Shown: positions 1 through 64,000 of the stretch, piece after piece
Numbering within the stretch: position 1 is the first letter of the stretch
Layout of the letters: each line of letters starts with the position of its first letter
Notes under the pieces: generated by a model
Databases searched by the model: none
What the model was told of the DNA's origin: nothing
The model's input: the letters and a program-made list of their open reading frames with translations, nothing else
NCBI GenBank assembly: GCA_951406725.2
Contig: OX597823.1
Coordinates: 70,308,001-70,372,000, forward strand
From: Octopus vulgaris
Taxonomy: Eukaryota
DNA length: 64,000 bases
Direction of reading: 5' to 3'
Translations under genes and position numbers: made by a program

Positions 1-1190
1 CAGTTCTGGCATTTGTGTAACTCGTGATGCCAAAGTTTGGGACAAGTCCCTCCAGGATCTTCCAGATGTATATTATGGCATATCTTTCTCGCCTACGCTC
101 CAAGGAATAGAGTTTTAATCTCTTGAGTCTTTCCCAGTAGCTTATATTCTGCACAGAGGCTATCTTCTTCGTGTAGCTACGTTGGATCGCCTCAAGTTCT
201 GTGATCAACTTGACACTGGATGGTGACCATAGCTGAGAGCAATAGTCAAAGTGGCTTAGGACAAGTGTCCTCCAGAGGACCATCATGGTTTCTTGTTCTC
301 TTGTTCTAAAGGTTCTGAGAATCCATCCGGCCAGTTGTCTACATTTCATTGCCAATTTAGCAACATGTACACGAAAGGTTGCGCCATCACTCATGTAAAT
401 ACCCAGGTCACGCACTGATTGTGCCTCTGGGATTGCAATTCCTCCGGGTCCAGTGTATTCATTGGGTATTGCATTTAGTTTTGCATGCTGATAGTATAAA
501 GCTTGAAACTTCTCAGCATTGAACTGCATGCTATTCTTTTCAGCCCACTTGTATATTTTGTCCAGCTCACATTGCAGGCGTTTAGTGTCCTCAGGGTTCT
601 GTATTGCCTGTGAAACTTTTGTATCATCTGCATAACTTGTGATCGTGGCTCTCTGCGTGGCTGAGGGCATGTCTGAGAGGGCCATTATGAACAGTAGTGG
701 TCCCAAAACAGTGCCCTGCGGAACACCGCTCACTATTTGCGTGTTAATGGAAGTGGCCCCATTGGCTACTACCACCTGACTTCTATCTTTCAGAAAGTCA
801 TGAAGCCATTCTCCCAGTTTTCCAACTATGCTAAGATCACGCAGTTTGTGACATATCATTCCATGATCGACTTTATCAAAGGCCTTTGCAAAGTCGAGAT
901 ATATCACTTCCACATTTGAGTGGTTGAGCAGTCGTTTCAGCACCCAGTCATAGTGTTGTAGGAGCTGAGTTAAGCAGCTTCTTCCTGGTCGGAAACCATG
1001 TTGGGTGTCAGGCAGCAAGTCATTTTCTTCAAGGAAGGTGATCAGTTTCCTTCTGACTATTCATTCCATGACCTTGCTGATGTGTGAGGTCAGAGAGATA
1101 GGTCTGTAGTTTTTGGCCTCCGCTCTGCTACCTCCTTTATGAATAGGGCATATTTTACCTCCCTTCAGTTTTCTTGGAAGTTTGCCAGCT
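1..1190 (-). mobile_element. CR1/L2-group non-LTR retrotransposon fragment (RT and C-terminal region), running off the window edge
   Basis: Minus strand translates to [54 protein letters not shown] and YWERLKRLKLYSLERRRERY. There is an in-frame stop at 1061. Same family as 41690-42365 and 45760-47560. Confidence 0.9.
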
Positions 1191-1225
1191 GCATACATAC
1201 ATATATACATACATACATATATACA

Positions 1226-1307
<82 letters not shown>

Positions 1308-1368
1308 CATACATACATATATATTATATATATATATAAAAGAGACCATAGTGTACGTACACCACTAT

Positions 1369-1401
<33 letters not shown>

Positions 1402-1822
1402 CATACATACACATATATATACATACACATATATATATATACATCATTGTCATCATCGTTTAGCGTCCGTTTTCCATGCTAGCATGGGTTGGACTATATA
1501 CATATAAATACATATATACATATAAATACATATATACATATACACACACACATATATAGATACATATTATACATATATATATATATATATATATACATAT
1601 ATACATATGTATATATATATATGTATACATATATACATATGTATATATATATATGTATATATATGTATATATATACATACATATATATATATATATATAC
1701 ATACATATATATATATATATACATACATATATACATACATATATATATATACATACATATATATATACATACATATATACATACATATAAAAATATATAC
1801 ATATATATACATATACATATAT
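1191..1822. repeat. (TA)n/(TACA)n compound microsatellite
   Basis: Direct reading; source of the YI/HT-rich spurious ORFs. Confidence 0.95.
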
Positions 1823-1858
1823 TTTTCTCTGCTAAGAACTGCAGCCATGCTGATGCAA

Positions 1859-2446
1859 CTCTATATAACAATTCAATAATGAAAGATGTTATTTACACCA
1901 TATAGAAAATATATACTATAAAAACCTTAATTTAAAAATCAATAAAGTACAAAAACAATAAATAGTAAATAGCAGTAAAAAGACTAATGCGATTTTGTGG
2001 CTATATTTTCAAATTGATAATAATAATAAAATCAATTCATTTTAAAATTAAATTGATCTAAAATTAATTCTATTTAAAAATATAGTCACTCATCAGGTCT
2101 AAAATAATAATAATAAAATAATAAGAATAGAGTAAATGTACTTATCTTAACTTATACTAATTATCAAATAAATATAGAAAAATACGTGTATTAACTATAA
2201 ATAATCGAAAAACATTTAACAATATTTCTAAAAATAAATGCATAATTTATCTTATCGGAGGATTTTAACATAAATCATTTGATAAGATAAGTTGTTTTTA
2301 TTTTAAGAAATATTGTTAAATGTTTTTCGATTATTTATAGTTATTAATACACCTATTTTTCTAAAGTTTTTCGATTATCTATAGTTAATACATGCATTTT
2401 TCTGTATTTATTTGATAATTCGTATAAGTTGAGATAAGTACATATA

Positions 2447-2480
<34 letters not shown>

Positions 2481-2736
2481 TTAGAACTGATGAGTGACTA
2501 TATTTTTAAACAGAATTAAGTTTAGATCGATTTAATTTTAAATCGAAGTGATTTTATTATTATTATTATTATTATTATTATCTATTTGAAAATATAGCCA
2601 CGAAACTCACGTAGTCTTTTTACTATGATTTACTATTTACTGTACTTTATTGATTTTTAGAATAAGGTTTTTTTTATAGTATATGTTTTCTATATGGTGT
2701 GAATAACATCTTTCTTTATTGAATTGTTTAATAGAG
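1859..2736. repeat. About 880 bp AT-rich palindrome (foldback/MITE-like)
   Basis: 1859-2256 is the reverse complement of 2281-2736. Example: ataacaattcaataatgaaagatgttatttacaccatatagaaaa versus ttttctatatggtgtgaataacatctttctttattgaattgttt. Centre is ttatcttatc...gataagataa. Confidence 0.9.
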
Positions 2737-2756
2737 GTTTTTCTCTAAATTATATC

Positions 2757-2896
2757 ATCATCATCATCGTTTAGCGTCCGTTTTCCATGCTAGCATGGGT
2801 TGGACGGGTCAACTGGGGTCTGTGAAGCTGGAAGGCTTCGTCAGGCCCAGTCAGATCTGGCAGTGTTTCTACGGCTGGATGCCCTTCCTAACGCCA
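2757..2896. mobile_element. SINE fragment (catcatcgttta...-ended family)
   Basis: Same sequence recurs at about 33443, 37355, 58700 and 59945. Confidence 0.75.
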
Positions 2897-2979
2897 ATAT
2901 ACATATATATATGCATATACATATATACATACATATATATATGCATATACATATATACATACATACATTTATATATATA

Positions 2980-3010
<31 letters not shown>

Positions 3011-3017
3011 ATATACA

Positions 3018-3048
<31 letters not shown>

Positions 3049-3053
3049 ATACA

Positions 3054-3084
<31 letters not shown>

Positions 3085-3134
3085 ATACATACATATACAT
3101 ATATACATACATATATATACATATATATATATAC

Positions 3135-3165
<31 letters not shown>

Positions 3166-3167
3166 CA

Positions 3168-3198
<31 letters not shown>

Positions 3199-3382
3199 AT
3201 ACATATATACATACATATATATATATATACATATACATACATATATATATATATACATATACATATATACATACATATACATATATACATACATATACAT
3301 ATATACATACATATACATATATACATACATATACATATATACATACATATATACATATACACATACATTTATATATATACAT

Positions 3383-3419
<37 letters not shown>

Positions 3420-3422
3420 CAT
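2897..3422. repeat. (TA)n/(TACA)n microsatellite
   Basis: Direct reading. Confidence 0.95.
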
Positions 3423-3425
3423 AAA

Positions 3426-4586
3426 TCTTTATATAAATAAAACTGAGAATGTGTGTCTGTCCGTCTGTCTGTCTGTGTGTTTCCCTTAAACTTGAGAACT
3501 ACACAACCAATTTTACACATATCTTACTTAGGGTCCAGGGAGTGTCATCGGCAAAAAAAAATATTAACTTTTTGCCTAGGGTGAGCCCACAGCAATATCA
3601 TATCTTCTCCACTACGATTCCCTAAAACTTGAGAACTACACAACCAATTTAATTCAAATTTTACACATGCCTTACTTAGGGTCCATGTAATTTCATGGGC
3701 AAAAAAAGTTCAACTTCTTGCTTAGAGTGAGCTCATAGCAATATCATATCTTCTCCACTATTTTAGTATTACGTGTTAAAAGTGAAACATAAACATTTCT
3801 CTATTTTATGTCAGATACTTTCACTTTAACAATAAAAATAATAACAATTGAATTATATGTAGTAAGTAATAATTAAAATCAAACTAAAGTATAATACAAT
3901 TGTAACATAAAAAAAAATAAAAATAGCAATTGGTATAAAATTGCATCAATGACTTGAACAAGTGGTTTCACATGAATGGGAATAAATTAAAAATAAAATT
4001 AGCATGCAGAAATGGAATAGTCCAGATGGATAATAAAAAATTAAATTAAAGAAAAGACTATTGTCTATAAAGTATACAATGTAGAGAAAAAAGAAGATTT
4101 GAACACATGGAGGAAAGCACCTTCGAAAAGTGTCTTGGTGCAACTATGAAAGACATCTAATCAGAGGCGGTAAATTCGCCACAATAGAAGCAAGGTTCGA
4201 GTCAAAGGAGCATGCAAGGGAGTACTCGACTCGAACTTGCCAAGTGGAAATATTTAATTTTCACCTCTATATATGTGACGTAGGACGTCCCGGAAAAAAA
4301 TTTTAAATGCCCCCCCACCCCCCACCCGAAGTAGAGATAGGCTGGATTGTAGCCACACTTCTATACAAGAGGGAGGACAAGATACAATTGATCGAAATTA
4401 CAGGAGATGGGCTAACAATTCCAGTCTGTTATATATTTTGAGTATTGTTATCACTACGATATCAAGAAATAACTTTGTATTTTGTATTTTATGTGTAGAT
4501 GTATATATATAGATGTACATGTAATATGTACACATATATACATGCACTAGCACTATGACCCGGCAACGACGGGTCTTTAATGCTAG
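3426..4586 (+). mobile_element. Non-autonomous Helitron
   Basis: 5' end is A|TCTTTATATA followed by (TGTC)n. 3' end has hairpin gacccg-gcaacga-cgggtc (4557-4575) then CTAG|T (4583-4586). Inserted between A and T with no TSD. Matching ends at 56933-57229. Confidence 0.8.
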
Positions 4587-4650
4587 TATATATATATATA
4601 TATATACATGTATACATACATATATATATATACATGTATATATACATGTA

Positions 4651-4681
<31 letters not shown>

Positions 4682-4949
4682 ATATACACAAATATATATA
4701 TATATGCATATACATACATATATACATTTATATATACATATATATATACATATATATACATATATTTATATGGAGAAACAATTTTGTTGGTTCATCAGCT
4801 TTCGGATATTAGAATGTTGAATTATTTATTCATTTAACAAAAATGAGAACCTTAATAGCATACATATATACATTATAATTCCATACATATAAGATAAGAA
4901 TACAATTATAAAAATCATAATATAAATTATTGAAATCATTAAAATCACT

Positions 4950-5080
4950 CCTTACAGCTGTTTCGGCCTATGGATAAAAGTAGTTCTTTTTTCTCCCAGT
5001 GCCTATAGTTGTCACTTATATTGAGGCTGTAGGCATTTAAAAATAGGGTACTTATATATAACCATAGGCCTCGTCAGAGA
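4950..5080 (-). ncRNA. Type-I hammerhead ribozyme motif with large stem II insertion (Penelope pLTR-like fragment)
   Basis: Minus strand reads tct-CTGACGA-GGCCTATGG-(88 nt)-CCATAGGCC-GAAA-CAGCTG-TA-agg. Stem II is a perfect 9 bp and stem III is palindromic. Confidence 0.7.
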
Positions 5081-5272
5081 TTATAAAGAACTTTAAAATA
5101 TTAATACATGAAACAGGATACACGCATAATTTAATATATATAAATATACATATTCATAGACATATATATATATATATATATATATACATACATAAATATA
5201 TACATATACATATATATACATATACATTATATATATACATATATATATATGTATATATATACACATATACAG

Positions 5273-5312
<40 letters not shown>

Positions 5313-5459
5313 ATGTGTATATATATATGTATACATATATATACATATATGTATATATATATATATATATACATATGTGTGTATATGTGTGACCTCGTGT
5401 GTACTGTTGGCGATTTTTTTTCCTCTGCCTTCCCTTCTCTGGATCTTTTCTTCTCCTAT

Positions 5460-5494
5460 GTTTCCGATGAAGAGCCCCGCTCGAAACGTTAAAC
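5460..5494 (+). ncRNA. Minimal hammerhead motif inside a short dispersed repeat (about 5390-5590)
   Basis: gttt-CCGATGA-A-GAGC-ccc-GCTC-GAAAC-GTT-aaac. Stem I is gttt/aaac; core carries a U4C variant. Confidence 0.6.
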
Positions 5495-5589
5495 CCTCCT
5501 TCTTTCCTGAGCGTCTAATAATACTATATTTGTTCCATGTCCTCGCATTGTTGTGTATTTTTGTGCTTTCTTGTTTGGATTAACTTTAT

Positions 5590-6741
<1,152 letters not shown>

Positions 6742-7018
6742 ATATTGACACCCAAACACTCTGAAATGCTTGTATTGGAGCTTTCAGCATGAATGCCAAG
6801 CAGTACAGTATGTCATTTCCAAATTTTTGGCACTGAATTGCGTCATGGTGCTGTTTTTCTCACATATGGTGCCCAACTGACCCTACTACACTGTGTAGTC
6901 AACAAAATCAAAAACAAACAATGTACATGTGCAAAATTATAAATAGTAAATGGCAACAATTTACCCATCATACCCTGTATATATAGAGATGTATTTGTAT
7001 ATAGATATGTATGTATAT

Positions 7019-7892
7019 ATGAGTTCTGATCAATAGGTAGCTGGACTGTTGCCATAATAACAAAGCTAAAGCACACAGTGTGAAGTCGCTTGGCACAGAT
7101 TGACTTTAATCTCTGTTGTACATGCACACTAAGTTTCAAAATTCTAGCTCACTTCTGCTGTTTATAGCAGTGCTTAGAAGGAAGGTGTACAGCATGTGAT
7201 CATCGCATTGACCATGACAGAGAAAGTTGTCATGGTGATGCCTGCTCAGAGGCCTATGCAAAGTTACAGGAAGTGTATGAGCTGTGTACAAGTGGTTCAG
7301 ATGTTTACAGGAAAGCCGAAAAATGTCGACATTGACGAACGTTCTGGGAGACCTGCAACCAGCAGAACTGAGAAAAACATTGCAGATGTGCATGCAGCTG
7401 TGAGGGGAAATCGTCAAATCACCATCTGTGAGTTATCAAAGGATGTGCAGATTAGTCATGGTTCAGTTCAGTCCACTATCACTGAAGATTTGGGTATGAT
7501 ACACATGTCTGCCAAGTTTGTGCCGAGACTGCTTTCAGCTGACCAAAAAGACGCTCAGGTTTCAGTTGCATAAGATCTCCTTGATTGTGTTGAGAACAAT
7601 GAAAACTCTTTGAAAACTTTGCATAGGCCTCTGAGCAAGTATCGTCAAGCCATCTGCAAAATTTGATGTAGATTCTCTGCTCAACTTTCTCTCTCATAGT
7701 CAATGCAATGATCACACACTACACACCTTCCTTCCAAGCACTGCTGTAAACAGTGGAAGTGAGCTAGAACATTAAAACTTAGTGCACATGCACAACAGAG
7801 TTCAAGGTCAATCTGTGCCAAGTGGCTTCACTCTGCATGCTACAGCTTCATTACTATGGCAACAGTCCGGATACTTATTGATCAGACCATAT
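7019..7892. mobile_element. Mariner-derived foldback element (two 5' ends facing each other) with transposase HTH remnant
   Basis: Termini are tctgatcaataggtagctggactgttgcc and ggcaacagtccggatacttattgatcaga, with inverted arms over 200 bp. Plus-strand remnant DIDERSGRPATSRTEKNI...SAKFVPRLLSADQK. TA flanks. Confidence 0.85.
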
Positions 7893-7894
7893 AT

Positions 7895-7944
<50 letters not shown>

Positions 7945-8112
7945 TGCTACACCAGAACCCAGTCTGATTTGGCATGGTTTCTATGGTTGGATGCCCGTCT
8001 TAACACCAACCACTCTGAGAGTATAACAAGTGCTTTTATGTGCCAGTTGTGTGACACCAGTGTGGAAGGCAGACATTAAATAGTGATGATGACAATGATG
8101 ATGGTGATGATA

Positions 8113-8148
<36 letters not shown>

Positions 8149-8149
8149 C

Positions 8150-11100
8150 ATGACGGCTGCCCCCTCGTTATCAAGTATGGCCATTGCACAAAGCTTAACT
8201 GTTACTGGTGCTGTGATCGAATGTGACTTTTTAGCCCAGCTAAAGATCTACAATGTCTTGTACAGAATTGGCAGCTAAAACCATTACCAGTAATAGCTGG
8301 CTGTAGTTGTAACTGGGCTTCATGTACCTTTGCATGTCATTTAAGTCCTCCTGCCAAATTACACTCTCTTCCACATGCCCGACAGATATGATTAGTATGG
8401 TGTGTAACACCACCACCAGTGGCCAGGTTGTCACTCATCTGTCTCGCTTTATGACTACGAAGATGACTCTTGAGTCCAGCTTTACTGAGGCAGGGTCTTG
8501 CACAGACACTGCATGTCAGCATCATAGGAAGACCCTTCCCATCTTGAAGTGTAACAGCGATGCCCTTCCTGACAACCCTCCTTACTTTCTCATGCACAAC
8601 TCAAGATTTCTCAAAAGTAGCTGTCCCCTCATGCACAATCCTTCTCCACCTGCTACAATTAATAGCTATGCCCTCCCATGTATCAGGAGAGATGCAAGCA
8701 TCTCTTAAAGAAACCTTCAGCAAGTCCTTATACCTCTTTTTTGGTTTATGTGGGGATCGTTCTCCTTTAGCTAACTCTCCATAAAAGAGTTGTTTTGGCA
8801 TCCTTGAATCCATTATCCTGACCAGATGACCACTCCATCTGAGCCTTTGCTTTAACACAAGAACTTCTATAATTTCGCACCGAGAGCCTTCCAATATTTC
8901 AAGATCACTGATGTGGTCCTCCCACTTAATGCCGTAGATCCGTCTGAGACACATCTGATGGAAACGTTCCAGTTGTTTAAGGTGGTATCGATATGTGACC
9001 CACGTATCGCAGGCATAGAGAAGAGAAGGGAGCACACATGCCTTGTACACCCTTATCTTTGTCTTTCTGCATATGTCTCGCCAACTCCAGAGGTGCCTTT
9101 CTAGCCTTCCAAAAACATTACTTGCTCTCCTAATTCTGTATGGAATTTCATCATCCAAATTGCTATATCTATTAACAGTGCTTCCCAGGTAGACAAACTG
9201 ATCAACTACATCAAGTCGTTTACCATACACATAGATATTTGGTACACTATACTGCTTATCAGGAGCAGGTTGGTACATGACAACAGTTTTCTTGAGACTG
9301 ACTGTCAATCCTAAGGCAGTGCAAGCATCAGAGAATGCATTCAAAATGTGTTGCATATCAATCTCTGTGTGAGCTACTAGATCACAATCATCTGCATACA
9401 AAAGGCTCTTATGATAGAGGTAAATACCTTTGTTTTTGCAGCAAAGCGCCTGATATTAAATATGCTGCCAAAGGGTTGATAATGGCTATAAACACCATAT
9501 CTGCAGTTTCTGAATGCAATACAGAAAACCATCACAAAATATATGGCAAATAGGGTCGGTGTCAGAATATCCCCGTTTCACTCCATTTTGTATTGAAATG
9601 GGCTCTGACATTTTCCCTCTAGCATTAACCCTACCCTTCATGAAAAGACCTAACCAAAGCAAGGAACTTTTCAGGACACCCAAGTTTCTGGAAGACTTTC
9701 CACAATGCTTTTCTATTAATGGTATCAAAGGTATTTTGTCAGATCAACAAAAACCTGATACAAATCCAGACCCTGCTCCACGCACTTCTCCTGAAGCTGT
9801 CTAACTGAAAAGATCATATCAGCAGTGCCACGTCCCACACGAAAGCCAGATTGACTTTCTGGAAGAACACAATCTGCAACGTGTTTCAGCAGACGATCCA
9901 GAAGTACCCTGCATAAAACCTTTCCTACAACAGAAAGCAATGATATTCCCCTATAGTTACCACAATCATTCCTGTAGCCCTTTCCCTTATACAAGACCAT
10001 CATTACTGTATGCTTTCTTTGTATCAATCCCAGAACTTTCTAGCCTATATCAAACTGACTTTTTAAGGGTCGGTCAATCCTCCCCAATATCTGCAGCATT
10101 CATTTCCTCTCGTAAAGTTCTCTTCACACTATTACACCTAAGACAATCAACGTTCAGTCTTTTAGGCAGGGTAATCCCTGCAGCCCGGATTTTATGTTTC
10201 GTGACTAATTTCACTTTTGCACATACTAGGCGGTGGTCAGTCCAACACTCAGCTCCACGAAGAACATGAACACACTGCACATCTTGTTTGTCATGCATCC
10301 TAACAAGGATGTAATCCAGAATATGCCATTCTTTAGATGCAGGGTGCATTCATGTGGTCTTAAGTTTATTCTTTTGTTGAAACATGGTATTGGCAACACA
10401 CAGACGCAGCTCCTCACAGCAAAAGCATGCCATTACTATTACACTTTCCCACCCCATGCTTTCCAATTACAGTCCATGTGTTAAAATCCCAAGCCACTTT
10501 AGCATTAAAGTCACCCAGTACGATGACTTTGTCTGCCCAAGGGATATTTCTTATAATGCCCTTCAAAGCATGGTAGAAAGAAATTTTTTCATCATCAGTA
10601 TAGCACATAGTTGGACCATACACACTCACCAAGGTCACATAATTTGCTTTAACCAAAGGAATTTTCATGAACATAAGACACTCGTTAATTCCGACTGGGA
10701 ATTCTTCCAACTTGTCCACAAGAGTAGTCTTAACAGCAAATGCCACTCCTGCCTCTTCTCTAAACTCTTCATTCCTCTCTTTCCAAAAGAATGTATATTT
10801 TCCACAAGATTCTGTAAGATGACCATCTCCAGGTAATCTCGTCTCAGATAAAGCAATGATGTTAAGATCATAGCATTGAAGCTCCTTCGCAACAAGCGTA
10901 GTCCTTCATTCAGGACATTCAGAGGACTTGCGGTCAAGCAGTGTCCGTACATTCCAACAGCCAATATTCAATATTTTATTTGGTTCAATCACAGTAGCAT
11001 GATGATGGCCGGGTTCAGACTGTGATGTTCTGGAGCCCCTGCCAGGCCAGACTCTTCTGATGTGGTTCCAGAGTCCTTGCTGCCATTTATTTTTATACTG

Positions 11101-11910
11101 TTTTGGTACATCATTGATTATTTGCTTTTAAGGCTACAGCCAGCCATTCAGTCGAGACTCACAGCACTCTCAACAATCATGAATTAGTTAATCAATTTAA
11201 TCAATCAATCAATGTTGTTATCGTGCAATGCCTGTGCAAGAGGATTTTTTTTAAAGTGAGGAAAGGCTGTGCACAGAGTCAATCCCACTCACTAAGCAAC
11301 AGCAACCATAATCCAAAAAGAAGAACAAGTCAACATCATCGGTAACTACTGAGCCGCAGGTTTTATGTAGGAGCTATCCCAGTTACCTGAGTTGCCTTCT
11401 CCTAGAAGGATGCCCTAACAAAAGCTAGGGGTCCTTCATTCTCAATGGTTTAACCGCGCGATCGGGTATTCAATCCGATTATTTCTATGCCCCGCGCATG
11501 ATACAGCCTTAAGCTGGATAAAATTGATATAAAGAGAAAGAAAGAAAAAAGAAACATACGATATATATATAAAAAACATTGATATACAAAATATATATAA
11601 AATATATGATGTGAAGTATATAAAAATTTATATAATGAGCAAGCTATAAAAATATACAATATATAAAAATTAGTGAGAAAAAGGCAGATATACAGTAAAT
11701 ATATAATTACACATTTATTGGATGGGCGTTGACTCTCAAGAGTTCCTCCGCCCTTTGACACATTTTGTTTTTCATCCCACAGGGTGTCCAATAAACACCC
11801 TCCTCACCAAGCAAGCTTGGTGAGGTTGCCGGTTTATTTGCCGACGGCCCGACAATGCAACAGGTTGTACTGGGTTACATGTTACCAGTAGCACTCAAAA
11901 GTGACCTCCT
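8150..11910 (-). mobile_element. Near-full-length, frameshifted RTE-clade LINE (APE + RT + C-terminal C2H2 fingers)
   Basis: APE motifs VSVYGPT, VLGDFNAKV, HILDYILV and TDHRLV. RT motifs NYRGISLLS, QSGFR, FVDLTK and YADD. C-terminus has CSVCARPCLSKAGLKSHLRSH and CRACGREC. Split across several ORFs; the 5' limit is approximate. Confidence 0.9.
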
Positions 11911-11989
11911 ACATATAAAAACATATATACCTACATACGTAAACATATATACATACATATCCACATATACATACATATATATATGTATA

Positions 11990-12051
<62 letters not shown>

Positions 12052-12298
12052 TATATTTACCTTCAACATGCTGGAGAAAGGTCATTTTCACCCGATCTCC
12101 CTTGATATAATTCTGTACATTATTATTAATTTAATGTATTAATTGCCTATAAATTTTTATAGTATGCTGACTACTTGATAAAAATCATTAACGTGATTTT
12201 TATCCTTATAGTCTTTTATATATATACACACACACACATACATACATACATACATGTATAAATATACATATATACCTACATATTTATATATATGTATA

Positions 12299-12711
12299 TT
12301 AGGTTGGCAAGAAAATAATTCCGATTTTTTAGTGTGAAATAAAATTAATTTTTTTTCATACAAAGAATGAACTTTAATCATTTATTTATTTTCCATTTTG
12401 TTCAATGACCTTTTGCCATCTTTCTGGCAACTTCATGATTCCGCACTCATAGAATTTCTGGTCCTTATCAACCAAAAACTGAAGCAAGGGCAATTTCAGG
12501 TCATCATCATTATAGCAAGTTTTACCACTCAAAGAAATTGACGCTGAACTAACAGCTGTAAACAAAATATTGTGCAATTCGTTTCAAAAGTAAGCTAAAA
12601 GTAACAGCTATCAAATCTCAAAAGGAAAACAAATCATAACATTGACAAAAGTTATTTAAAAAAATCATAACTCTGTCTGCAAAAATTGAAATTACTTTCT
12701 TACCAACTCAA
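12299..12711 (-). mobile_element. Internally deleted mariner element
   Basis: TIRs ttaggttggcaagaaaataatt and aattactttcttaccaactcaa with TA flanks. C-terminal transposase remnant FYECGIMKLPERWQKVIEQNGK. Confidence 0.85.
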
Positions 12712-12772
12712 TATATATATATATATACATATACACTCACGCACACACACACACATATATATACATATATAC

Positions 12773-12835
<63 letters not shown>

Positions 12836-13054
12836 CATACATATATATATACATACATATACATATATACATACATATATACATATATACATACATATAT
12901 ACATACATATATATATACATACATATATACATACATATATATATACATACATACATATATACATACATATATACATACATATATATATATATACATACAT
13001 ATATACATACATATATACATACATATATATATATATACATACATATATACATAC

Positions 13055-13085
<31 letters not shown>

Positions 13086-13175
13086 CATACATATATACAT
13101 ACATATACATACATATATATATATACATACATATATATATATATACATACATATATACATACATATATATACATA

Positions 13176-13206
<31 letters not shown>

Positions 13207-13430
13207 GCACATATATACATACATACATACATATATATATACGTATATATATACATACATATACATATATATATATACGTATATATATACATACATATAC
13301 ATATATATATATACGTATATATATACATACATATACATATATACGTATATATATATATATACATACATATACATATATACGTATATATATATACATACAT
13401 ATATACGTATATATATATACATACATATAC

Positions 13431-13463
<33 letters not shown>

Positions 13464-13481
13464 AATATATAAATATACATA

Positions 13482-13512
<31 letters not shown>

Positions 13513-13545
13513 GTACATTATATATATACATACATATACATAGTA
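12712..13545. repeat. (TA)n/(TACA)n microsatellite
   Basis: Direct reading. Confidence 0.95.
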
Positions 13546-13758
13546 TATGAATATTCTTGATGTGTATGATACAATTAACCTCTCTGCAATCTCTGTTTAA
13601 CATGAGTTTAAATAACTAGTAAAAAACAGCTGATCAATAAATTTTTTAGCAGAGTAACCCATTAATTAACAATAAAGGACCAAACCAGTGCGCGGGTTTA
13701 TTATTAATGGCATAATGCCCCTCCCAAGGCTCAATAGTATAGATATAGACTTGTACAT

Positions 13759-13807
<49 letters not shown>

Positions 13808-13993
13808 CTTATCCATATACTTATATATATATATATTATATACATACATTTAAACATATATGCATTCATACATACACACATGTGTGTGTGTATGTATATA
13901 TATATATATATATACACACACATATATATACACATATAAACATAAATATATATACATGCATAACCACACACACATGGATATATACATTCTCTC

Positions 13994-14038
<45 letters not shown>

Positions 14039-15464
14039 ATATATAAGTGTTAAGACCCATCCTTCCGATGGTGAAAAGAACTTATATGGTACCACATAAA
14101 ATCATCCAGCACACTCTGAAGGGTGTTTGGTGTTAGGAAGAGCATCCAGCCATAGAAAAATGTGCCAAATTAGACTGGATTCTGGTGTAGCTCTTCAGCT
14201 TGCCAACTCTGGTGAAACTGTCCAACCCATGTTGATGTGAGAGAAAAAAAATGCAATGAATGAGACTCATTATTGAAAACCGCAACGATTGTAGTGGTTT
14301 TCAATGCAGTCTTGTGAATTCCATTTTTTGTCTCATATCTCACATAAACCCTATGGACAGAAACAAATTCCTGAAGTAAATCCATTGGTATATACCTCAA
14401 ACCTGTTGTGGACGTCAGATAGCCAAATACTGTGGACAGCCTTTAAACTGCATATTACAAGAGGTCTACATGAATATGAAATTATTATTATACACACACA
14501 CACAGACACAATATATATAGGGGTAGGACAGAGGGAGGAGTTTTTGCTGCATTTTTGACTTTGAGAAAAAAATACATTTCACAAATGTTCTCTACCTTAC
14601 AAAACCTATATCAGTTAATAAAATGACCCTCTCTAAATGCATTAAATATACTATGACATTCAGAACACTATTTCAGAAAATTATCTCCGTTCTCTTTGTG
14701 CATATTAAAGACCTGTGCATATTATGCACCTGGGGCAAAATGAGTAAGCAAGGCTAAGGTAAATTTGCCTCAGCACTTCTTGTGAATTATATTTGAAAAC
14801 AGACTCATATACATCAATATCCATCCTAAGACATAAGAATAATCAGAAATGCAATAAAAATTTTAAATATCTAGGTCAAATGCAACATTTTCATGGGAAA
14901 ATGATACATGATATGAAATTAATAAAACTTGATGAAATGAAAAAAAAACTCAACATAAAATATTCTCTATAGCTTCTTCACAATCTGCCCGAGTGGTTTT
15001 CTTCTCGACATATTTGTGCACCATGCAGTTAAAGATAAGAAATTACTGAAATTAATCATTACTCATTTTACCCCATTTTAGACATCATTTACCGAAATCG
15101 AAAATTATCGATGAGAAAAAAAATTGACTTGGAATCCAGCAGAGAAAAGATTATTGATTGCTAAACATCAAAAATTATCCAGATATTTTATTAGCAACCT
15201 CAATTACAATTGGGTCAAAGTTGAAGAAAAATCTCTTGTTAAAAAGTACTTGTCACCTGATTATGTCCCAAACTCTCTCAATTTCAACGACAACAACTAT
15301 ACTGACCAATTTTTACTCCTAAAGAGGATGCAATATTTTCAATTTAATGATTTCAAACAGGTAGGGAGAAAATAACGAGAAATCAGATGTTACTCCTTTT
15401 ACCCTGATTACTAATTTTGCCCCACCCATTACCAATATATGTGTGCATATATACATACATACAC

Positions 15465-15745
15465 ATATTTGCGCACATACATACATACATACACACACAC
15501 ACATATTTGCGCACATACATACATACATACACACACACACATATTTGCGCACATACATACATACACACACACACACATATTTGCGCACATACATACATAC
15601 ACACACACACATATTTGCGCACATACATACATACACACACACATATTTGCGCACATACATACATACACACACACACATATTTGCGCACATACATACATAC
15701 ACACACACACATATTTACGCACATACATACATACACACACACACA
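15465..15745. repeat. Minisatellite of about 35 bp (atatttgcgcacatacatacatacacacac) x about 8
   Basis: Repeated atatttgcgcac anchor with variable TACA/CA runs. Confidence 0.9.
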
Positions 15746-16140
15746 TATATATATATATATACATACACATATGCATATACATACATATATGCAAATAATA
15801 TATGTATGTGTGTGTTAGATGGATGGGTTAAAATAAAAAAAGGAAAAGGAAAAATGTTTGACATCATTCGAAAACCATTTCATTTAGACAGAATATAAAT
15901 AGATTCTCTTACAGCTGTTTCTAGAATAGCCAAGCATGTGGATCATGGTATTGAGAAGGGTGTGTGTTTCGTAGAATGATCAGGATAAGTAGACATCAAT
16001 ACACCAGTATATACTTTTATTATTAATAGGCAGAAACAACAAAATGACTCAAATTTCCGAGTTAGTGTTATGCAAAAAAATTTAGACCTTTAAGTCACTT
16101 TGTTCATTTTGTCGATTAAAATTATATACGTTTGTGTGTA

Positions 16141-16173
<33 letters not shown>

Positions 16174-16736
16174 TAGCAATTCATATTCCTCATATATATA
16201 TAACCCTAACCCTATATAAATTAGCATATGTATAAATTTATATACATGTATATAGGCATATGTCTGTGAGTGTGTTTGTGTAGCTATATATAATTATAGA
16301 TAGGGGTGGGAGAGAAAGAAATACATGCTTTACAGATACATATAATTATATAAGAGAGAAGGGAACTGAAAAAGAGCAATGAGAAAAATACATACACTTA
16401 AATATTTTTATGATTATAACATAAATAATAATTACATTTAATGTGAACATTCCGTGAAAAAATGGACTCACTACAATTGCAGTTGTTATTAATTTTATCG
16501 ACACTCAATAAAATTCTTAATCATTTGTTACAATGAGGAAAGATCGATAGATCGACTGACAGACAGGCAGACAGACAGAAAGACAGCTAAATGGATATTT
16601 TGTGGAACGGAAAGATTGTCATCAATGTCACAGATGTGTGTGTGCACCTGTATGTGTGTGTGTGAGTGAGTGTGATTAAAGACATACGTACATTGATTTG
16701 ACACACGTATATTTATGATTAGTAAATAACACCTAC

Positions 16737-17241
16737 TTCCCCATTCCTTAGCAGCGCTGACAGCTTTAGTTGAAACGTCTTCGATTGCTTGCTTCGCTGC
16801 TTCAATCTTCTCATCCACTTTATCTGGTCCTTCGGCATCTTCGTCGTCACTGCTGGTCGCGGGTTCAGAAGCATCCGAATTGGCTCCACCCTTGCGTGGT
16901 TTTTTCTTGCCAGGCAAAGGAGGAATATTAGGAGCGGCTGTGTCAGAGCCACTTTGTTCTGAGGCTGATTCTGTAACGGGAGATTCGTCACCACTTGATG
17001 CACCACCACCGCCGCCGCCGCCGCCACCACCACCAGCTCCAGTTACAACCGAAGTTGCCGTCGCCTCGGGACCAGGTGCAACAGCACTAGAAGCAGTGTC
17101 GTTCGTACTGCTTTCGGGCTGTTGAACGTCTTCTTTTCCATCTTGAGTCGGTTGCGCATCGGCTGATTCCTCAGCTGGTACGTTGCTATCCGAATCCTTT
17201 TTCTGAATGGCACCCCACCAGCTCGACACGGCATTAAACAT
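16737..17241 (-). CDS. SYAP1: Synapse-associated protein 1 (SYAP1/Sap47) homologue, first coding exon
   Basis: ATG at 17241 gives MFNAVSSWWG (human MFRGLSSWLG). An acidic low-complexity linker follows, ending AVSAAKEWG (human LLHQAKDFGN), then donor GTAGGT at 16736 (phase 1). GC-rich, codon-like island. Later exons including the BSD domain were not found in the window. Confidence 0.8.
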
Positions 17242-18065
17242 GTTGGCCGTGTTTTTCAGCCTGTTTCCTACTGAAAACGACTCCACTTTGTCTGTTTGGT
17301 GGATTCTCACTTAATAGAAAAGGCAGGTAGATAATACAAAAAAGGTTCCCCGTCAGCAAAATGACGACAGGTAGACTGAGAATACGTTTGTAAACACAAC
17401 TAAATCCGATGCACACGCTTACGTCATGTATATCAGTCCTGCACTGAATGTAGCAATTGGTGGAGGAAAGAGGGGGAGAAAACAAAGCTAGCTGTAACAG
17501 CATAATGTTAAAGTCAACATATTTACAGTAGCAGTGACACCATTGTGAGGAATGTTATTTGCAATAATAATTATCATAATAATATCTTCTGTTTTTTTTT
17601 TTAACGTTACTAAATATCATCTGTACCTAAATATACATTATATTACAATTAAATTTTTTAAAGATAATGCTAAAATTATATGCTGCTGAAATGCCTAATA
17701 ATCGCAATAAACCTTTTTTTTTTTTTTTTAAGGAAAAAAAAAAAAACACGGTTCATTTTTTATTTTAATCTATATTATAATGTTTCTTTCTGTTGTCACA
17801 ATGTTTCATATTTGAAAATTTTATTACGAAGTAAGATTACATGATATTCGGGCTTTTCTTAAGCGCATTGAATGAAGCGGAGTGAATGAAACCAGGAGTA
17901 TAAATATACTCGTTTTACTGGTAGCTTGTTTCTTTACAATATTCGCTACTGACTATTTCTAGAACCGTTGTGAACGCAATTATGATAAATACAACGACTA
18001 GCTTGATCTACATGTTTTGTTTACTCTGATTATACATATATATATATAATATATAAATATATATA

Positions 18066-18111
<46 letters not shown>

Positions 18112-21100
18112 CTCGATATTGTAATTGATATTTTGATAATTTATTTCAAACGGAGATATTTTGAGGCATAAATTACTCGTTTAATTCATATTGTTTTCAC
18201 ACACGCACAGGGCCGGAACTTAAAGGAATGTCACGTGTACGCTCTGCGTAATGGAGAATTTCATTCATTCAGTATTCGACATCTACTAGAAGCTGGTTAT
18301 CATAAATTTCTTCTCGTTGCTTTTGTGATACTCAGAGGCGTTTTGTTTTGGCACTCTACAGGACCATAGTTCGCTTTAAAATATATTTTTTGCTATTTAA
18401 ACCTCTCAAAGTCCATGTATATTTCATTAATGTTTATTGTTCTTTTGGGGGGTAATACATCTACAACCCGTGACATCTAGAACATATTTATATCCCTAAA
18501 CAATAAATATTCTTGCACAAGCAAACAAGGAGGGATTTACATGATTGCTTGACCTCTTAGAATTATCAGCCAAATTCTCCTTTAGATCTCATTCCACCAC
18601 CACTGGGAATTTCTCTTGACGAATGTATTTCCTCGTCATAGCAGAAACTATGTAACTACAAAAGTTGGTAAATGTTTAAGATGAGAAAGGAGTTGTAATC
18701 GTGTTATGTTTAATAAGTTGAATAGTTAATAAGAGAAAGGATTACTTTCAACTTTTATCATCCATGAAAATGTGGTCAGTTGTCACAAGAAGAAATAAAT
18801 GTGTGTTACCACATGAACTGTGAGATGAATGGGAAGTTGGATAAATAAAAAGAGTAATCTTCGTTGTTTTATTCATGTTTATTGTTAAATTATTGTATTG
18901 GACGCAACAGTTCAGTGGGGGACAGCAGAATAACGCCAGAAATGTTTGTAATAGTAGTATATGAATATTCTGTGAAAGTGGTGAGTTTGTGTATACAATT
19001 CTCATTCTTTCAAATACAGGAATTTCACTCGGCATTACGCTTTACTACTCTCATCACTTATTCCCGGACATTTATATTCTGTATTAGTTCTTAGAAAGGT
19101 CTCTTTCTAATATTTTCAAAAACAAATCTGATTGGACAGATTGGTGGTGAAGTCACTGCTCAAAAATTTGCCGGTTGTTTATATATAATTTTAGTGGCTA
19201 GATTTTTGCAGACAGCATTACTCATTCTACCAAAATTCTGGTTGTTGCTTACAAAGTATTTCCTGACCGGAAACAGCTAGTCCTGAGTACAAACCATAGT
19301 GTAACTCTATATCACATCCGCATCAGAAAACTGGTTACATGACCACAAGTAACATGTAGGATGTAAGTGTAGCAGCATGTGCTACTGATGATGACATATT
19401 CTACAGATAATGACAGATGGACAACAAATGTAGGAACTCTAAAGTTACTTTAATGTACACATGAAAAGAGTACATTGACAGGCAGATGTAATGCAAGGGT
19501 AGAATCTCTACTGGCGGAACGTATAATCAATATGCATTCACATGTGTGAATATAGAGCAGCGTTTAAGAGTCAGAGGATTCTGGATATGGTGCAGCTATC
19601 AATTTTCATTATAAGGAGCTGAAAGAAAAGAATTACTATATTCCCTATCCATGGTATAAAAGAACAATTTGTGTGCGCAGTTAGGTAGGTGTCTTAAAGG
19701 AAATGCAGAGACCAAATGTGTCGGGGTCCTGTAGTTGTGAGTTATTATTGCACAACAAACTGCAAAACATATCCTGAATATGAATAGCCAAGTGAAATTG
19801 ATTATATAGAGGGAAGAAGATAAATGGCTGAAAGAAAAATGCAGGAAGTGAAGTCTGTGTTCCTTGTTGAAAATGTTATGAAAATATGGCTGGCAATGTT
19901 AAGTCATGTAATGAATTCAACAGCTGGTGAAAAGTGATGTAATGTAGTTTGAGCTGTTGCTAAGTGCACCAACCAACAGAAATACATGTCAGAGAAAAGA
20001 ACTTAAGGCTGACATAGATCTAGAAACAATTGCTGAAGACACATACTAGGGTGCATATGGTATTGAATGAAATGCATGCATGTTGCAATGTTATAAAAGC
20101 CACAGTAACTGTAGAAAAACTTGTCTGATTCAAGAAAAATTATTATTTTATTAATTTTTCATTAATAAAAATCAATGAAAAACAAGAAAGCAATGTGTGA
20201 GGTGAATGCATTGTGGATGGTGTGTAAATGAAAGAAGAGTATTGGAATCTGTAAAAATGTATATGCAAAGGAATTGAAAGCCACTTGCACAGCTCTACAG
20301 GTTATGAATAAAGTGTTGTGTTAATGGTGGACTATGGAAAATGGAATATTGCTATATTCAATCATGTCAGCATGAAGATACCAGTGTAAGTTGGAAACAG
20401 CTGTAAAGGTTCATTACCAAGGTCACCAATTAAACAATATGTGGTCACTGTAAGATATAGATGTGTGTATTATCACATTAATGAGATGAATGGACAGTTG
20501 GATGAATGAGGAGTGTAGTCATGGTTTTTGATTCATCATGTCTATTATTAAATGATTGTATTGGATGTGATGTTTCATTGAGGAACCTGTAGTGAATTTT
20601 ACAAGCATGAAGAGGATTCAATCCATCATAGCCAAATTTAAATTAACACTGCAACAGAACTTTTTCTATCTCTGACAGCAGTTTTACATTTTCCAGATGC
20701 CTTTAGCTATGCCAAAATAATGTCTTCACTACTTGACCCTTTCTAACCTTTTCTACTTCACCAAAAGCTAGAATAGAGATAACAAGACCACCAACTAAAT
20801 CTATTGTTCTCAATGATATATCTATCCTTCTGGATAAACCAGCACATCCCAAGCAAAAATTAGTTTGTCACAGTCATGACGACTCAATGGAGTTAGTCAC
20901 AGTTGGTGACGACTCAACAAGGTCTGGCTGACTAACCTTGGTCAGAGGGAGAAAGCAACTGTGAGACAACACCCTACAATTTTCTCTAGCTCAAATTCTG
21001 TCCCTTACAACATCATTCTATCTCTCTCTGTAATTACTACTACTAAACAATGAAGAGGACACATACACAAACTTTACTTTGGATTTATCAAACCTGCCCG

Positions 21101-21625
21101 TTGAGGTAAGGTAATTGTAATGTAACGGTAAATAAATACTTTCTTAAAACTTTATACATAGTGCATCTTTCTCATCTTACAACTTGTTGTGCTAACAACA
21201 AATTTTTATCGTCACTACTGCTGATTCTGACATTTAATATTATTGTGTACCAAATCAACCTAAATTCATTACAAACTACAGAGTGATGTCAGAAATCTGA
21301 TTATAATAATAGTATGTTTGTTCACAGACAATGTTTTGTGAAAGGGGCAAGCTAGTATTGCATAGGCAGCTCCTTTGACTAGTAATTATGAAGAACCTAA
21401 TGAATATAAAAATTTCCACAGGAGTTATGCATCACTGCTCACATAGCTTAGTTTCTGATTTCACACTCTGCGTTGGTTCTTAGAATGGCCCTTTTTAGTT
21501 GCTCCATTTCAAATCTGATTGGACAGATCTGTGGTGAAGTCTTTGCTAAAAAATTTAGCACTGAGATGCTTAAAATATCTGGCAGTGTAGGTTATGGTCT
21601 AGTCACCCATATAAAAATAATAAAT

Positions 21626-21872
21626 ACGCCCTTTTAAAGCCTAGCCAAGCTCATGGGCCCGGTTTCCTGGTTTCTATGGCGTATGTGTTCCCTGGCTGGA
21701 CAGGACGCCAGTCCATCACAGCGTTACTAATTTTTGCCAGCTGAGTGGACTGGAGCAACATGAAATGAAGTGCTTTGCTCAAGAACACAACGCGTCGCCC
21801 GGTCCAGGAATTGAAACCACAATCTTACGATCATGGTGCTGACACCCTAGCCACTAAGCCCACGCCTCCACA
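21626..21872 (-). mobile_element. tRNA-derived SINE
   Basis: Minus-strand head gtggaggcgtgggcttagtggctagggtgtcagc...ggtttcaattcc with A/B-box-like motifs. Confidence 0.75.
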
Positions 21873-22107
21873 GTCACCCATATAGCCAAGAAGAATATTT
21901 TTTTAATGGCCCAACTACATGACAAGCCTTTGGTTGCAATTAAAACATCTCTGGTGAGTTTCAAAATTAAAACTTATTTATAATGGAAAGGGATATTTGA
22001 GAAGCTTCTGCTTGCCTTTTTGTTTAGGTGCAAAAACCAAAGCAGTATTTTCTTTTCTTTTGTTACACTGTTACCACAAGGTATGATTGGCTGTAATTTA
22101 TGTTAAT

Positions 22108-23426
22108 ACAGAGAGGACAGACGTTTTTGAAATGGCTATTACTTAGCCCCAGTGGGAGAGACATATGTTCAACAGGTACCATTTGGTCCGTAGTGTCTTA
22201 ACACTTTTTGCATTTTAGGTGAAGCCATGGTGCTGTGGACAATAGAGCATCACAGGTTTGCCTATGACAGTCATGTGAGGAATAATGAGTCTGTCACAGT
22301 AGTTCAGCATGACTTTTGGCACTACTTCAACATTCACTGAAATCAGGCTACTCCCACCTGTAACACAATCTTACATTGGGTGAATGTACTTTGTACACAA
22401 GGTATACCAATGAATAGGAGACCGGTGGGGGCACCATGAATAATACAAACCCTGGAAAATGTGGAACACATCAGACAAGCTTTGATACAAAGTCTAAATT
22501 GCTCTGCTCAAAGGCATTCCACTGAACTTGGCATCGGTAATCGATTGGAAAGGTGTATTTTGCATGAAAACCTGCATTTTCACCCATACAAATAGGTCAT
22601 CGGGCAAGAGTTGAAACCATGGGACTATGCACAGTGGCTTAACTTCACCTGTCAATTGGAAGCAATTTTTGAGGCAAATGACAACCTCATTTTGTTAAAG
22701 AGTGATGAAGCTCATTTTCATCTCAGTTGCATGGTGATCAGTAGAACTGTCATTATTGGTCTCTTGAAATTCTAAGAGAACTGCACAAAAGACCACTGCA
22801 CAGCCCAAAAGTGATGGTCAGGTGTGCTGTTGGAAAAGCTGCTGTCATTGGTCCTTACTTTTTTGAAGACAATAATGGAAATTCTGTTAATGTGAACTCT
22901 GAGCATTACATTGAGATGATAAACAACTTCTTTGTGCCTGAACTATGATGAAATAGTATGTCTATTTAACATGTGTGGTTTCAGGAGGATGGGGCAACAG
23001 TCCACACAGCCAGAGCATCAATGGACATTCTTCACCCTCTCTTTGGTGACCGCCTCATTTCCAGGTTTGTTGACATTCCTTGGCTCGCTCAGTCCACCGA
23101 TTTGTCCATGTGTAATTATTTCTTGTGGGGAAGCCTCAAAGCATGCATGTATGTGCATAAACCCCATACATTGGACGATTTGAAGGAAGCTATTCACATG
23201 GAAGACACCCAATTTGACAGAGGAATGCTGGAGAGAGTGGAGGCCAACTTCCAAGAACACCTTCAGAAATGCGACAATGAAAACGGACACCACATGATGG
23301 ATGTTGTTTTCCACACTTGATTTTGACAAATGCTAATTCAATATAAACATATTGATGTCAATAAAATTTGTTTGCAGCTAAACTTAATGATTATAAGAAT
23401 TGTTCAAAAACGTCCATCCTCTCTGT
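22108..23426 (+). mobile_element. Decayed Tc1/mariner-superfamily DNA transposon
   Basis: TIRs acagagaggacagacgtttttgaa and ttcaaaaacgtccatcctctctgt. Broken transposase about 22227-23320 with SDEAHFHL, WFQEDGATVHTA and WLAQSTDLSMCNYFLWGSLK. Confidence 0.88.
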
Positions 23427-23569
23427 CCCACCTTGTTTGTGTTGCTTATCTGCATAGTCAGTTTAGCACCTGTTCTTATAAAATTACTAAATATGGTTGC
23501 ATTGGTTAAACTGCAAATCTTAACTTAAACAGAGATGCTATAGGATTGATTCCGTAGAGAGCTCTTCTA

Positions 23570-23950
23570 GGCAAACTATATCACAAAGGCTATCTTTCTT
23601 CTTGAGGATTAGAAAATGCTTCAATGAAACTTAATGGATGAGTCTACCACATTTGGGATGGTGTTGCTGCTGCTACACATATTGTCGTCCTGGACTGTGT
23701 CCAAAAAGGGGCTACTTGTCTGATTAGCACAAAGCCACTTATCACTACACTTTAATCACTTACCTCACTCCCCCTTTTCTATTGCTATTACAACGACCTC
23801 TGTTTCCCAGAGCTGGATGGTCTATTACCATCTACAGTCAGGCATTCCCAACACAATTGTTTCTCATCTCATCACTCTTCCCAGACACCACTTTCTCCGA
23901 GAACACCAGCTGTCTGGAATCTGCCAACCCATGCATATTTTTTCCAGCAG
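23570..23950 (+). mobile_element. Highly decayed non-LTR retrotransposon C-terminal remnant
   Basis: HIWDG...LDCVQKGATCLI...LFYCYYND resembles the post-RT region of LINEs. Confidence 0.4.
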
Positions 23951-25160
23951 TCAACTGAAGAGGAAGGTTAATTTTTGTGATACAGTTTTTGCTATGATAA
24001 TGTTCATCCATCCATCCAGACAAATTACACCCCTATTATCTTCTGTGATGGTAGTGTGTAATTTGAAGGAAATTTGGCAGCTCATTCTAATATGTCAAGT
24101 GATCATATAGAGCCTCTCTTGTTAGTTTGTGCAAGGAAATGTTTGAAAAGTATGTTAATGACATGTATCCCACTAGTCTTAGAAACCATGGTCATGGCCC
24201 CTCTCCTTCTGTTCATTGTAAAAAAAAATAAAACATTTTTCTACGTTAGTTTTGCATCATTTCCTCTCCCCCTTTCACACTTATCACAAACCTTAATTCC
24301 ACATCAAATGTTTTAAAGTCTAAATGCTCTCAGAATGTGTGTTGAACATTTTAAATGCCTGCACTGTATGTTGTATGTTGTGCTTGTTGTTATATGCAAG
24401 GAAGATACCTTTTTTATAGGTTTGGTATGGAGAAAGAAGCTGTACCCATGTTCTTCTTAGGCCCACCAAGACTAGTTAAATGAATGTAGTTAATGTTCCT
24501 CTCAAATAATTACCAAGTTGAGAGAGAATACCAGAGAGTCAATGATTTGAGGAGGAAGAATTGGGTGTAGTGTTTAGAATGGGACCTGGAAAGCGGACAC
24601 AATGTAGGTTATGGAGCGATGAGTGAATTAGAAGTTCTGAGTAAACAAGGTATGAGACCAGTCAGCTCTGAGAAGCAGAAGCTTCTGTAGTCATGATAGA
24701 AAACATGGAGTAACAGCCCACAATTGGAGTGAGGTGGGTTTTTTTTTTTTTTTTTTTTTTTAGCTGTCTAGGATATCTGTATTTGTAGCAGCATCACCTT
24801 TGCAGATGTGTGAGCAGTGTTCCATTTTAGGTTGCTACTGAGCTTTGTAATGACCAGTAGCTGTTGGGGATGAAGAGGAAGACCAGTATAGTTTTTGCCA
24901 CATTGAGGGATATGTGGTTACCAGGAAAGATTCTCGATGGTGTTAAGGCCTAGTATCTATAATGATACCGATTGCTTTATTTGCTGATAATCATATTTAG
25001 GAATAAGAGAGTATGACAGTGACTTTTGAAATATTCTATTGTTTTTGTGTTGTTGAAGGAGACAAGACTAATAGACACCACAGGAGAATGTTTTGTAGGT
25101 CTTTGTTCATCAAAGTCAATGCAGGTTCTACTCTGTCATTGAAGCAAATTAATACATATT

Positions 25161-26413
25161 CCAAGGCAGGCACCATTAATTGAAATGTTAACTTTGTTAA
25201 CCATTAACCAGAAAGTTAACTTCAATAAGCTTTATTCAATTAATTCTTTAAAAATGCAACAGAAGTTATCGATAAACCATTAACATTGATTTTTATTATA
25301 GAAAAAAAAAATCAGTTTTTGCTCTAAAACTACCTAAAGGTGCCAAATCTATAAAATCAGCCTTTTCAGACCTTTTTAAGGACTTTAGAACCACACAACT
25401 ATAGTTTTTTTTTCTTTAGAGTTAAAATATGCTGATTTTATAGTTTTAACTTTAAAAAGACCTAAAAAAAGTTGATTTCATAGTTTTGGCCCTTTTTAAA
25501 GGTTTTTAAAGGCATTTTTAAAGGGTAAAAAAAACTCAAATGAAACACAATATTACTATTAAAGGAAAAAAGTTTATTGATAAAGTGGCCATAAAAGAAT
25601 AAAAATATAAAAAATTAAAAACACGATATATACATAATCTAATTTTTCCTCTTCTCATTCTCCATTTTGTTCATGAGATGCATGTTGCCCTTCATGAAAA
25701 TTAGTTTTCATCAGACAAGAATGATTTCTTGGCCCTCAAGATGTCATTACCCAAAGAGAACAAATGCTCCTCTGCAGCACTGGAGGGGATGGCTGTGTTG
25801 AACTTGATGAGCAAGTCCACCAACACTTGCTCACCCTAGAAGGCAGCATCTGTCAGCAAGTCTTTGGAGTTGGTCTCCAACCAGGTCTTGATCAAATTTT
25901 GGGCCTTGTCCTTGAGTGACCTGTGGCTCCTGCTGCTCTCTTTCGGATGAGTGACAGCACTAAAGAAGTCATCCTCCTCTTCGTTGTTGCTGCTCAATTC
26001 ATCAGACTGCTGCCTCGTGGCCTCCTTGACCTTACCCTCCATGCTTTTTCTCACTTTGGTGACCTTGGTGTTGTCATACTTATCCAGCTGGATGAGATGA
26101 AACCTGGGGTGGAAGGCAGCAGCCAGCTGGTATTCCTCATCCTCCAGGAGGTTCCTAAACCTTTTGTCGATGCTTACCAAAAGTGTGTCAACCAAGGGGC
26201 TGCAGTAGACAAGGCCCTTGGACTTCAATTTCTTGAGCCTAAAGATCATTGCAGCAACTTGAGTTAAAAGAACTTAACTCAAGTGGACTTGAGTTAATAG
26301 AAGTTAATTAGTTCGATAATTATTTCCAAAATTAACTTAAAAGTTAAATTGTTAACAAAAATGTTAACTTTGTTAATTAATGATTAATGGATTAACAGTT
26401 TGGTGCCCAGGTT
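25161..26413 (-). mobile_element. Non-autonomous hAT transposon with C-terminal dimerisation-domain remnant
   Basis: Perfect 8 bp TSD TACATATT (25153-25160 and 26414-26421). Imperfect TIRs ccaaggcaggcacc and ggtgcccaggtt. Protein remnants LAAAFHPRF and LLIKFNTAIPSSAAEEHLFSLG. Confidence 0.85.
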
Positions 26414-27279
26414 TACATATTACATTATCATAGGAACTAGCTCACCTAATTTCTTTTCAACCTTTACAAATACCCTACATCCAAGGTCCATGTCTTGCTA
26501 TCAAGCAGTATCACACTTCATATATGAGCACCCAGCAATATGTCCTTCTCTCTGAGAAGAGCAGACCCTGAATAGGTAAGAGCTCCTTGAACTTTTTCCA
26601 TCCTGTTCTTACTATATTATTCAACATATTTATTCATTTATATGCACCCATATATAATGCAATTTGCTAAATCTAGAAAAAAATATCTTTCATGTATGAT
26701 ATGCACTAACATTTCTAAAATAAAATATATTATACATTGGTAAATCTATACATCCTAAACAAATCAAAGCATTAATTCAAATGTGATCTTTGAACTTTAC
26801 AGGTTAAAATCTCCCTGTTACCGTTGCTGACAGGCACATGGCATTATTGCATTTTGACTTCCATTAGGTCAGCTTTGCCTTTTATCTGTTTTTGAGTCAA
26901 TAAAATTTTTTTTTTTAATTATCGATTGAACTTGGTAGGCTCATGAATGTTTGCCTAGACACCTTGCCACATTTATTCCAGTTTTAAGTTCAAATCTCAC
27001 ATTGCATATTTAGATGGTAGACCTAATACATTGCCTGGCTTAACACCAACACCTTATGCTTGGAATTCCTTCAACAGAGTTTGCTCTGTTAGAACCAGAT
27101 TTCTGGCCTGAAGATACCTTTCTCCTTTGTTCCCACCAGTGCCAGAGACTCTATAATGTCTCATGGACACTGCTGTCCATCATGACTGAAAAAAAAATAC
27201 ATATATGCATAAAGACAAAACTCACAAAATATACATGTGTATTTAACATGCATTCAAGCAAACACATGTACAAGTGTGT

Positions 27280-27945
27280 AAAAACAGCTTGCTTACCAAC
27301 CATATGGTTCTGGGTTCAGCCCCTATGTGTGGCACTTTGGGCAAGTGTCTTCTACTTTAGCCTCAATCCTTGTGAGTGGATTTGATAGATGGAAACTGAA
27401 AGAAGCCCGTCATATATATACATATATATGTGTGTGTGTTTGTGTGTCTGTGTTTGTCCCCCCAACATCGCTTGACAACCGATGCTGGCGTGTTTATGTC
27501 CCCGAAACTTAGTAGTTCAACAAAAGAGACTGATAGAATAAGTACTAGGCTTACAAAGAACAGGTCCTGGGGTTGATTTGCTTGACTAAAGGTGGTGCTC
27601 TAGTATGACTGCAGCTAAAGGACTGAAACAAATAAAAGAATAAAGGCATAGGTGTGGCATTCAGTCCTACAGTGTGACACCTTGGGCAAGTACCTTCTAT
27701 AATAGCCTTGGGCCAACCAAAGCATTGTCAGTGGATTTGTTAGATGGAAACCAAAAGAAGCTCGTTGCATATGTGTGTGTGTTTGTTCCCCACCACCACT
27801 TGACAACCGCTGTTGGTATGTTTACTGCCCCATAACTTAGCAGTTCAACAAAAGGGACCAATAGAATAAGTACCATTTGACTAAAAATTCTCCAAAGCAG
27901 TGCCCCAGCATGGCCACAGTCTAATGACTGAAGCAAGTAAGAGAT
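27280..27945 (+). mobile_element. Two adjacent copies of a SINE family
   Basis: Both contain ...ttgggcaagt...gatggaaac..aaagaagc.cgt...cttgacaaccg...gaataagtac...cagcatggccacagt. Confidence 0.75.
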
Positions 27946-30029
27946 AAAAGATATGTACACAAACATATACTCATTCATAAAAGTGAATAAGCAAACATGA
28001 ATAAGCTTGAAAGCAAACATATAAGTCTTCAAACACACATACACAAGCTGGCATACAGTGGGATATACACTGATTCATATGAGCATGCATATGCTGGGTA
28101 TATGCAAATGAACAATCCAACTATCTGATTATTGATTTATCAAAGTCTCAATTTCTCTATGGTTTAAGATGTCAGCTGAATTATAGCTATTGATCTAGCT
28201 CTATCTATCTTTCTACTATGAATCGGTCCATCTATCTATCTGTCAGTGTATTGTTTCATGTAAGTATCTAATAAATCATCTGTCTCATGAACTATCAAAA
28301 AATCAAGTAGTCAATAAGTCAGTTAATCAGTCTAATCCCCTCCCAGTAGAGCTACATATAGGAGACAAAGAATGAGTAGCTCATGTGATCCTATACAGGC
28401 ATCTGTTATTTCAGTGTCCACTGACCAAATCCACTTGCAAGATTCCAGCTGGCCTGGGGATATAGCAGAAGACACTTACGCAAGGTGCAACACAGTGGGA
28501 CTGAACCTAGGACCATATGGTTGGAAAACAAGTGCCTTAACCATACTGGCTTGCCTGCTTTTATTTAAACCAAGGACAATCTATAGCTAGCATAGCCCAT
28601 AAAATACCTGATGGTTTAAGATAAGCTTTGCTTTAAATTCATTTAATTCAAATTAATTCATATTCATTAATTATATATTAATTATGATGGAGTTAATGAT
28701 GTTTATTCCTAATGAAACAGCTGTTGAAAGTAATTAAATTATGATCTATCTGTGAAATTTTTGCTTTCTGCTTATATACATACATACACACACATGTATA
28801 ACTAGAAATCTACACTTATACATAAACATTCCCTTTTCAAAATGATATGAATGCAAGAAACTTTATTCCTGAATGCAGAGGATTCTACAAATAGAAATTG
28901 GTCATGGGTATTATAATTAATAATTGCAGGATTTTTAGAGAATTGAGGTTGAGTTTGTTGAGAAAAAAGCTTTAGTGTTTGTTGTTTGTAGAAATATTAT
29001 TTATGGTAGGGTAGAAGGAGAGAGTAAGAAATTGTTATGTTTAGCTGTTGAAGAAATGTATAGGCTTGAAATGTCTTTAAGGTTTTGTGTTTTCAGGAAA
29101 AGGTTAACAAAAATAATCTCCTCACAGTAACTTTCTATCAACACACATACAAAAACATATTTTCCTCATGTCATCTTCTATTCCCTTTCCTACATAACAT
29201 TTTTCCTCAGTTTACCTAGACCACACCTAATTAACAATCATATAGCACCAAAAAACAACTTGTCAAAGACTATACAAAGCCAAAGAGAACTCAAGTAAAG
29301 CACAATCTGATGACAGTGAACAAGTCAAAACTTTGAAGTTTCTGTCAACTTTTGTTGCAGAAGTTAGTAATCCTTCAGTTTGATGTTAAAATATTTTTAT
29401 ATAAAGCTTGACAAAAGAAACTCATTAATACATATCCAATTACAATTTTTTATAACACCATCATCATCATCCTTTAGTGTCTGCTTTCTTTGCTGGCATG
29501 GGTTAGACAGTTTGACTGGAACTGGTAAGCTGGAGAGCTGCACTAGGTTTCAGTCTGATTTGGCATGATTTCTATGGCTGGATGTCTTTCCTAAGGCCAA
29601 CCACTCCAAGAGTGGGTACTTTTATATGCCACCAACATGAGTGCCAGTTATGTGTGTGCTTGTGTATAAGTGTCTATCTGTGAGCACATATGAGTGTGCA
29701 TGCACGTGTGTGTTGAGATACTGGTTATGGGTACACCTGTATCTATGAATGTATGCATGGTTGCATTGTTTGTTTGCATGAATCTATGTCTGTGCTTTTT
29801 TTTTGCATGCATGTGTACTTGTTTGTCTGCTGTATGTATGTATGTACTTGTTTGTCTATGTATGTATGTATGTCTGCATGGGATTCTTAGTGTGTGTGTG
29901 TGTATGTATGTATATATGTATGGTCTTTATTTTTTATTATCTGAATTTTTCATGTAAGGAAGAAGCTAGATCCTAACAAAGATACAAAGCTCCATCATTA
30001 GAATGCAGGTAGCAAAAACAATGCCACAT

Positions 30030-32330
30030 GTTGAGGTTGAGAAAAGTCTTGCATATTTTTACTGCTCCACTTACAAATTGCATTTGTCATGTATACATTA
30101 GCTGGTAGCTGTCTTTTTCTAAAAACTCTGGCTTTGCTAGTATGTCTAAGGCATTTACTAGTACAACCAAGTATACTAATTATTATTAGTATAAATATGA
30201 ATTTAAATCTGGGTAGAGAAACCAAAGGTTTCAATGCAATTATCTGTAGTTATTCTCTTTCTCATTGATTTTTGAGCTGTTATTTACATCAATAGGGTAG
30301 CTAATCCCTACGTTGTACATACTTCTTCTTGTTTATTCTCAACAACTATATCCAGTCAGTTATGTTTGCACTTGGTAAAAGTTTTGATGGGAAAGTTCCC
30401 CCAATATTTCATGTGTTGATGTTTATTTATGTTTGTATTTGAGAACAAGGATTCTCTATATCTATCTCAGGAAGCTCTTTTATTTATTATGGCATGGGCT
30501 ATTGTTTAAGTAACAACATCATATTGTATTAGGAGGTAGCAACTTGATGACATTCTTGGGGAAGTTATTGATCTGTCTTCCACAGATGTGTTAATGTAAT
30601 ATAATCAACATTTTTGGTTGTATCTTGAGGTTTCAATAGCTTTGTAGACTTTGTTATTCAACTGGTATTTTATAGTGGTTAAGGTGGCAAGCTGGCAGAA
30701 ACGTTAGCACGCAGGGCGAAATGCTTAGCGGTATTTTGTCTGCCGCTACATTCTGAGTTCAAATTCCACCGAGGTCGACTTTGTCTTTCATCCTTTCGGG
30801 GTCAATTAAATAAGTACCAGTTACGCACTGGGGTCGATGTAATCGACTTAATCCATTTGTCTATCCTTGTTTGTCCTCTCTGTGTTTGGCCCCTTGTGGG
30901 TAGTAAAAAAATAGGAATTTTATAGCAGTCTCCTGCTTTTGGATTACAAACACATAGCCTTCACAGTGTGATGTGGCTGTTGCAAGTCCCAAGAAAAGCT
31001 CTACTTCATGTCAGTCTTAGTATTATCCTTAAGTCTGTGGGAAACATACCCATGCATAGTCTTTTTTGGTATGCTGAGCATTATACATCCAGGTCTTCTT
31101 TGAGATATGTTAGTCCATCTGTTTTGGGGTTGTATGGAAGGTCATCAAGAAAAGAGAACTTCTTGAGGAGCTCACTGTCAACTGACTTGTAGGATATTGT
31201 TCCCTTTGCTTTTCAACACTTGGTCTGTGTATTTATTTTTGCTGCTGTTGTTTAGCAGATGCTGTCTGAGAGATACTATATGACATTTGAAAGCCGTCAG
31301 CACTGATTTCAGGCTTCTCCTGCCTTCATCTCTTCTTAGATAGAACCTGTCAATATCTATGTTTCTGTAGAAGTTTCCAGTTCATCTCTGAATCTTGCAG
31401 GTTTTAATGTCTATAGAGTGAATTTCAGTCACATAGTTCAAATGTTGGAATCAGCATTGGTACAGTAAATGCATTGTGGAATTTTGTCTTGTAAGTGGAG
31501 ATTTCTCACTGCCAAGGTTTTTTAAGTCTGGTGTGATATTCTCAGGCCACCCCATTTTTATTCACAGCACTTTCATACAATTAGTTTTTATAGAATTCTT
31601 TGTGTAGAACAGAAGATATAGAGAAACTATTGATGCACAGATTCTGGGTTTCAGGGACCGATTTTCTACAATTTCTCAAATACAATCTCTCCTTTTGGCT
31701 AAACTCCATTCCTATATCAGCTGAAAAAGTTGCTATTAATTCCAGCTATTTTATGGCAGTGCAAACATTTTTAGCATCGATATTCAGGTGATCCACAAAG
31801 AAATTATGGGTCTAGAAGATACAGACCCTAGCATGTTGTCATTGAATTTAAGTGAAAGAAATGATAACCAAAATAAACAGAAGTACAGAAAGGTTATAAA
31901 CCTTGGTATATTCCCTTCGAAATATTTATAACATTGGAAATGATTATTCCACTCTTAGTTGTGGGTTTGTTACCTAGGTGTTTATGAACCTTTCAATGAT
32001 AGTGACTAAGATAATGACTTCAGCAGCCATGAGTAGGAAATATAGTCAAATGCTTTCCTATAATCAGGTCATATTGTCATAAAGTTTTTGCAGTGTTTTC
32101 TTACTTTGGACAGCATGGCTTTGTTTATCAAAAGGTTGTTCAGCACATTCTCACACTCACTTCTTTCTACCTGATCGTCATTGCTTGGCTCATAACAATG
32201 CTTGAAGAATTGTAGCCACTCATTTGCACATCTACGTATGTGCAGGCCTGGGCAAAGGTTTTTTTGTAAAAGTCTGACTGTTGTCCATGCTTGCAAATTT
32301 CGTTTCTCCTTGCCATCAATGTTGTCCAAG
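30030..32330 (-). mobile_element. Heavily decayed R4/Dong-type (RLE-bearing) non-LTR retrotransposon
   Basis: Minus-strand remnants in the expected order: INISKGIYQG, NAFTVPMLIPTF, DIDRFYLRRDEGRRSLKS, then KCKHN*LDIVVENKQEEVC (PD..D-type endonuclease region). Interrupted by a SINE. Confidence 0.65.
30678..30915 (+). mobile_element. SINE (ggcgagctggcagaa family)
   Basis: aagctggcagaaacgttagc...gagttcaaattcc...ctttcatcctttcgggg. Related copies at 37495-37710 (-) and 62210-62430 (+). Confidence 0.8.
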
Positions 32331-32704
32331 GACTACTGCTTTAGAGCCAATACAGCTTAGCACCAGTGATGTTAAAGGCATTGTGGTCAGAATGCAAGGA
32401 CATGGAACAGATATCTCAAAGTATAGCAACCAACATTCTAACAATCCTGCCAATCCACTGCGCTGGGTTTGGTACTGTATTAAAGAACGAAGGGCAGATT
32501 GACCTCAGTGAAACTTCAACTTAGAATTGGAACAAAAGCCACAACGCATTCTAACCAATATTCTAATGACTCTGCTAATTCCCTCATCAGTACCTTAGCA
32601 CAATCCTTAGTCATCATCATTTCCATAATTATCATCATTACCACTGTCGTTATCAGTGTTGTCATTCTCATCACTACCATCATCCTCACCATCACCGCTG
32701 CTGA

Positions 32705-33036
32705 AACCCCTTCAGTCATGACTGACCATGGGATTGCACCTAGGAAGTTACCCTCCAAAGCATAAGTCCAGGCAAGGTTGTTTATGGAAGACCAGCAGTC
32801 GCCCATGCATACCGGCTTCCCCTCTCCATGCCACCAGTGTTATCCAAGGGGAAGGCAAAGGCTGATACAGCTTGGCACCTGTGACGCTGCAACTCATTTC
32901 TACAGCTGAGTGAACTTGTGCAACGTGAAATAAAGTGTATTGCCCAAGAACACAACACGCAGCCCAGTCCGGGATTCGAACTCACAACCTTGCAATTGTA
33001 AGCTCAATGCTCTAACCACTGAACCATGCGCCTTCA
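32705..33036 (-). mobile_element. tRNA-derived SINE
   Basis: Minus-strand head ggcgcatggttcagtggttagagc...gagttcgaatccc with A and B boxes. Confidence 0.8.
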
Positions 33037-33442
33037 CTTCACCATCACCACCACTATCAATATATATATATATACATATGCAAAGTTTAGGTTAGTTAAA
33101 ATATGTTTGTAACATATTTCAACTGCTAAAAGGCAAATTCACTGCACTTACCACAGAGAAAATTTTCTCTTATAGTAAAAATACCATTTCAGTGTTATAT
33201 AAAATACCATATCAGTGTTAAGTGTTATCATCCGTTAGGATTCTCAGACATCGATGTTTCTATCTTCTAAGCTTTTATCAATGAGAAATACCTCAGAGCA
33301 GCACCTCTGAACTGATCTTATAAAGCTATAGCTTTATCTAAAATATAGTCAACAACATTGACTGATTTGTGCCAGTAGACTGCCAGCTCTTGGAGATTAC
33401 CAAAATATTACTGCCAAGCAGTGTTTGGTATAAGCAAAGTTT

Positions 33443-33850
33443 ATCATCATCATCGTTTAACGTCCGTTTTCCATGCTGGCATGGCTTGGATGGTTTGACT
33501 GGAGACTGGCAAGCCAGGAGGCTGTACCAGGCACCAATCTGATCTGGCAAGGTTTCTATAGCTGGATGCCCTTCCTAATGCCAACCACTCCGAGAGTGTA
33601 GTGGGTGCTTTTTACGTGCCACTGGTACAGGAGTCAGTCAGGTGGCACTGGCATCGGCCACATTCAGATGGTGCTTATTTACATGCTACCAGCACAGGAG
33701 CCAGTTGGGGCGGAGGGGGTGGGGGTACTGGCATCGACCATGTTCGGATGGTGCTTTTGTGTGCAGCAATGACCTATGCATGAATGGTACTTATTGCATG
33801 CCACCTGCACGGGAGCCAGTCAGGTAGCACTAGCATCGGCCACAACTACA
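33443..33850 (-). mobile_element. SINE / RTE 3' tail with internal tandem subrepeats
   Basis: catcatcgtttaacgtcc...gctggatgcccttcctaatgccaaccactcc; contiguous with the RTE at 33850. Confidence 0.75.
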
Positions 33851-36218
33851 ATTTCCATTTTGATTTCACTTTGAGATTCTAATTGTGATTTTAATTTTGA
33901 TATTTGATTTTACTTGACTCAATAGGTCTCCTCAAGCACGGCATGTTGCCAGACAATTCAAAGGTACTTTTTAAATGAGCTGCTTACGTGACACTGGTAT
34001 AGGCTACAGTTGTGATTTCACTTTATTTGTCGGGTCTTCTCAATCGCAGCATATCTTCAGAGGTCTCAGCTTCTTATCATTGCCTCTGTGAGGCCCAATG
34101 TTCAAAGGTCATGCTTCACTATCTCATCTTGGGTCACACTCTTCCACAGGTTTCTTCCGCTGTTAGGGAGTGACACTTTTCACAAAGCTCTCTTCATTCA
34201 AACACAACACATACCTCATCTCTCTTGCACACCACATCAATGCTTCTTATGTCCAACATTTCTCTCAGGGTGCTTACACTCTGTCGTGTGTGTGCACTGA
34301 CATTATATATCCAGTGCATAATACTAGCTTCATTTCTTTCTAGCCTACATATGTTCACAACAGTCATGCTCCATGTTTCACTGCCGTGTAGCATGGCAGT
34401 ATGCACAAATGCATCATAAATTCTACCTTTCACTCCGAGTGAGAGGCCCTTTGTTACCAGCAGAGGTAGGAATTTTTTGCGGGCTATTCTTATTCTAGTG
34501 GCAACACTCTCAGCGCATCCACCCACACTACAGTCTTGGTCACCTAGGTAGCAGAAGCTATCAACTACCTCTAGTTTCTTCCCCTGGCATGTGATGGAAT
34601 CTGTTTTCTGAGCATCTTTGGTGTTTGTTGCCCCTGTGCAAAAGCTATCATCCTGGTTAACCTTTCTTTGATGTTGCTGCACCTCTTATGTGTCCAAAGC
34701 TTACACTGGGTACATCTTATGAAGTTTCTACCTACACCTCTTCTACAGATTGAGCAGGGCCATCTACCTGAAGGGATTTGTGATGTGTTCACCTTCCTAC
34801 TTACTAGGACTTTGGTTTTTGCAACATTGACTCTAAGGCCCTTCGATTCTAAACCTTGCTTCTACACTTGAAATTTCTTCTCTAGTTCTGGTAGTGATTC
34901 AGCTATGAGAGCAAGGTCATTAGCATAGAGGAGCTCCCAGGGGCAGCCTGTCTTGAATTCCTCTGTTATTGCCTGGAGGAATATGGGGAATAAGAGGGAG
35001 ATGAGGACTAATCCTTGGTGAACCCCTACTTCTACCTGGAATTCTTCACTCTACTCGTTGCCAACCCTTACCTTACTGACAGCATCCCCATACAACTCTT
35101 ATTAACCACTCATCTATCTCAAGTTTCTGCATCGTCCACCAGATAAGGAATCAGAGGACCCTGTCAAAGGCTTTCTCCAAGTCAACAAAAACCAAGTATA
35201 GGGGTTTATCTTTGGTTAGGTACTTCTCCTGCAGTTGCCTAACCAGAAAGATAGAATCAGTGGTACTTCTACCTCGCACAAAACTGAACTGCATCTCATT
35301 TAAGCAGACTCTCTCCCAAATTAGTTGGGCTATTACCCTCTCCATGACCTTCATCACCAGATCCAGCAGTTTGCCACCCCTGTAGTTATTTATAACTAAA
35401 GCATCACCATTACATTTGTAACAGTTGACTATAGTGCTGCTACGCCAGTCATTGGGAATGACTCCTTCATGAACTACCTGATTTACAATACGGGTGACAA
35501 GACCATAACCCACACCTCTAGATATTTTAAGCATCTCAGCAGTGATTCCTGATGGGCCGGTGGTTTCTCCTGACTTCATATCCTTAATTGCTTTATCTAC
35601 CAGGGTGCTATCAATTCGGGTAGCTGGTCCCTGGACTGGGTCAACCTTTGGCAGGCTCTCCTCCTCCCATTCATTCTCCACATTTAGCAGCCTTTCATAA
35701 TGGCATGCCCAGGCTTCTTTCTTTGCAGGATCATTAAAAGCAAGTGCAACATCATCCATGTGGACTCCAACCAGAAATACTTCAGTTCTTTGGTCCTCAC
35801 ATCACTGAACATTGGCAAACTTCTTCTTTTCTGCTACTTCCTTGGCTATATATACCCGTCTCCCAGCCTCCCTTCTGGCTATCTGGTACAGTTCCCTGCT
35901 ATCCCAACTCTTCCACGTTTTCTAGTCCTGTTTCTTTGCTCTAATGCCTTTGTCTACTGTATTCTTCCACCACCACGTTACCCTAGGTCTGGAAGGGACT
36001 TTGCACCAACTGCAGATTTGGTCTGTGGTCCTCAGTAAGCTGTCACTTAGTAATTTCCAGTTACCCTCTATGTCACAAGTCTGTAGCTCCTCCTCCCACT
36101 CATCAAATTTTTCAATGAGGATGTCCCTAAATCTCTGACTGTGTGAAAGGTTCTTAAGCTTCCAAATCCTTCTTTTCTGGATTGGTCTGCTTCTTGGCAT
36201 CCTTCTGGCCTCAAGTCT
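33850..36218 (-). mobile_element. 5'-truncated RTE-type LINE with a Cys/His finger after the RT core
   Basis: GPSGITAEML, NYRG, QFSFVRGRSTTDSIF, FVDLEKAFDRV, WPCSICRRGVG...CTQCKLWTHKRCS, LEVVDSFCYLGD and AMLHGSETW. Confidence 0.88.
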
Positions 36219-37494
36219 AAAGAAACAGGCCAAGAAAACCTGGGGTAGCAGGGAACTGTACCAGATAGCCAGAAATTAGGCTGAGAGACAGGTATATATA
36301 GCCAAGGGAGTAGAAGAAAAGAAGTTTGCCAATGTTCAGTCCATGCTGGGGTGTACATTCTCCACCAGGGAGTATCTTTGTATTTAAGAGCAACCATGCA
36401 TCCCATTGTCTGGTGAGAATGAGATTAATCTGGCTAGCAGAGTGACCTGATTAATAGGTTATCAGGTAGCTGTCTGGCTTCCTGAAGTTGGTGTTGCAGA
36501 TTAATAGGTTGCTTGCATCACTGAACTCCAGTAGCCTAGTTCCCTCTTCGCTTCGGGAATGTTTGTAACATATTTCAACTGCTAAAAGGCAAATTGACTG
36601 CAGTTACCGAAGAGAAAATTTTCATGTATGATAAAAAGGTGTAAAAACACTATATCTGTTCAATGTCATCATCTGTCAGGATTCCCAGCCATTGATGAGG
36701 TGTTTTTATATCTTTTTACCATATGAGAAAATTTTCAGAAACATGTTTTAACTAACCTAAACTTTGCTTATGCCTAAGCACTGCTTGGCTCTGATATTCT
36801 GGTAATTTCCAAGACCTGACAGTCCACTGGCACAAATCAGTCTATGTTGTTGACTGTATTTTAGCTAAAGAGCTTTATGAGATCTTAGGTATGTAGCTTT
36901 CCAGCAGCAACCCTCACCATCCAGAGTTTGACAAGTCTTCAGCAACTTCATATAACTATCGTAACTGAGATTGAGTCCCTGTTCAAAGATGTCGGGTGAA
37001 TTTTGGTGTGCAGTTAGCTGCAGTCAGGATGCCTGCTGTGTCTCTTCCTGCTAGCTATGACTTCATAGTCTCCATTGCAGCTGTCCATGTCATGTCTTAT
37101 AGCCATTACACTGTTCACAGAGCATTGGGCAGCAGTCATTCATAATGTGAGCATTAGTGCGAAGCATCATGATACAGGTAACTTTTTTCTAATGTTCAGA
37201 TGGCTTCCAGTCTGCCATATCAGCTGACTTATTCTTAACTACAGTTTTAATCTTTAAGCTCACCAATGCCATTTACTGTTCACCAAAACATCAAGTTGTT
37301 CCTGAAATAAGGAAACATAAAAAAATGTCAAATTTAACCCAATATATTAAAGATTATCATCATCATCATCGTTTAACGTCTGTTTTCCATGCTAGCATGG
37401 GTTGGATGATTTGACTGAGGTCTGGCGAACCAGATGGTTGCACCAGACTGTCATCAGGTTTGTCAGACCTCAATCAAATCGTCCAACCCATGCT

Positions 37495-37710
37495 CTTTCT
37501 ACTAAAGGCACAAGGTCTGAAATCTGGAAGAAAAGGACTAGTCGCTTACATCGACCCCAGTGTTTTACTGGTACTTAATTTATTAACCTGGAAAGGATGA
37601 AAGACAAAGCTGATCTCAGTGGAATTCGAACTCAGAATGTAGCAACAGGCAAAATACTGCTAAGCATTTTGTCCAGTGGACTAACGATTCTGCCAGCTTG
37701 CTGCCTTAGC
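37495..37710 (-). mobile_element. SINE (same family as 30678)
   Basis: Reverse complement of the ggcagcaagctggcagaatcgttag...gagttcgaattcc head. Confidence 0.75.
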
Positions 37711-39811
37711 CCAATACATTACAGATTTTTTTTCATCACACCTTTGAGAAAACAGAAAAGAACTGCTTTTGGAAGCATTACATTACTACCTTATTTGAAG
37801 TCTCAGATTTAGCAATTTAAATTCTGTTGCAATGTGTAAACCTGTCATTTGTTTACAATTGATATGACAAGCTGCTTTTGCAGAAGTCATTGACCCCAGT
37901 GAATGAAAATCATTTGTTGATAATACAATAAAGAAAAATTTATGTCAGTATATTGCTGCTACTCAAAGCAACCAGTCATGCTGTCTTGTGATTACGCATA
38001 GGCTCAATATCTAAAATTTAGTAGATCAGATTCTAGCTCTTGCTACAATTTCATTCTGCCATACTCCAGTCAGAGCTTTTACATTGTTGCCAGACCTGGT
38101 CAGTGTCGTAACCCAATCTCTCTATAAACTTTACCATCTTCAAAATAATAAATGGAAACTAAGTTTTAAGTTTTAAATATTTTCACAAAATACCCAAGGT
38201 GGCTAAAATGGTTTGATTATACTAACTTGATGGAAATCTTACAAATGTCTATCTGGCGTCATAGATCATTTGGATTTTACAAGACATGCTTCTGTGTATT
38301 CGTTTGACCAGCTAGAAATAGCAGCCAAATCACATCCTACCACCCTTGAAAAGATAGATATTAGATAATGACAGGATAATGTTGTATAAAAAACAGGTGC
38401 TCAGGGCTGACTTGGAGCAAAACAGTAACCTACTACCTACATAAAATATACATGATCGGAAACAATTTTATAGAAGCGAGATTATGAGTCTATCTATCGT
38501 TACAAGTCATTTTCAATATATCCATCTGACCTCTAAATATTTATAAACAAATGCTAAGTCATAAAAACGTGTTACCAAATCATATCACTTCCTGTTATTT
38601 ACAAGTGGTGACAACTCTTACTGAAAAAACTAATATTGTACAAAGCGTGTATCAACAACCAAAACACTGAATAAAGACTAGCGGCAACAAATGAATTTCA
38701 TCATTACTAATACTGAAACTACATTTTCGGAAAATAAACCGTTATGTCAGCCTGGCATTACACATTTATCATTAGCCGGCGACGAATGGAGTCTTATTCA
38801 AGAATAACAAATATATTTACTTTCGAGACACCTTCCCTATAAGTTCGAACATGTCTATATGTAGATATAGATATTTCTATGCATGTACGTCTATTATCCA
38901 ATATGTTAAGTAACAATTAACTCATGCTAATACAGGTAAGTTGGATTTCCAATGATTGAGAGCAGTAATTAAACTGTACCTCATGTATCTATATATAAAA
39001 AGCTAATTTATAAAGATAATTACCTGTTAGGATTTAGCAGACGCAGAGTAAAGTGAATATTTTGAGACTGAAAGTTTTTTTTATAAGAAGTAACATATAC
39101 AAATTAGTATTATTTAATTTATCTTTAGTCTTAAATTGTTTACAGACCATCAGCTGGTTTCTCGTTGATTGCAAGATGGCAGGTGCTTAACTTTTATAAT
39201 TTTATAATCCGCCGTTGTTTACATAGTATGTCTTAAATAGAGAGAGAGAGTAGGATAATTCTCAATAAACAGAACTTTCTGCCGTCGTGTTCCTGAGAAA
39301 CATTTAAGTGTCCAGGAGAGGCAGGCAAATACCTTTCTTACACTACTACAAGGATACTGCCATATTGCGTCGGCAGGAAAATAAAATCGAACTTATTTTT
39401 GAGAAATAGCTGCAAATCTTACTAATTCCTCACTTAAAATGCAAGCAAGGAAGACACAAACCGAGCAACTTTAATTTTACATCGTAAAACATGATCACGA
39501 AAATGCTTCAAATTTTCACGTGCTCTTCATCTCCGTTTCTTTGTTCACCAACTGTTGTTCAAATAAAAAAATATGGATATGTTTTTAATGAAAGCCTTTC
39601 GCTCGATATTACTAAAAAAATCAAGGATTCAAAGTTATCCGTCTTCACACAGACACTCACGCTCTGAGAATAATTCTAGAAACAGTCAACTTCTCTGATT
39701 TATATATATATATATATATTCTTTACTAATGAAACAAAAATCGAAACAGAAACAATAACAAAAATCGATGTTACTTGGTGAAACGAAAAAGAAGTCAAAA
39801 TTATTCTCAAA

Positions 39812-39886
39812 ATGCTGCAAACTACTTGGATAGCCCTTCTTCTTGGTTTTTGGTCATCTCTTTATCTAATTGATGCATTTTTAAAG
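39812..39886 (+). CDS. MBTPS2: Membrane-bound transcription factor site-2 protease, exon 1
   Basis: [25 protein letters not shown] then GT at 39887 (phase 0). 25 codons, matching human [25 protein letters not shown]. Confidence 0.85.
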
Positions 39887-40209
39887 GTACCGTATATAAT
39901 TTTTTCTTTCCTCCGAATACATTGCATTAAACAGTTTTTATTGTACAGTTACAGCGTAATTACAAAAAATACCGAAACGAAGATATGTTTATTATTTAGG
40001 TGCTGCTGGTGTGTTTGTAAATATGGAAAGTGGGGGTTTTTGCTGACTCATATTCATTTACATTTCATAATTAATGTATTTTACACTGTTGTTTCCATTC
40101 AAATACTTTTTAAGTTACGTGTTTTCCCTTGGAGAAAATATTTTGTTTTCGTTTCAGTGTTTCATACATTCTCCATTTCGTCAAAATTACGCCGCATTTA
40201 TCGTTTTTC

Positions 40210-40216
40210 CATATAT

Positions 40217-40296
<80 letters not shown>

Positions 40297-40330
40297 CATA
40301 TATATATATTATTTATATATATGTATGTAT

Positions 40331-40368
<38 letters not shown>

Positions 40369-40387
40369 GTATGTATGTATATATATT

Positions 40388-40426
<39 letters not shown>

Positions 40427-40461
40427 GTTTATGTATATATATGTATGTATGTATATATATT

Positions 40462-40508
<47 letters not shown>

Positions 40509-40799
40509 GTTTATGTATATATATGTATGTATGTATATATATTTATGTATATATATTTATGTATATATATATTTATGTATGTATATATATTTATGTATAT
40601 ATATATTTATGTCATCATCATCATCATTGTTTAGCGTCCGCTTTTCATGCTAGCAGGGGTTGGACTATGTATGTATATATATTTATGTATATATATATTT
40701 ATGTATGTATATATATTTATGTATATATATATTTATGTATGTATATATATTTATGTATATATATATGTATGTATATATATTTATGTATATATATATATT

Positions 40800-40836
<37 letters not shown>

Positions 40837-41205
40837 GTATATATATATATTTATGTATATATATGTATGTATATATATATATTTATGTATATATATTTAT
40901 GTATATATATTTAGGTATATATATATTTATGTATGTATATATATTTATGTATATATATATTTATGTATGTATATATATTTATGTATATATATATTTATGT
41001 ATATATATATTTATGTATGTATATATATTTATGTGTATATATATTTATGTATATATATATTTATGTACGTATATATATTTATGTATATATATATTTATGT
41101 ATGTATATATATTTACGTATCTATATATTTATGTATATATATTTATTTATATATATATATGTGTGTATGTATATGTGTATGTACATACATACATACATAT
41201 ATATG
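40210..41205. repeat. (TA)n/(TATTTATGTA)n microsatellite
   Basis: Direct reading. Confidence 0.95.
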
Positions 41206-41420
41206 TGTGACAATTATTCAGTTGCCATTATAAAAATCCGAGTTTCGGATGTTGGGGCAGAAAACTGCTCCGGTATCTCGTCAGTTATTAAGACAAATAA
41301 AAATGCTATGATTTTCATAGCATTTTTGTTTGTCTTAATAACTGATGAGATGCCGGAGCAGTTTTCTGCCCCAACATCCGAAACTCGGATTTTTATTATG
41401 GCAACCGAATAATTGTCACA
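41206..41420. repeat. 215 bp near-perfect palindrome whose arms carry a hammerhead-like motif
   Basis: Arms 41206-41311 and 41315-41420 with a 3 nt loop. Right arm reads taataa-CTGATGA-GATG...CATC-c-GAAAC-tcgga-ttt-ttatta. Confidence 0.85.
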
Positions 41421-41689
41421 TATTATATTTCAGATAAATTCCTCTATTTACATAATATGGAGGTCTCATTCATTCTTTTGTTCTCATACTATTACTACTA
41501 ATATATATGTATCAACCATGCTAGCATGGAAAGCAGGCGTTAAATGACGATGATGATATATGTATATGTATAGAGATTTATATATATATCTATATATATA
41601 TATAGATTTATATATTTTTTTAATATCTAGTTTCAGCTCACATGCTGGGGCACTGCCATTTGGTGTTGCTACATAATTCACAAATGCTT

Positions 41690-42365
41690 TTTAGGAAGTG
41701 ATATTTGGTGCATGAGGGAGTTTGATGCAGCTGCTCTCATCTGCACTTCCAGCCACGAAGTTGGTTCATCTGGGACAGTTGACAGTAAGAGGTCCAGCTT
41801 TATTTTGAAGACACCTACATCCACCTCATGCAGGTCTCTCAGGTCCTTTGGGAGGATATTGAAGGGATGTGGACCTCTGAAGCCCAGGTTATTGCTGTAT
41901 CTTGTTCTACATCTTGATGGCAAATTTGGAGTCCTTGGCACTATCCAGTGGTGCCCAGTTCTAGTATTTGTGTAACTCTTGATGCCAAAGTTTGGGACAA
42001 GTCCTTCCAGGATCTTCCAGATGTATATTATGACATATCTTTCTCGCCTACACTCTAAGAAATAGTCTTAATCTCTTGAGTCTTTCCCAGAAGCTTATAT
42101 GCTGCATAGAGGCTATCTTCTTTGTGTAGCTTTGTTGGATTGCCTCAAGTTCTGAGATTAATTTGACACTGGTTGGTGACCATAGCTGAGAGCAATAGTC
42201 AAAGTGGCTTAGGACAAGTGTCCTCCAGAGGACCATCATGGTTTCCTGGTCTCTTGTTCTAAAAGCTCTGAGAATCCATCTGGTCAGCCACCTGCACTTC
42301 ATTGCCAATTTAGCAACATGCACATGGAAGGATGCATCATTACTCATGTAAATGCCCAGGTCTTG
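41690..42365 (-). mobile_element. CR1/L2-group LINE 3' fragment
   Basis: DLGIYMSNDASF, LSHFDYCSQLWSP and FNILPKDLRDL; homologous to 1-420. Confidence 0.88.
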
Positions 42366-42498
42366 CACAAATACTAGAACTGGGTGCCACTGCATAGTGC
42401 CAAGGACTCCAAATTCGCCATCAAGATATAGGACAAGTCCTTTGCTGGCAATAAAAAAATGCCAACTTTTAAAAAACCGAAAATTATCCAAAAACTTA

Positions 42499-43000
42499 TA
42501 TTTAATCATATCAAAGGGAAATGGAAATTAATAGAAATTTTCATTTCTAGTGGCCTAGTGTGTAAAAATTTAGTCCAAAGACTGTGTATGCGCAGTAGAT
42601 TTTTGAAAAAATTAGGATGTATAAACAAGAGGCACATAATTGATCGCCTTGTGTTTATATATTTAATCTAAGGTGTCCTTGTTGAAAACGATTTCACCTT
42701 GCAAGTAAAAGTAATTTACTTGCTAAACTAAAATCAGAAACCAATTGGTCCAGGAAATTAGATAGTAAAATGTTTTTATTTTTTCATTTCGTTCATGTCG
42801 CATTTTATCCCCAATTTTGTGGTTATAGAACCTAGCTGTTCTTTCTAGCGTGTTGAAACCCATGAGTGGATTCCTCGTGTGTTTAAATTTACACTGTATT
42901 TTATGAGTAATACATAGTCTTTGGACTAAATTTTTACACGCTAGGCCACTGAAGGTGAATACTTCTATTAGTTTCCATTTCCCTTCGATATGATTAAATA
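42499..43000. repeat. 502 bp element with about 90 bp imperfect terminal inverted repeats
   Basis: 42499-42589 is the reverse complement of 42910-43000 (gtggcctagtgtgtaaaaatttagtccaaagact versus agtctttggactaaatttttacacgctaggccac). Confidence 0.8.
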
Positions 43001-43023
43001 CGTATATATATATATATATATAT

Positions 43024-45621
43024 AAACAAGTCAAATTGCAATAAAATAAAATTAATTATTATCGCTGGTATTTCTAGCACGAGCCATATATTATTCATAT
43101 ATCAGTACATTAAGGCGAAATATGTGCTAGAAACACAGAAGCTAGATAAATTTAGTGAAATGAAAATAAAAACATTTACTAACTCGGTTCCTCTTAGACT
43201 GCAGTTTCGTTCTTTTCAGCAATAAAGATAATTTATTTGCTCAGGGAGAATTCATCAGTAAGAGCCCTGTTGTTCTGAGATCCTAACTCACTAGAAGCAT
43301 GTGCTTCTAATGATTTGCTCTCTCTAACTAATCAGATCACTGCGCAGACTCAGAACGTCCCGACAAAACTAGGGATTTCTGGTATATTGTCTAACGCTCA
43401 AGTCAAATTGCGATAAAATAAAATTAATTATTATCGCTGGTATTTCTAGCACGAGCCATATATTATTCATATATCAGTACATTAAGGCGAAATATGTGCT
43501 AGAAACACAGAAGCTAGATAAATTTAGTGGAATGAAAATAAAAACATTTACTAACTCGGTTCCTCTTAGACTGCAGATTCGTTCTTTTCAGCAATAAAGA
43601 TAATTTATTTGCTCAGGGAGAATTCATCGGTAAGAGCCCTGTTGTTCTGAGATCCTAACTCACTAGAAGCATGTGCTTCTAATGATTTGCTCTCTCTAAC
43701 TAATCAGATCACTGCGCAGACTCAGAACGTCCCGACAAAACTAGGGATTTCTGGTATATTGTCTAACGCTCAAAATTTATTGAGAAATATGTAAACAAGT
43801 CAAATTGCGATAAAATAAAATTAATTATTATCGCTGGTATTTCTAGCACGAGCCATATATTATTCATATATCAGTACATTAAGGCGAAATATGTGCTAGA
43901 AACACAGAAGCTAGATAAATTTAGTGAAATGAAAATAAAAACATTTACTAACTCGGTTCCTCTTAGACTGCAGATTCGTTCTTTTCAGCAATAAAGATAA
44001 TTTATTTGCTCAGGGAGAATTCATCGGTAAGAGCCCTGTTGTTCTGAGATCCTAACTCACTAGAAGCATGTGCTTCTAATGATTTGCTCTCTCTAACTAA
44101 TCAGATCACTGCGCAGACTCAGAACGTCCCGACAAAACTAGGGATTTCTGGTATATTGTCTAACGCTCAAAATTTATCGAGAAATATGTAAACAAGTCAA
44201 ATTGCGATAAAATAAAATTAATTATTATCGCTGGTATTTCTAGCACGAGCCATATATTATTCATATATCAGTACATTGAGGCGAAATATGTGCTAGAAAC
44301 ACAGAAGCTAGATAAATTTAGTGAAATGAAAATAAAAACATTTACTAACTCGGTTCCTCTTAGACTGCAGTTTCGTTCTTTTCAGCAATAAATATAATTT
44401 ATTTGCTCAGGGAGAATTCATCGGTAAGAGCCCTGTTGTTCTGAGATCCTAACTCACTAGAAGCATGTGCTTCTAATGATTTGCTCTCTAACTAATCAGA
44501 TCACTGCGCAGACTCAGAATGTCCCGACAAAACTAGGGATTTCTGGTATATTGTCTAACGCTCAAAATTTATCGAGAAATATGTAAACAAGTCAAATTGC
44601 GATAAAATAAAATAAATTAATATCGCTGGTATTTCTAGCACGAGCCATATATTATTCATATATCAGTACATTAAGGCGAAATATGTGCTAGAAACACAGA
44701 AGCTAGATAAATTTAGTGAAATGAAAATAAAAACATTTACTCACTCGGTTCCTCTTAGACTACAGTTTCGTTCTTTTCAGCAATAAAGATAATTTATTTG
44801 CTCAGGGAGAATTCATCGGTAAGAGCCCTGTTGTTCTGAGATCCTAACTCACTAGAAGCATGTGCTTCTAATGATTTGCTCTCTCTAACTAATCAGATCA
44901 CTGCGCAGACTCAGAACGTCCCGACAAAACTAGGGATTTCTGGTATATTGTCTAACGCTCAAAATTTATCGAGAAATATGTAAACAAGTCAAATTGCGAT
45001 AAAATAAAATTAATTATTATCGCTGGTATTTCTAGCATGAGCCATATATTATCCATATTCAGTACATTAAGGCGAAATATGTGCTAGAAACACAGAAGCT
45101 AGATAAATTTAGTGGAATGAAAATAAAAACATTTACTAACTCGGTTCCTCTTAGACTGCAGTTTCGTTCTTTTCAGCAATAAAGATAATTTATTTGCTCA
45201 GGGAGAATTCATCGGTAAGAGCCCTGTTGTTCTGAGATCCTAACTCACTAGAAGCATGTGCTTCTAATGATTTGCTCTCTCTAACTAATCAGATCACTGC
45301 GCAGACTCAGAACGTCCCGACAAAACTAGGGATTTCTGGTATATTGTCTAACGCTCAAAATTTATCGAGAAATATGTAAACAAGTCAAATTGCGATAAAA
45401 TAAAATTAATTATTATCGCTGGTATTTCTAGCACGAGCCATATATTATTCATATATCAGTACATTAAGGCGAAATATGTGCTAGAAACACAGAAGCTAGA
45501 TAAATTTAGTGAAATGAAAATAAAAACATTTACTAACTCGGTTCCTCTTAGACTGCAGTTTCGTTCTTTTCAGCAATAAAGATAATTTATTTGCTCAGGG
45601 AGAATTCATCGGTAAGAGCCC
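43024..45621 (-). repeat. Tandem array of about 397 bp units (6.6 copies), one hammerhead motif per unit; retrozyme-like
   Basis: Unit starts (aagtcaaattgc) at 43028, 43400, 43797, 44194, 44589, 44986 and 45382. Units are near-identical and flanked on both sides by (TA)n. Confidence 0.95.
43191..43264 (-). ncRNA. Type-I hammerhead ribozyme (unit 1 of the 397 bp array)
   Basis: Minus strand reads CTCTTA-CTGATGA-aTTCT...AGAAc-GAAA-CTGCAG-TC-TAAGAG. Stem I is a perfect 6 bp and the triplet is GUC. Predicted cut between 43197 and 43196. Confidence 0.8.
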
Positions 45622-45759
45622 GATATATATATATATATATATATGTATGTATATGTATATATGTAATATATATATATATATATTTTTTTTTCTTTGTAGT
45701 TTCAGCTCAGAGCTGTGGCCATGCTGGAGCACCACAGTTTTGTGACACTGTTATTACTG

Positions 45760-47560
45760 AGAGCCTCTAATATGTGGCACTTGGTGAAGAATGGAGTTTG
45801 ATGTAGCTACCCTCATTTGCACCTATTGCCGTGAGGTAGACTCATCTAGGACTTTTGACAGGAAGAGGTCCAGCCTTGATTTTAAAATGCCTACATCTAC
45901 TTTATGCAGGTTCCTCAAGCTCTTTGGAAGAATATTAAAAAGCTGTGTGCTCCTGAAACTCTGGCTGTTGCAGTAACTGGTCCTGAAGTGCGATGGCATT
46001 GCCGGGATCTTTGGCACTGTGCAGTGTCAACCCGTTCTGGCATTGGTGTAACTTTCAATGCCAAAATTTGGCACAGTTCTTTCCAGGATCTTTCAGATGT
46101 TTATTACTGCATACCTCTACTATCTTCGCTCCAGAGAGTAGAGTCTTAGCAGTTTCAGCCTTTCCCAGTAGCTGAGCTGTTGCAAAGAGACGATCATCTT
46201 TGTGAAGCTTCACTGGATTGCTTCAAGGTCCGCTGTTAATTTTACATTGTTGGGTGATCATAGCTGGGTGCAGTAATCCAGGTGGCTGAGGACGAATATT
46301 CTCCATAGGACCATCATGGTTTCCTTATCTCTGGTTCTGAATGTTCTCAGGATCCATCCATCCAGTTGTCTGCACTTTGTCGCCATCCTGGTAATGTGCA
46401 CTTGGAAAGAGGTATCATCACTCATGTCGAAACCCGGGTCCCTCACTGATTAACACTCTGGAATTGAAATTCCCTGTGGATCAGTGTACCCTGTAAGTTT
46501 CATATTCAGTTTTGGGTACTGGTAGTGCATGGCTTGGAATTTTTGAGCATTAAACTGCATATTATTATCCTCAGCCCATCTGTAAATTGAATCCAATTCC
46601 TGCTGCAGATGTGCAACATAGATGAGATTCTGTATTTTCTGCAAGACTTTCATATTGTCTGTGTAGCAAGCAAGGGTGGCTATCTGGGCAGTTGAGGGCA
46701 TATCTGAGAGGGCCGCTATGAAAAGCAGTGGTCCCAAGACAGTGCCCTGTGGAACACCGCTCACTATTTGTATTTTCATTGAGGTGGCTCCATTGGCCAC
46801 TACTGCCTGACTTCTATCTTTCAGAAAGTCATGTAACCACTCTCCAAGTTTTCCAGCTATGCCGAGATCATGCAGTTTGTGGCATATCATACCATGATCT
46901 ACTTTATCAAAAGCTTTTGCAAAGTCAAGGTATATTATGAGCACATTTGAGTTTTTTAGTAACTGCCTGAACACCCAGTCATAATGTTGCAAGAGCTGGA
47001 TCAGGCAGCTCCTACCTGGTCAAAAGCCATGCTGGGTCTCACTCAGCAAGTTATTTTCTTCAAGGAATGCGATTAGTTTCCCTCTGGTCAGAGAGATAGG
47101 CCTATATGTTTTGGCATCTGCTCTGCTTCCCCCTTTATGGATTGGGCATATTAATCCCTCCTTCAGCTTCCTTGGTAGCTTGCCATTTGCAAGAAAGCTC
47201 TGGAAGAGAATCTGGATGGGTTTTGCCAGGGCACACACGATTTGAGGAGGATTGCTAGGAAACCATCAGGACCAGCACTTGAGTTTGCGTCCACCTCATC
47301 TATGGCTAGTAGTACATTTTCTTCACTAATGTCGATGTATTCCATCATAACTACCCTGCTGGTTATAGGTGAGGTGGCAAAGAAATCCACTGGTTTGTTC
47401 ACTTGTCTGCATTCCAATGGGGTGGTAAAGACACTTTTGAACTGGTCATTCAGTACCTCACTGATCCTGGTTGGACTATCTGTGAGGGAGCCTTTCTTTT
47501 GGAAGAGGGCTCCTATCTTGCAGTGTACTGAGACTGTTTCTTTCGCTTAATAAAAGAAGG
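45760..47560 (-). mobile_element. CR1/L2-group LINE, decayed RT
   Basis: SSAGPDG, YRPISLT, YLDFAKAFDKVDH, GVPQGTVLGP and LSHLDYCTQL. Confidence 0.9.
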
Positions 47561-47573
47561 CATTTGGGTTTGA

Positions 47574-47614
<41 letters not shown>

Positions 47615-47629
47615 ATGTATGTATGTATG

Positions 47630-47674
<45 letters not shown>

Positions 47675-47705
47675 ATATTATATACATATAATATGTAAAA
47701 TATAT

Positions 47706-48015
47706 ATGTGCCGGTGGCATGTAAAAAACAACATTCGAATGTGGTCATTGCCAATGCCACCGAATTGGCTCCCATGCAGGTAGCACGTAAAAACACCTTT
47801 GAGCATGGACTTTGCCAGGACCGCCTGACTGGCCCTCATGCCGGTGGCATGTAAAAACACCAACTACCCTCTCGGAGTAGTTGGTGTTAGGAAAGGCATC
47901 CAGCTGTAGAAACTTTGCCAGATCAGATTGAGCCTGATGCAGCCTCTGGCTCACCAGTCCTCAGTCAAACTGTCCAACCCATACCAGCATGGAAAAAAGA
48001 CGTTAAATGATGATG
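47706..48015 (+). mobile_element. SINE (catcatc-ended family)
   Basis: ggtgttaggaaaggcatccagctgtagaaac...gacgttaaatgatgatga; second partial copy at 48340-48495. Confidence 0.75.
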
Positions 48016-48574
48016 AATATATATATATATATATATATATAAGGAAAAATAAGTTCAAAAATGAACAATTCAAACTTTTTGAGAGGTCCAAAAAGAGAGA
48101 AAGAATGATTTCTAATAAAGATTCATCATATTCATCATATTCAAAACAGTCGGAGCAAGTAATAAGAATATGAAAATAGTAGTTGAAAAATATCGTTATA
48201 GGCATAAATATACCATAAACAATTATAGAAAAATGGAGGAGAAAAAGGTGTTGCATCAGAATTAGATTTAATACAAAATAGGATTCAATACATATGCGCA
48301 TTTCAAAGGACAATGCAAATATCTAAGAAAAAATTATAACCATACACTCTCAGAGTGGTTGGCATCAGGAAGGGCATCCAGCTGTAGAAACTCTCCCAGA
48401 CCAGATTGGAGCCTGGTGCAGCCACTGGCTCTCCAGACCTCAGTCAAACTGTCCAACCCATGCTAGCATAGAAAACGGACGTTAAACGATGATGATACAC
48501 ATATAAATACATATAACGAGAATAAGAAAACCCATTTTATACAATTCGATATATGTAACTATTACCAGTCTATT

Positions 48575-51232
48575 ACGGAGGATCTACTGGTGAAAGTAAT
48601 TGTTTGCCGAGAAATTTGTGGCTATAACCCCTTTAGAAAAATACATTATTTTCACAGCTAGGACAACCTTAATTTCTTTTAAAAACAAACTCTGGACCCG
48701 TAATGATATTGACGAAAATTTCAACGTTACTATGGGTTCCTCTGATTCAGCCCAGATCATGGTCCTGGTGGGCCTGTTCCTCCTTTCAAAAATTAAGGAG
48801 GAATTCCTAAACATCAGGGGAGGTTTGTATAGGGACGATGCTCTATTTGCTATTTCAGGTTGTACATTACCAACAATCTATAGAATGGAGAAAAACTTAA
48901 ATTTTTTAAGGTATATAATTTGGAGATCTTGTCTGAAAATACCACTAAAACTGTTAACTTTCTAGATGTAACATTAAATTTGGATAATAGGTTATTTTAT
49001 CCCTATTATAAGCCAGATAAAAACCATCCAATATATCCACACATTATCTAACCATCCCCAAAGTATCATCAACGGAGTGATTAGGGGAATTTCGATTAAA
49101 TGATCTAACTTGTCAGCAAACCAAATAGTTTCTAATAATGTCACACTGTTTTTAACACAGCTTTGAGGAATAGTGGTTTTAGTGAGGATATATATATCCT
49201 ATTCAAATACTGATTAGGTAAATGTTTTCCAAACCTAGCTGAATCCAATATTGATATCTCATTTGTAAATAACCATTGGGAGATTTTCTAGGTATCCTAG
49301 CATGTATAATAATAATAATGATAATAATAATAACAAAAAGCAGCAAACTGGAAGTAAGACTGAGAAAACGGGAAATTATATGGTTTAACCCCTACCACTT
49401 TTTCCCTGTAGGTTAAAAATCTCCCTAAGATGTTTTTTTAATATCATCAATAAGAATTTCCCTGTGGGCCATAAACACCGTTCTATCTTTAATAAATCCT
49501 GTCTAAAACTTGCATACTCATCTATGCCTAATTTAGGATCGATAATCACATGGAACAATAGATTCAAGCTTGGGAATAATGGGAATAAGGGTAGCCCCAA
49601 TACGAGTAGGATTAATAACAGATAAAGAACGCACAGGGATGAGCAACTGAAATAAAGCCTGCAATTGTCAGAACTGCAATTTATGTCCATTAGAGGCTTC
49701 CTGTCTAAGGAAAAATGTCATATACAAGACTGAGGTCATAATTGCCCATCAACCTAGGAAAGTATACATAGGAACTACCACAGATTTCAAAACAAGATAT
49801 AGAGAAAACATCAGCTCTTTCTTGAACCCAGGAACAAAAAATGCCACTGCGCTGGCTACATATATTAACAAACTAAAAATGCAAGATAAGGAATTTAGAT
49901 TAGACTAGTTGATCATAACGGAAACCACCCCATATAAAAAGTATACTGGAAAGAGTAAGTTATGTACGAAGGAAGCAATAGGTATACTTCATACAGACAA
50001 GAAAATTTTAATTAATAAAATATCAGACCGTATAATTGCATGTAGGCATAAATATTTAGCTACGTTTAAGTTTTTTAAAAAGTAGAAAGGATAGAATCTG
50101 ATCTTATGAACTTTGACTTACCTTAAGAAAATAATAATTTCTTCCACTTTGGCTAGATTTGATCAACCTAAAAGTTTAAGGGTAAATTTTTTATACATCT
50201 TAGTAATTCACAGGCTTAGTGTCACATTCAAACCTATTAACCTTATATATATATATAAGTTGTAAGTTAACGATCATTGTAAATTGTAAATCACAAATAT
50301 CAGTGAATTTTTAGACTGTTCCCACTAACATTTTGCATATATGGATTCCCCTTACTTTAATTGTTTACCATTTTTAATTATCAGCAATCCGACTATCTTA
50401 TATAGTTAACCAGGTTTAACCCAAATTTGAATCCTCATTTTATTTTATTTCTACAAATATTTTAAATTTCATTTTCATTTGCACAAATGTTTTACTTCAC
50501 AACTTTTTCCACTTCACAAAGCCTTTCTATATTATTGCAAACTTCTTTTTAAAATACTATAACATTTTTTTACAAAAATATAAGATTACTGAATATGACT
50601 TCAAGTTTTGTAAGTAGGAGATATTTTAAGCTTTCTCAATGTTTAAACTATTTTAATTGATTTATTTGTACCTCTGATGAGAGAAATGCGACTATTTGTT
50701 TCGGCTGGAAAACTCACCCTATACAAACACATTCCTCGAAATGATTGTAAGGTTTTGTAATACTGCTTTTCTTTGGATTGTAATAATCGAGCGCTTGAAA
50801 CCTGACATCTTGATGTATTTTTTTATGTATATTGTATTCCCATGATAATGGAACTTGACCTATAAAATCTGTCATCCGCTTTGATTTTGTTATATTTCAC
50901 TCATATTGAGCACTAACAAGGTGTGTTGCAACAAAGGTTCTCCTCTTGTCTTATTATTCAATATCTGCTCAAACTGAGCACTTCTTGCAGCTTTAACTTA
51001 TGGAGCAACAATTTCCAGGGCTGTTCGCAAAAAATATCCCAATACCAACAAGGGGACTATACATGGATTTATTATTACAAAATAATTAGTGAGTTCATCA
51101 GAAGAATGAGATGGAAAGCATACTTTTACGATGATAAGAAAGGAAGGCTAATTAATAATAATAGAAATTTTAACAACTGCAACTTAAAGACCTATAGATA
51201 TCCACCCCACAACCCCACACTTGAGAACTTTG
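48575..51232 (+). mobile_element. Decayed Penelope-like element (Naiad-type): 5'-truncated RT + GIY-YIG, 3' region with HHR, then start of a tandem copy
   Basis: RT remnants FNVTMGSSDSAQ, GGLYRDD, VNFLDVTLNL, SNHP, IIWFNP and LAYSSMPNL. Endonuclease CNCQNCNLCPLEASCLRKNVIYK...VYIGTT...CRHK, stop at 50085. Downstream N-terminus from ATG 51000: KNIPIP...EFIRRMRWKAYF. Confidence 0.85.
50670..50753 (+). ncRNA. Hammerhead ribozyme in the Penelope pLTR
   Basis: acct-CTGATGA-GAGaaatg...cattcCTC-GAAA-tgattG-TA-aggt; stem I is acct/aggt. Confidence 0.7.
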
Positions 51233-51376
51233 CTCATATTGAGCACTAATTAGATGCACAGCATATATATATATATATATATATATATTTCCTATATATA
51301 TATATATATATTACTGGTGTTAAATTGATGTTAATTAAATTAATATCCAATTTCTCAATATATCCAATATATTAAT

Positions 51377-51421
<45 letters not shown>

Positions 51422-51425
<4 letters not shown>

Positions 51426-54400
51426 CAACAATTGAGGGTAAAATTAATTAATTATTAATCAATTTCACCAAGTGTTCAGTATGCAAAGGGACCATTTAAG
51501 GCGAATTCAAATTATTACATTATATAAAAGGGCTTAGTAAAATAAATTACTTTGCCGCATACTGAACTCATTAGAAATAGCAGCCAAAAAACTTTTTAAA
51601 ACTATTTCTAATACTTAAAGAAAATCTCTCTCATATAGTGTTTGCTTAATTCAACTCACAAAAGTTTGGGGGTAAGGACATCAAAAAATCAAATGCAAAG
51701 GTTATTTGAGAACGTACGTTTCAAGATTAGTCAAAACGACACTTCTATCATCAGCTCAGAAACTCCTTGGTTTGGATTTGGAAACACTGAAAGTAAGAAC
51801 ATACCCTTTCGGCTTCTCATCGCCTTCGAAGATCTGCTCGTAACTAACAGTGCCAACAAACTCAAATAAGCAAGCGAAGAATTTCTGTTCTCCCCTTTCC
51901 ACCAGCGTGGGTTAAAATCATCAAACACTATGCTTATTTCGGTAAAATCCGAAGCATTAATTAGAGGGAGATTAATTATAATTTCAACAATTGAGGGTAA
52001 AATTAATTAATTATTAATCAATTTCATCAAGTGTTCAGTATGCAAAGGGACCATTTAAGGCGAATTCAAATTATTACATTATATAAAAGGGCTTAGTAAA
52101 ATAAATTACTTTGCCGCATACTGAACTCATTAGAAATAGCAGCCAAAAAACTTTTTTAAAACTATTTCTAATACTTAAAGAAAATCTCTCTCATATAGTG
52201 TTTGCTTAATTCAACTCACAAAAGTTTGGGGGTAAGGACATCAAAAAATCAAATGCAAAGGTTATTTGAGAACGTACGTTTCAAGATTAGTCAAAACGAC
52301 ACTTCTATCATCAGCTCAGAAACTCCTTGGTTTGGATTTGGAAACACTGAAAGTAAGAACATACCCTTTCGGCTTCTCATCGCCTTCAAAGATCTGCTCG
52401 TAACTAACAGTGCCAACAAACTCAAATAAGCAAGCGAAGAATTTCTGTTCTCCCCTTTCCACCAGCGTGGGTTAAAATCATCAAACACTATGCTTATTTC
52501 GGTAAAATCCGAAGCATTAATTAGAGGGAGATTAATTATAATTTCAACAATTGAGGGTAAAATTAATTAATTATTAATCAATTTCACCAAGTGTTCAGTA
52601 TGCAAAGGGACCATTTAAGGCGAATTCAAATTATTACATTATATAAAAGGGCTTAGTAAAATAAATTACTTTGCCGCATACTGAACTCATTAGAAATAGC
52701 AGCCAAAAAACTTTTTTAAAACTATTTCTAATACTTAAAGAAAATCTCTCTCATATAGTGTTTGCTTAATTCAACTCACAAAAGTTTGGGGGTAAGGACA
52801 TCAAAAAATCAAATGCAAAGGTTATTTGAGAACGTACGTTTCAAGATTAGTCAAAACGACACTTCTATCATCAGCTCAGAAACTCCTTGGTTTGGATTTG
52901 GAAACACTGAAAGTAAGAACATACCCTTTCGGCTTCTCATCGCCTTCGAAGATCTGCTCGTAACTAACAGTGCCAACAAACTCAAATAAGCAAGCGAAGA
53001 ATTTCTGTTCTCCCCTTTCCACCAGCGTGGGTTAAAATCATCAAACACTATGCTTATTTCGGTAAAATCCGAAGCATTAATTAGAGGGAGATTAATTATA
53101 ATTTCAACAATTGAGGGTAAAATTAATTAATTATTAATCAATTTCATCAAGTGTTCAGTATGCAAAGGGACCATTTAAGGCGAATTCAAATTATTACATT
53201 ATATAAAAGGGCTTAGTAAAATAAATTACTTTGCCGCATACTGAACTCATTAGAAATAGCAGCCAAAAAACTTTTTTAAAACTATTTCTAATACTTAAAG
53301 AAAATCTCTCTCATATAGTGTTTGCTTAATTCAACTCACAAAAGTTTGGGGGTAAGGACATCAAAAAATCAAATGCAAAGGTTATTTGAGAACGTACGTT
53401 TCAAGATTAGTCAAAACGACACTTCTATCATCAGCTCAGAAACTCCTTGGTTTGGATTTGGAAACACTGAAAGTAAGAACATACCCTTTCGGCTTCTCAT
53501 CGCCTTCAAAGATCTGCTCGTAACTAACAGTGCCAACAAACTCAAATAAGCAAGCGAAGAATTTCTGTTCTCCCCTTTCCACCAGCGTGGGTTAAAATCA
53601 TCAAACACTATGCTTATTTCGGTAAAATCCGAAGCATTAATTAGAGGGAGATTAATTATAATTTCAACAATTGAGGGTAAAATTAATTAATTATTAATCA
53701 ATTTCACCAAGTGTTCAGTATGCAAAGGGACCATTTAAGGCGAATTCAAATTATTACATTATATAAAAGGGCTTAGTAAAATAAATTACTTTGCCGCATA
53801 CTGAACTCATTAGAAATAGCAGCCAAAAAACTTTTTTAAAACTATTTCTAATACTTAAAGAAAATCTCTCTCATATAGTGTTTGCTTAATTCAACTCACA
53901 AAAGTTTGGGGGTAAGGACATCAAAAAATCAAATGCAAAGGTTATTTGAGAACGTACGTTTCAAGATTAGTCAAAACGACACTTCTATCATCAGCTCAGA
54001 AACTCCTTGGTTTGGATTTGGAAACACTGAAAGTAAGAACATACCCTTTCGGCTTCTCATCGCCTTCGAAGATCTGCTCGTAACTAACAGTGCCAACAAA
54101 CTCAAATAAGCAAGCGAAGAATTTCTGTTCTCCCCTTTCCACCAGCGTGGGTTAAAATCATCAAACACTATGCTTATTTCGGTAAAATCCGAAGCATTAA
54201 TTAGAGGGAGATTAATTATAATTTCAACAATTGAGGGTAAAATTAATTAATTATTAATCAATTTCACCAAGTGTTCAGTATGCAAAGGGACCATTTAAGG
54301 CGAATTCAAATTATTACATTATATAAAAGGGCTTAGTAAAATAAATTACTTTGCCGCATACTGAACTCATTAGAAATAGCAGCCAAAAAACTTTTTTAAA

Positions 54401-55618
54401 ACTATTTCTAATACTTAAAGAAAATCTCTCTCATATAGTGTTTGCTTAATTCAACTCACAAAAGTTTGGGGTAAGGACATCAAAAAATCAAATGCAAAGG
54501 TTATTTGAGAACGTACGTTTCAAGATTAGTCAAAACGACACTTCTATCATCAGCTCAGAAACTCCTTGGTTTGGATTTGGAAACACTGAAAGTAAGAACA
54601 TACCCTTTCGGCTTCTCATCGCCTTCGAAGATCTGCTCGTAACTAACAGTGCCAACAAACTCAAATAAGCAAGCGAAGAATTTCTGTTCTCCCCTTTCCA
54701 CCAGCGTGGGTTAAAATCATCAAACACTATGCTTATTTCGGTAAAATCCGAAGCATTAATTAGAGGGAGATTAATTATAATTTCAACAATTGAGGGTAAA
54801 ATTAATTAATTATTAATCAATTTCACCAAGTGTTCAGTATGCAAAGGGACCATTTAAGGCGAATTCAAATTATTACATTATATAAAAGGGCTTAGTAAAA
54901 TAAATTACTTTGCCGCATACTGAACTCATTAGAAATAGCAGCCAAAAAACTTTTTTAAAACTATTTCTAATACTTAAAGAAAATCTCTCTCATATAGTGT
55001 TTGCTTAATTCAACTCACAAAAGTTTGGGGGTAAGGACATCAAAAAATCAAATGCAAAGGTTATTTGAGAACGTACGTTTCAAGATTAGTCAAAACGACA
55101 CTTCTATCATCAGCTCAGAAACTCCTTGGTTTGGATTTGGAAACACTGAAAGTAAGAACATACCCTTTCGGCTTCTCATCGCCTTCGAAGATCTGCTCGT
55201 AACTAACAGTGCCAACAAACTCAAATAAGCAAGCGAAGAATTTCTGTTCTCCCCTTTCCACCAGCGTGGGTTAAAATCATCAAACACTATGCTTATTTCG
55301 GTAAAATCCGAAGCATTAATTAGAGGGAGATTAATTATAATTTCAACAATTGAGGGTAAAATTAATTAATTATTAATCAATTTCACCAAGTGTTCAGTAT
55401 GCAAAGGGACCATTTAAGGCGAATTCAAATTATTACATTATATAAAAGGGCTTAGTAAAATAAATTACTTTGCCGCATACTGAACTCATTAGAAATAGCA
55501 GCCAAAAACTTTTTTAAAACTATTTCTAATACTTAAAGAAAATCTCTCTCATATAGTGTTTGCTTAATTCAACTCACAAAAGTTTGGGGGTAAGGACATC
55601 AAAAAATCAAATGCAAAG
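51422..55618 (-). repeat. Tandem array of about 560 bp units (7.5 copies), one hammerhead motif per unit; retrozyme-like
   Basis: Unit starts (atttcaacaattgag) at 51422, 51981, 52541, 53101, 53661, 54221, 54780 and 55340. Units differ at only a few positions. Confidence 0.95.
51707..51758 (-). ncRNA. Type-I hammerhead motif (unit 1 of the 560 bp array; repeated in each full unit)
   Basis: Minus strand reads TGAG-CTGATGA-tagaagtgtcgttttgactaatctt-GAAA-CGTACG-TT-CTCA. Stem III is palindromic (ACGTACGT), the triplet is GUU, and stem II is imperfect. Confidence 0.7.
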
Positions 55619-56052
55619 TTCGGATTTTACCGAAATAAGCATAGTGTTTGATGATTTTAACCCACGCTGGTGGAAAGGGGAGAACAGAAATTCTTCGCTT
55701 GCTTATTTGAGTTTGTTGGCACTGTTAGTTACGAGCAGATCTTCGAAGGCGATGAGAAGCCGAAAGGGTATGTTCTTACTTTCAGTGTTTCCAAATCCAA
55801 ACCAAGGAGTTTCTGAGCTGATGATAGAAGTGTCGTTTTGACTAATCTTGAAACGTACGTTCTCAAATAACCTTTGCATTTGATTTTTTGATGTCCTTAC
55901 CCCCAAACTTTTGTGAGTTGAATTAAGCAAACACTATATGAGAGAGATTTTCTTTAAGTATTAGAAATAGTTTTAAAAAAGTTTTTTGGCTGCTATTTCT
56001 AATGAGTTCAGTATGCGGCAAAGTAATTTATTTTACTAAGCCCTTTTATATA

Positions 56053-56054
<2 letters not shown>
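55619..56054 (+). repeat. Inverted partial copy (436 bp) of the 560 bp unit; HHR motif at 55814-55865 on the plus strand
   Basis: ttcggattttaccgaaataagc...cccttttatataat is the reverse complement of the unit; ORF 55703-55930(-) equals ORF 51642-51869(+). Confidence 0.95.
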
Positions 56055-56086
<32 letters not shown>

Positions 56087-56144
56087 GTATTAAAAAGTGG
56101 TTGTGGGATTAATACGTAGGATAGAGATCATGATATATATATAT

Positions 56145-56433
56145 CACTGTGACTAACCAGGCTATCAGATGTTGCTACACATCGCTGGTCACAACGCGCT
56201 TCGCATTGTTTTAGCCTTCAAATGACGCCACCCTGCTGGCTAAGCGAGTAGGTCAACAGAAGAAAGAGTGAGAGAAAGTTGTGGTGAAAGAGTACAGCAG
56301 GGATCGCCACCACCTCCTGCCAGAGCCTCGTGGAGCTTTTAAGTGTCTTTGCTCAATAAACACTCACAACGCCTGATTTGGGAATCGAAACTGCGACTCC
56401 GCTGCCCTAACCACTGGGCCGTTGTGCCTCCAC
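56145..56433 (-). mobile_element. tRNA-derived SINE
   Basis: Minus-strand head gtggaggcacaacggcccagtggttagggcagcgg...gtttcgattccc. Confidence 0.75.
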
Positions 56434-56932
56434 ATATATATTTAATAAAAAAAGTAAGGAAAAACACAAGAAAAAACAACAACACGTGGACATAGTACAT
56501 GCAAAGTATTAGCAGACATATGATAGTCTTCGTTCAGTTTTCAGTTTCTGTCTACCAAATCCAGACATGGTCTAAGGCTATTACTTCATGATGGTATATA
56601 TATGTAAATATATATGCTTATATTTCATATATTATATATATGTACATCTATATGTATATAAATATCTACATACATGTGTGTGCATATATATATTTATATA
56701 TATATATCATCATCATCATCAAAACGGACGTTAAACGATGATGATGATGATATATACATACAAACACATACACACAGACACAAACATACATTATGTGTGT
56801 GATACTTTCAACTGAGACATTACAATCGTTTCTGATTCTTCAGGTGCTTCAATTCTGTGTATGTACATATATTTACTGGATTGCTGACATTTGTTGATTG
56901 TTTTCCCCATTGTGTTGATGTGCCATTTTATA

Positions 56933-57229
56933 TCTTTATATATAAAAATGAAGTTGTGTGTGTGTCTGTCTACTCCGATTTAGATTCCTAACTACTCCCA
57001 CATTTTGCAGTGCAGTTTAACCAAAAGCGGGTATCTTATAGTCGTGATTCATATTGAGCCCTTCTGGGTATTACCGCGCGTCTATGATGAGTCTACGATT
57101 TAAAAAAAAATTTACCATAATTTTTCCGCATTTTTAATGTTTTTGCTCGGTTAAGGGAAGTAACTCTCTAAAAATGCTTATATAGTTATTTCCCTTACAA
57201 ACCCGAGCAACGCCGGGCAATACTGCTAG
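56933..57229 (+). mobile_element. Short non-autonomous Helitron (297 bp)
   Basis: 5' end A|TCTTTATATATAAAA...(TG)nTCTGTC. 3' hairpin cccg-agcaacgc-cggg then CTAG|T. Confidence 0.8.
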
Positions 57230-57679
57230 TCATTAATAAAACTGTTGGCATTTTAGCCAACATGGGTATGCTAATAAATAAATAAGTAACAACAGATGAA
57301 TAATGTGTCAATTCACTACAGCTGTTTCCAACAGATTTTTAATTGATTAATGGAGACATTACAACATTAGAAAAAAACTGTTTTCATCTTTTATCTTTTA
57401 ATTCAATTGAACAAGAGTTTTAGGGTAAAATGCAAAATATAAATGCAGTGCTCCAGCATGGCCACAGTCACATGACTGAAACATGTAAAAGAGTATATAA
57501 GGTCGCCCAGTTATTTATGTATTTACTTATTTAACAGCTTTGTATCAGCCTACTTTATTGACATAGGGATATGTGATAGAGACACAAAGTCTCAGATTCT
57601 GCTATAGGGTCAGGGTGGGTGGGTGGATAATAGTGGTCATCCTATCAATAAATAAATAAAGAGCATACAATAAAAAATA

Positions 57680-57935
57680 TGTGACCCATCAAGCTGAGTA
57701 AAATCGCAGTTGTGGCAGATATTGGTGTCACGCAACTGACACCCATGTTGGTGGCACATAAAAGCACCCAATACACTCTTGGAGTGGTTGGCTTTAGGGA
57801 AGGTATTCAGCCATAGAAACCATGCCAAATCAGACTGGATTCTGGTGCAGCCCACTCCCACCAGTTTGCCTGCCCTGGTCAAACCATGCAATCTATGCCA
57901 GCATGGACAATAGACATTAATTGATGATGATGATG
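57680..57935 (+). mobile_element. SINE (catcatc-ended family)
   Basis: aaaagcacccaatacactcttggagtggttgg...gatgatgatg. Confidence 0.7.
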
Positions 57936-58439
57936 CAAGCAAAAGGATAATAGTAAAAGAAAAATTATAATAAAAAAATTATTAAAAAATGGGGTTTATA
58001 ATTTTAAAAAAAGGGGGTTATATTGAAATGAAGGGGTTATTATAAAAGAATATGGATAATAATGACAGTGACTTTGTAAATAATATCGTAATAATTATAA
58101 ACATAATTAAAAAGTAAGGAATAGTATAATGGAATGAAGAAAAGTAAAATAAAATAAAATAAGGTAATATAATAGGATAATGTACAATAGCATACAATAG
58201 CATTTGTACAGATGAAGAAAAAATATAAAGAAATTGAAATAAAACCAGTCCTTTTTTCCCTTTTTCCTTCTCCTTCCTGTTACATGTGTATATGCACATG
58301 TACATATATACATATACACATACATATATACATACATATGTGCATATGGAGTCATACACACATGTAAACTCTTGTGTATATGTATATACATTCATACACG
58401 TATATACGTATACACATATATACATACATACATATATGT

Positions 58440-58738
58440 AAAAAGCACCATCTGAATGTGGCCGTCGCCAGTGCCGCCTTGACTGGCTTCCATGCTGGTG
58501 GCACATAAAAAGCACCAACCGATCGTGGCCATTGCCAGCCTGCCCTGGCCCCTGTACCGGTGGCACGTAAAAAGCACCCACTACACTCACGGAGTGGTTG
58601 GCATTAGGAAGGGCATCCAGCTGTAGAAACACTGCCAGATCAGATTAGAGCCTAGTGCAGCCTCCTGGCTTCCCAGATCTCGGTCGAACCGTCCAGCCCA
58701 TGCTAGCATGGAAAGCGGACGTTAAACGATGATGGTGA
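58440..58738 (+). mobile_element. SINE (catcatc-ended family)
   Basis: ggagtggttggcattaggaagggcatccagctgtagaaac...ggacgttaaacgatgatg. Confidence 0.8.
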
Positions 58739-59944
58739 TATGTATACGTATATGCATACATATGTGCATATGAAGTTATACACACAAGCACACATGTAAA
58801 ATTGTGTATATATGTATGTATATACATTCATATACATACATATATGTATATACACATATGTATATATGCATACACATACATATATATGTATACGCATATG
58901 TATATACATGCATACATATATTTGTATACACGTACATATGTGCATATGAAGTCATACTACCAAGCACACATGTTAGCTCATGTGTATATGCATGTATATA
59001 CATTCATACACATACTTACACACACACATGCAAGTAGGCAGCAGCAATGGATGCAAGTATTTGTAAAAGATACAACTTGGCGTGTTGTGTCGTGGGCGGG
59101 ATTCTTCAGAGCAGAGTAATCATGCCTGCACACGCACTTGTGTATGCATTTAAAAGCACACATGCACACATGTAGGCAGTCATCTTATAATAATTTTGCT
59201 TGTTTCTGCGTTACCTTGCCCATCTGTAATGCTGACACATGATTAGTTAATGGGGTGAGAGGGAGAGGGGGAGGTGAGTGAAATGTGTAATTTTTTAAGT
59301 GATTTTTTTCCTCCATTAGCCCATTTGTAAGGCTTTCATGTGATTAGTTGAAGGGAAAGATGAAGAGTGAAAGGAAAAGGAGAGAAAAAAGAAGGTAAGC
59401 CAAAGAGGGAGAGTGCTGTGTATTAAGTCTATAAAATTGTGCATAGAGTATATAGATGTATATATAAAGTGCATTAAGTAATCATCGTATTCCAGTTTCC
59501 TTCACTTTTCAATGATCAGCAGATGAGTGACAATCTTCTGATACAGACACAACACAGCCTACGCTTTCAGGTTATTTAGAGAAAGATTTCAGAAATAACC
59601 CACTAAGTTTACCATTAATTCCATGAAATATTCAGGGGTCCCAGTAGCAAATACATAAATATAAACACAAATATTTGTGCACACATACGTACGGATATAT
59701 ACATGCACTGCCACATAATGCATATACATGCATACATGCAAGCAAACTCACATACACATGAACATGCACGCATATATACATGAATGTGCACATGCACGCA
59801 TACACAGCCATACATGTGAGCGCACATGTACATGTACACACTGCCATACTGTGCTTACATAAGGCATTGCACACACACCATTTGTGTGCAAAAGGTATGT
59901 ATGATAATGAATTCATTTTTACAAATTTGTTATAATACTATATA

Positions 59945-60425
59945 TCATCATCATCATCATTTAACGTCCGCTTTCCATGCTAGCATGGGTTGGACGATTT
60001 GACCGAGGACTGGCGAACCAGATGGCTGCACCAGGCTCCAATCTGATCTGGCAGAGTTTCTACTGCTGGATGCCCTTCCTATCTCCAACCGCTCCGAGAG
60101 TGTAGTGGATGTTTTTACATGCCACCAGCACGAGAGCCAGTCAGGTAGTACTGGCAACAGTCACACTGAAATGGTGTTTTTTACGTGCCACCTGCACAAG
60201 GACCAGTCCAGCGGCACTGGCAACAACCTCGCTCGAATGTCTTTTCACGTGCCACCGGCACAAGTGCCTGTGAGGCAACACTGGTAATGATCATGCTCAA
60301 ATGGTGCTTTTTATGTGCTACTGGCATGGGAGCCAGTCAGCGGCCCTGGCAACGATCACGTTTGGATGGTGCTCTTAGTGTTCCACTAGCATGGATGCCA
60401 TTTATGTGGTGCTGTCATCAGCCAC
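59945..60425 (-). mobile_element. SINE (catcatc-ended family) with internal subrepeats
   Basis: catcatttaacgtccgctttccatgctagcatggg... followed by tandem ttttacgtgccacc units. Confidence 0.8.
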
Positions 60426-60635
60426 GTCAGTGAATTTGATTTTGATATAGATATATATATGTGTGTATGTGCATGTATGTATGTATGTATGTATGTATGT
60501 ATATATATATATATATATGTATGTAAATATATATATATATATATATATACATGTATATATGTATATATATATATATATATATACACACACGTGCATATAA
60601 ATATAAAGTATATAAATATATGCATGCATATAAAT

Positions 60636-60683
<48 letters not shown>

Positions 60684-60779
60684 GTGCATATAAATATAAA
60701 GTATATAAATATATGCATGCATATAAATATACATGTATATATGTGTATGTATGTATATATATATATATATATATATATA

Positions 60780-60906
60780 GGGAAAGTTTACAAAAAAAAC
60801 AAAAGATGAAGACAGGTGGTGTACAAAACAAACAGATGTATTAGTATAGCACTCAGGAATAGAAAAAGTATTTTACGTTTTGAGTCTACGCTCTTCTACA
60901 GAAAGG
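60780..60906 (-). repeat. Copy of the minimal-HHR short repeat (degenerate core)
   Basis: Minus strand ttCTGTAGAA-GAGcgtagaCTC-AAAACGTAaaa...ttcctgagtgct; similar to 5460-5590. Confidence 0.5.
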
Positions 60907-60919
60907 TACACAGAAAAAT

Positions 60920-61180
60920 TAAGAAATTTGCGTAAGTGGAAGTAGATGTCTTCAAAAAAGAACTAGACATCCTCCTTTCCAGAATACCAGATGAACCAAC
61001 AGCCCGACATGAGGTATAGTCGAGGGTAGCAGAATCAAACTCCCTTATACACCAAATGTAATACCAGCTGGGACAAAGGCACATACAAGAGTGGTGATGT
61101 AAAACACCCAGACTGTGGAAGTCAGAAAGACTGTGGTGATGCTCCAGCATGACCACGGCCGCATGGCTGAAACAAGGAAA
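60920..61180 (+). mobile_element. CR1/L2-group LINE 3' end fragment
   Basis: LRNLRKVEVDVFKKELDILLSRIPDEPT...AESNSL; homologous to 41700-41860. Confidence 0.75.
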
Positions 61181-61317
61181 AAGTAAAAAAAAAAGGAATA
61201 TATATTTATATATATCTATATGTATATATGTCTATGTATATAAATATATATATACATATGTATGTATGTATATATATATATTCTTTCTCTGTCTTCCTTT
61301 CTTTAGACTTTTTCTAT

Positions 61318-61352
61318 ATTTCTGATGAAGAGCTCCACTCGAAACATGAAAT
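61318..61352 (+). ncRNA. Minimal hammerhead motif with degenerate cleavage site
   Basis: attt-CTGATGA-A-GAG-ctcca-CTC-GAAAC-ATG-aaat; same repeat family as 5460. Confidence 0.45.
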
Positions 61353-61439
61353 TCTTTTTCTTTTCTTTCTTTTCCTGAGCATCCTGTAACACTGTACTTA
61401 TATATATATATATATTTATATGTATGTATATATATGAAC

Positions 61440-61790
61440 AGGTAACAAGGATGCTAGAGTTCTTTAATGCCAATAACCTGTTGTTCTGCAACACTGACTT
61501 CAGGAAACCTAGCAGCCACTGGTCACCTATGAATCTGGTGGGTGCACAAGCCATATTGACTATATTCTCATCAAGGAATGGGATAGGCAGATGTTTGTGA
61601 ATCTAAAATCTCTTTCCTGGTGAAAAATGTACAACTCAACATAGGCGATTAGTGATTTCAGAGCTAGAGGGATTCAGTGACACAAATCAAACTGAGAAAG
61701 GAAGATATGACAGCTTAAGGATCCTTCAGACAGTCAAAAATTTGGAGACATACTAATTAAGCATTTGATGGAAAGTGGGGGGAGAAGATA
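61440..61790 (+). mobile_element. RTE endonuclease-region remnant
   Basis: RMLEFFNANNLLFCNTDFRKPSSH, HIDYILI and CTTQHR. Confidence 0.6.
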
Positions 61791-62209
61791 ATTATGTACA
61801 ACATTGAGGAATTCTGTTAAGATGACATATGTGCAAGACTGGACCTAATTAATTTAAAATATTCCTGATATCTAAATGCTCAAGTTTAACTAGAGAGCTA
61901 CAATAAATTTCTTTTAAAAGAGACATAGCAATTATTTCAATTGCGCACATTTGTGACTGGATGTGCTTTTTCTTTGCTTTCAGTTTACTATTTTAACCAA
62001 ATATTGAAAAGCCTCTTGCATATTTTTGTATATATAAAACTACTCTGTTCTTTCCTCATGTAAGTTGCTTGGGTTTAATTTAAGGGAAATTTAGTTACTG
62101 TTTACTATAGGTTAAGTTATGGTGGTTTGTATAAGAGTTGTAAGTTAATAAGGAATGGTGTGACATAGTGGCTGGAAGAAATGACTGGCAATATTTTGAT
62201 TACCTAAAT

Positions 62210-62430
62210 CGGTGAGCTGGCAGAACTGTTAGCACACTTAGCAAAATGCTTAACAGTATTTTGTCTGGCTTTACATTTCTGAGTTCATATTCTGCTGAGG
62301 TCAGCTTTGCCTTTCATCCTTTCAGAGTTGATAAAATAAGTACCAATTGAGCACTGTAGTCAATGTAATAACTTAATAACTGTAGTCCACCCCCCAAATT
62401 GCTGGCTTTGTGCCAAAATTTGAAACCAAT
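62210..62430 (+). mobile_element. SINE (same family as 30678)
   Basis: ggtgagctggcagaactgttagc...gctttgcctttcatcctttc. Confidence 0.75.
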
Positions 62431-63563
62431 ATTTTGGTTACCTTCCCACCACCAAATGTGGGGAAAATATCTAATCTATGAAAAAAAGTTATATATTTTA
62501 TTAGAGGCTGAAACTTCTTCAGTCATTACCTAGGGTGTTACATTTCCAATTATTCAGTTGGTGAATGACAAACAGAATGACAATACCTAATGAAAAATAG
62601 GGGAAAAAAACTTATTGAAATATTATTAGTTAACAGCACAGAAATGCATTTTATCTATTTAATTCCATACACATAACTATTTTCAATCACTTCAGTACCA
62701 TGTACAAGAAACAGATAAGTATGGGAAATAACTTTTGTTGACTATATCAAATTCATTCTGACTTATATCAAATTTACATTTGCTACTTTTGCATTTTGGG
62801 ATTGGAAAGAAAATTATCTTTATGATCTTTAAGTGTAAAGTATGGATTCAAGTGCCACTAAAAATTCTACTTTACCATCTATTATTAGGCTGGTAGTTAA
62901 TTTTTTTTTTTTTTCCAAATTAATAACATGGAGTTGTTTTTGATATGTGTTAGTATTAATATCTGAAAGGAATCTATAGGATATGTAGTTATCACTTTCA
63001 TGTAAATTTTTAGATATGTTGAAAGAAACCTGGGTGTTTTTGACTGTTAAACCGTAAGGGTCGACAAAATGATATCCTTTTGATCTTTCTAAAACAGGAT
63101 TCTAGTCACTGCTCTGCTATAAATGCCCAACTTCAAGATTCTCAGAAATGAAACTGCCCCCCCCCTACACACTTCCTGAATAAGTTTTCAGCTATAGTTA
63201 AATCTATGCTCTGCTACTAATGGAGTTGTTGGGTTATCATTAATATCTTTTCCCTTCTATAGGAATATCATTAAAATCCTTTTCCTTCTGTATACCACTA
63301 CAATTTATTCCCTTCTCTGGGGATTATACTGCAGTGGTTCCGTCATTGCCTGGCTTAGGCTTATGCAAGGGTTTCCACTTAAAGGACTTATCAATTATGC
63401 TGTGTGGCATGAGTGCAAAATTGTACCACTGCTTGGGACCTTCATACTTTGAATTGATTTTTTTTGTTTTTTTTTTTGTTAGAATTAAAGTGTAATGCCT
63501 GTATCAAATTATGGACTATCATGATTTTTATATGATACCTTTTATTTTGTCTTCTCTTTGCAG

Positions 63564-63833
63564 AATTACCATCTGACTTCATTACATTATTTTCATCTAC
63601 TGGAAGAGACAGGTATTTCCATTTCCATCGGTCAGCTACGCTGGTACACAACATGTTTCAATCGAGTATTTATCCGTCTCGGTCAGTTCAAGCCTTTCTT
63701 CTTGCATATGTGGTTTTCATTTGGTGTTGCTTTTGGCTTGATTTCCATGGTGATATCTCTGTTTGTTCTCACTCTGATGGTTTTCAACACTTTAAGTCAA
63801 CAGCCTGTCGACCAGCAAGTATTAACACCAGTG
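63564..63833 (+). CDS. MBTPS2: Site-2 protease, exon 2
   Basis: Polypyrimidine tract plus CAG at 63561-63563. 90 codons NYHLTSLHYFHLLEETGISISIGQLRWYTTCFNRVF...WFSFGVAFGLISM...QQVLTPV (human [20 protein letters not shown]...WFNFGMVFGVIAM). Donor GTATGT at 63834; in frame with exon 1. Confidence 0.92.
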
Positions 63834-64000
63834 GTATGTTGTTTTGATTTATCAGATGATGGAAGTGGTTGTAGTGACATTGGTTTTTGTTGGTGTTGTT
63901 TAATCTTAAAATAATCTTCAGTCTTATAGGTTTGAGTATGAAAATTATTTAACAATTTTTTAAAATGATATGAAATATTTTCTAGCTTTCTTGGCTCATT

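Follow-up and report, generated by a model that had tools for sequence, protein, structure and literature searches.

Two dispersed hammerhead retrozyme families of Octopus vulgaris with paired start sites at (TA)n, probably copied in trans by Hydra-clade Penelope-like proteins

Organization of the locus

The window analyzed here is a stretch of 64,000 nucleotides from Octopus vulgaris (contig OX597823.1, positions 70,308,001 to 70,372,000), and all coordinates refer to it. An earlier note on this DNA had described two tandem arrays, of 397-bp and 560-bp units, each beside (TA)n, and both were recovered on the minus strand. Array 1 (family 1, 43023 to 45621) consists of six units and a truncated seventh, with seven unit starts; the first unit measures 372 bp and the others measure 395 to 397 bp. 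Its fixed outer end at 43023 adjoins a (TA)n run (43004 to 43023), and its other end, at the random position 45621, lies next to a second run (45623 to 45683). Array 2 (family 2, 51423 to 55618) holds 7.5 units of 559 to 560 bp with eight starts and begins at its outer site, next to a (TA)n run at 51382 to 51422. Adjoining it is a 439-nt inverted arm on the plus strand (55619 to 56057), absent from the earlier note, which carries a hammerhead (55814 to 55865) and ends at the inner site in a (TA)n-rich run (56047 to 56090).

The elements predicted within the units all lie on the minus strand of the arrays. In the first unit of array 1, a subterminal hairpin (43038 to 43065; z of -1.9), which contains a short motif, motif i, stops 15 nt short of the outer end and is followed by a stem, stem ii (43071 to 43133), whose loop holds the inner start site (about 43103) and motif ii (43108 to 43119). 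A type I hammerhead, repeated in every unit, occupies 43191 to 43264, with a predicted cut between 43197 and 43196, and hairpin iii (43285 to 43312) lies upstream of it on the ribozyme strand. The first family-2 unit has the corresponding subterminal hairpin with motif i at 51437 to 51469 (z of -4.4), stem ii at 51475 to 51566, with motif ii (51493 to 51505) and the inner start site (about 51516) in its loop, and hairpin iii at 51570 to 51613, here downstream of the hammerhead. The latter (51706 to 51758) is again of type I and present in every unit; its predicted cut, between 51711 and 51710, follows UU.

Minus-strand hammerheads with a palindromic stem III had been noted before, and we find the core and stems I to III, the palindromic stem III included, in every unit of both arrays, with 0 matches in Rfam at the gathering score. 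The core reads CUGAUGA in the first unit of array 1 and CCGAUGA in the other six of the seven, and it varies freely at position 7. Core and stems are kept across subfamilies that are about 20% apart, and stem II of family 1 includes four pairs in which both sides have changed. For the stems around motif ii and hairpin iii, an RNA structure on the ribozyme strand is supported by 43 G-U cells versus 3 A-C cells, in line with the earlier reading. Given the CCGAUGA core in most units of array 1 and the family-2 cut after UU, cleavage may be weak.

Between the arrays lies a decayed Penelope-like element (PLE) on the plus strand (48510 to 51262), whose relatives are 79 to 87% identical. The reverse transcriptase (RT), GIY-YIG, and hammerhead ascribed to it are all present: an RT piece (48543 to 49151), a CxCx5C linker, CNCQNCNLC (49660 to 49686), a C-terminal GIY-YIG (about 49717 to 50064) followed by the 3' UTR, a canonical hammerhead (50671 to 50752), and the 62-nt tail of its family, running from the inner (50895) to the outer (50957) end. 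After this comes part of the 5' ORF (about 51000 to 51231), with an RWK motif near 51110, from a second tandem unit that is deleted down to a tail remnant. The earlier label of Naiad type does not hold: in Naiads the GIY-YIG is N-terminal and a canonical hammerhead is missing, whereas here the RT precedes a C-terminal GIY-YIG, no N-terminal GIY-YIG is found, and a canonical hammerhead is present. Naiads resemble the present elements in (TA)n preference, tails, and inversions. Domain order, RWK, CxCx5C, canonical hammerhead, and (TA)n insertion instead place the element in the Hydra clade, the motifs having been matched by eye to the published alignment. The DKT region is deleted in this copy, and DKT (in place of DKG) occurs in related loci and in intact families. 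Pfam returned nothing above the cutoff for three PLE pieces.

The window also holds a fragment (51312 to 51357, plus strand) that had been taken as an inverted end related to the two arrays (51311 to 51360). It is indeed a retrozyme end, but one that belongs to neither array: it is the terminal fragment of a third family, with a unit of about 520 to 530 bp.

The arrays belong to dispersed retrozyme families

Both families are dispersed in hundreds to thousands of copies. A family-1 23-mer has 246 genome matches and a family-2 21-mer has 5397, versus 0 for the control in each case. Full-length array units are 95 to 100% identical to their relatives, and units inside one array differ by 0 to 1.5%. 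At 397 and 560 bp, tandem, and free of ORFs and LTRs, the units have the format of non-LTR retrozymes (about 150 to 1000 bp), as well as one type I hammerhead each and a multilocus distribution; no PLE protein similarity was found inside them. On these sequence features, the arrays are independent insertions of two dispersed non-LTR retrozyme families with predicted self-cutting RNA.

Animal non-LTR retrozymes (Cervera and de la Pena 2020, PMC7229834; Li et al. 2026, bioRxiv 10.64898/2026.07.22.740005) are likewise described as AT-rich noncoding tandem units that each span a few hundred bp, with a single type I hammerhead in each, scattered as monomers to multimers and coexisting with PLEs, by which their mobilization has already been proposed there. 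Relative to those accounts, the octopus families add mapped dual start sites, a tail of 75 to 110 nt, (TA)n targets, and outer-plus-inner inverted arms. Xenopus retrozymes have a homologous PLE pLTR, whereas none was found for the octopus families, which are known here from DNA, among the Hydra families examined. No paper on octopus retrozymes was found in mainly open-access sources without Repbase.

Two fixed start sites, one per arm

The earlier note had predicted that array ends would coincide with (TA)n in a fixed phase. Genome-wide mapping bears this out, and random phasing was not seen. In each family, arms begin at either of two fixed sites next to (TA)n, which lie 75 to 110 nt apart. 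The family-1 outer end adjoins (TA)n at all 25 of 25 other loci, and 36 family-1 arms divide into 29 outer, 4 inner, and 3 other starts. For family 2, 46 events were found in 49 loci, and every arm start except one lies at q1 or q80-102. The retrozymes thus show the PLE insertion signature of fixed 3' ends, a tail, 5' truncation, and an inverted arm.

Inverted insertions nearly always combine one outer with one inner arm. This pairing was found in 27 of the 28 classifiable family-2 events (binomial 1e-7 at p = 0.5), in 16 of 17 insertions of subfamily 1e, in 12 of 12 of family 3 (where the first arm was ascertained as outer), and in autonomous Hydra families in 4 clear cases and 1 shifted case of 5. 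In 23 insertions, the arms of one insertion differ by 1.2%, versus a subfamily median of 6.0%; the arms of the sole outer-plus-outer case differ by 6.5%. The two arms of an insertion would thus derive from one template. Inverted arms could also have been homogenized by gene conversion. We found no paper that reports pairing of one arm per site, again in mainly open-access sources without Repbase.

Shared motifs and the search for an autonomous partner

Motifs i, ii, and iii had been put forward as conserved cis signals common to both arrays. Their positions are correct, and no other ungapped match between the two units scores better than these three, but unanchored they are not significant: the sum of the top three matches was reached in 19 of 150 dinucleotide shuffles and the chain score in 523 of 2000. 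With motifs i and ii tied to the outer end as mapped, in a test devised after the motifs had been seen, 0 of 400 shuffles reach the score, so that these two pass the shuffled-control check in anchored form and fail it otherwise. Anchored global alignment of family-1 with family-2 ends was not significant (z of 1.6 and 0.9), and no cross-family profile HMM scored above 0.0 bits. Motif iii is not a common feature: its order relative to the hammerhead differs between the families, and its sequence is lost in family-1 subfamilies. The subterminal hairpin in which motif i sits is found in the third family as well. Subfamilies 1e and 2d and family 3 have no motif ii core, yet all three still use fixed ends, and the subfamilies without it still use both start sites. 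Genome-wide, motif ii has 4325 matches versus 203 for the control; as a genome-wide signal it was rejected, because the 50 examined loci were families 1 or 2, singletons, or a coding stretch that is RT-like but unrelated.

Hydra ORFs that are still intact, with 957, 711, and about 713 amino acids, occur in the genome, and young intact Hydra families have tails of 62 to 120 nt with the same mixed outer and inner pairing. The expectation that autonomous PLE ends carry the same motifs failed for every autonomous tail examined; in the anchored test the lowest value among 18 pairs was 8 of 400, a negative result. The tails of families 1 to 3 are absent from the intact Hydra families A, B, C, and H and from the partial families D, E, F, and G, and both BLASTn and profile HMMs were negative for retrozyme tail homology in the Hydra families examined. 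Among the matches listed for 65 ORF-upstream extracts, only two indexing artifacts appeared. The most abundant intact family (B) is without a subterminal hairpin. Three loci considered in this search (L175, L238, and L368) are separate insertions adjoining PLE pieces. In the young family H, a 71-nt family-2 tail with the motif i hairpin is embedded in sense; it serves as an end in 0 of 32 cases, and family H was rejected as a partner or captor of the family-2 end because its copies continue to their own hammerhead and ends. As no homologous autonomous tail was found in the families examined, assignment of the copying protein to the Hydra clade rests on the insertion signature rather than on homology.

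The cis-signal claim therefore stands in part. By the anchored test, terminal features i and ii are shared, but a role as sufficient recognition signals is not supported, since the motif ii core is missing from lineages that use fixed ends, the embedded motif i tail is unused, and the autonomous tails examined do without the motifs. It is likely that stem ii and the subterminal hairpin present the start sites, with no short motif sufficient.

Which elements probably copy the retrozymes

Hydra-clade PLEs (Craig et al. 2021, PMC8557442; the clade includes Hydra-1_Obim) share with the elements studied here the RT, CxCx5C linker, C-terminal GIY-YIG, RWK motif, and, outside the decayed window copy, the DKT motif, together with the hammerhead, insertion into (TA)n, incomplete tandems, inverted copies truncated at the 5' end, and a tail that is often at one end only. 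They differ in tail length (62 to 120 nt here, 30 to 40 nt as published), and the copy in the window is decayed; the present counts put numbers on the one-end rule and show it in noncoding families as well. Because (TA)n sites and two fixed starts are also features of Penelope-type elements, such elements likely copy the retrozymes, and because the Hydra PLEs of this genome show the same insertion signature, mobilization by them is likely. We therefore consider that families 1 and 2 are probably non-autonomous hammerhead retroelements with dual start sites at (TA)n, for which a Penelope-like protein of the Hydra clade acts in trans as the copying enzyme. The earlier idea of PLE-driven, (TA)n-targeting retroelements thus survives through genome-wide end mapping, but not with the local PLE as the driver.

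The same elements might be mobilized by another (TA)n-targeting PLE clade (Naiad, Neptune, or Poseidon), which we regard as improbable. Cephalopod Naiads prefer (TA)n, and tails and inversions are described for all PLEs (Craig et al., PMC8557442); the motif ii matches include RT-like coding copies that belong, as typed by eye, to another kind of PLE, and no Hydra tail with homology to those of the retrozymes was found in the families examined. However, Naiads have reportedly long been inactive in cephalopods, besides having no canonical hammerhead, while the young intact Hydra families have the tails and mixed pairing noted above.

It is more improbable still that the arrays are satellites, in which one PLE-derived end was inserted and then multiplied locally by unequal crossing-over, the hammerhead being a relic. 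Such a model is put forward in bioRxiv 10.64898/2026.07.22.740005, and it would suit the homogeneity of units within arrays. Units 2 and 4 of array 2 have two variants in common, which implies a degree of local duplication or else a mixed template. Against the satellite model, a single inverted insertion can carry tandem units in each of its arms, with both outer edges exactly at start sites, most loci have 1 to 3 units and one random end, and the hammerhead core and stems are maintained across diverged subfamilies.

That the two arrays are parts of the PLE they enclose, in one functional system driven through common cis motifs, is largely refuted and scarcely credible, even though all three lie inside 13 kb and the anchored test is positive for motifs i and ii: the PLE is Hydra-type, broken, older than the arrays by the identity of its relatives, on the opposite strand, without the motifs (53 to 324 of 400 shuffles reach the score in the anchored test), and 2.9 kb away from array 1, with other repeats in between. 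Moreover, only 1 of 58 family-1, 2 of 28 family-3, and 3 of 49 family-2 loci have pieces of a Hydra ORF within about 1.5 kb. The decayed PLE is likely a chance neighbor, its adjacency to the arrays probably arising only because all these elements favor (TA)n.

A model of paired priming

Under copying in trans by a Hydra-clade protein, transcription would run along the hammerhead strand, and self-cleavage would yield circular or multimeric RNA as a template. The protein would nick both (TA)n strands, with one cDNA primed per nick and one per start site, so that target-primed reverse transcription would use two sites on one template lineage, and the two cDNAs would be joined in the middle to give an inverted insertion. 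Hydra PLEs are known to target (TA)n, and PMC8557442 treats as an open question the way in which PLE insertions come to be tandem or inverted with a tail on one side. In the green anole PLE, the RT uses two start sites and extends both strands (PMC11167929). This Poseidon element (Frangieh et al. 2024) has two internal RT start sites that define a tail, cuts and extends both target strands at an AT-rich target, and is a predicted dimer; however, both strands used the same sites in vitro, whereas the octopus genomic arms are split one per site, and the octopus start sites lie at TA-like bases, upstream of the ORF or in a noncoding unit.

More tentatively, and with somewhat less than even confidence, we suggest that PLE integration might be concerted asymmetric dual priming, in which the protein, as a dimer, grips a single template through the folded 3' domain of the latter and directs the two cut target strands to two different start sites, giving the one-end-tailed inversion. 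Retrozymes would then be minimal circular substrates, inserted as rolling-circle multimers, and would define a structure-based recognition element common to the three families.

The families provide direct genomic evidence for retrozyme arrays arriving through PLE-type priming, and the near-strict rule of one arm per site is a constraint on any model of PLE integration. With natural templates of 400 to 560 nt and intact Hydra ORFs in the same genome, the system is suited to an in vitro test.

Results

The window lies in a 2.8-Gb genome (G000:C10:70308001-70372000). Array 1 (43023-45621, 397-bp units of family 1) and array 2 (51423-55618, 560-bp units of family 2, followed by a 439-nt inverted arm up to 56057) belong to dispersed non-LTR retrozyme families. 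Insertions start beside (TA)n at one of two fixed points, an outer and an inner site, with a tail between them. Such starts were mapped in families 1, 2, and 3. The array ends are phased rather than random, and the (TA)n targeting proposed in the earlier note is upheld.

The clearest pattern is the pairing of the two sites in inverted insertions. For family 2, a body 21-mer has 5397 matches, and we used each cluster that occurs within the first 100 of them. L165, which duplicates L164, was removed, a composite present in five copies was treated as one event, and the arms were classified by eye. The 49 loci gave 46 events, namely, 17 single arms (10 outer and 7 inner) and 29 inverted insertions, of which 27 combine an outer with an inner arm, one is outer plus outer, and one is unclassified; L259 was scored as outer plus inner because a later insert splits one of its arms. 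If both sites were used about equally, 27 of 28 classified inversions would have a probability of about 1e-7. In 23 inverted insertions the two arms differ by 1.2% on average, the nearest other locus by 2.0%, and the subfamily by a median of 6.0%; the partner arm is nearer than every other locus in 16 of the 23. The arms of the lone outer-plus-outer case are 6.5% different.

Family 3 (1046 first-look candidates) has a unit of about 520-530 bp with a hammerhead and two ends. Half of the loci found via its outer tail (14/28) carry an inverted arm, which stops at the inner site in 12 and continues into the next unit in 2. The fragment at 51312-51357 in the window is a piece of this family. The family (L092-L120) has a tail like that of family 2 and a predicted stem at motif ii (stem ii) like that of family 1. 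The end of another family-2-like element (L392:2150-2420) has G-C in its subterminal hairpin where family 2 has G-U.

Outside the window, all 25 family-1 loci obtained as best full-length matches, a choice biased to full units, start at the outer site. When arms were anchored in the body (36 arms from 33 loci, 20 taken in genome order and 13 hand-picked), 29 were outer, 4 inner, and 3 other. Inversion frequency varies among subfamilies: none was seen among the best 1a matches (L001-L030), whereas inversions are common in 1e (L389-L418), where the stem ii loop is longer and the tail measures about 96 nt. The 22 inverted pairs of 1e comprise 16 mixed, 1 outer plus outer, 1 unresolved, and 4 unclassifiable.

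Each unit of both arrays contains a type I hammerhead core with stems I to III and a palindromic stem III (units numbered on the window + strand from 43796 in family 1 and 51982 in family 2; sense denotes the hammerhead strand). An Rfam search did not report the array hammerheads. Among 10 family-1 copies, which diverge by as much as about 20%, the core is invariant except for U4C and position 7, where any of the four bases occurs. Pairing is retained in 95.7% of cells in these copies, with 5 both-sided pair changes (4 in hammerhead stem II), and in 97.8% of cells in 14 family-2 copies, with 2 such changes; because the aligned rows are related, the shuffle counts for this pairing are not probabilities. 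Stem ii and the hairpin at motif iii together show 43 G-U cells on the sense strand against 3 A-C (cells not independent), which favors RNA structure on the hammerhead strand. Units within an array diverge by 0.1-0.9% (family 2) or 0-1.5% (family 1). Two variants are common to array-2 units 2 and 4 (51982-52541 and 53102-53661) and missing from the others.

The earlier note had claimed that both units share motifs i, ii, and iii. In an ungapped comparison of the two units they rank as the top three matches (in the order ii, i, iii), and 19 of 150 shuffles gave at least their summed score. Chain and global scores between family-1 and family-2 units were at chance level against shuffles, and the best local score, 29, fell among those of the shuffles, which averaged 22 and rose to 34. 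In a test anchored on the last 110 nt before the independently mapped outer end (offset of at most 15), 1a or 1b against 2a was equalled or exceeded by 0 of 400 shuffles, and 12 family-1 by family-2 pairs gave 0-15/400 in 11 and 76/400 in one; this statistic was picked after the motifs had been seen, and AT-rich hairpins inflate its matches. Global alignment anchored at the outer end was not significant. In families 1 to 3, motif i is part of a hairpin (z -1.3 to -4.4), and about 10-15 nt separate the core stem of this hairpin from the outer end. A similarly placed hairpin exists in groups A, C, E, and F of the autonomous Hydra elements of this genome, is inconsistent in the family of the Penelope-like element (PLE) of the window, and was not found in group B. 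Motif ii lies within the stem ii loop; relative to the inner start site, it is on the inner side in family 1 and on the outer side in family 2. Subfamilies 1e and 2d and family 3 have another sequence in place of its GGCGAA core and still use fixed ends. Motif iii comes before the hammerhead in one family and after it in the other, and family 1 does not retain its sequence. Thus, the resemblance at motifs i and ii, for which the claim stands in a weak sense, is probably due to a common origin of the end region, and that at motif iii is likely a coincidence.

The window PLE (48510-51262, +) is decayed, its reading frame broken by many stops and shifts. The order of RT, CxCx5C linker, GIY-YIG, hammerhead, tail, and then an ORF start with RWK fits the Hydra clade; Naiad identity, as first assigned, is excluded under the definition in PMC8557442, since RT precedes GIY-YIG and a hammerhead is present. 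Hydra-1_Obim is already listed there. Relatives (79-87% identity) have ends at 50895 or 50957 adjoining (TA)n. The view that the arrays bracket this element as one system is not borne out: it lies on the strand opposite to both arrays, has no end motif in common with them in the anchored shuffle test, and Hydra coding pieces occur near only 1/58 family-1, 3/49 family-2, and 2/28 family-3 loci.

Intact Hydra ORFs exist elsewhere in the genome, in families A (957 aa), B (711 aa), and H (about 713 aa). Family B has many copies of equal score and frame length and appears to be very recent. Five inverted copies of autonomous Hydra families pair outer with inner sites (4 clear, 1 shifted). In the Hydra families examined, no tail is homologous to those of families 1 to 3. 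Tails of about 70-120 nt occur in three or more Hydra families that have an intact ORF (L201-L217 and L326). A multicopy coding stretch at L142 and L155-L160 resembles the RT of a different PLE type, and its match to motif ii is due to chance.

Family H (L326/L327, G000:C4:75245500-75262000; L291-L358) has a 5.45-kb unit with a microsatellite-rich 3' UTR that holds a short inverted family-2 insertion (82 junction matches genome-wide); this 200-bp passenger is present in 30/30 copies fetched. A young family thus contains, in sense, the terminal 71 nt of the family-2 end. No stop at the embedded tail was found in 30 junction loci, nor in L294 and L295; therefore, either the family-2 tail alone is not a sufficient start signal or family H is not the partner.

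Further short hammerhead-like cores at 5464-5486, 41243-41383, and 61322-61344 are probably ends of additional PLE-type elements. A MITE-like 500-bp element with 90-bp inverted ends (42500-42999) lies immediately left of array 1. Decayed LINE RT fragments on either side of array 1 (41700-42360 and 45780-47560) show about 72% similarity to each other and are separate copies, not parts of one interrupted element. Open frames resembling host exons (16528-17310, minus; 63525-63914, plus) suggest that the arrays may sit in or near a gene.

Discussion

We propose that the hammerhead strand of the units would be transcribed into multimeric or circular RNA and that a PLE protein would cut both (TA)n strands, each 3' end priming one cDNA from the same template lineage, one at the inner and the other at the outer site. 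Run-round copying of the template would yield tandem units and random stopping truncated ends; the two cDNAs would be joined centrally, or one only would be completed. A biochemical precedent, in PMC11167929, has two start sites, extension of both strands, and a predicted dimer. In vitro, that PLE showed no strand asymmetry of start sites, whereas the arms of the insertions mapped here pair outer with inner.

Non-LTR retrozymes and their proposed mobilization by PLEs are described in PMC7229834, and PLE origin is argued in bioRxiv 10.64898/2026.07.22.740005. Neither these families nor the pairing rule turned up in the literature searches, although supplements and Repbase may hold them. The retrozyme families are of an already known kind, and what is added is the quantified dual-priming signature.

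Follow-up and report, generated by a model that had tools for sequence, protein, structure and literature searches.

What is a tandem array of short units, each with a hammerhead ribozyme (HHR) motif, doing inside a (TA)n microsatellite of the octopus genome, and what copied it there? We analysed such an array at positions 43024..45621 of a 64,000-nucleotide stretch of Octopus vulgaris DNA (the window). The retrozyme class is already known and the array alone is ordinary; the value of the analysis lies in mapping insertion ends across the family. At stake are the enzyme that copies animal retrozymes, its template, and the role of the ribozyme in vivo. We put at about three in four the probability of the following reading: the array represents a single insertion of a dispersed non-LTR retrozyme family and was likely lengthened locally, and the family likely owes its mobility to a Penelope-like element (PLE) acting in trans, most likely one of the Hydra type, which targets (TA)n.

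With the minus strand as RNA sense, the array holds 6.6 near-identical non-coding units of about 397 bp (TRF period 397, 98% matches) set in (TA)n, as the sequence-only reading had described. The target tracts, assigned to neither strand, lie at 43003..43023 (3' side of the element) and 45623..45683 (5' side). Unit numbering starts at GGGCTC, and the seven minus-strand HHR starts are at 45621, 45224, 44828, 44433, 44036, 43639 and 43267. The corresponding lengths are 397, 396, 395, 397, 397, 372 and 244 nt, the 372-nt unit having a 25-nt deletion. Units differ by 1 to 8 substitutions, and their GC content is 0.33-0.35. No open reading frame of 80 aa or more was found within the array, nor any LTR structure or internal domain between its repeats; the units run head to tail, with TA flanks only. 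The cut is predicted after unit position 71, and one predicted cut-to-cut monomer RNA of 397 nt (45154..45550, minus strand) folds at -92.2 kcal/mol, with a modest z of -1.85.

Other repeats lie close by. A MITE-like element (42499-43000) with 91-nt terminal inverted repeats (89%) adjoins the array's (TA)n by its right end, inverted LINE fragments occupy 41901-42437, and a 109-nt near-perfect hairpin is found at 41203-41423. Decayed LINE fragments, apparently separate copies, stand on either side of the array (41631-42527 and 45880-47550); the flanking fragment at 46450-47016 matches RVT_1 (E 1e-19).

The sequence-only reading had proposed a type I HHR in each unit. Stem I (CUCUUA/UAAGAG), an extended stem II, GAAAC-UGCA-GUC, the A10.1-C11.1 pair and the predicted cut at 43197|43196 were all seen on the minus strand as claimed, and there are indeed seven motifs, but the changes that several of them carry had been overlooked. 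Only the last unit (43191..43264, minus strand like all the others) has the canonical CUGAUGA, possibly through CpG decay of the family's CCGA. The core of the other six is CCGAUGA (U4C). Among these, the motifs at 44357..44430, 45148..45221 and 45545..45618 (the array's first) have predicted cuts after 44363, 45154 and 45551, and that at 44752..44825, the one motif with a changed stem III palindrome, after 44758. The two at 43563..43636 (in the unit with the deletion) and 43960..44033 also have A15.1 changed to U (GAAUC) and are likely inactive. Mismatch A10.1-C11.1 is present in all seven. Rfam Hammerhead_1 matched five of the seven at 26.7-32.5 bits (E 5e-5 to 4e-3), short of the gathering score of 34. 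The hammerhead is not the minimum-energy structure of the window family (-7.2 versus -10.6 kcal/mol), and this, together with the 10.1-11.1 mismatch and the prevalence of U4C, counts against the reading preferred here. According to the available text of PMC3088659, U4C lowers activity in vitro, yet is sufficient for a viroid in vivo. Stem III and its loop form the palindrome ACUGCAGU, with a self-duplex of -11.1 kcal/mol; palindromic stem III has been linked to double-hammerhead cleavage (PMC4209133 and PMC3088659, in the parts available). Judged by their letters, the window's HHRs appear to be among the weakest of the clan, by which we mean the family and its sister families, and the window branch its least canonical form.

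The octopus genome itself (2.8 Gb, 227 contigs) was searched at the DNA level; 39 of 693 candidates were scored, giving 130 matches. The exact family HHR pattern was matched at least 232 times, against 0 for a reversed control, and exact 3' junctions defined at least 187 insertions (83 + 104), again against 0 in the control. Insertions range from 24 nt to 28 units, so the dispersed arrays of variable copy number that the sequence-only reading had expected do exist and the locus is not a single one. The clan is young, with about 0.7% divergence within arrays (first 39 arrays). A pattern that disallowed A at 10.1 gave 255 further matches, and most of the 100 listed belong to sister families of about 400 bp with a canonical G10.1-C11.1. 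An Rfam RF00163 search of the genome returned six matches, all unrelated.

Comparison across the clan also revealed the covariation that had been anticipated among homologues. Proximal stem II reads AUUCU/AGAAC or AGAAA, GCCU/AGGC, GCCA/UGGC or GUCU/AGAC, and stem I shows a UA/CG swap. Pairing reaches 98.6% in stem I, the distal hairpin and stem III of 18 representative HHRs, a count that leaves aside stem II, read separately, and that comes from related sequences, so that the shuffle figure is not a probability. All four bases occur at N7, and N17 is restricted to C or A. Covarying stems I and II, a free N7 and a restricted N17 argue that the HHR fold is real and under selection. With non-coding 397-bp tandem units, a type I HHR in each and dispersed arrays, the architecture is that of non-LTR retrozymes, as had been proposed, and none of the sequence-level outcomes named as fatal to the proposal (a single locus, no covariation, no dispersed arrays) was found. 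The array fits the sequence-level definition of a non-LTR retrozyme given in PMC7229834 and in the review PMC7761336.

Some loci depart from the family pattern. Another HHR-bearing repeat family (L156, L164, L170, L171) keeps the ACUGCAGU palindrome and TA-joined ends with a different stem II; blastn detected no similarity of L164, L170 and L171 to the unit. Inside one retrozyme unit, a tRNA-like SINE of about 290 bp is inserted with a 10-bp duplication (L005:2037-2325). L012 is an atypical copy ending at unit 98, with a direct duplication of about 120 bp on its flanks. Finally, L014, L020 and L027 have HHR-impairing changes (C3G, C17G and C3U, respectively) in most or all units.

The informative end of the array is its fixed 3' end at unit 244, not the 5' end at an HHR start to which the sequence-only reading had drawn attention. 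The position of that 5' end was correctly given; its meaning did not hold, since only 5 of 111 ends (insertions of at least 100 nt) fall at unit 392-397/1-8. The rate there is background-like, and the end looks like a chance truncation. At the other side, the unit sequence stops at ...TTGACTTGTTT and is joined to (AT)n (43024..43050, minus strand). The same junction was found in 37 of the 39 best-scoring arrays, the exceptions being L012 and L040, and in 25 of 25 arrays selected by the HHR alone, 173 nt downstream of the predicted cut. Within the unit, the RNA reads on past this point with ACAUAU, which is TA-target-like. We infer that reverse transcription starts here.

A pile-up of 5' ends in the first 39 arrays was possibly an artefact of the score threshold, and ends were therefore retested on junction-selected loci. 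They were mapped in 174 of the 187 insertions: 63 are shorter than 100 nt; 92 extend through the cut site; and lengths above 397 nt, 574 nt and two units are reached by 61, 22 and 13, respectively. The 5' flank is TA-like in 135 of the 174. Target-site duplications were limited to four candidates of 10-12 nt, far from the junctions, in a set of which part has 3' flanks long enough and in which TA runs can mask short ones. One 3' end, variable 5' truncation, partial tandems and a (TA)n microsatellite target together match the outcome of target-primed reverse transcription begun inside the template, as in PLEs, and bear out the PLE-type insertion proposed earlier.

The 5' ends are not evenly spread. 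Unit 68-80 holds the 5' ends of 18 of the 111 insertions of at least 100 nt, where the density in the 65 nt to each side predicts 4.35 (Poisson P 8e-7). This is the best window of the whole unit, the next best having P 4e-3. The window 68-80 was picked after the first 60 loci; in the 100 later loci, a held-out set that lacks 14 long elements examined earlier, 7 ends fell there versus 1.99 expected (P 0.004). The excess exists both in the U4C subfamily (7 versus 2.1) and in the other group (11 versus 2.2), and microhomology does not explain it, because the stretch is TA-poor. Early 5' ends cluster at another hairpin too, at unit 187-199. Stops at the cut amount to 9 of 101 in a first pass and 9 of 31 in a second. 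An even rise of stops after one full turn was considered and rejected, as stops in the second pass increase only between positions 144 and 68.

This clustering at the predicted cut is a hint of ribozyme folding or cutting inside the cell. Fifteen of the 18 ends lie at 72-80, three of them exactly at 72, and three lie at 68-69, just upstream of the cut. With so few ends exactly at 72 and three beyond the cut, stalling at a folded ribozyme accounts for the cluster no less well than run-off at the cut 5' end.

What was the template? In 53 insertions with positions copied twice, the passes differ at 63 of 10,006 positions, and no difference is both pass-specific and recurrent. Private alleles in these insertions are common to all passes in 10 cases and single in 37. 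For the first 39 arrays, with short or ragged units dropped (leaving 119 of 130), 18 alleles are shared, 73 are single and 12 occur in subsets. The pass comparison fits one molecule copied more than once and mutated later; very homogeneous multimers or conversion could produce it too. Rolling copying from a closed circle may plausibly be involved. In three small sets (two presumed RNA, one of unsure kind) and one large set, family contigs span the cut and continue round the unit; tandem DNA does likewise.

The strongest rival, which we nevertheless consider unlikely, sees in the array a non-autonomous PLE derivative whose templates were uncleaved multimers, without any circle, and in the HHR a folded relic or a protein-binding site at which reverse transcriptase stalls. 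Uncleaved RNA was the main substrate of one PLE in vitro and HHR cleavage was dispensable for insertion there (PMC11167929); 8 of 9 retrozyme dimers showed no cleavage in another study (bioRxiv 10.64898/2026.07.22.740005). The non-canonical cores of the window subfamily, the persistence of the 5'-end cluster among U4C copies and the ends at 68-69, which are incompatible with run-off, all speak for it. So do L014 and L020, in which both units have the impairing change (C3G and C17G): such arrays are hard to explain from a self-cleaved monomer, unless cutting occurred in trans or units were homogenised locally. However, differences between the units of an uncleaved multimer should be inherited in constant order, and no such recurrence was seen. 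The longest array, of 28 units, was rejected as a master locus, its alleles being absent from all other loci compared. The invariant core, together with the free N7 and the C or A at N17, is a better fit to catalysis than to mere binding, and stops fall sharply upstream of the cut, from 15 at 72-80 to 3 at 56-67.

Very improbable as the sole mechanism is a satellite born of a solitary PLE terminal repeat and grown only by local unequal crossover. Local growth has left traces. The 28-unit array (G000:C5:112643600-112654600, L137-L138), which has the standard 3' end, carries private alleles in a mosaic over non-adjacent units: a satellite in the making out of a retrozyme insertion. In the window array, one private allele is present in all seven units and in none of the other loci compared, and two others occur in 2/7 units each. 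Long arrays, the window's included, bear signs of local duplication or conversion. Against crossover alone stand the dispersed insertions themselves, with their single 3' end and fractional lengths. As 61 of 174 exceed one unit and just 13 exceed two, more-than-unit length is made at insertion, and no PLE body was attached to the copies examined. Local growth accounts for the long end of the length distribution but not for the family, and crossover as the only mechanism is largely refuted. The rolling reverse transcription that the sequence-only reading had invoked is upheld in that copies go beyond one unit, and needs correction in that long arrays are partly local growth.

Which enzyme could be responsible? 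About 3 kb from the array lies a decayed Hydra-type PLE (48560-50760, plus strand) with a YRDD reverse transcriptase motif, a CxCx5C linker and a GIY-YIG-like domain; an HHR-like motif follows it near 50674, and the element is not homologous to the array. Its endonuclease region gave 8,683 candidates in the genome. An 806-aa open PLE frame between (TA)n runs (L087, G000:C5:50454500-50461500) contains DKT, YRDD, CxCx5C, GIY-YIG-like, CxxC and CxH motifs, an inverted 5' arm and two different HHR motifs with palindromic stem III. Its RWK motif was not found, Pfam gave no match to the frame, and its atlas neighbours are HTH_animal and GIY-YIG families, which is a lead only. The inverted arm ends at a U-rich UGU/UUA site loosely like the retrozyme start site. 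As Hydra-clade PLEs have DKT, CxCx5C, CxxC and CxH motifs and target (TA)n (PMC8557442, in the text available), this frame is a candidate for an active Hydra-type element.

The search for an autonomous PLE homologous to the unit was negative: when a dimer was compared by blastn with 50 PLE loci, drawn from the 8,683 candidates, no match fell below E 0.5. Nor did tblastn of the PLE protein find a PLE frame joined to any locus of the family or its sister; the only match, at L155/L172, is a decayed PLE past TA runs and a SINE, unjoined to the repeat. The lack of a sequence-linked or attached partner counts against PLE mobilisation.

PLE-like behaviour shows in a sister family (that of L142, represented by its best-scoring matches L337-L366) that shares about 79% identity with the unit. 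Inverted arms were seen in 23 of its 30 loci (20 of 27 distinct ones), and in 14 of the 20 inverted loci one arm starts at the main site and the other about 89 nt upstream, suggesting from these junctions that both target strands may be primed, as twins. Inverted two-start arms are the PLE 'tail' signature of PMC11167929. The window's family had no inverted arm in 160 insertions or among the 39 arrays, and its second start site gave 0 matches; at that position a G interrupts the UA-like run. In this the window's family is unlike many PLE insertions, which counts against the preferred reading. Inverted arms and a two-start 'tail' are optional in PLEs. To our knowledge, Naiads, for their part, have been reported without canonical HHRs. 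A SINE-like element moved by an ordinary LINE (for instance the flanking RVT_1 elements) or by a Naiad-type PLE is scarcely credible: LINE reverse transcriptase fragments do flank the array, a fixed 3' end with variable 5' ends is general to target-primed elements, and Naiads use (TA)n targets and are present in cephalopods (PMC8557442, available text), but the copies have no poly(A) or other tail and start internally on a tandem template, no target duplication was seen where the 3' flank was covered, and the sister family makes inverted two-start insertions.

Mobilisation of a retrozyme in trans by a Hydra-type PLE could proceed as follows. Arrays would be transcribed, and some HHRs would cut after unit 71, with the palindromic stem III probably pairing them into double hammerheads; the products would be 397-nt monomers in the form of nicked or ligated circles. 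A PLE endonuclease would nick (TA)n and reverse transcription would start inside the RNA at 244, primed by partial pairing of TA with ACAUAU; the start is seen in the junctions, and the enzyme is a supposition. As the ends testify, copying halts at variable points, with an excess at the cut site or immediately ahead of it; in most cases, though, it continues past the cut, and a full unit is frequently exceeded. Most insertions would stem from one RNA molecule copied repeatedly, and long arrays would then grow and be shuffled by local duplication and conversion.

Known retrozymes share much with this family. Metazoan non-LTR retrozymes are 150-450-bp non-coding tandem units with GC below 45% and a type I HHR each (Cervera and de la Pena 2020, PMC7229834). 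In the available text of that paper they have, as here, a short palindromic helix III and dispersed arrays of about one to dozens of units, and a mussel family of 350-390 bp compares with 397 bp here. The octopus HHR differs from those in that text by a long interrupted stem II and, in the window branch, by A-C or A-A at 10.1-11.1 and often U4C. The same part of the paper does not describe three features of the present family: strict (TA)n targeting, a single internal 3' end and a cut-site 5' cluster; expression and circles are demonstrated there, whereas the octopus family is known from genomic DNA.

Li, Clavereau and Pollet (bioRxiv 10.64898/2026.07.22.740005) regard retrozymes as non-autonomous PLE derivatives, in a sample without molluscs. 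Both studies find PLE co-occurrence and mostly short arrays, with few long, locally amplified ones. Their link to PLEs is pLTR homology in Xenopus; ours is insertion anatomy, with no homologous pLTR found among 50 PLE loci. They propose that arrays grew by local unequal crossover out of a solitary PLE terminal repeat, whereas the present ends argue that more-than-unit copies form at insertion, and not by local growth alone. The array works like a non-autonomous PLE derivative, although pLTR homology was not seen in a small sample (50 of 8,683).

The Poseidon PLE of Anolis (Frangieh et al. 2024, PMC11167929) likewise starts reverse transcription internally, downstream of an HHR cut, at an AT-rich target. 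Both strands can be extended and two starts give a 'tail', as in the sister family. Poseidon is autonomous and its start site is not homologous to the target, whereas both start sites here border UA-like RNA, which suggests that the primer may pair partially. No RNA ends at the HHR cut were found for Poseidon; here genomic 5' ends cluster at it. Hydra-clade PLEs (Craig et al. 2021, PMC8557442, in its available part) share (TA)n targeting and HHRs with this family; the repeat differs in being protein-free, with no detectable sequence in common with the Hydra-type loci sampled. Our search of the accessible literature turned up no description of an octopus or cephalopod retrozyme, or of end mapping of retrozyme insertions.

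The clan offers hundreds of insertions with a fixed start and measurable stops, HHR variants from canonical to U4C, a two-start sister family and an intact-frame PLE, and is thus testable by the published in vitro PLE assay. A narrower version of PLE mobilisation, possible but doubtful in our estimate, takes the insertion ends as a fossil record: a Hydra-type PLE would prime at an invariant UA-like site on a self-cleaved monomer held together by its hammerhead (a nicked circle), cross the nick, displace its cDNA and tend to stop on arriving at the nick a second time. If true, loss of the second priming site would account for the lack of inverted arms in the window branch, and the ends would be in vivo evidence both of HHR cleavage in retrotransposition and of the enzyme that moves retrozymes.

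Follow-up and report, generated by a model that had tools for sequence, protein, structure and literature searches.

A hammerhead-bearing tandem array in the Octopus vulgaris genome is likely a young retrozyme insertion mobilised by a Penelope-like element

How did a short array of near-identical 560 bp units, each with a hammerhead motif, come to lie at this site in the genome of Octopus vulgaris, and did ribozyme cleavage shape its end? The array was found in a 64,000 nt stretch of contig OX597823.1, referred to here as the window. The initial annotation described it as about 7.5 units with a minus-strand hammerhead in each, and this was borne out: seven full units are followed by a further 279 bp, with seven copies of the motif (Table 1). 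The units start at 51422, 51981, 52541, 53101, 53661, 54221, 54780 and 55340, giving spacings of 559, 560, 560, 560, 560, 559 and 560 bp. Identity to unit 2 is 99.3-100% over all units and 99.5-100% over the full ones (n = 7), with three single-base homopolymer gaps among the units of the array. At unit positions 47 and 408 the full units carry haplotypes in the order A B A B A A A, two substitutions being common to units 2 and 4 and absent from units 1, 3, 5, 6 and 7.

Table 1. Coordinates of the insertion, its motifs and neighbouring features within the window
Feature	Position	Strand	Remarks
Putative decayed Penelope-like element with GIY-YIG-like domain	48430-50082		
(AT)21 microsatellite, left target	51382..51423	.	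adjoins 3' end of direct arm (hammerhead strand)
Direct array, head-to-tail	51422..55618	-	7 full 560 bp units + 279 bp
Seven full units (559-560 bp each)	51422..55339	-	99.5-100% identical
Eighth unit, 5'-truncated, without hammerhead	55340..55618	-	unit positions 1-280
Type I hammerhead motif, copy 1	51707..51758	-	descriptor match
Type I hammerhead motif, identical copies	52267-52318, 52827-52878, 53387-53438, 53947-53998, 54506-54557	-	
Type I hammerhead motif, copy 7	55066..55117	-	predicted cut between 55070 and 55069 (GUU)
Head-to-head (5'-5') inversion junction	55618..55619	.	unit position 280 joined to reversed 533
Inverted arm, 439 bp, unit positions 533 to 95, haplotype A	55619..56057	+	99.5% identical
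Type I hammerhead motif, eighth, intact, in inverted arm	55814..55865	+	descriptor match
(TA)n/(TATG)n microsatellite, right target	56047..56090	.	

The unit has a GC content of 34% (0.336) and is non-coding, as no stop-free stretch in the full-unit array exceeds 91 codons in any frame. Six-frame reading revealed neither a long ORF or motif of Penelope-like elements (PLEs) in the unit nor an ORF with reverse transcriptase and GIY-YIG domains, hence it does not qualify as an autonomous PLE. Sequence comparison at the locus found no terminal direct repeats beyond the units themselves, a tRNA scan detected no tRNA gene, and the unit has no LTR, PBS or PPT. A sigma-70 promoter scan, irrelevant to animal DNA, scored at chance level.

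The initial annotation took position 55618 to be a truncation 10 nt from the predicted cut. The position is correct: the direct array ends at unit position 280, the first base after the cut is unit position 290, and the last half unit lacks a hammerhead because the array stops short of the cut. However, 55618 is not where the insertion terminates but an inversion junction, beyond which it continues into a reversed partial copy that had been overlooked. There is no exact microhomology at this junction, and the inverted arm starts at the base of a predicted 5 bp hairpin. Both outer ends of the insertion adjoin (TA)n, into which the 3' end of the inverted arm runs; with a microsatellite as the insertion site, a target site duplication is unreadable.

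The 52 nt motif, UGAG-CUGAUGA-(25 nt)-GAAA-CGUACG-UU-CUCA, is letter-identical in all seven full units. It is composed of a 4 bp helix I that can be extended past an internal loop, a CUGAUGA core, GAAA and a palindromic helix III. The conserved type I elements are therefore present, namely the CUGANGA, GAAA and NUH core with three helices, whilst two canonical features, a 6 bp helix I and the G10.1-C11.1 pair that is highly conserved in PLE hammerheads (PMC4209133), are absent. A descriptor written post hoc, requiring the core, a helix I of at least 4 bp, a helix II of at least 3 bp and a short helix III, found no match when the unit was shuffled 20000 times with its dinucleotides preserved; there were 15 matches once the limit on helix III was lifted, and 129 when only the core and helix I were required. 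An Rfam scan of the window gave no matches at the gathering score, and neither a hammerhead nor any other credible family was among the nine matches at E<=10 in 55300-56100.

Folding predictions place the hammerhead above the minimum energy structure in both the monomeric motif (-8.3 against -12.4 kcal/mol) and the dimeric one (-28.4 against -33.4 kcal/mol), and unconstrained folds contained no hammerhead and were no more stable than those of shuffled sequences (z 1.3 and 0.6). With the core forced to be unpaired, two motifs are predicted to form a double hammerhead having an 8 bp helix III. The base of helix II is a U·U, as the initial annotation had cautioned when calling this stem weak. The concern is nevertheless lessened, both since helix II can close as U-A in about 11-13% of the family depth and since the axolotl retrozyme ribozyme HHR_Amex2, which likewise has a U·U at this point and a 2 bp helix III, cleaves, to 22% as a monomer and further as a dimer, according to the available sections of PMC7229834. 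Folded as a circle, the cut-to-cut monomer is predicted to be 62% paired, with an energy of -146.1 kcal/mol compared to -109.8 +/- 5.4 kcal/mol for 60 shuffles, none of which was as low (z -6.8).

Sequences matching the unit were found in 20 of the 24 listed sequencing runs, eight of these 20 being guessed to be RNA and none recorded as such. Two DNA runs, whose organism labels differ, gave 4898 and 1946 contigs that aligned to the unit, only 1821 and 644 of them, respectively, at 99% identity or above; the octopus unit is an abundant, diverged, multi-locus family. As the units and inverted arm are 99.3-100% alike whilst the family is diverged, both arms appear to derive from one template lineage. 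Contigs, which carry no information on ends, strand, level or circles, were compared from four of the 24 runs (X1, X5, X6 and X17). Among the 40 variant rows considered out of 76, the majority depth in X1 differs from the 51422-55618 locus at 10. Eight of these rows fall in the 52 nt motif and none in its 18 core and helix III positions (P = 0.024, a partial test on 40 of 76 rows), and the variants at paired positions among the same 40 rows retain pairing through G·U or close helix II. Both CpGs of the helix III palindrome are unchanged in these 40 rows, although a CpG nearby differs in 59% and 85% of depth. None of the listed contigs covers a whole unit or bridges the cut by 31 letters on each side. 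Two contigs of another sample, X17, end in (TA)n no more than 4 nt from the same 3' end. A drop in depth 5' of the cut was set aside as evidence, depth being a per-contig sum that also dips elsewhere.

Several hallmarks of PLE insertions are found together at this locus: a head-to-head inverted, 5'-truncated copy, a partial tandem and (TA)n at both ends. The (TA)n bias, seen at the two ends here and in the two X17 contigs and hence at few loci, is typical of PLEs, as are inverted 5'-truncated copies, in the available parts of PMC8557442 and PMC3846280. Octopus Naiad and Hydra PLEs with a (TA)n preference are catalogued in the accessible portion of the PMC8557442 supplement, and the part of a recent preprint that was available relates retrozymes to PLE pLTRs (bioRxiv 10.64898/2026.07.22.740005). 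We consider that this is likely to be a young insertion, in which a PLE acting in trans mobilised a non-LTR retrozyme. Within the window, no autonomous PLE was found to have sequence in common with the unit; the putative PLE relic of Table 1 had no BLAST match to the unit and no Pfam or homologue match at threshold, its only lead being to GIY-YIG (0.93, with 12% of cluster members annotated).

Such mobilisation would begin with the transcription of a donor array into more-than-unit RNA. Since the hammerheads of this RNA are weak, with cutting predicted chiefly in dimers, most of them would remain uncut. In Anolis, a PLE protein cuts and extends both strands of AT-rich DNA, with reverse transcription starting at two internal sites and uncut RNA as the main template (PMC11167929). 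By analogy with that enzyme, a PLE reverse transcriptase-GIY-YIG protein may have nicked both (TA)n strands, each nick priming cDNA at internal AU-rich RNA sites, around unit positions 1 and 95. Each arm, if copied from RNA, crossed at least one intact hammerhead, as can be read from its letters. The two cDNA ends would then have been joined at 55618/55619. The direct arm halted in the outer helix I with 10 nt left to the cut: either ribozyme action had produced an RNA end there, or reverse transcription stalled at the hammerhead fold. Part of the 7.5 copies may stem from later local duplication. Twin priming on one cleaved RNA was considered and rejected, as it would put the second start 375 nt past a cut end or entail a 186 nt overlap.

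The initial annotation interpreted the array as cDNA of a ribozyme-cleaved multimer or circle. A retrozyme-type origin, most likely by reverse transcription from a more-than-unit RNA, accords with the present analysis, but a 5' end made by the cut is not established. If the template was a linear multimer that a hammerhead had cleaved, and the direct arm was copied as far as its 5' end, the cut would set the 5' boundary of new copies. This idea is compatible with a retrozyme mobilised by a PLE and differs only in the reason that reverse transcription stopped at 55618; we regard it as possible, though doubtful. The probability that at least one of two 5' ends would fall by chance within 10 nt 3' of the cut, as that of the direct arm does, is 0.035, or 0.06 when the second array of the window is also counted. 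An X1 contig has a joint, of a kind not given, at 55066, just 3 nt from the cut (one of 11 listed rows), and multimers cut at a single end are what would be left by a weak ribozyme that depends on dimers. However, the inverted arm has its 5' end at unit position 533 rather than at the cut, the second array ends at the 5' edge of helix I, around 60 nt before its own cut, and the two listed opposite-strand joints, in X17 and X5, are at unit positions 75/178 and 105/141. Nor were any loose ends located at 55059-55069 among 24 of 257, and Anolis hammerhead mutants insert normally, with no reads ending at the cut (PMC11167929). The stop falls inside what is predicted to be the outer helix I, so stalling explains the end at 55618 equally well, and there is only a hint that the cut defined the 5' end of the direct arm. 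A more specific scheme seems unlikely: an active retrozyme for which reverse transcription is primed from both (TA)n strands, at two fixed internal RNA sites separated by about 94 nt, and a dimer-dependent cut sets the 5' limit of the copied multimer. The recognition element would then be an AU-rich 3' signal shared with the unrelated 397 bp hammerhead family of the window.

Rolling-circle reverse transcription of a 560 nt circular monomer would suit the near identity of the units within a diverse family, the highly self-paired monomer and the intact passage of both arms across the cut site, and retrozyme RNAs have been found as circles in coral, mussel and axolotl (PMC7229834). Yet the substitutions in units 2 and 4 would not arise twice from one circle, so the ABAB-AAA haplotypes fit a monomeric circle poorly and a dimeric circle or later duplication would be needed; furthermore, a closed circle has no 5' end, which leaves the stop near the cut unexplained. 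The circular version of the original proposal thus appears improbable. The ABAB pattern does fit duplication of a two-unit block, as would be expected if the insertion was short at first, with the inverted arm and no fewer than 1.5 units, and later expanded as satellite DNA; its hammerhead would then be left over from a PLE terminal repeat and no longer active. The active fold is predicted to be 4-5 kcal/mol above the minimum, and the available text of bioRxiv 10.64898/2026.07.22.740005 favours local amplification in Xenopus, where only one of nine predicted retrozyme dimers cleaved in vitro and eight did not. Against this, the core and helix III are unvaried in 40 of 76 rows despite the two CpGs of the palindrome, and the first insertion would still require a more-than-unit template; we accordingly see little likelihood in this origin. 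It is very improbable that the copy number or inversion is an assembly artefact: although the homopolymer gaps and the reliance on contigs, rather than long reads, none of those listed spanning a unit, would be consistent with one, at the junction position 280 meets 533, an offset that a mirror fold-back would not give, the flanks of the two outer ends are unique, and other samples contain inversions of this family as well as (TA)n ends.

The octopus 560 bp repeat is likely to be a further member of the known retrozyme class, which, within the reach of the literature search, extends the host range of retrozymes to cephalopods. Retrozyme arrays may arise by the copying of circles, by the copying of multimers or through amplification of the DNA in place, and the locus also bears on the part played by the hammerhead in PLE-type transposition. 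This locus places PLE insertion hallmarks (a head-to-head arm, a (TA)n target and two 3' start sites) on a retrozyme, and as the family is abundant with near-identical young arrays, breakpoints at hundreds of loci could separate the models. If the cut does fix the 5' limit, this would constitute genomic evidence of cleavage shaping PLE-type insertions, against the Anolis in vitro result.

No prior description of the family in octopus was found in the literature searched. A core-pattern scan of metagenomes returned 31 loci, none of which resembled the unit by BLAST at E<=1e-3, and an exact 21-mer of the unit had no matches in viral contigs or prokaryotic genomes. Some of the 31 metagenome loci resemble unrelated type I hammerheads, their helix III palindrome being identical to that of the octopus motif.

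Compared with the metazoan non-LTR retrozymes described by Cervera & de la Pena 2020 (PMC7229834) and by Li, Clavereau & Pollet (bioRxiv 10.64898/2026.07.22.740005), the octopus family shares a non-coding head-to-tail repeat with one type I hammerhead per unit, a GC content below 45-50%, a self-paired monomer, a high copy number and the typical 7-8 units, with hammerheads in at least two consecutive units (here seven). By description, its motif also matches HHR_Amex2 in the 2 bp helix III with a tetraloop and the U·U. It differs in its GUU site and in a helix I that has 4 bp up to the internal loop, where 6 would be canonical, and its inverted arm and (TA)n targeting were not met in the portions of the retrozyme literature examined. 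The initial annotation was right that the unit exceeds the 150-450 bp given in PMC7229834; however, the preprint of Li, Clavereau & Pollet reports retrozyme units of 51-972 bp, hence 560 bp is not outside the class. The satellite 2 and double-hammerhead RNAs of newt and axolotl, from the available text of PMC7229834 and PMC4209133, similarly combine a tandem satellite, an unstable palindromic helix III and predicted action as dimers, but their unit is about 330-350 bp long, and the octopus family, in a mollusc, instead consists of short arrays that are dispersed and have PLE-type ends. PLEs of the EN+ clades Neptune, Poseidon, Hydra and Naiad, as represented in the accessible portions of PMC8557442, PMC3846280, PMC4209133 and PMC11167929, differ in having reverse transcriptase and GIY-YIG ORFs, which the octopus unit lacks, and a tail of 30-40 bp where the octopus 3' ends are offset by about 94 nt. 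Nevertheless, they share with this insertion a partial-tandem body, 5' truncation, a head-to-head inverted copy, insertion into (TA)n without a readable target site duplication, two different, tail-like 3' ends per insertion, a hammerhead with a short helix I and small palindromic helix III, and opposite-strand hammerheads about 700 bp apart.

The anatomy of the 560-bp hammerhead array, its motif and the family to which it belongs can be observed directly. Two arms in opposite orientation make up the insertion. The direct arm comprises seven units of 559-560 bp followed by an eighth of 279 bp, the last base of which is 55618; the full units differ at just four alignment columns, of which two are homopolymer gaps and two are substitutions, in agreement with the 7.5 near-identical units of the initial annotation. 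The substitutions, at unit positions 47 and 408, co-occur in units 2 and 4; by haplotype the full units thus run A B A B A A A. Although 55618 had been taken as the outer edge of the array, an inverted copy starts directly after it, containing an eighth intact hammerhead motif. On the hammerhead strand the 5' ends of the arms meet centrally and the 3' ends are outermost, lying in (TA)n tracts within which no target duplication is readable. Because the junction 55618/55619 is offset instead of mirror-symmetrical, a fold-back artefact is less likely.

Repeats, relics and host sequence in the window
Feature	Position	Strand	Description
Decayed LINE reverse transcriptase/endonuclease fragments	8601-10905, 34194-35801, 41678-42527, 46450-47546		RVT_1 matched in two
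Host exon, SYAP1-like BSD-domain protein	16528-17310	minus	98% to Octopus vulgaris protein, 94% to O. bimaculoides
Small fold-back element	41203-41425		two 108-bp arms, 94% alike, head-to-head; central palindrome; beside (AT)n-rich tracts
Second hammerhead array, unrelated	43024-45621	minus (type I motif)	397-bp unit, ~6.6 copies, ~98-99% alike; between (TA)n tracts
Decayed Penelope-like element (PLE)	48430-50082	plus	RT fragments, Cys-rich linker, C-terminal GIY-YIG-like domain; stops and frameshifts
(TA)n tract, left	51382-51423		receives 3' end of direct arm
560-bp unit starts	51422, 51981, 52541, 53101, 53661, 54221, 54780, 55340	minus	seven full units, then the partial eighth
Inverted arm, 439 bp	55619-56057	plus (hammerhead)	unit positions 533 to 95, 99.5% identical, haplotype A
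(TA)n tract, right	56047-56090		receives 3' end of inverted arm
Isolated hammerhead-core relic	56843	minus	
Isolated hammerhead-core relic	61322	plus	

The SYAP1-like exon identifies the host as Octopus vulgaris or a closely allied species. The 560-bp family is abundant and diverged, whilst the window locus is internally uniform. The unit is present in 20 of 24 listed public runs (10 studies, four organism labels; none recorded as RNA), and contigs from four of the 24 were aligned to it. In runs X1 and X5, 4898 and 1946 contigs respectively align to one unit; a minority of these (37% and 33%) reach 99% identity or higher, and the majority of X1 depth differs from the window locus at ten or more positions. 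Given such divergence, the uniformity of the window units and inverted arm indicates that all came from one template lineage. Head-to-tail joints were found in all four runs compared, and two opposite-strand joints were seen, at unit positions 75/178 and 105/141. In X17, another of the four, two contigs terminate in (TA)n no more than 4 nt from the 3' end of the window insertion.

As originally proposed, each of the seven full units carries a minus-strand hammerhead motif, of type I, 52 nt long and letter-identical throughout. The predicted cut, after GUU, separates 55070 from 55069 in the seventh unit. Of 20000 shuffles, none passed the strict version of a descriptor composed after the motif was seen, and looser versions accepted 15 and 129; an Rfam search did not recognise the motif. 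With the core constrained to be unpaired, helix I is predicted to have 4 bp, then an internal loop and an extension of 3 + 5 bp, and helix II to consist of two 3-bp stems. Two motif copies are predicted to fold as a classical double hammerhead, in which the palindrome gives an 8-bp helix III. However, the predicted hammerhead folds lie 4-5 kcal/mol above alternatives burying GAAA, hence activity is plausible but probably weak and dimer-dependent. The absence of G10.1-C11.1 also counts against activity, as does the reported cleavage in vitro of just one of nine predicted Xenopus retrozyme dimers (bioRxiv 10.64898/2026.07.22.740005). The U·U closure of stem II, an early caveat, is indeed present, but carries less weight in view of the axolotl retrozyme HHR_Amex2, described as having U·U at the helix II base and a 2-bp helix III, with 22% cleavage as a monomer and more as a dimer (PMC7229834), and of the base giving a U-A pair at this position in 10.6% of X1 and 13.4% of X5 family depth. 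Among the 40 variant rows listed (of 76), eight fall within the motif, but the 18 positions that make up the core and helix III carry no change (P = 0.024); those listed in the motif are at N7, at unpaired bases or preserve pairing via G·U, and the listed indels are in loops.

The layout of the insertion matches the published PLE signature of partial tandems, an inverted 5'-truncated copy beside the 5' end and a (TA)n bias without readable target duplication (PMC8557442, PMC3846280); PLEs are also described as having opposite-strand hammerheads 100-700 bp apart (PMC4209133). The purified Anolis PLE protein is reported to cleave and extend both strands of AT-rich DNA, with reverse transcription beginning at two internal sites and uncut RNA as the main template (PMC11167929). 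Two-strand priming of this type at two sites would account for arms whose 3' ends differ (unit positions ~1 and 95) and which each extend across an intact hammerhead motif; transcription, cleavage, the participation of a PLE enzyme and the sequence of these steps are inferred. At least 1.5 units must have arrived in a single event, since whole units could not be rebuilt from anything shorter; the remainder may have been copied or duplicated locally. Arkhipova's self-priming model for inverted junctions offers an alternative path to the identical layout (PMC3846280). Catalogued octopus PLEs with a (TA)n preference are Naiad_Ovul, Naiad_Obim, Naiad_Omin and Hydra-1_Obim (PMC8557442 supplement); the Naiads of cephalopods are, however, said to have long been inactive (PMC8557442), and Penelope expansions are reported in octopus (PMC8967140). 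BLAST found no sequence shared by the PLE relic in the window and the 560-bp unit. The motifs of this relic are presumably Neptune-like, and a core-like hammerhead motif lies near it, at 50674.

The initial annotation regarded the array as cDNA copied from a ribozyme-cleaved multimer or circle. The position on which this was based is correct, as the direct arm stops 10 nt before the cut-equivalent site of unit 8 (chance 0.035 for one of two 5' ends), and one of 11 joint rows, from X1, lies 3 nt from the cut. Nevertheless, it appears rather unlikely that the cut fixes the 5' breakpoint of the direct arm: the other 5' end, that of the inverted arm, is at unit position 533, away from the cut, and none of the loose ends listed (24 of 257) is at the cut. 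As to truncation at the same position elsewhere, a check suggested at the outset, the second array breaks ~60 nt before its own cut, where helix I begins on the 5' side (the chance thereby becoming 0.06), and the two opposite-strand joints seen in other samples both lie away from the cut. Furthermore, the stop falls in the predicted outer helix I, such that stalling would be an equally good reason for it, and cleavage is reported to be dispensable for the Anolis PLE (PMC11167929). A single monomeric circle as the template is more doubtful still, as it leaves both the stop and the ABAB order unexplained.

In the second array a different palindrome forms helix III and the site is GUC. Its first unit is 25 nt short and tail-like; the core reads CUGAUGA in that unit alone, position 4 being C in the remaining six. 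Both array families can be aligned in register over their 3'-terminal 90 nt (54780-54863 against 43793-43888), with an AU-rich hairpin and then a common 10-mer, scoring 34 against 23.6 +/- 4.0 in shuffles (reached by 36 of 2000), a weak hint of what may be a common RT recognition signal. The fold-back element, a miniature of the head-to-head layout of the 560-bp insertion, has a hammerhead-like core in each arm that fails the descriptor. In a pattern scan for hammerhead cores, metagenome loci L006, L007, L008, L012, L016, L017, L021, L023 and L026 were found to have the identical helix III palindrome, a GUU site and complementary flanks; these are apparently unrelated type I hammerheads. A frame at 63525-63914 (plus strand), without a match in a Pfam search, resembles the N-terminus of the site-2 protease MBTPS2, and we take it to be a host exon.

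Retrozymes are described as having units of 51-972 bp, mostly in up to seven copies, and are argued to be non-autonomous PLE derivatives (bioRxiv 10.64898/2026.07.22.740005). Hence neither the length of the 560-bp unit, which falls inside this range though first noted as longer than is typical, nor the PLE link is new. No description of an octopus or cephalopod retrozyme was found in the literature searched. The locus is real, and valuable as a test bed for retrozyme array formation. In helices I and II its motif departs from the canonical type I form, and the repeat is not an autonomous PLE; judged by its sequence, it has the testable features of metazoan non-LTR retrozymes and would appear to resemble them in its working.
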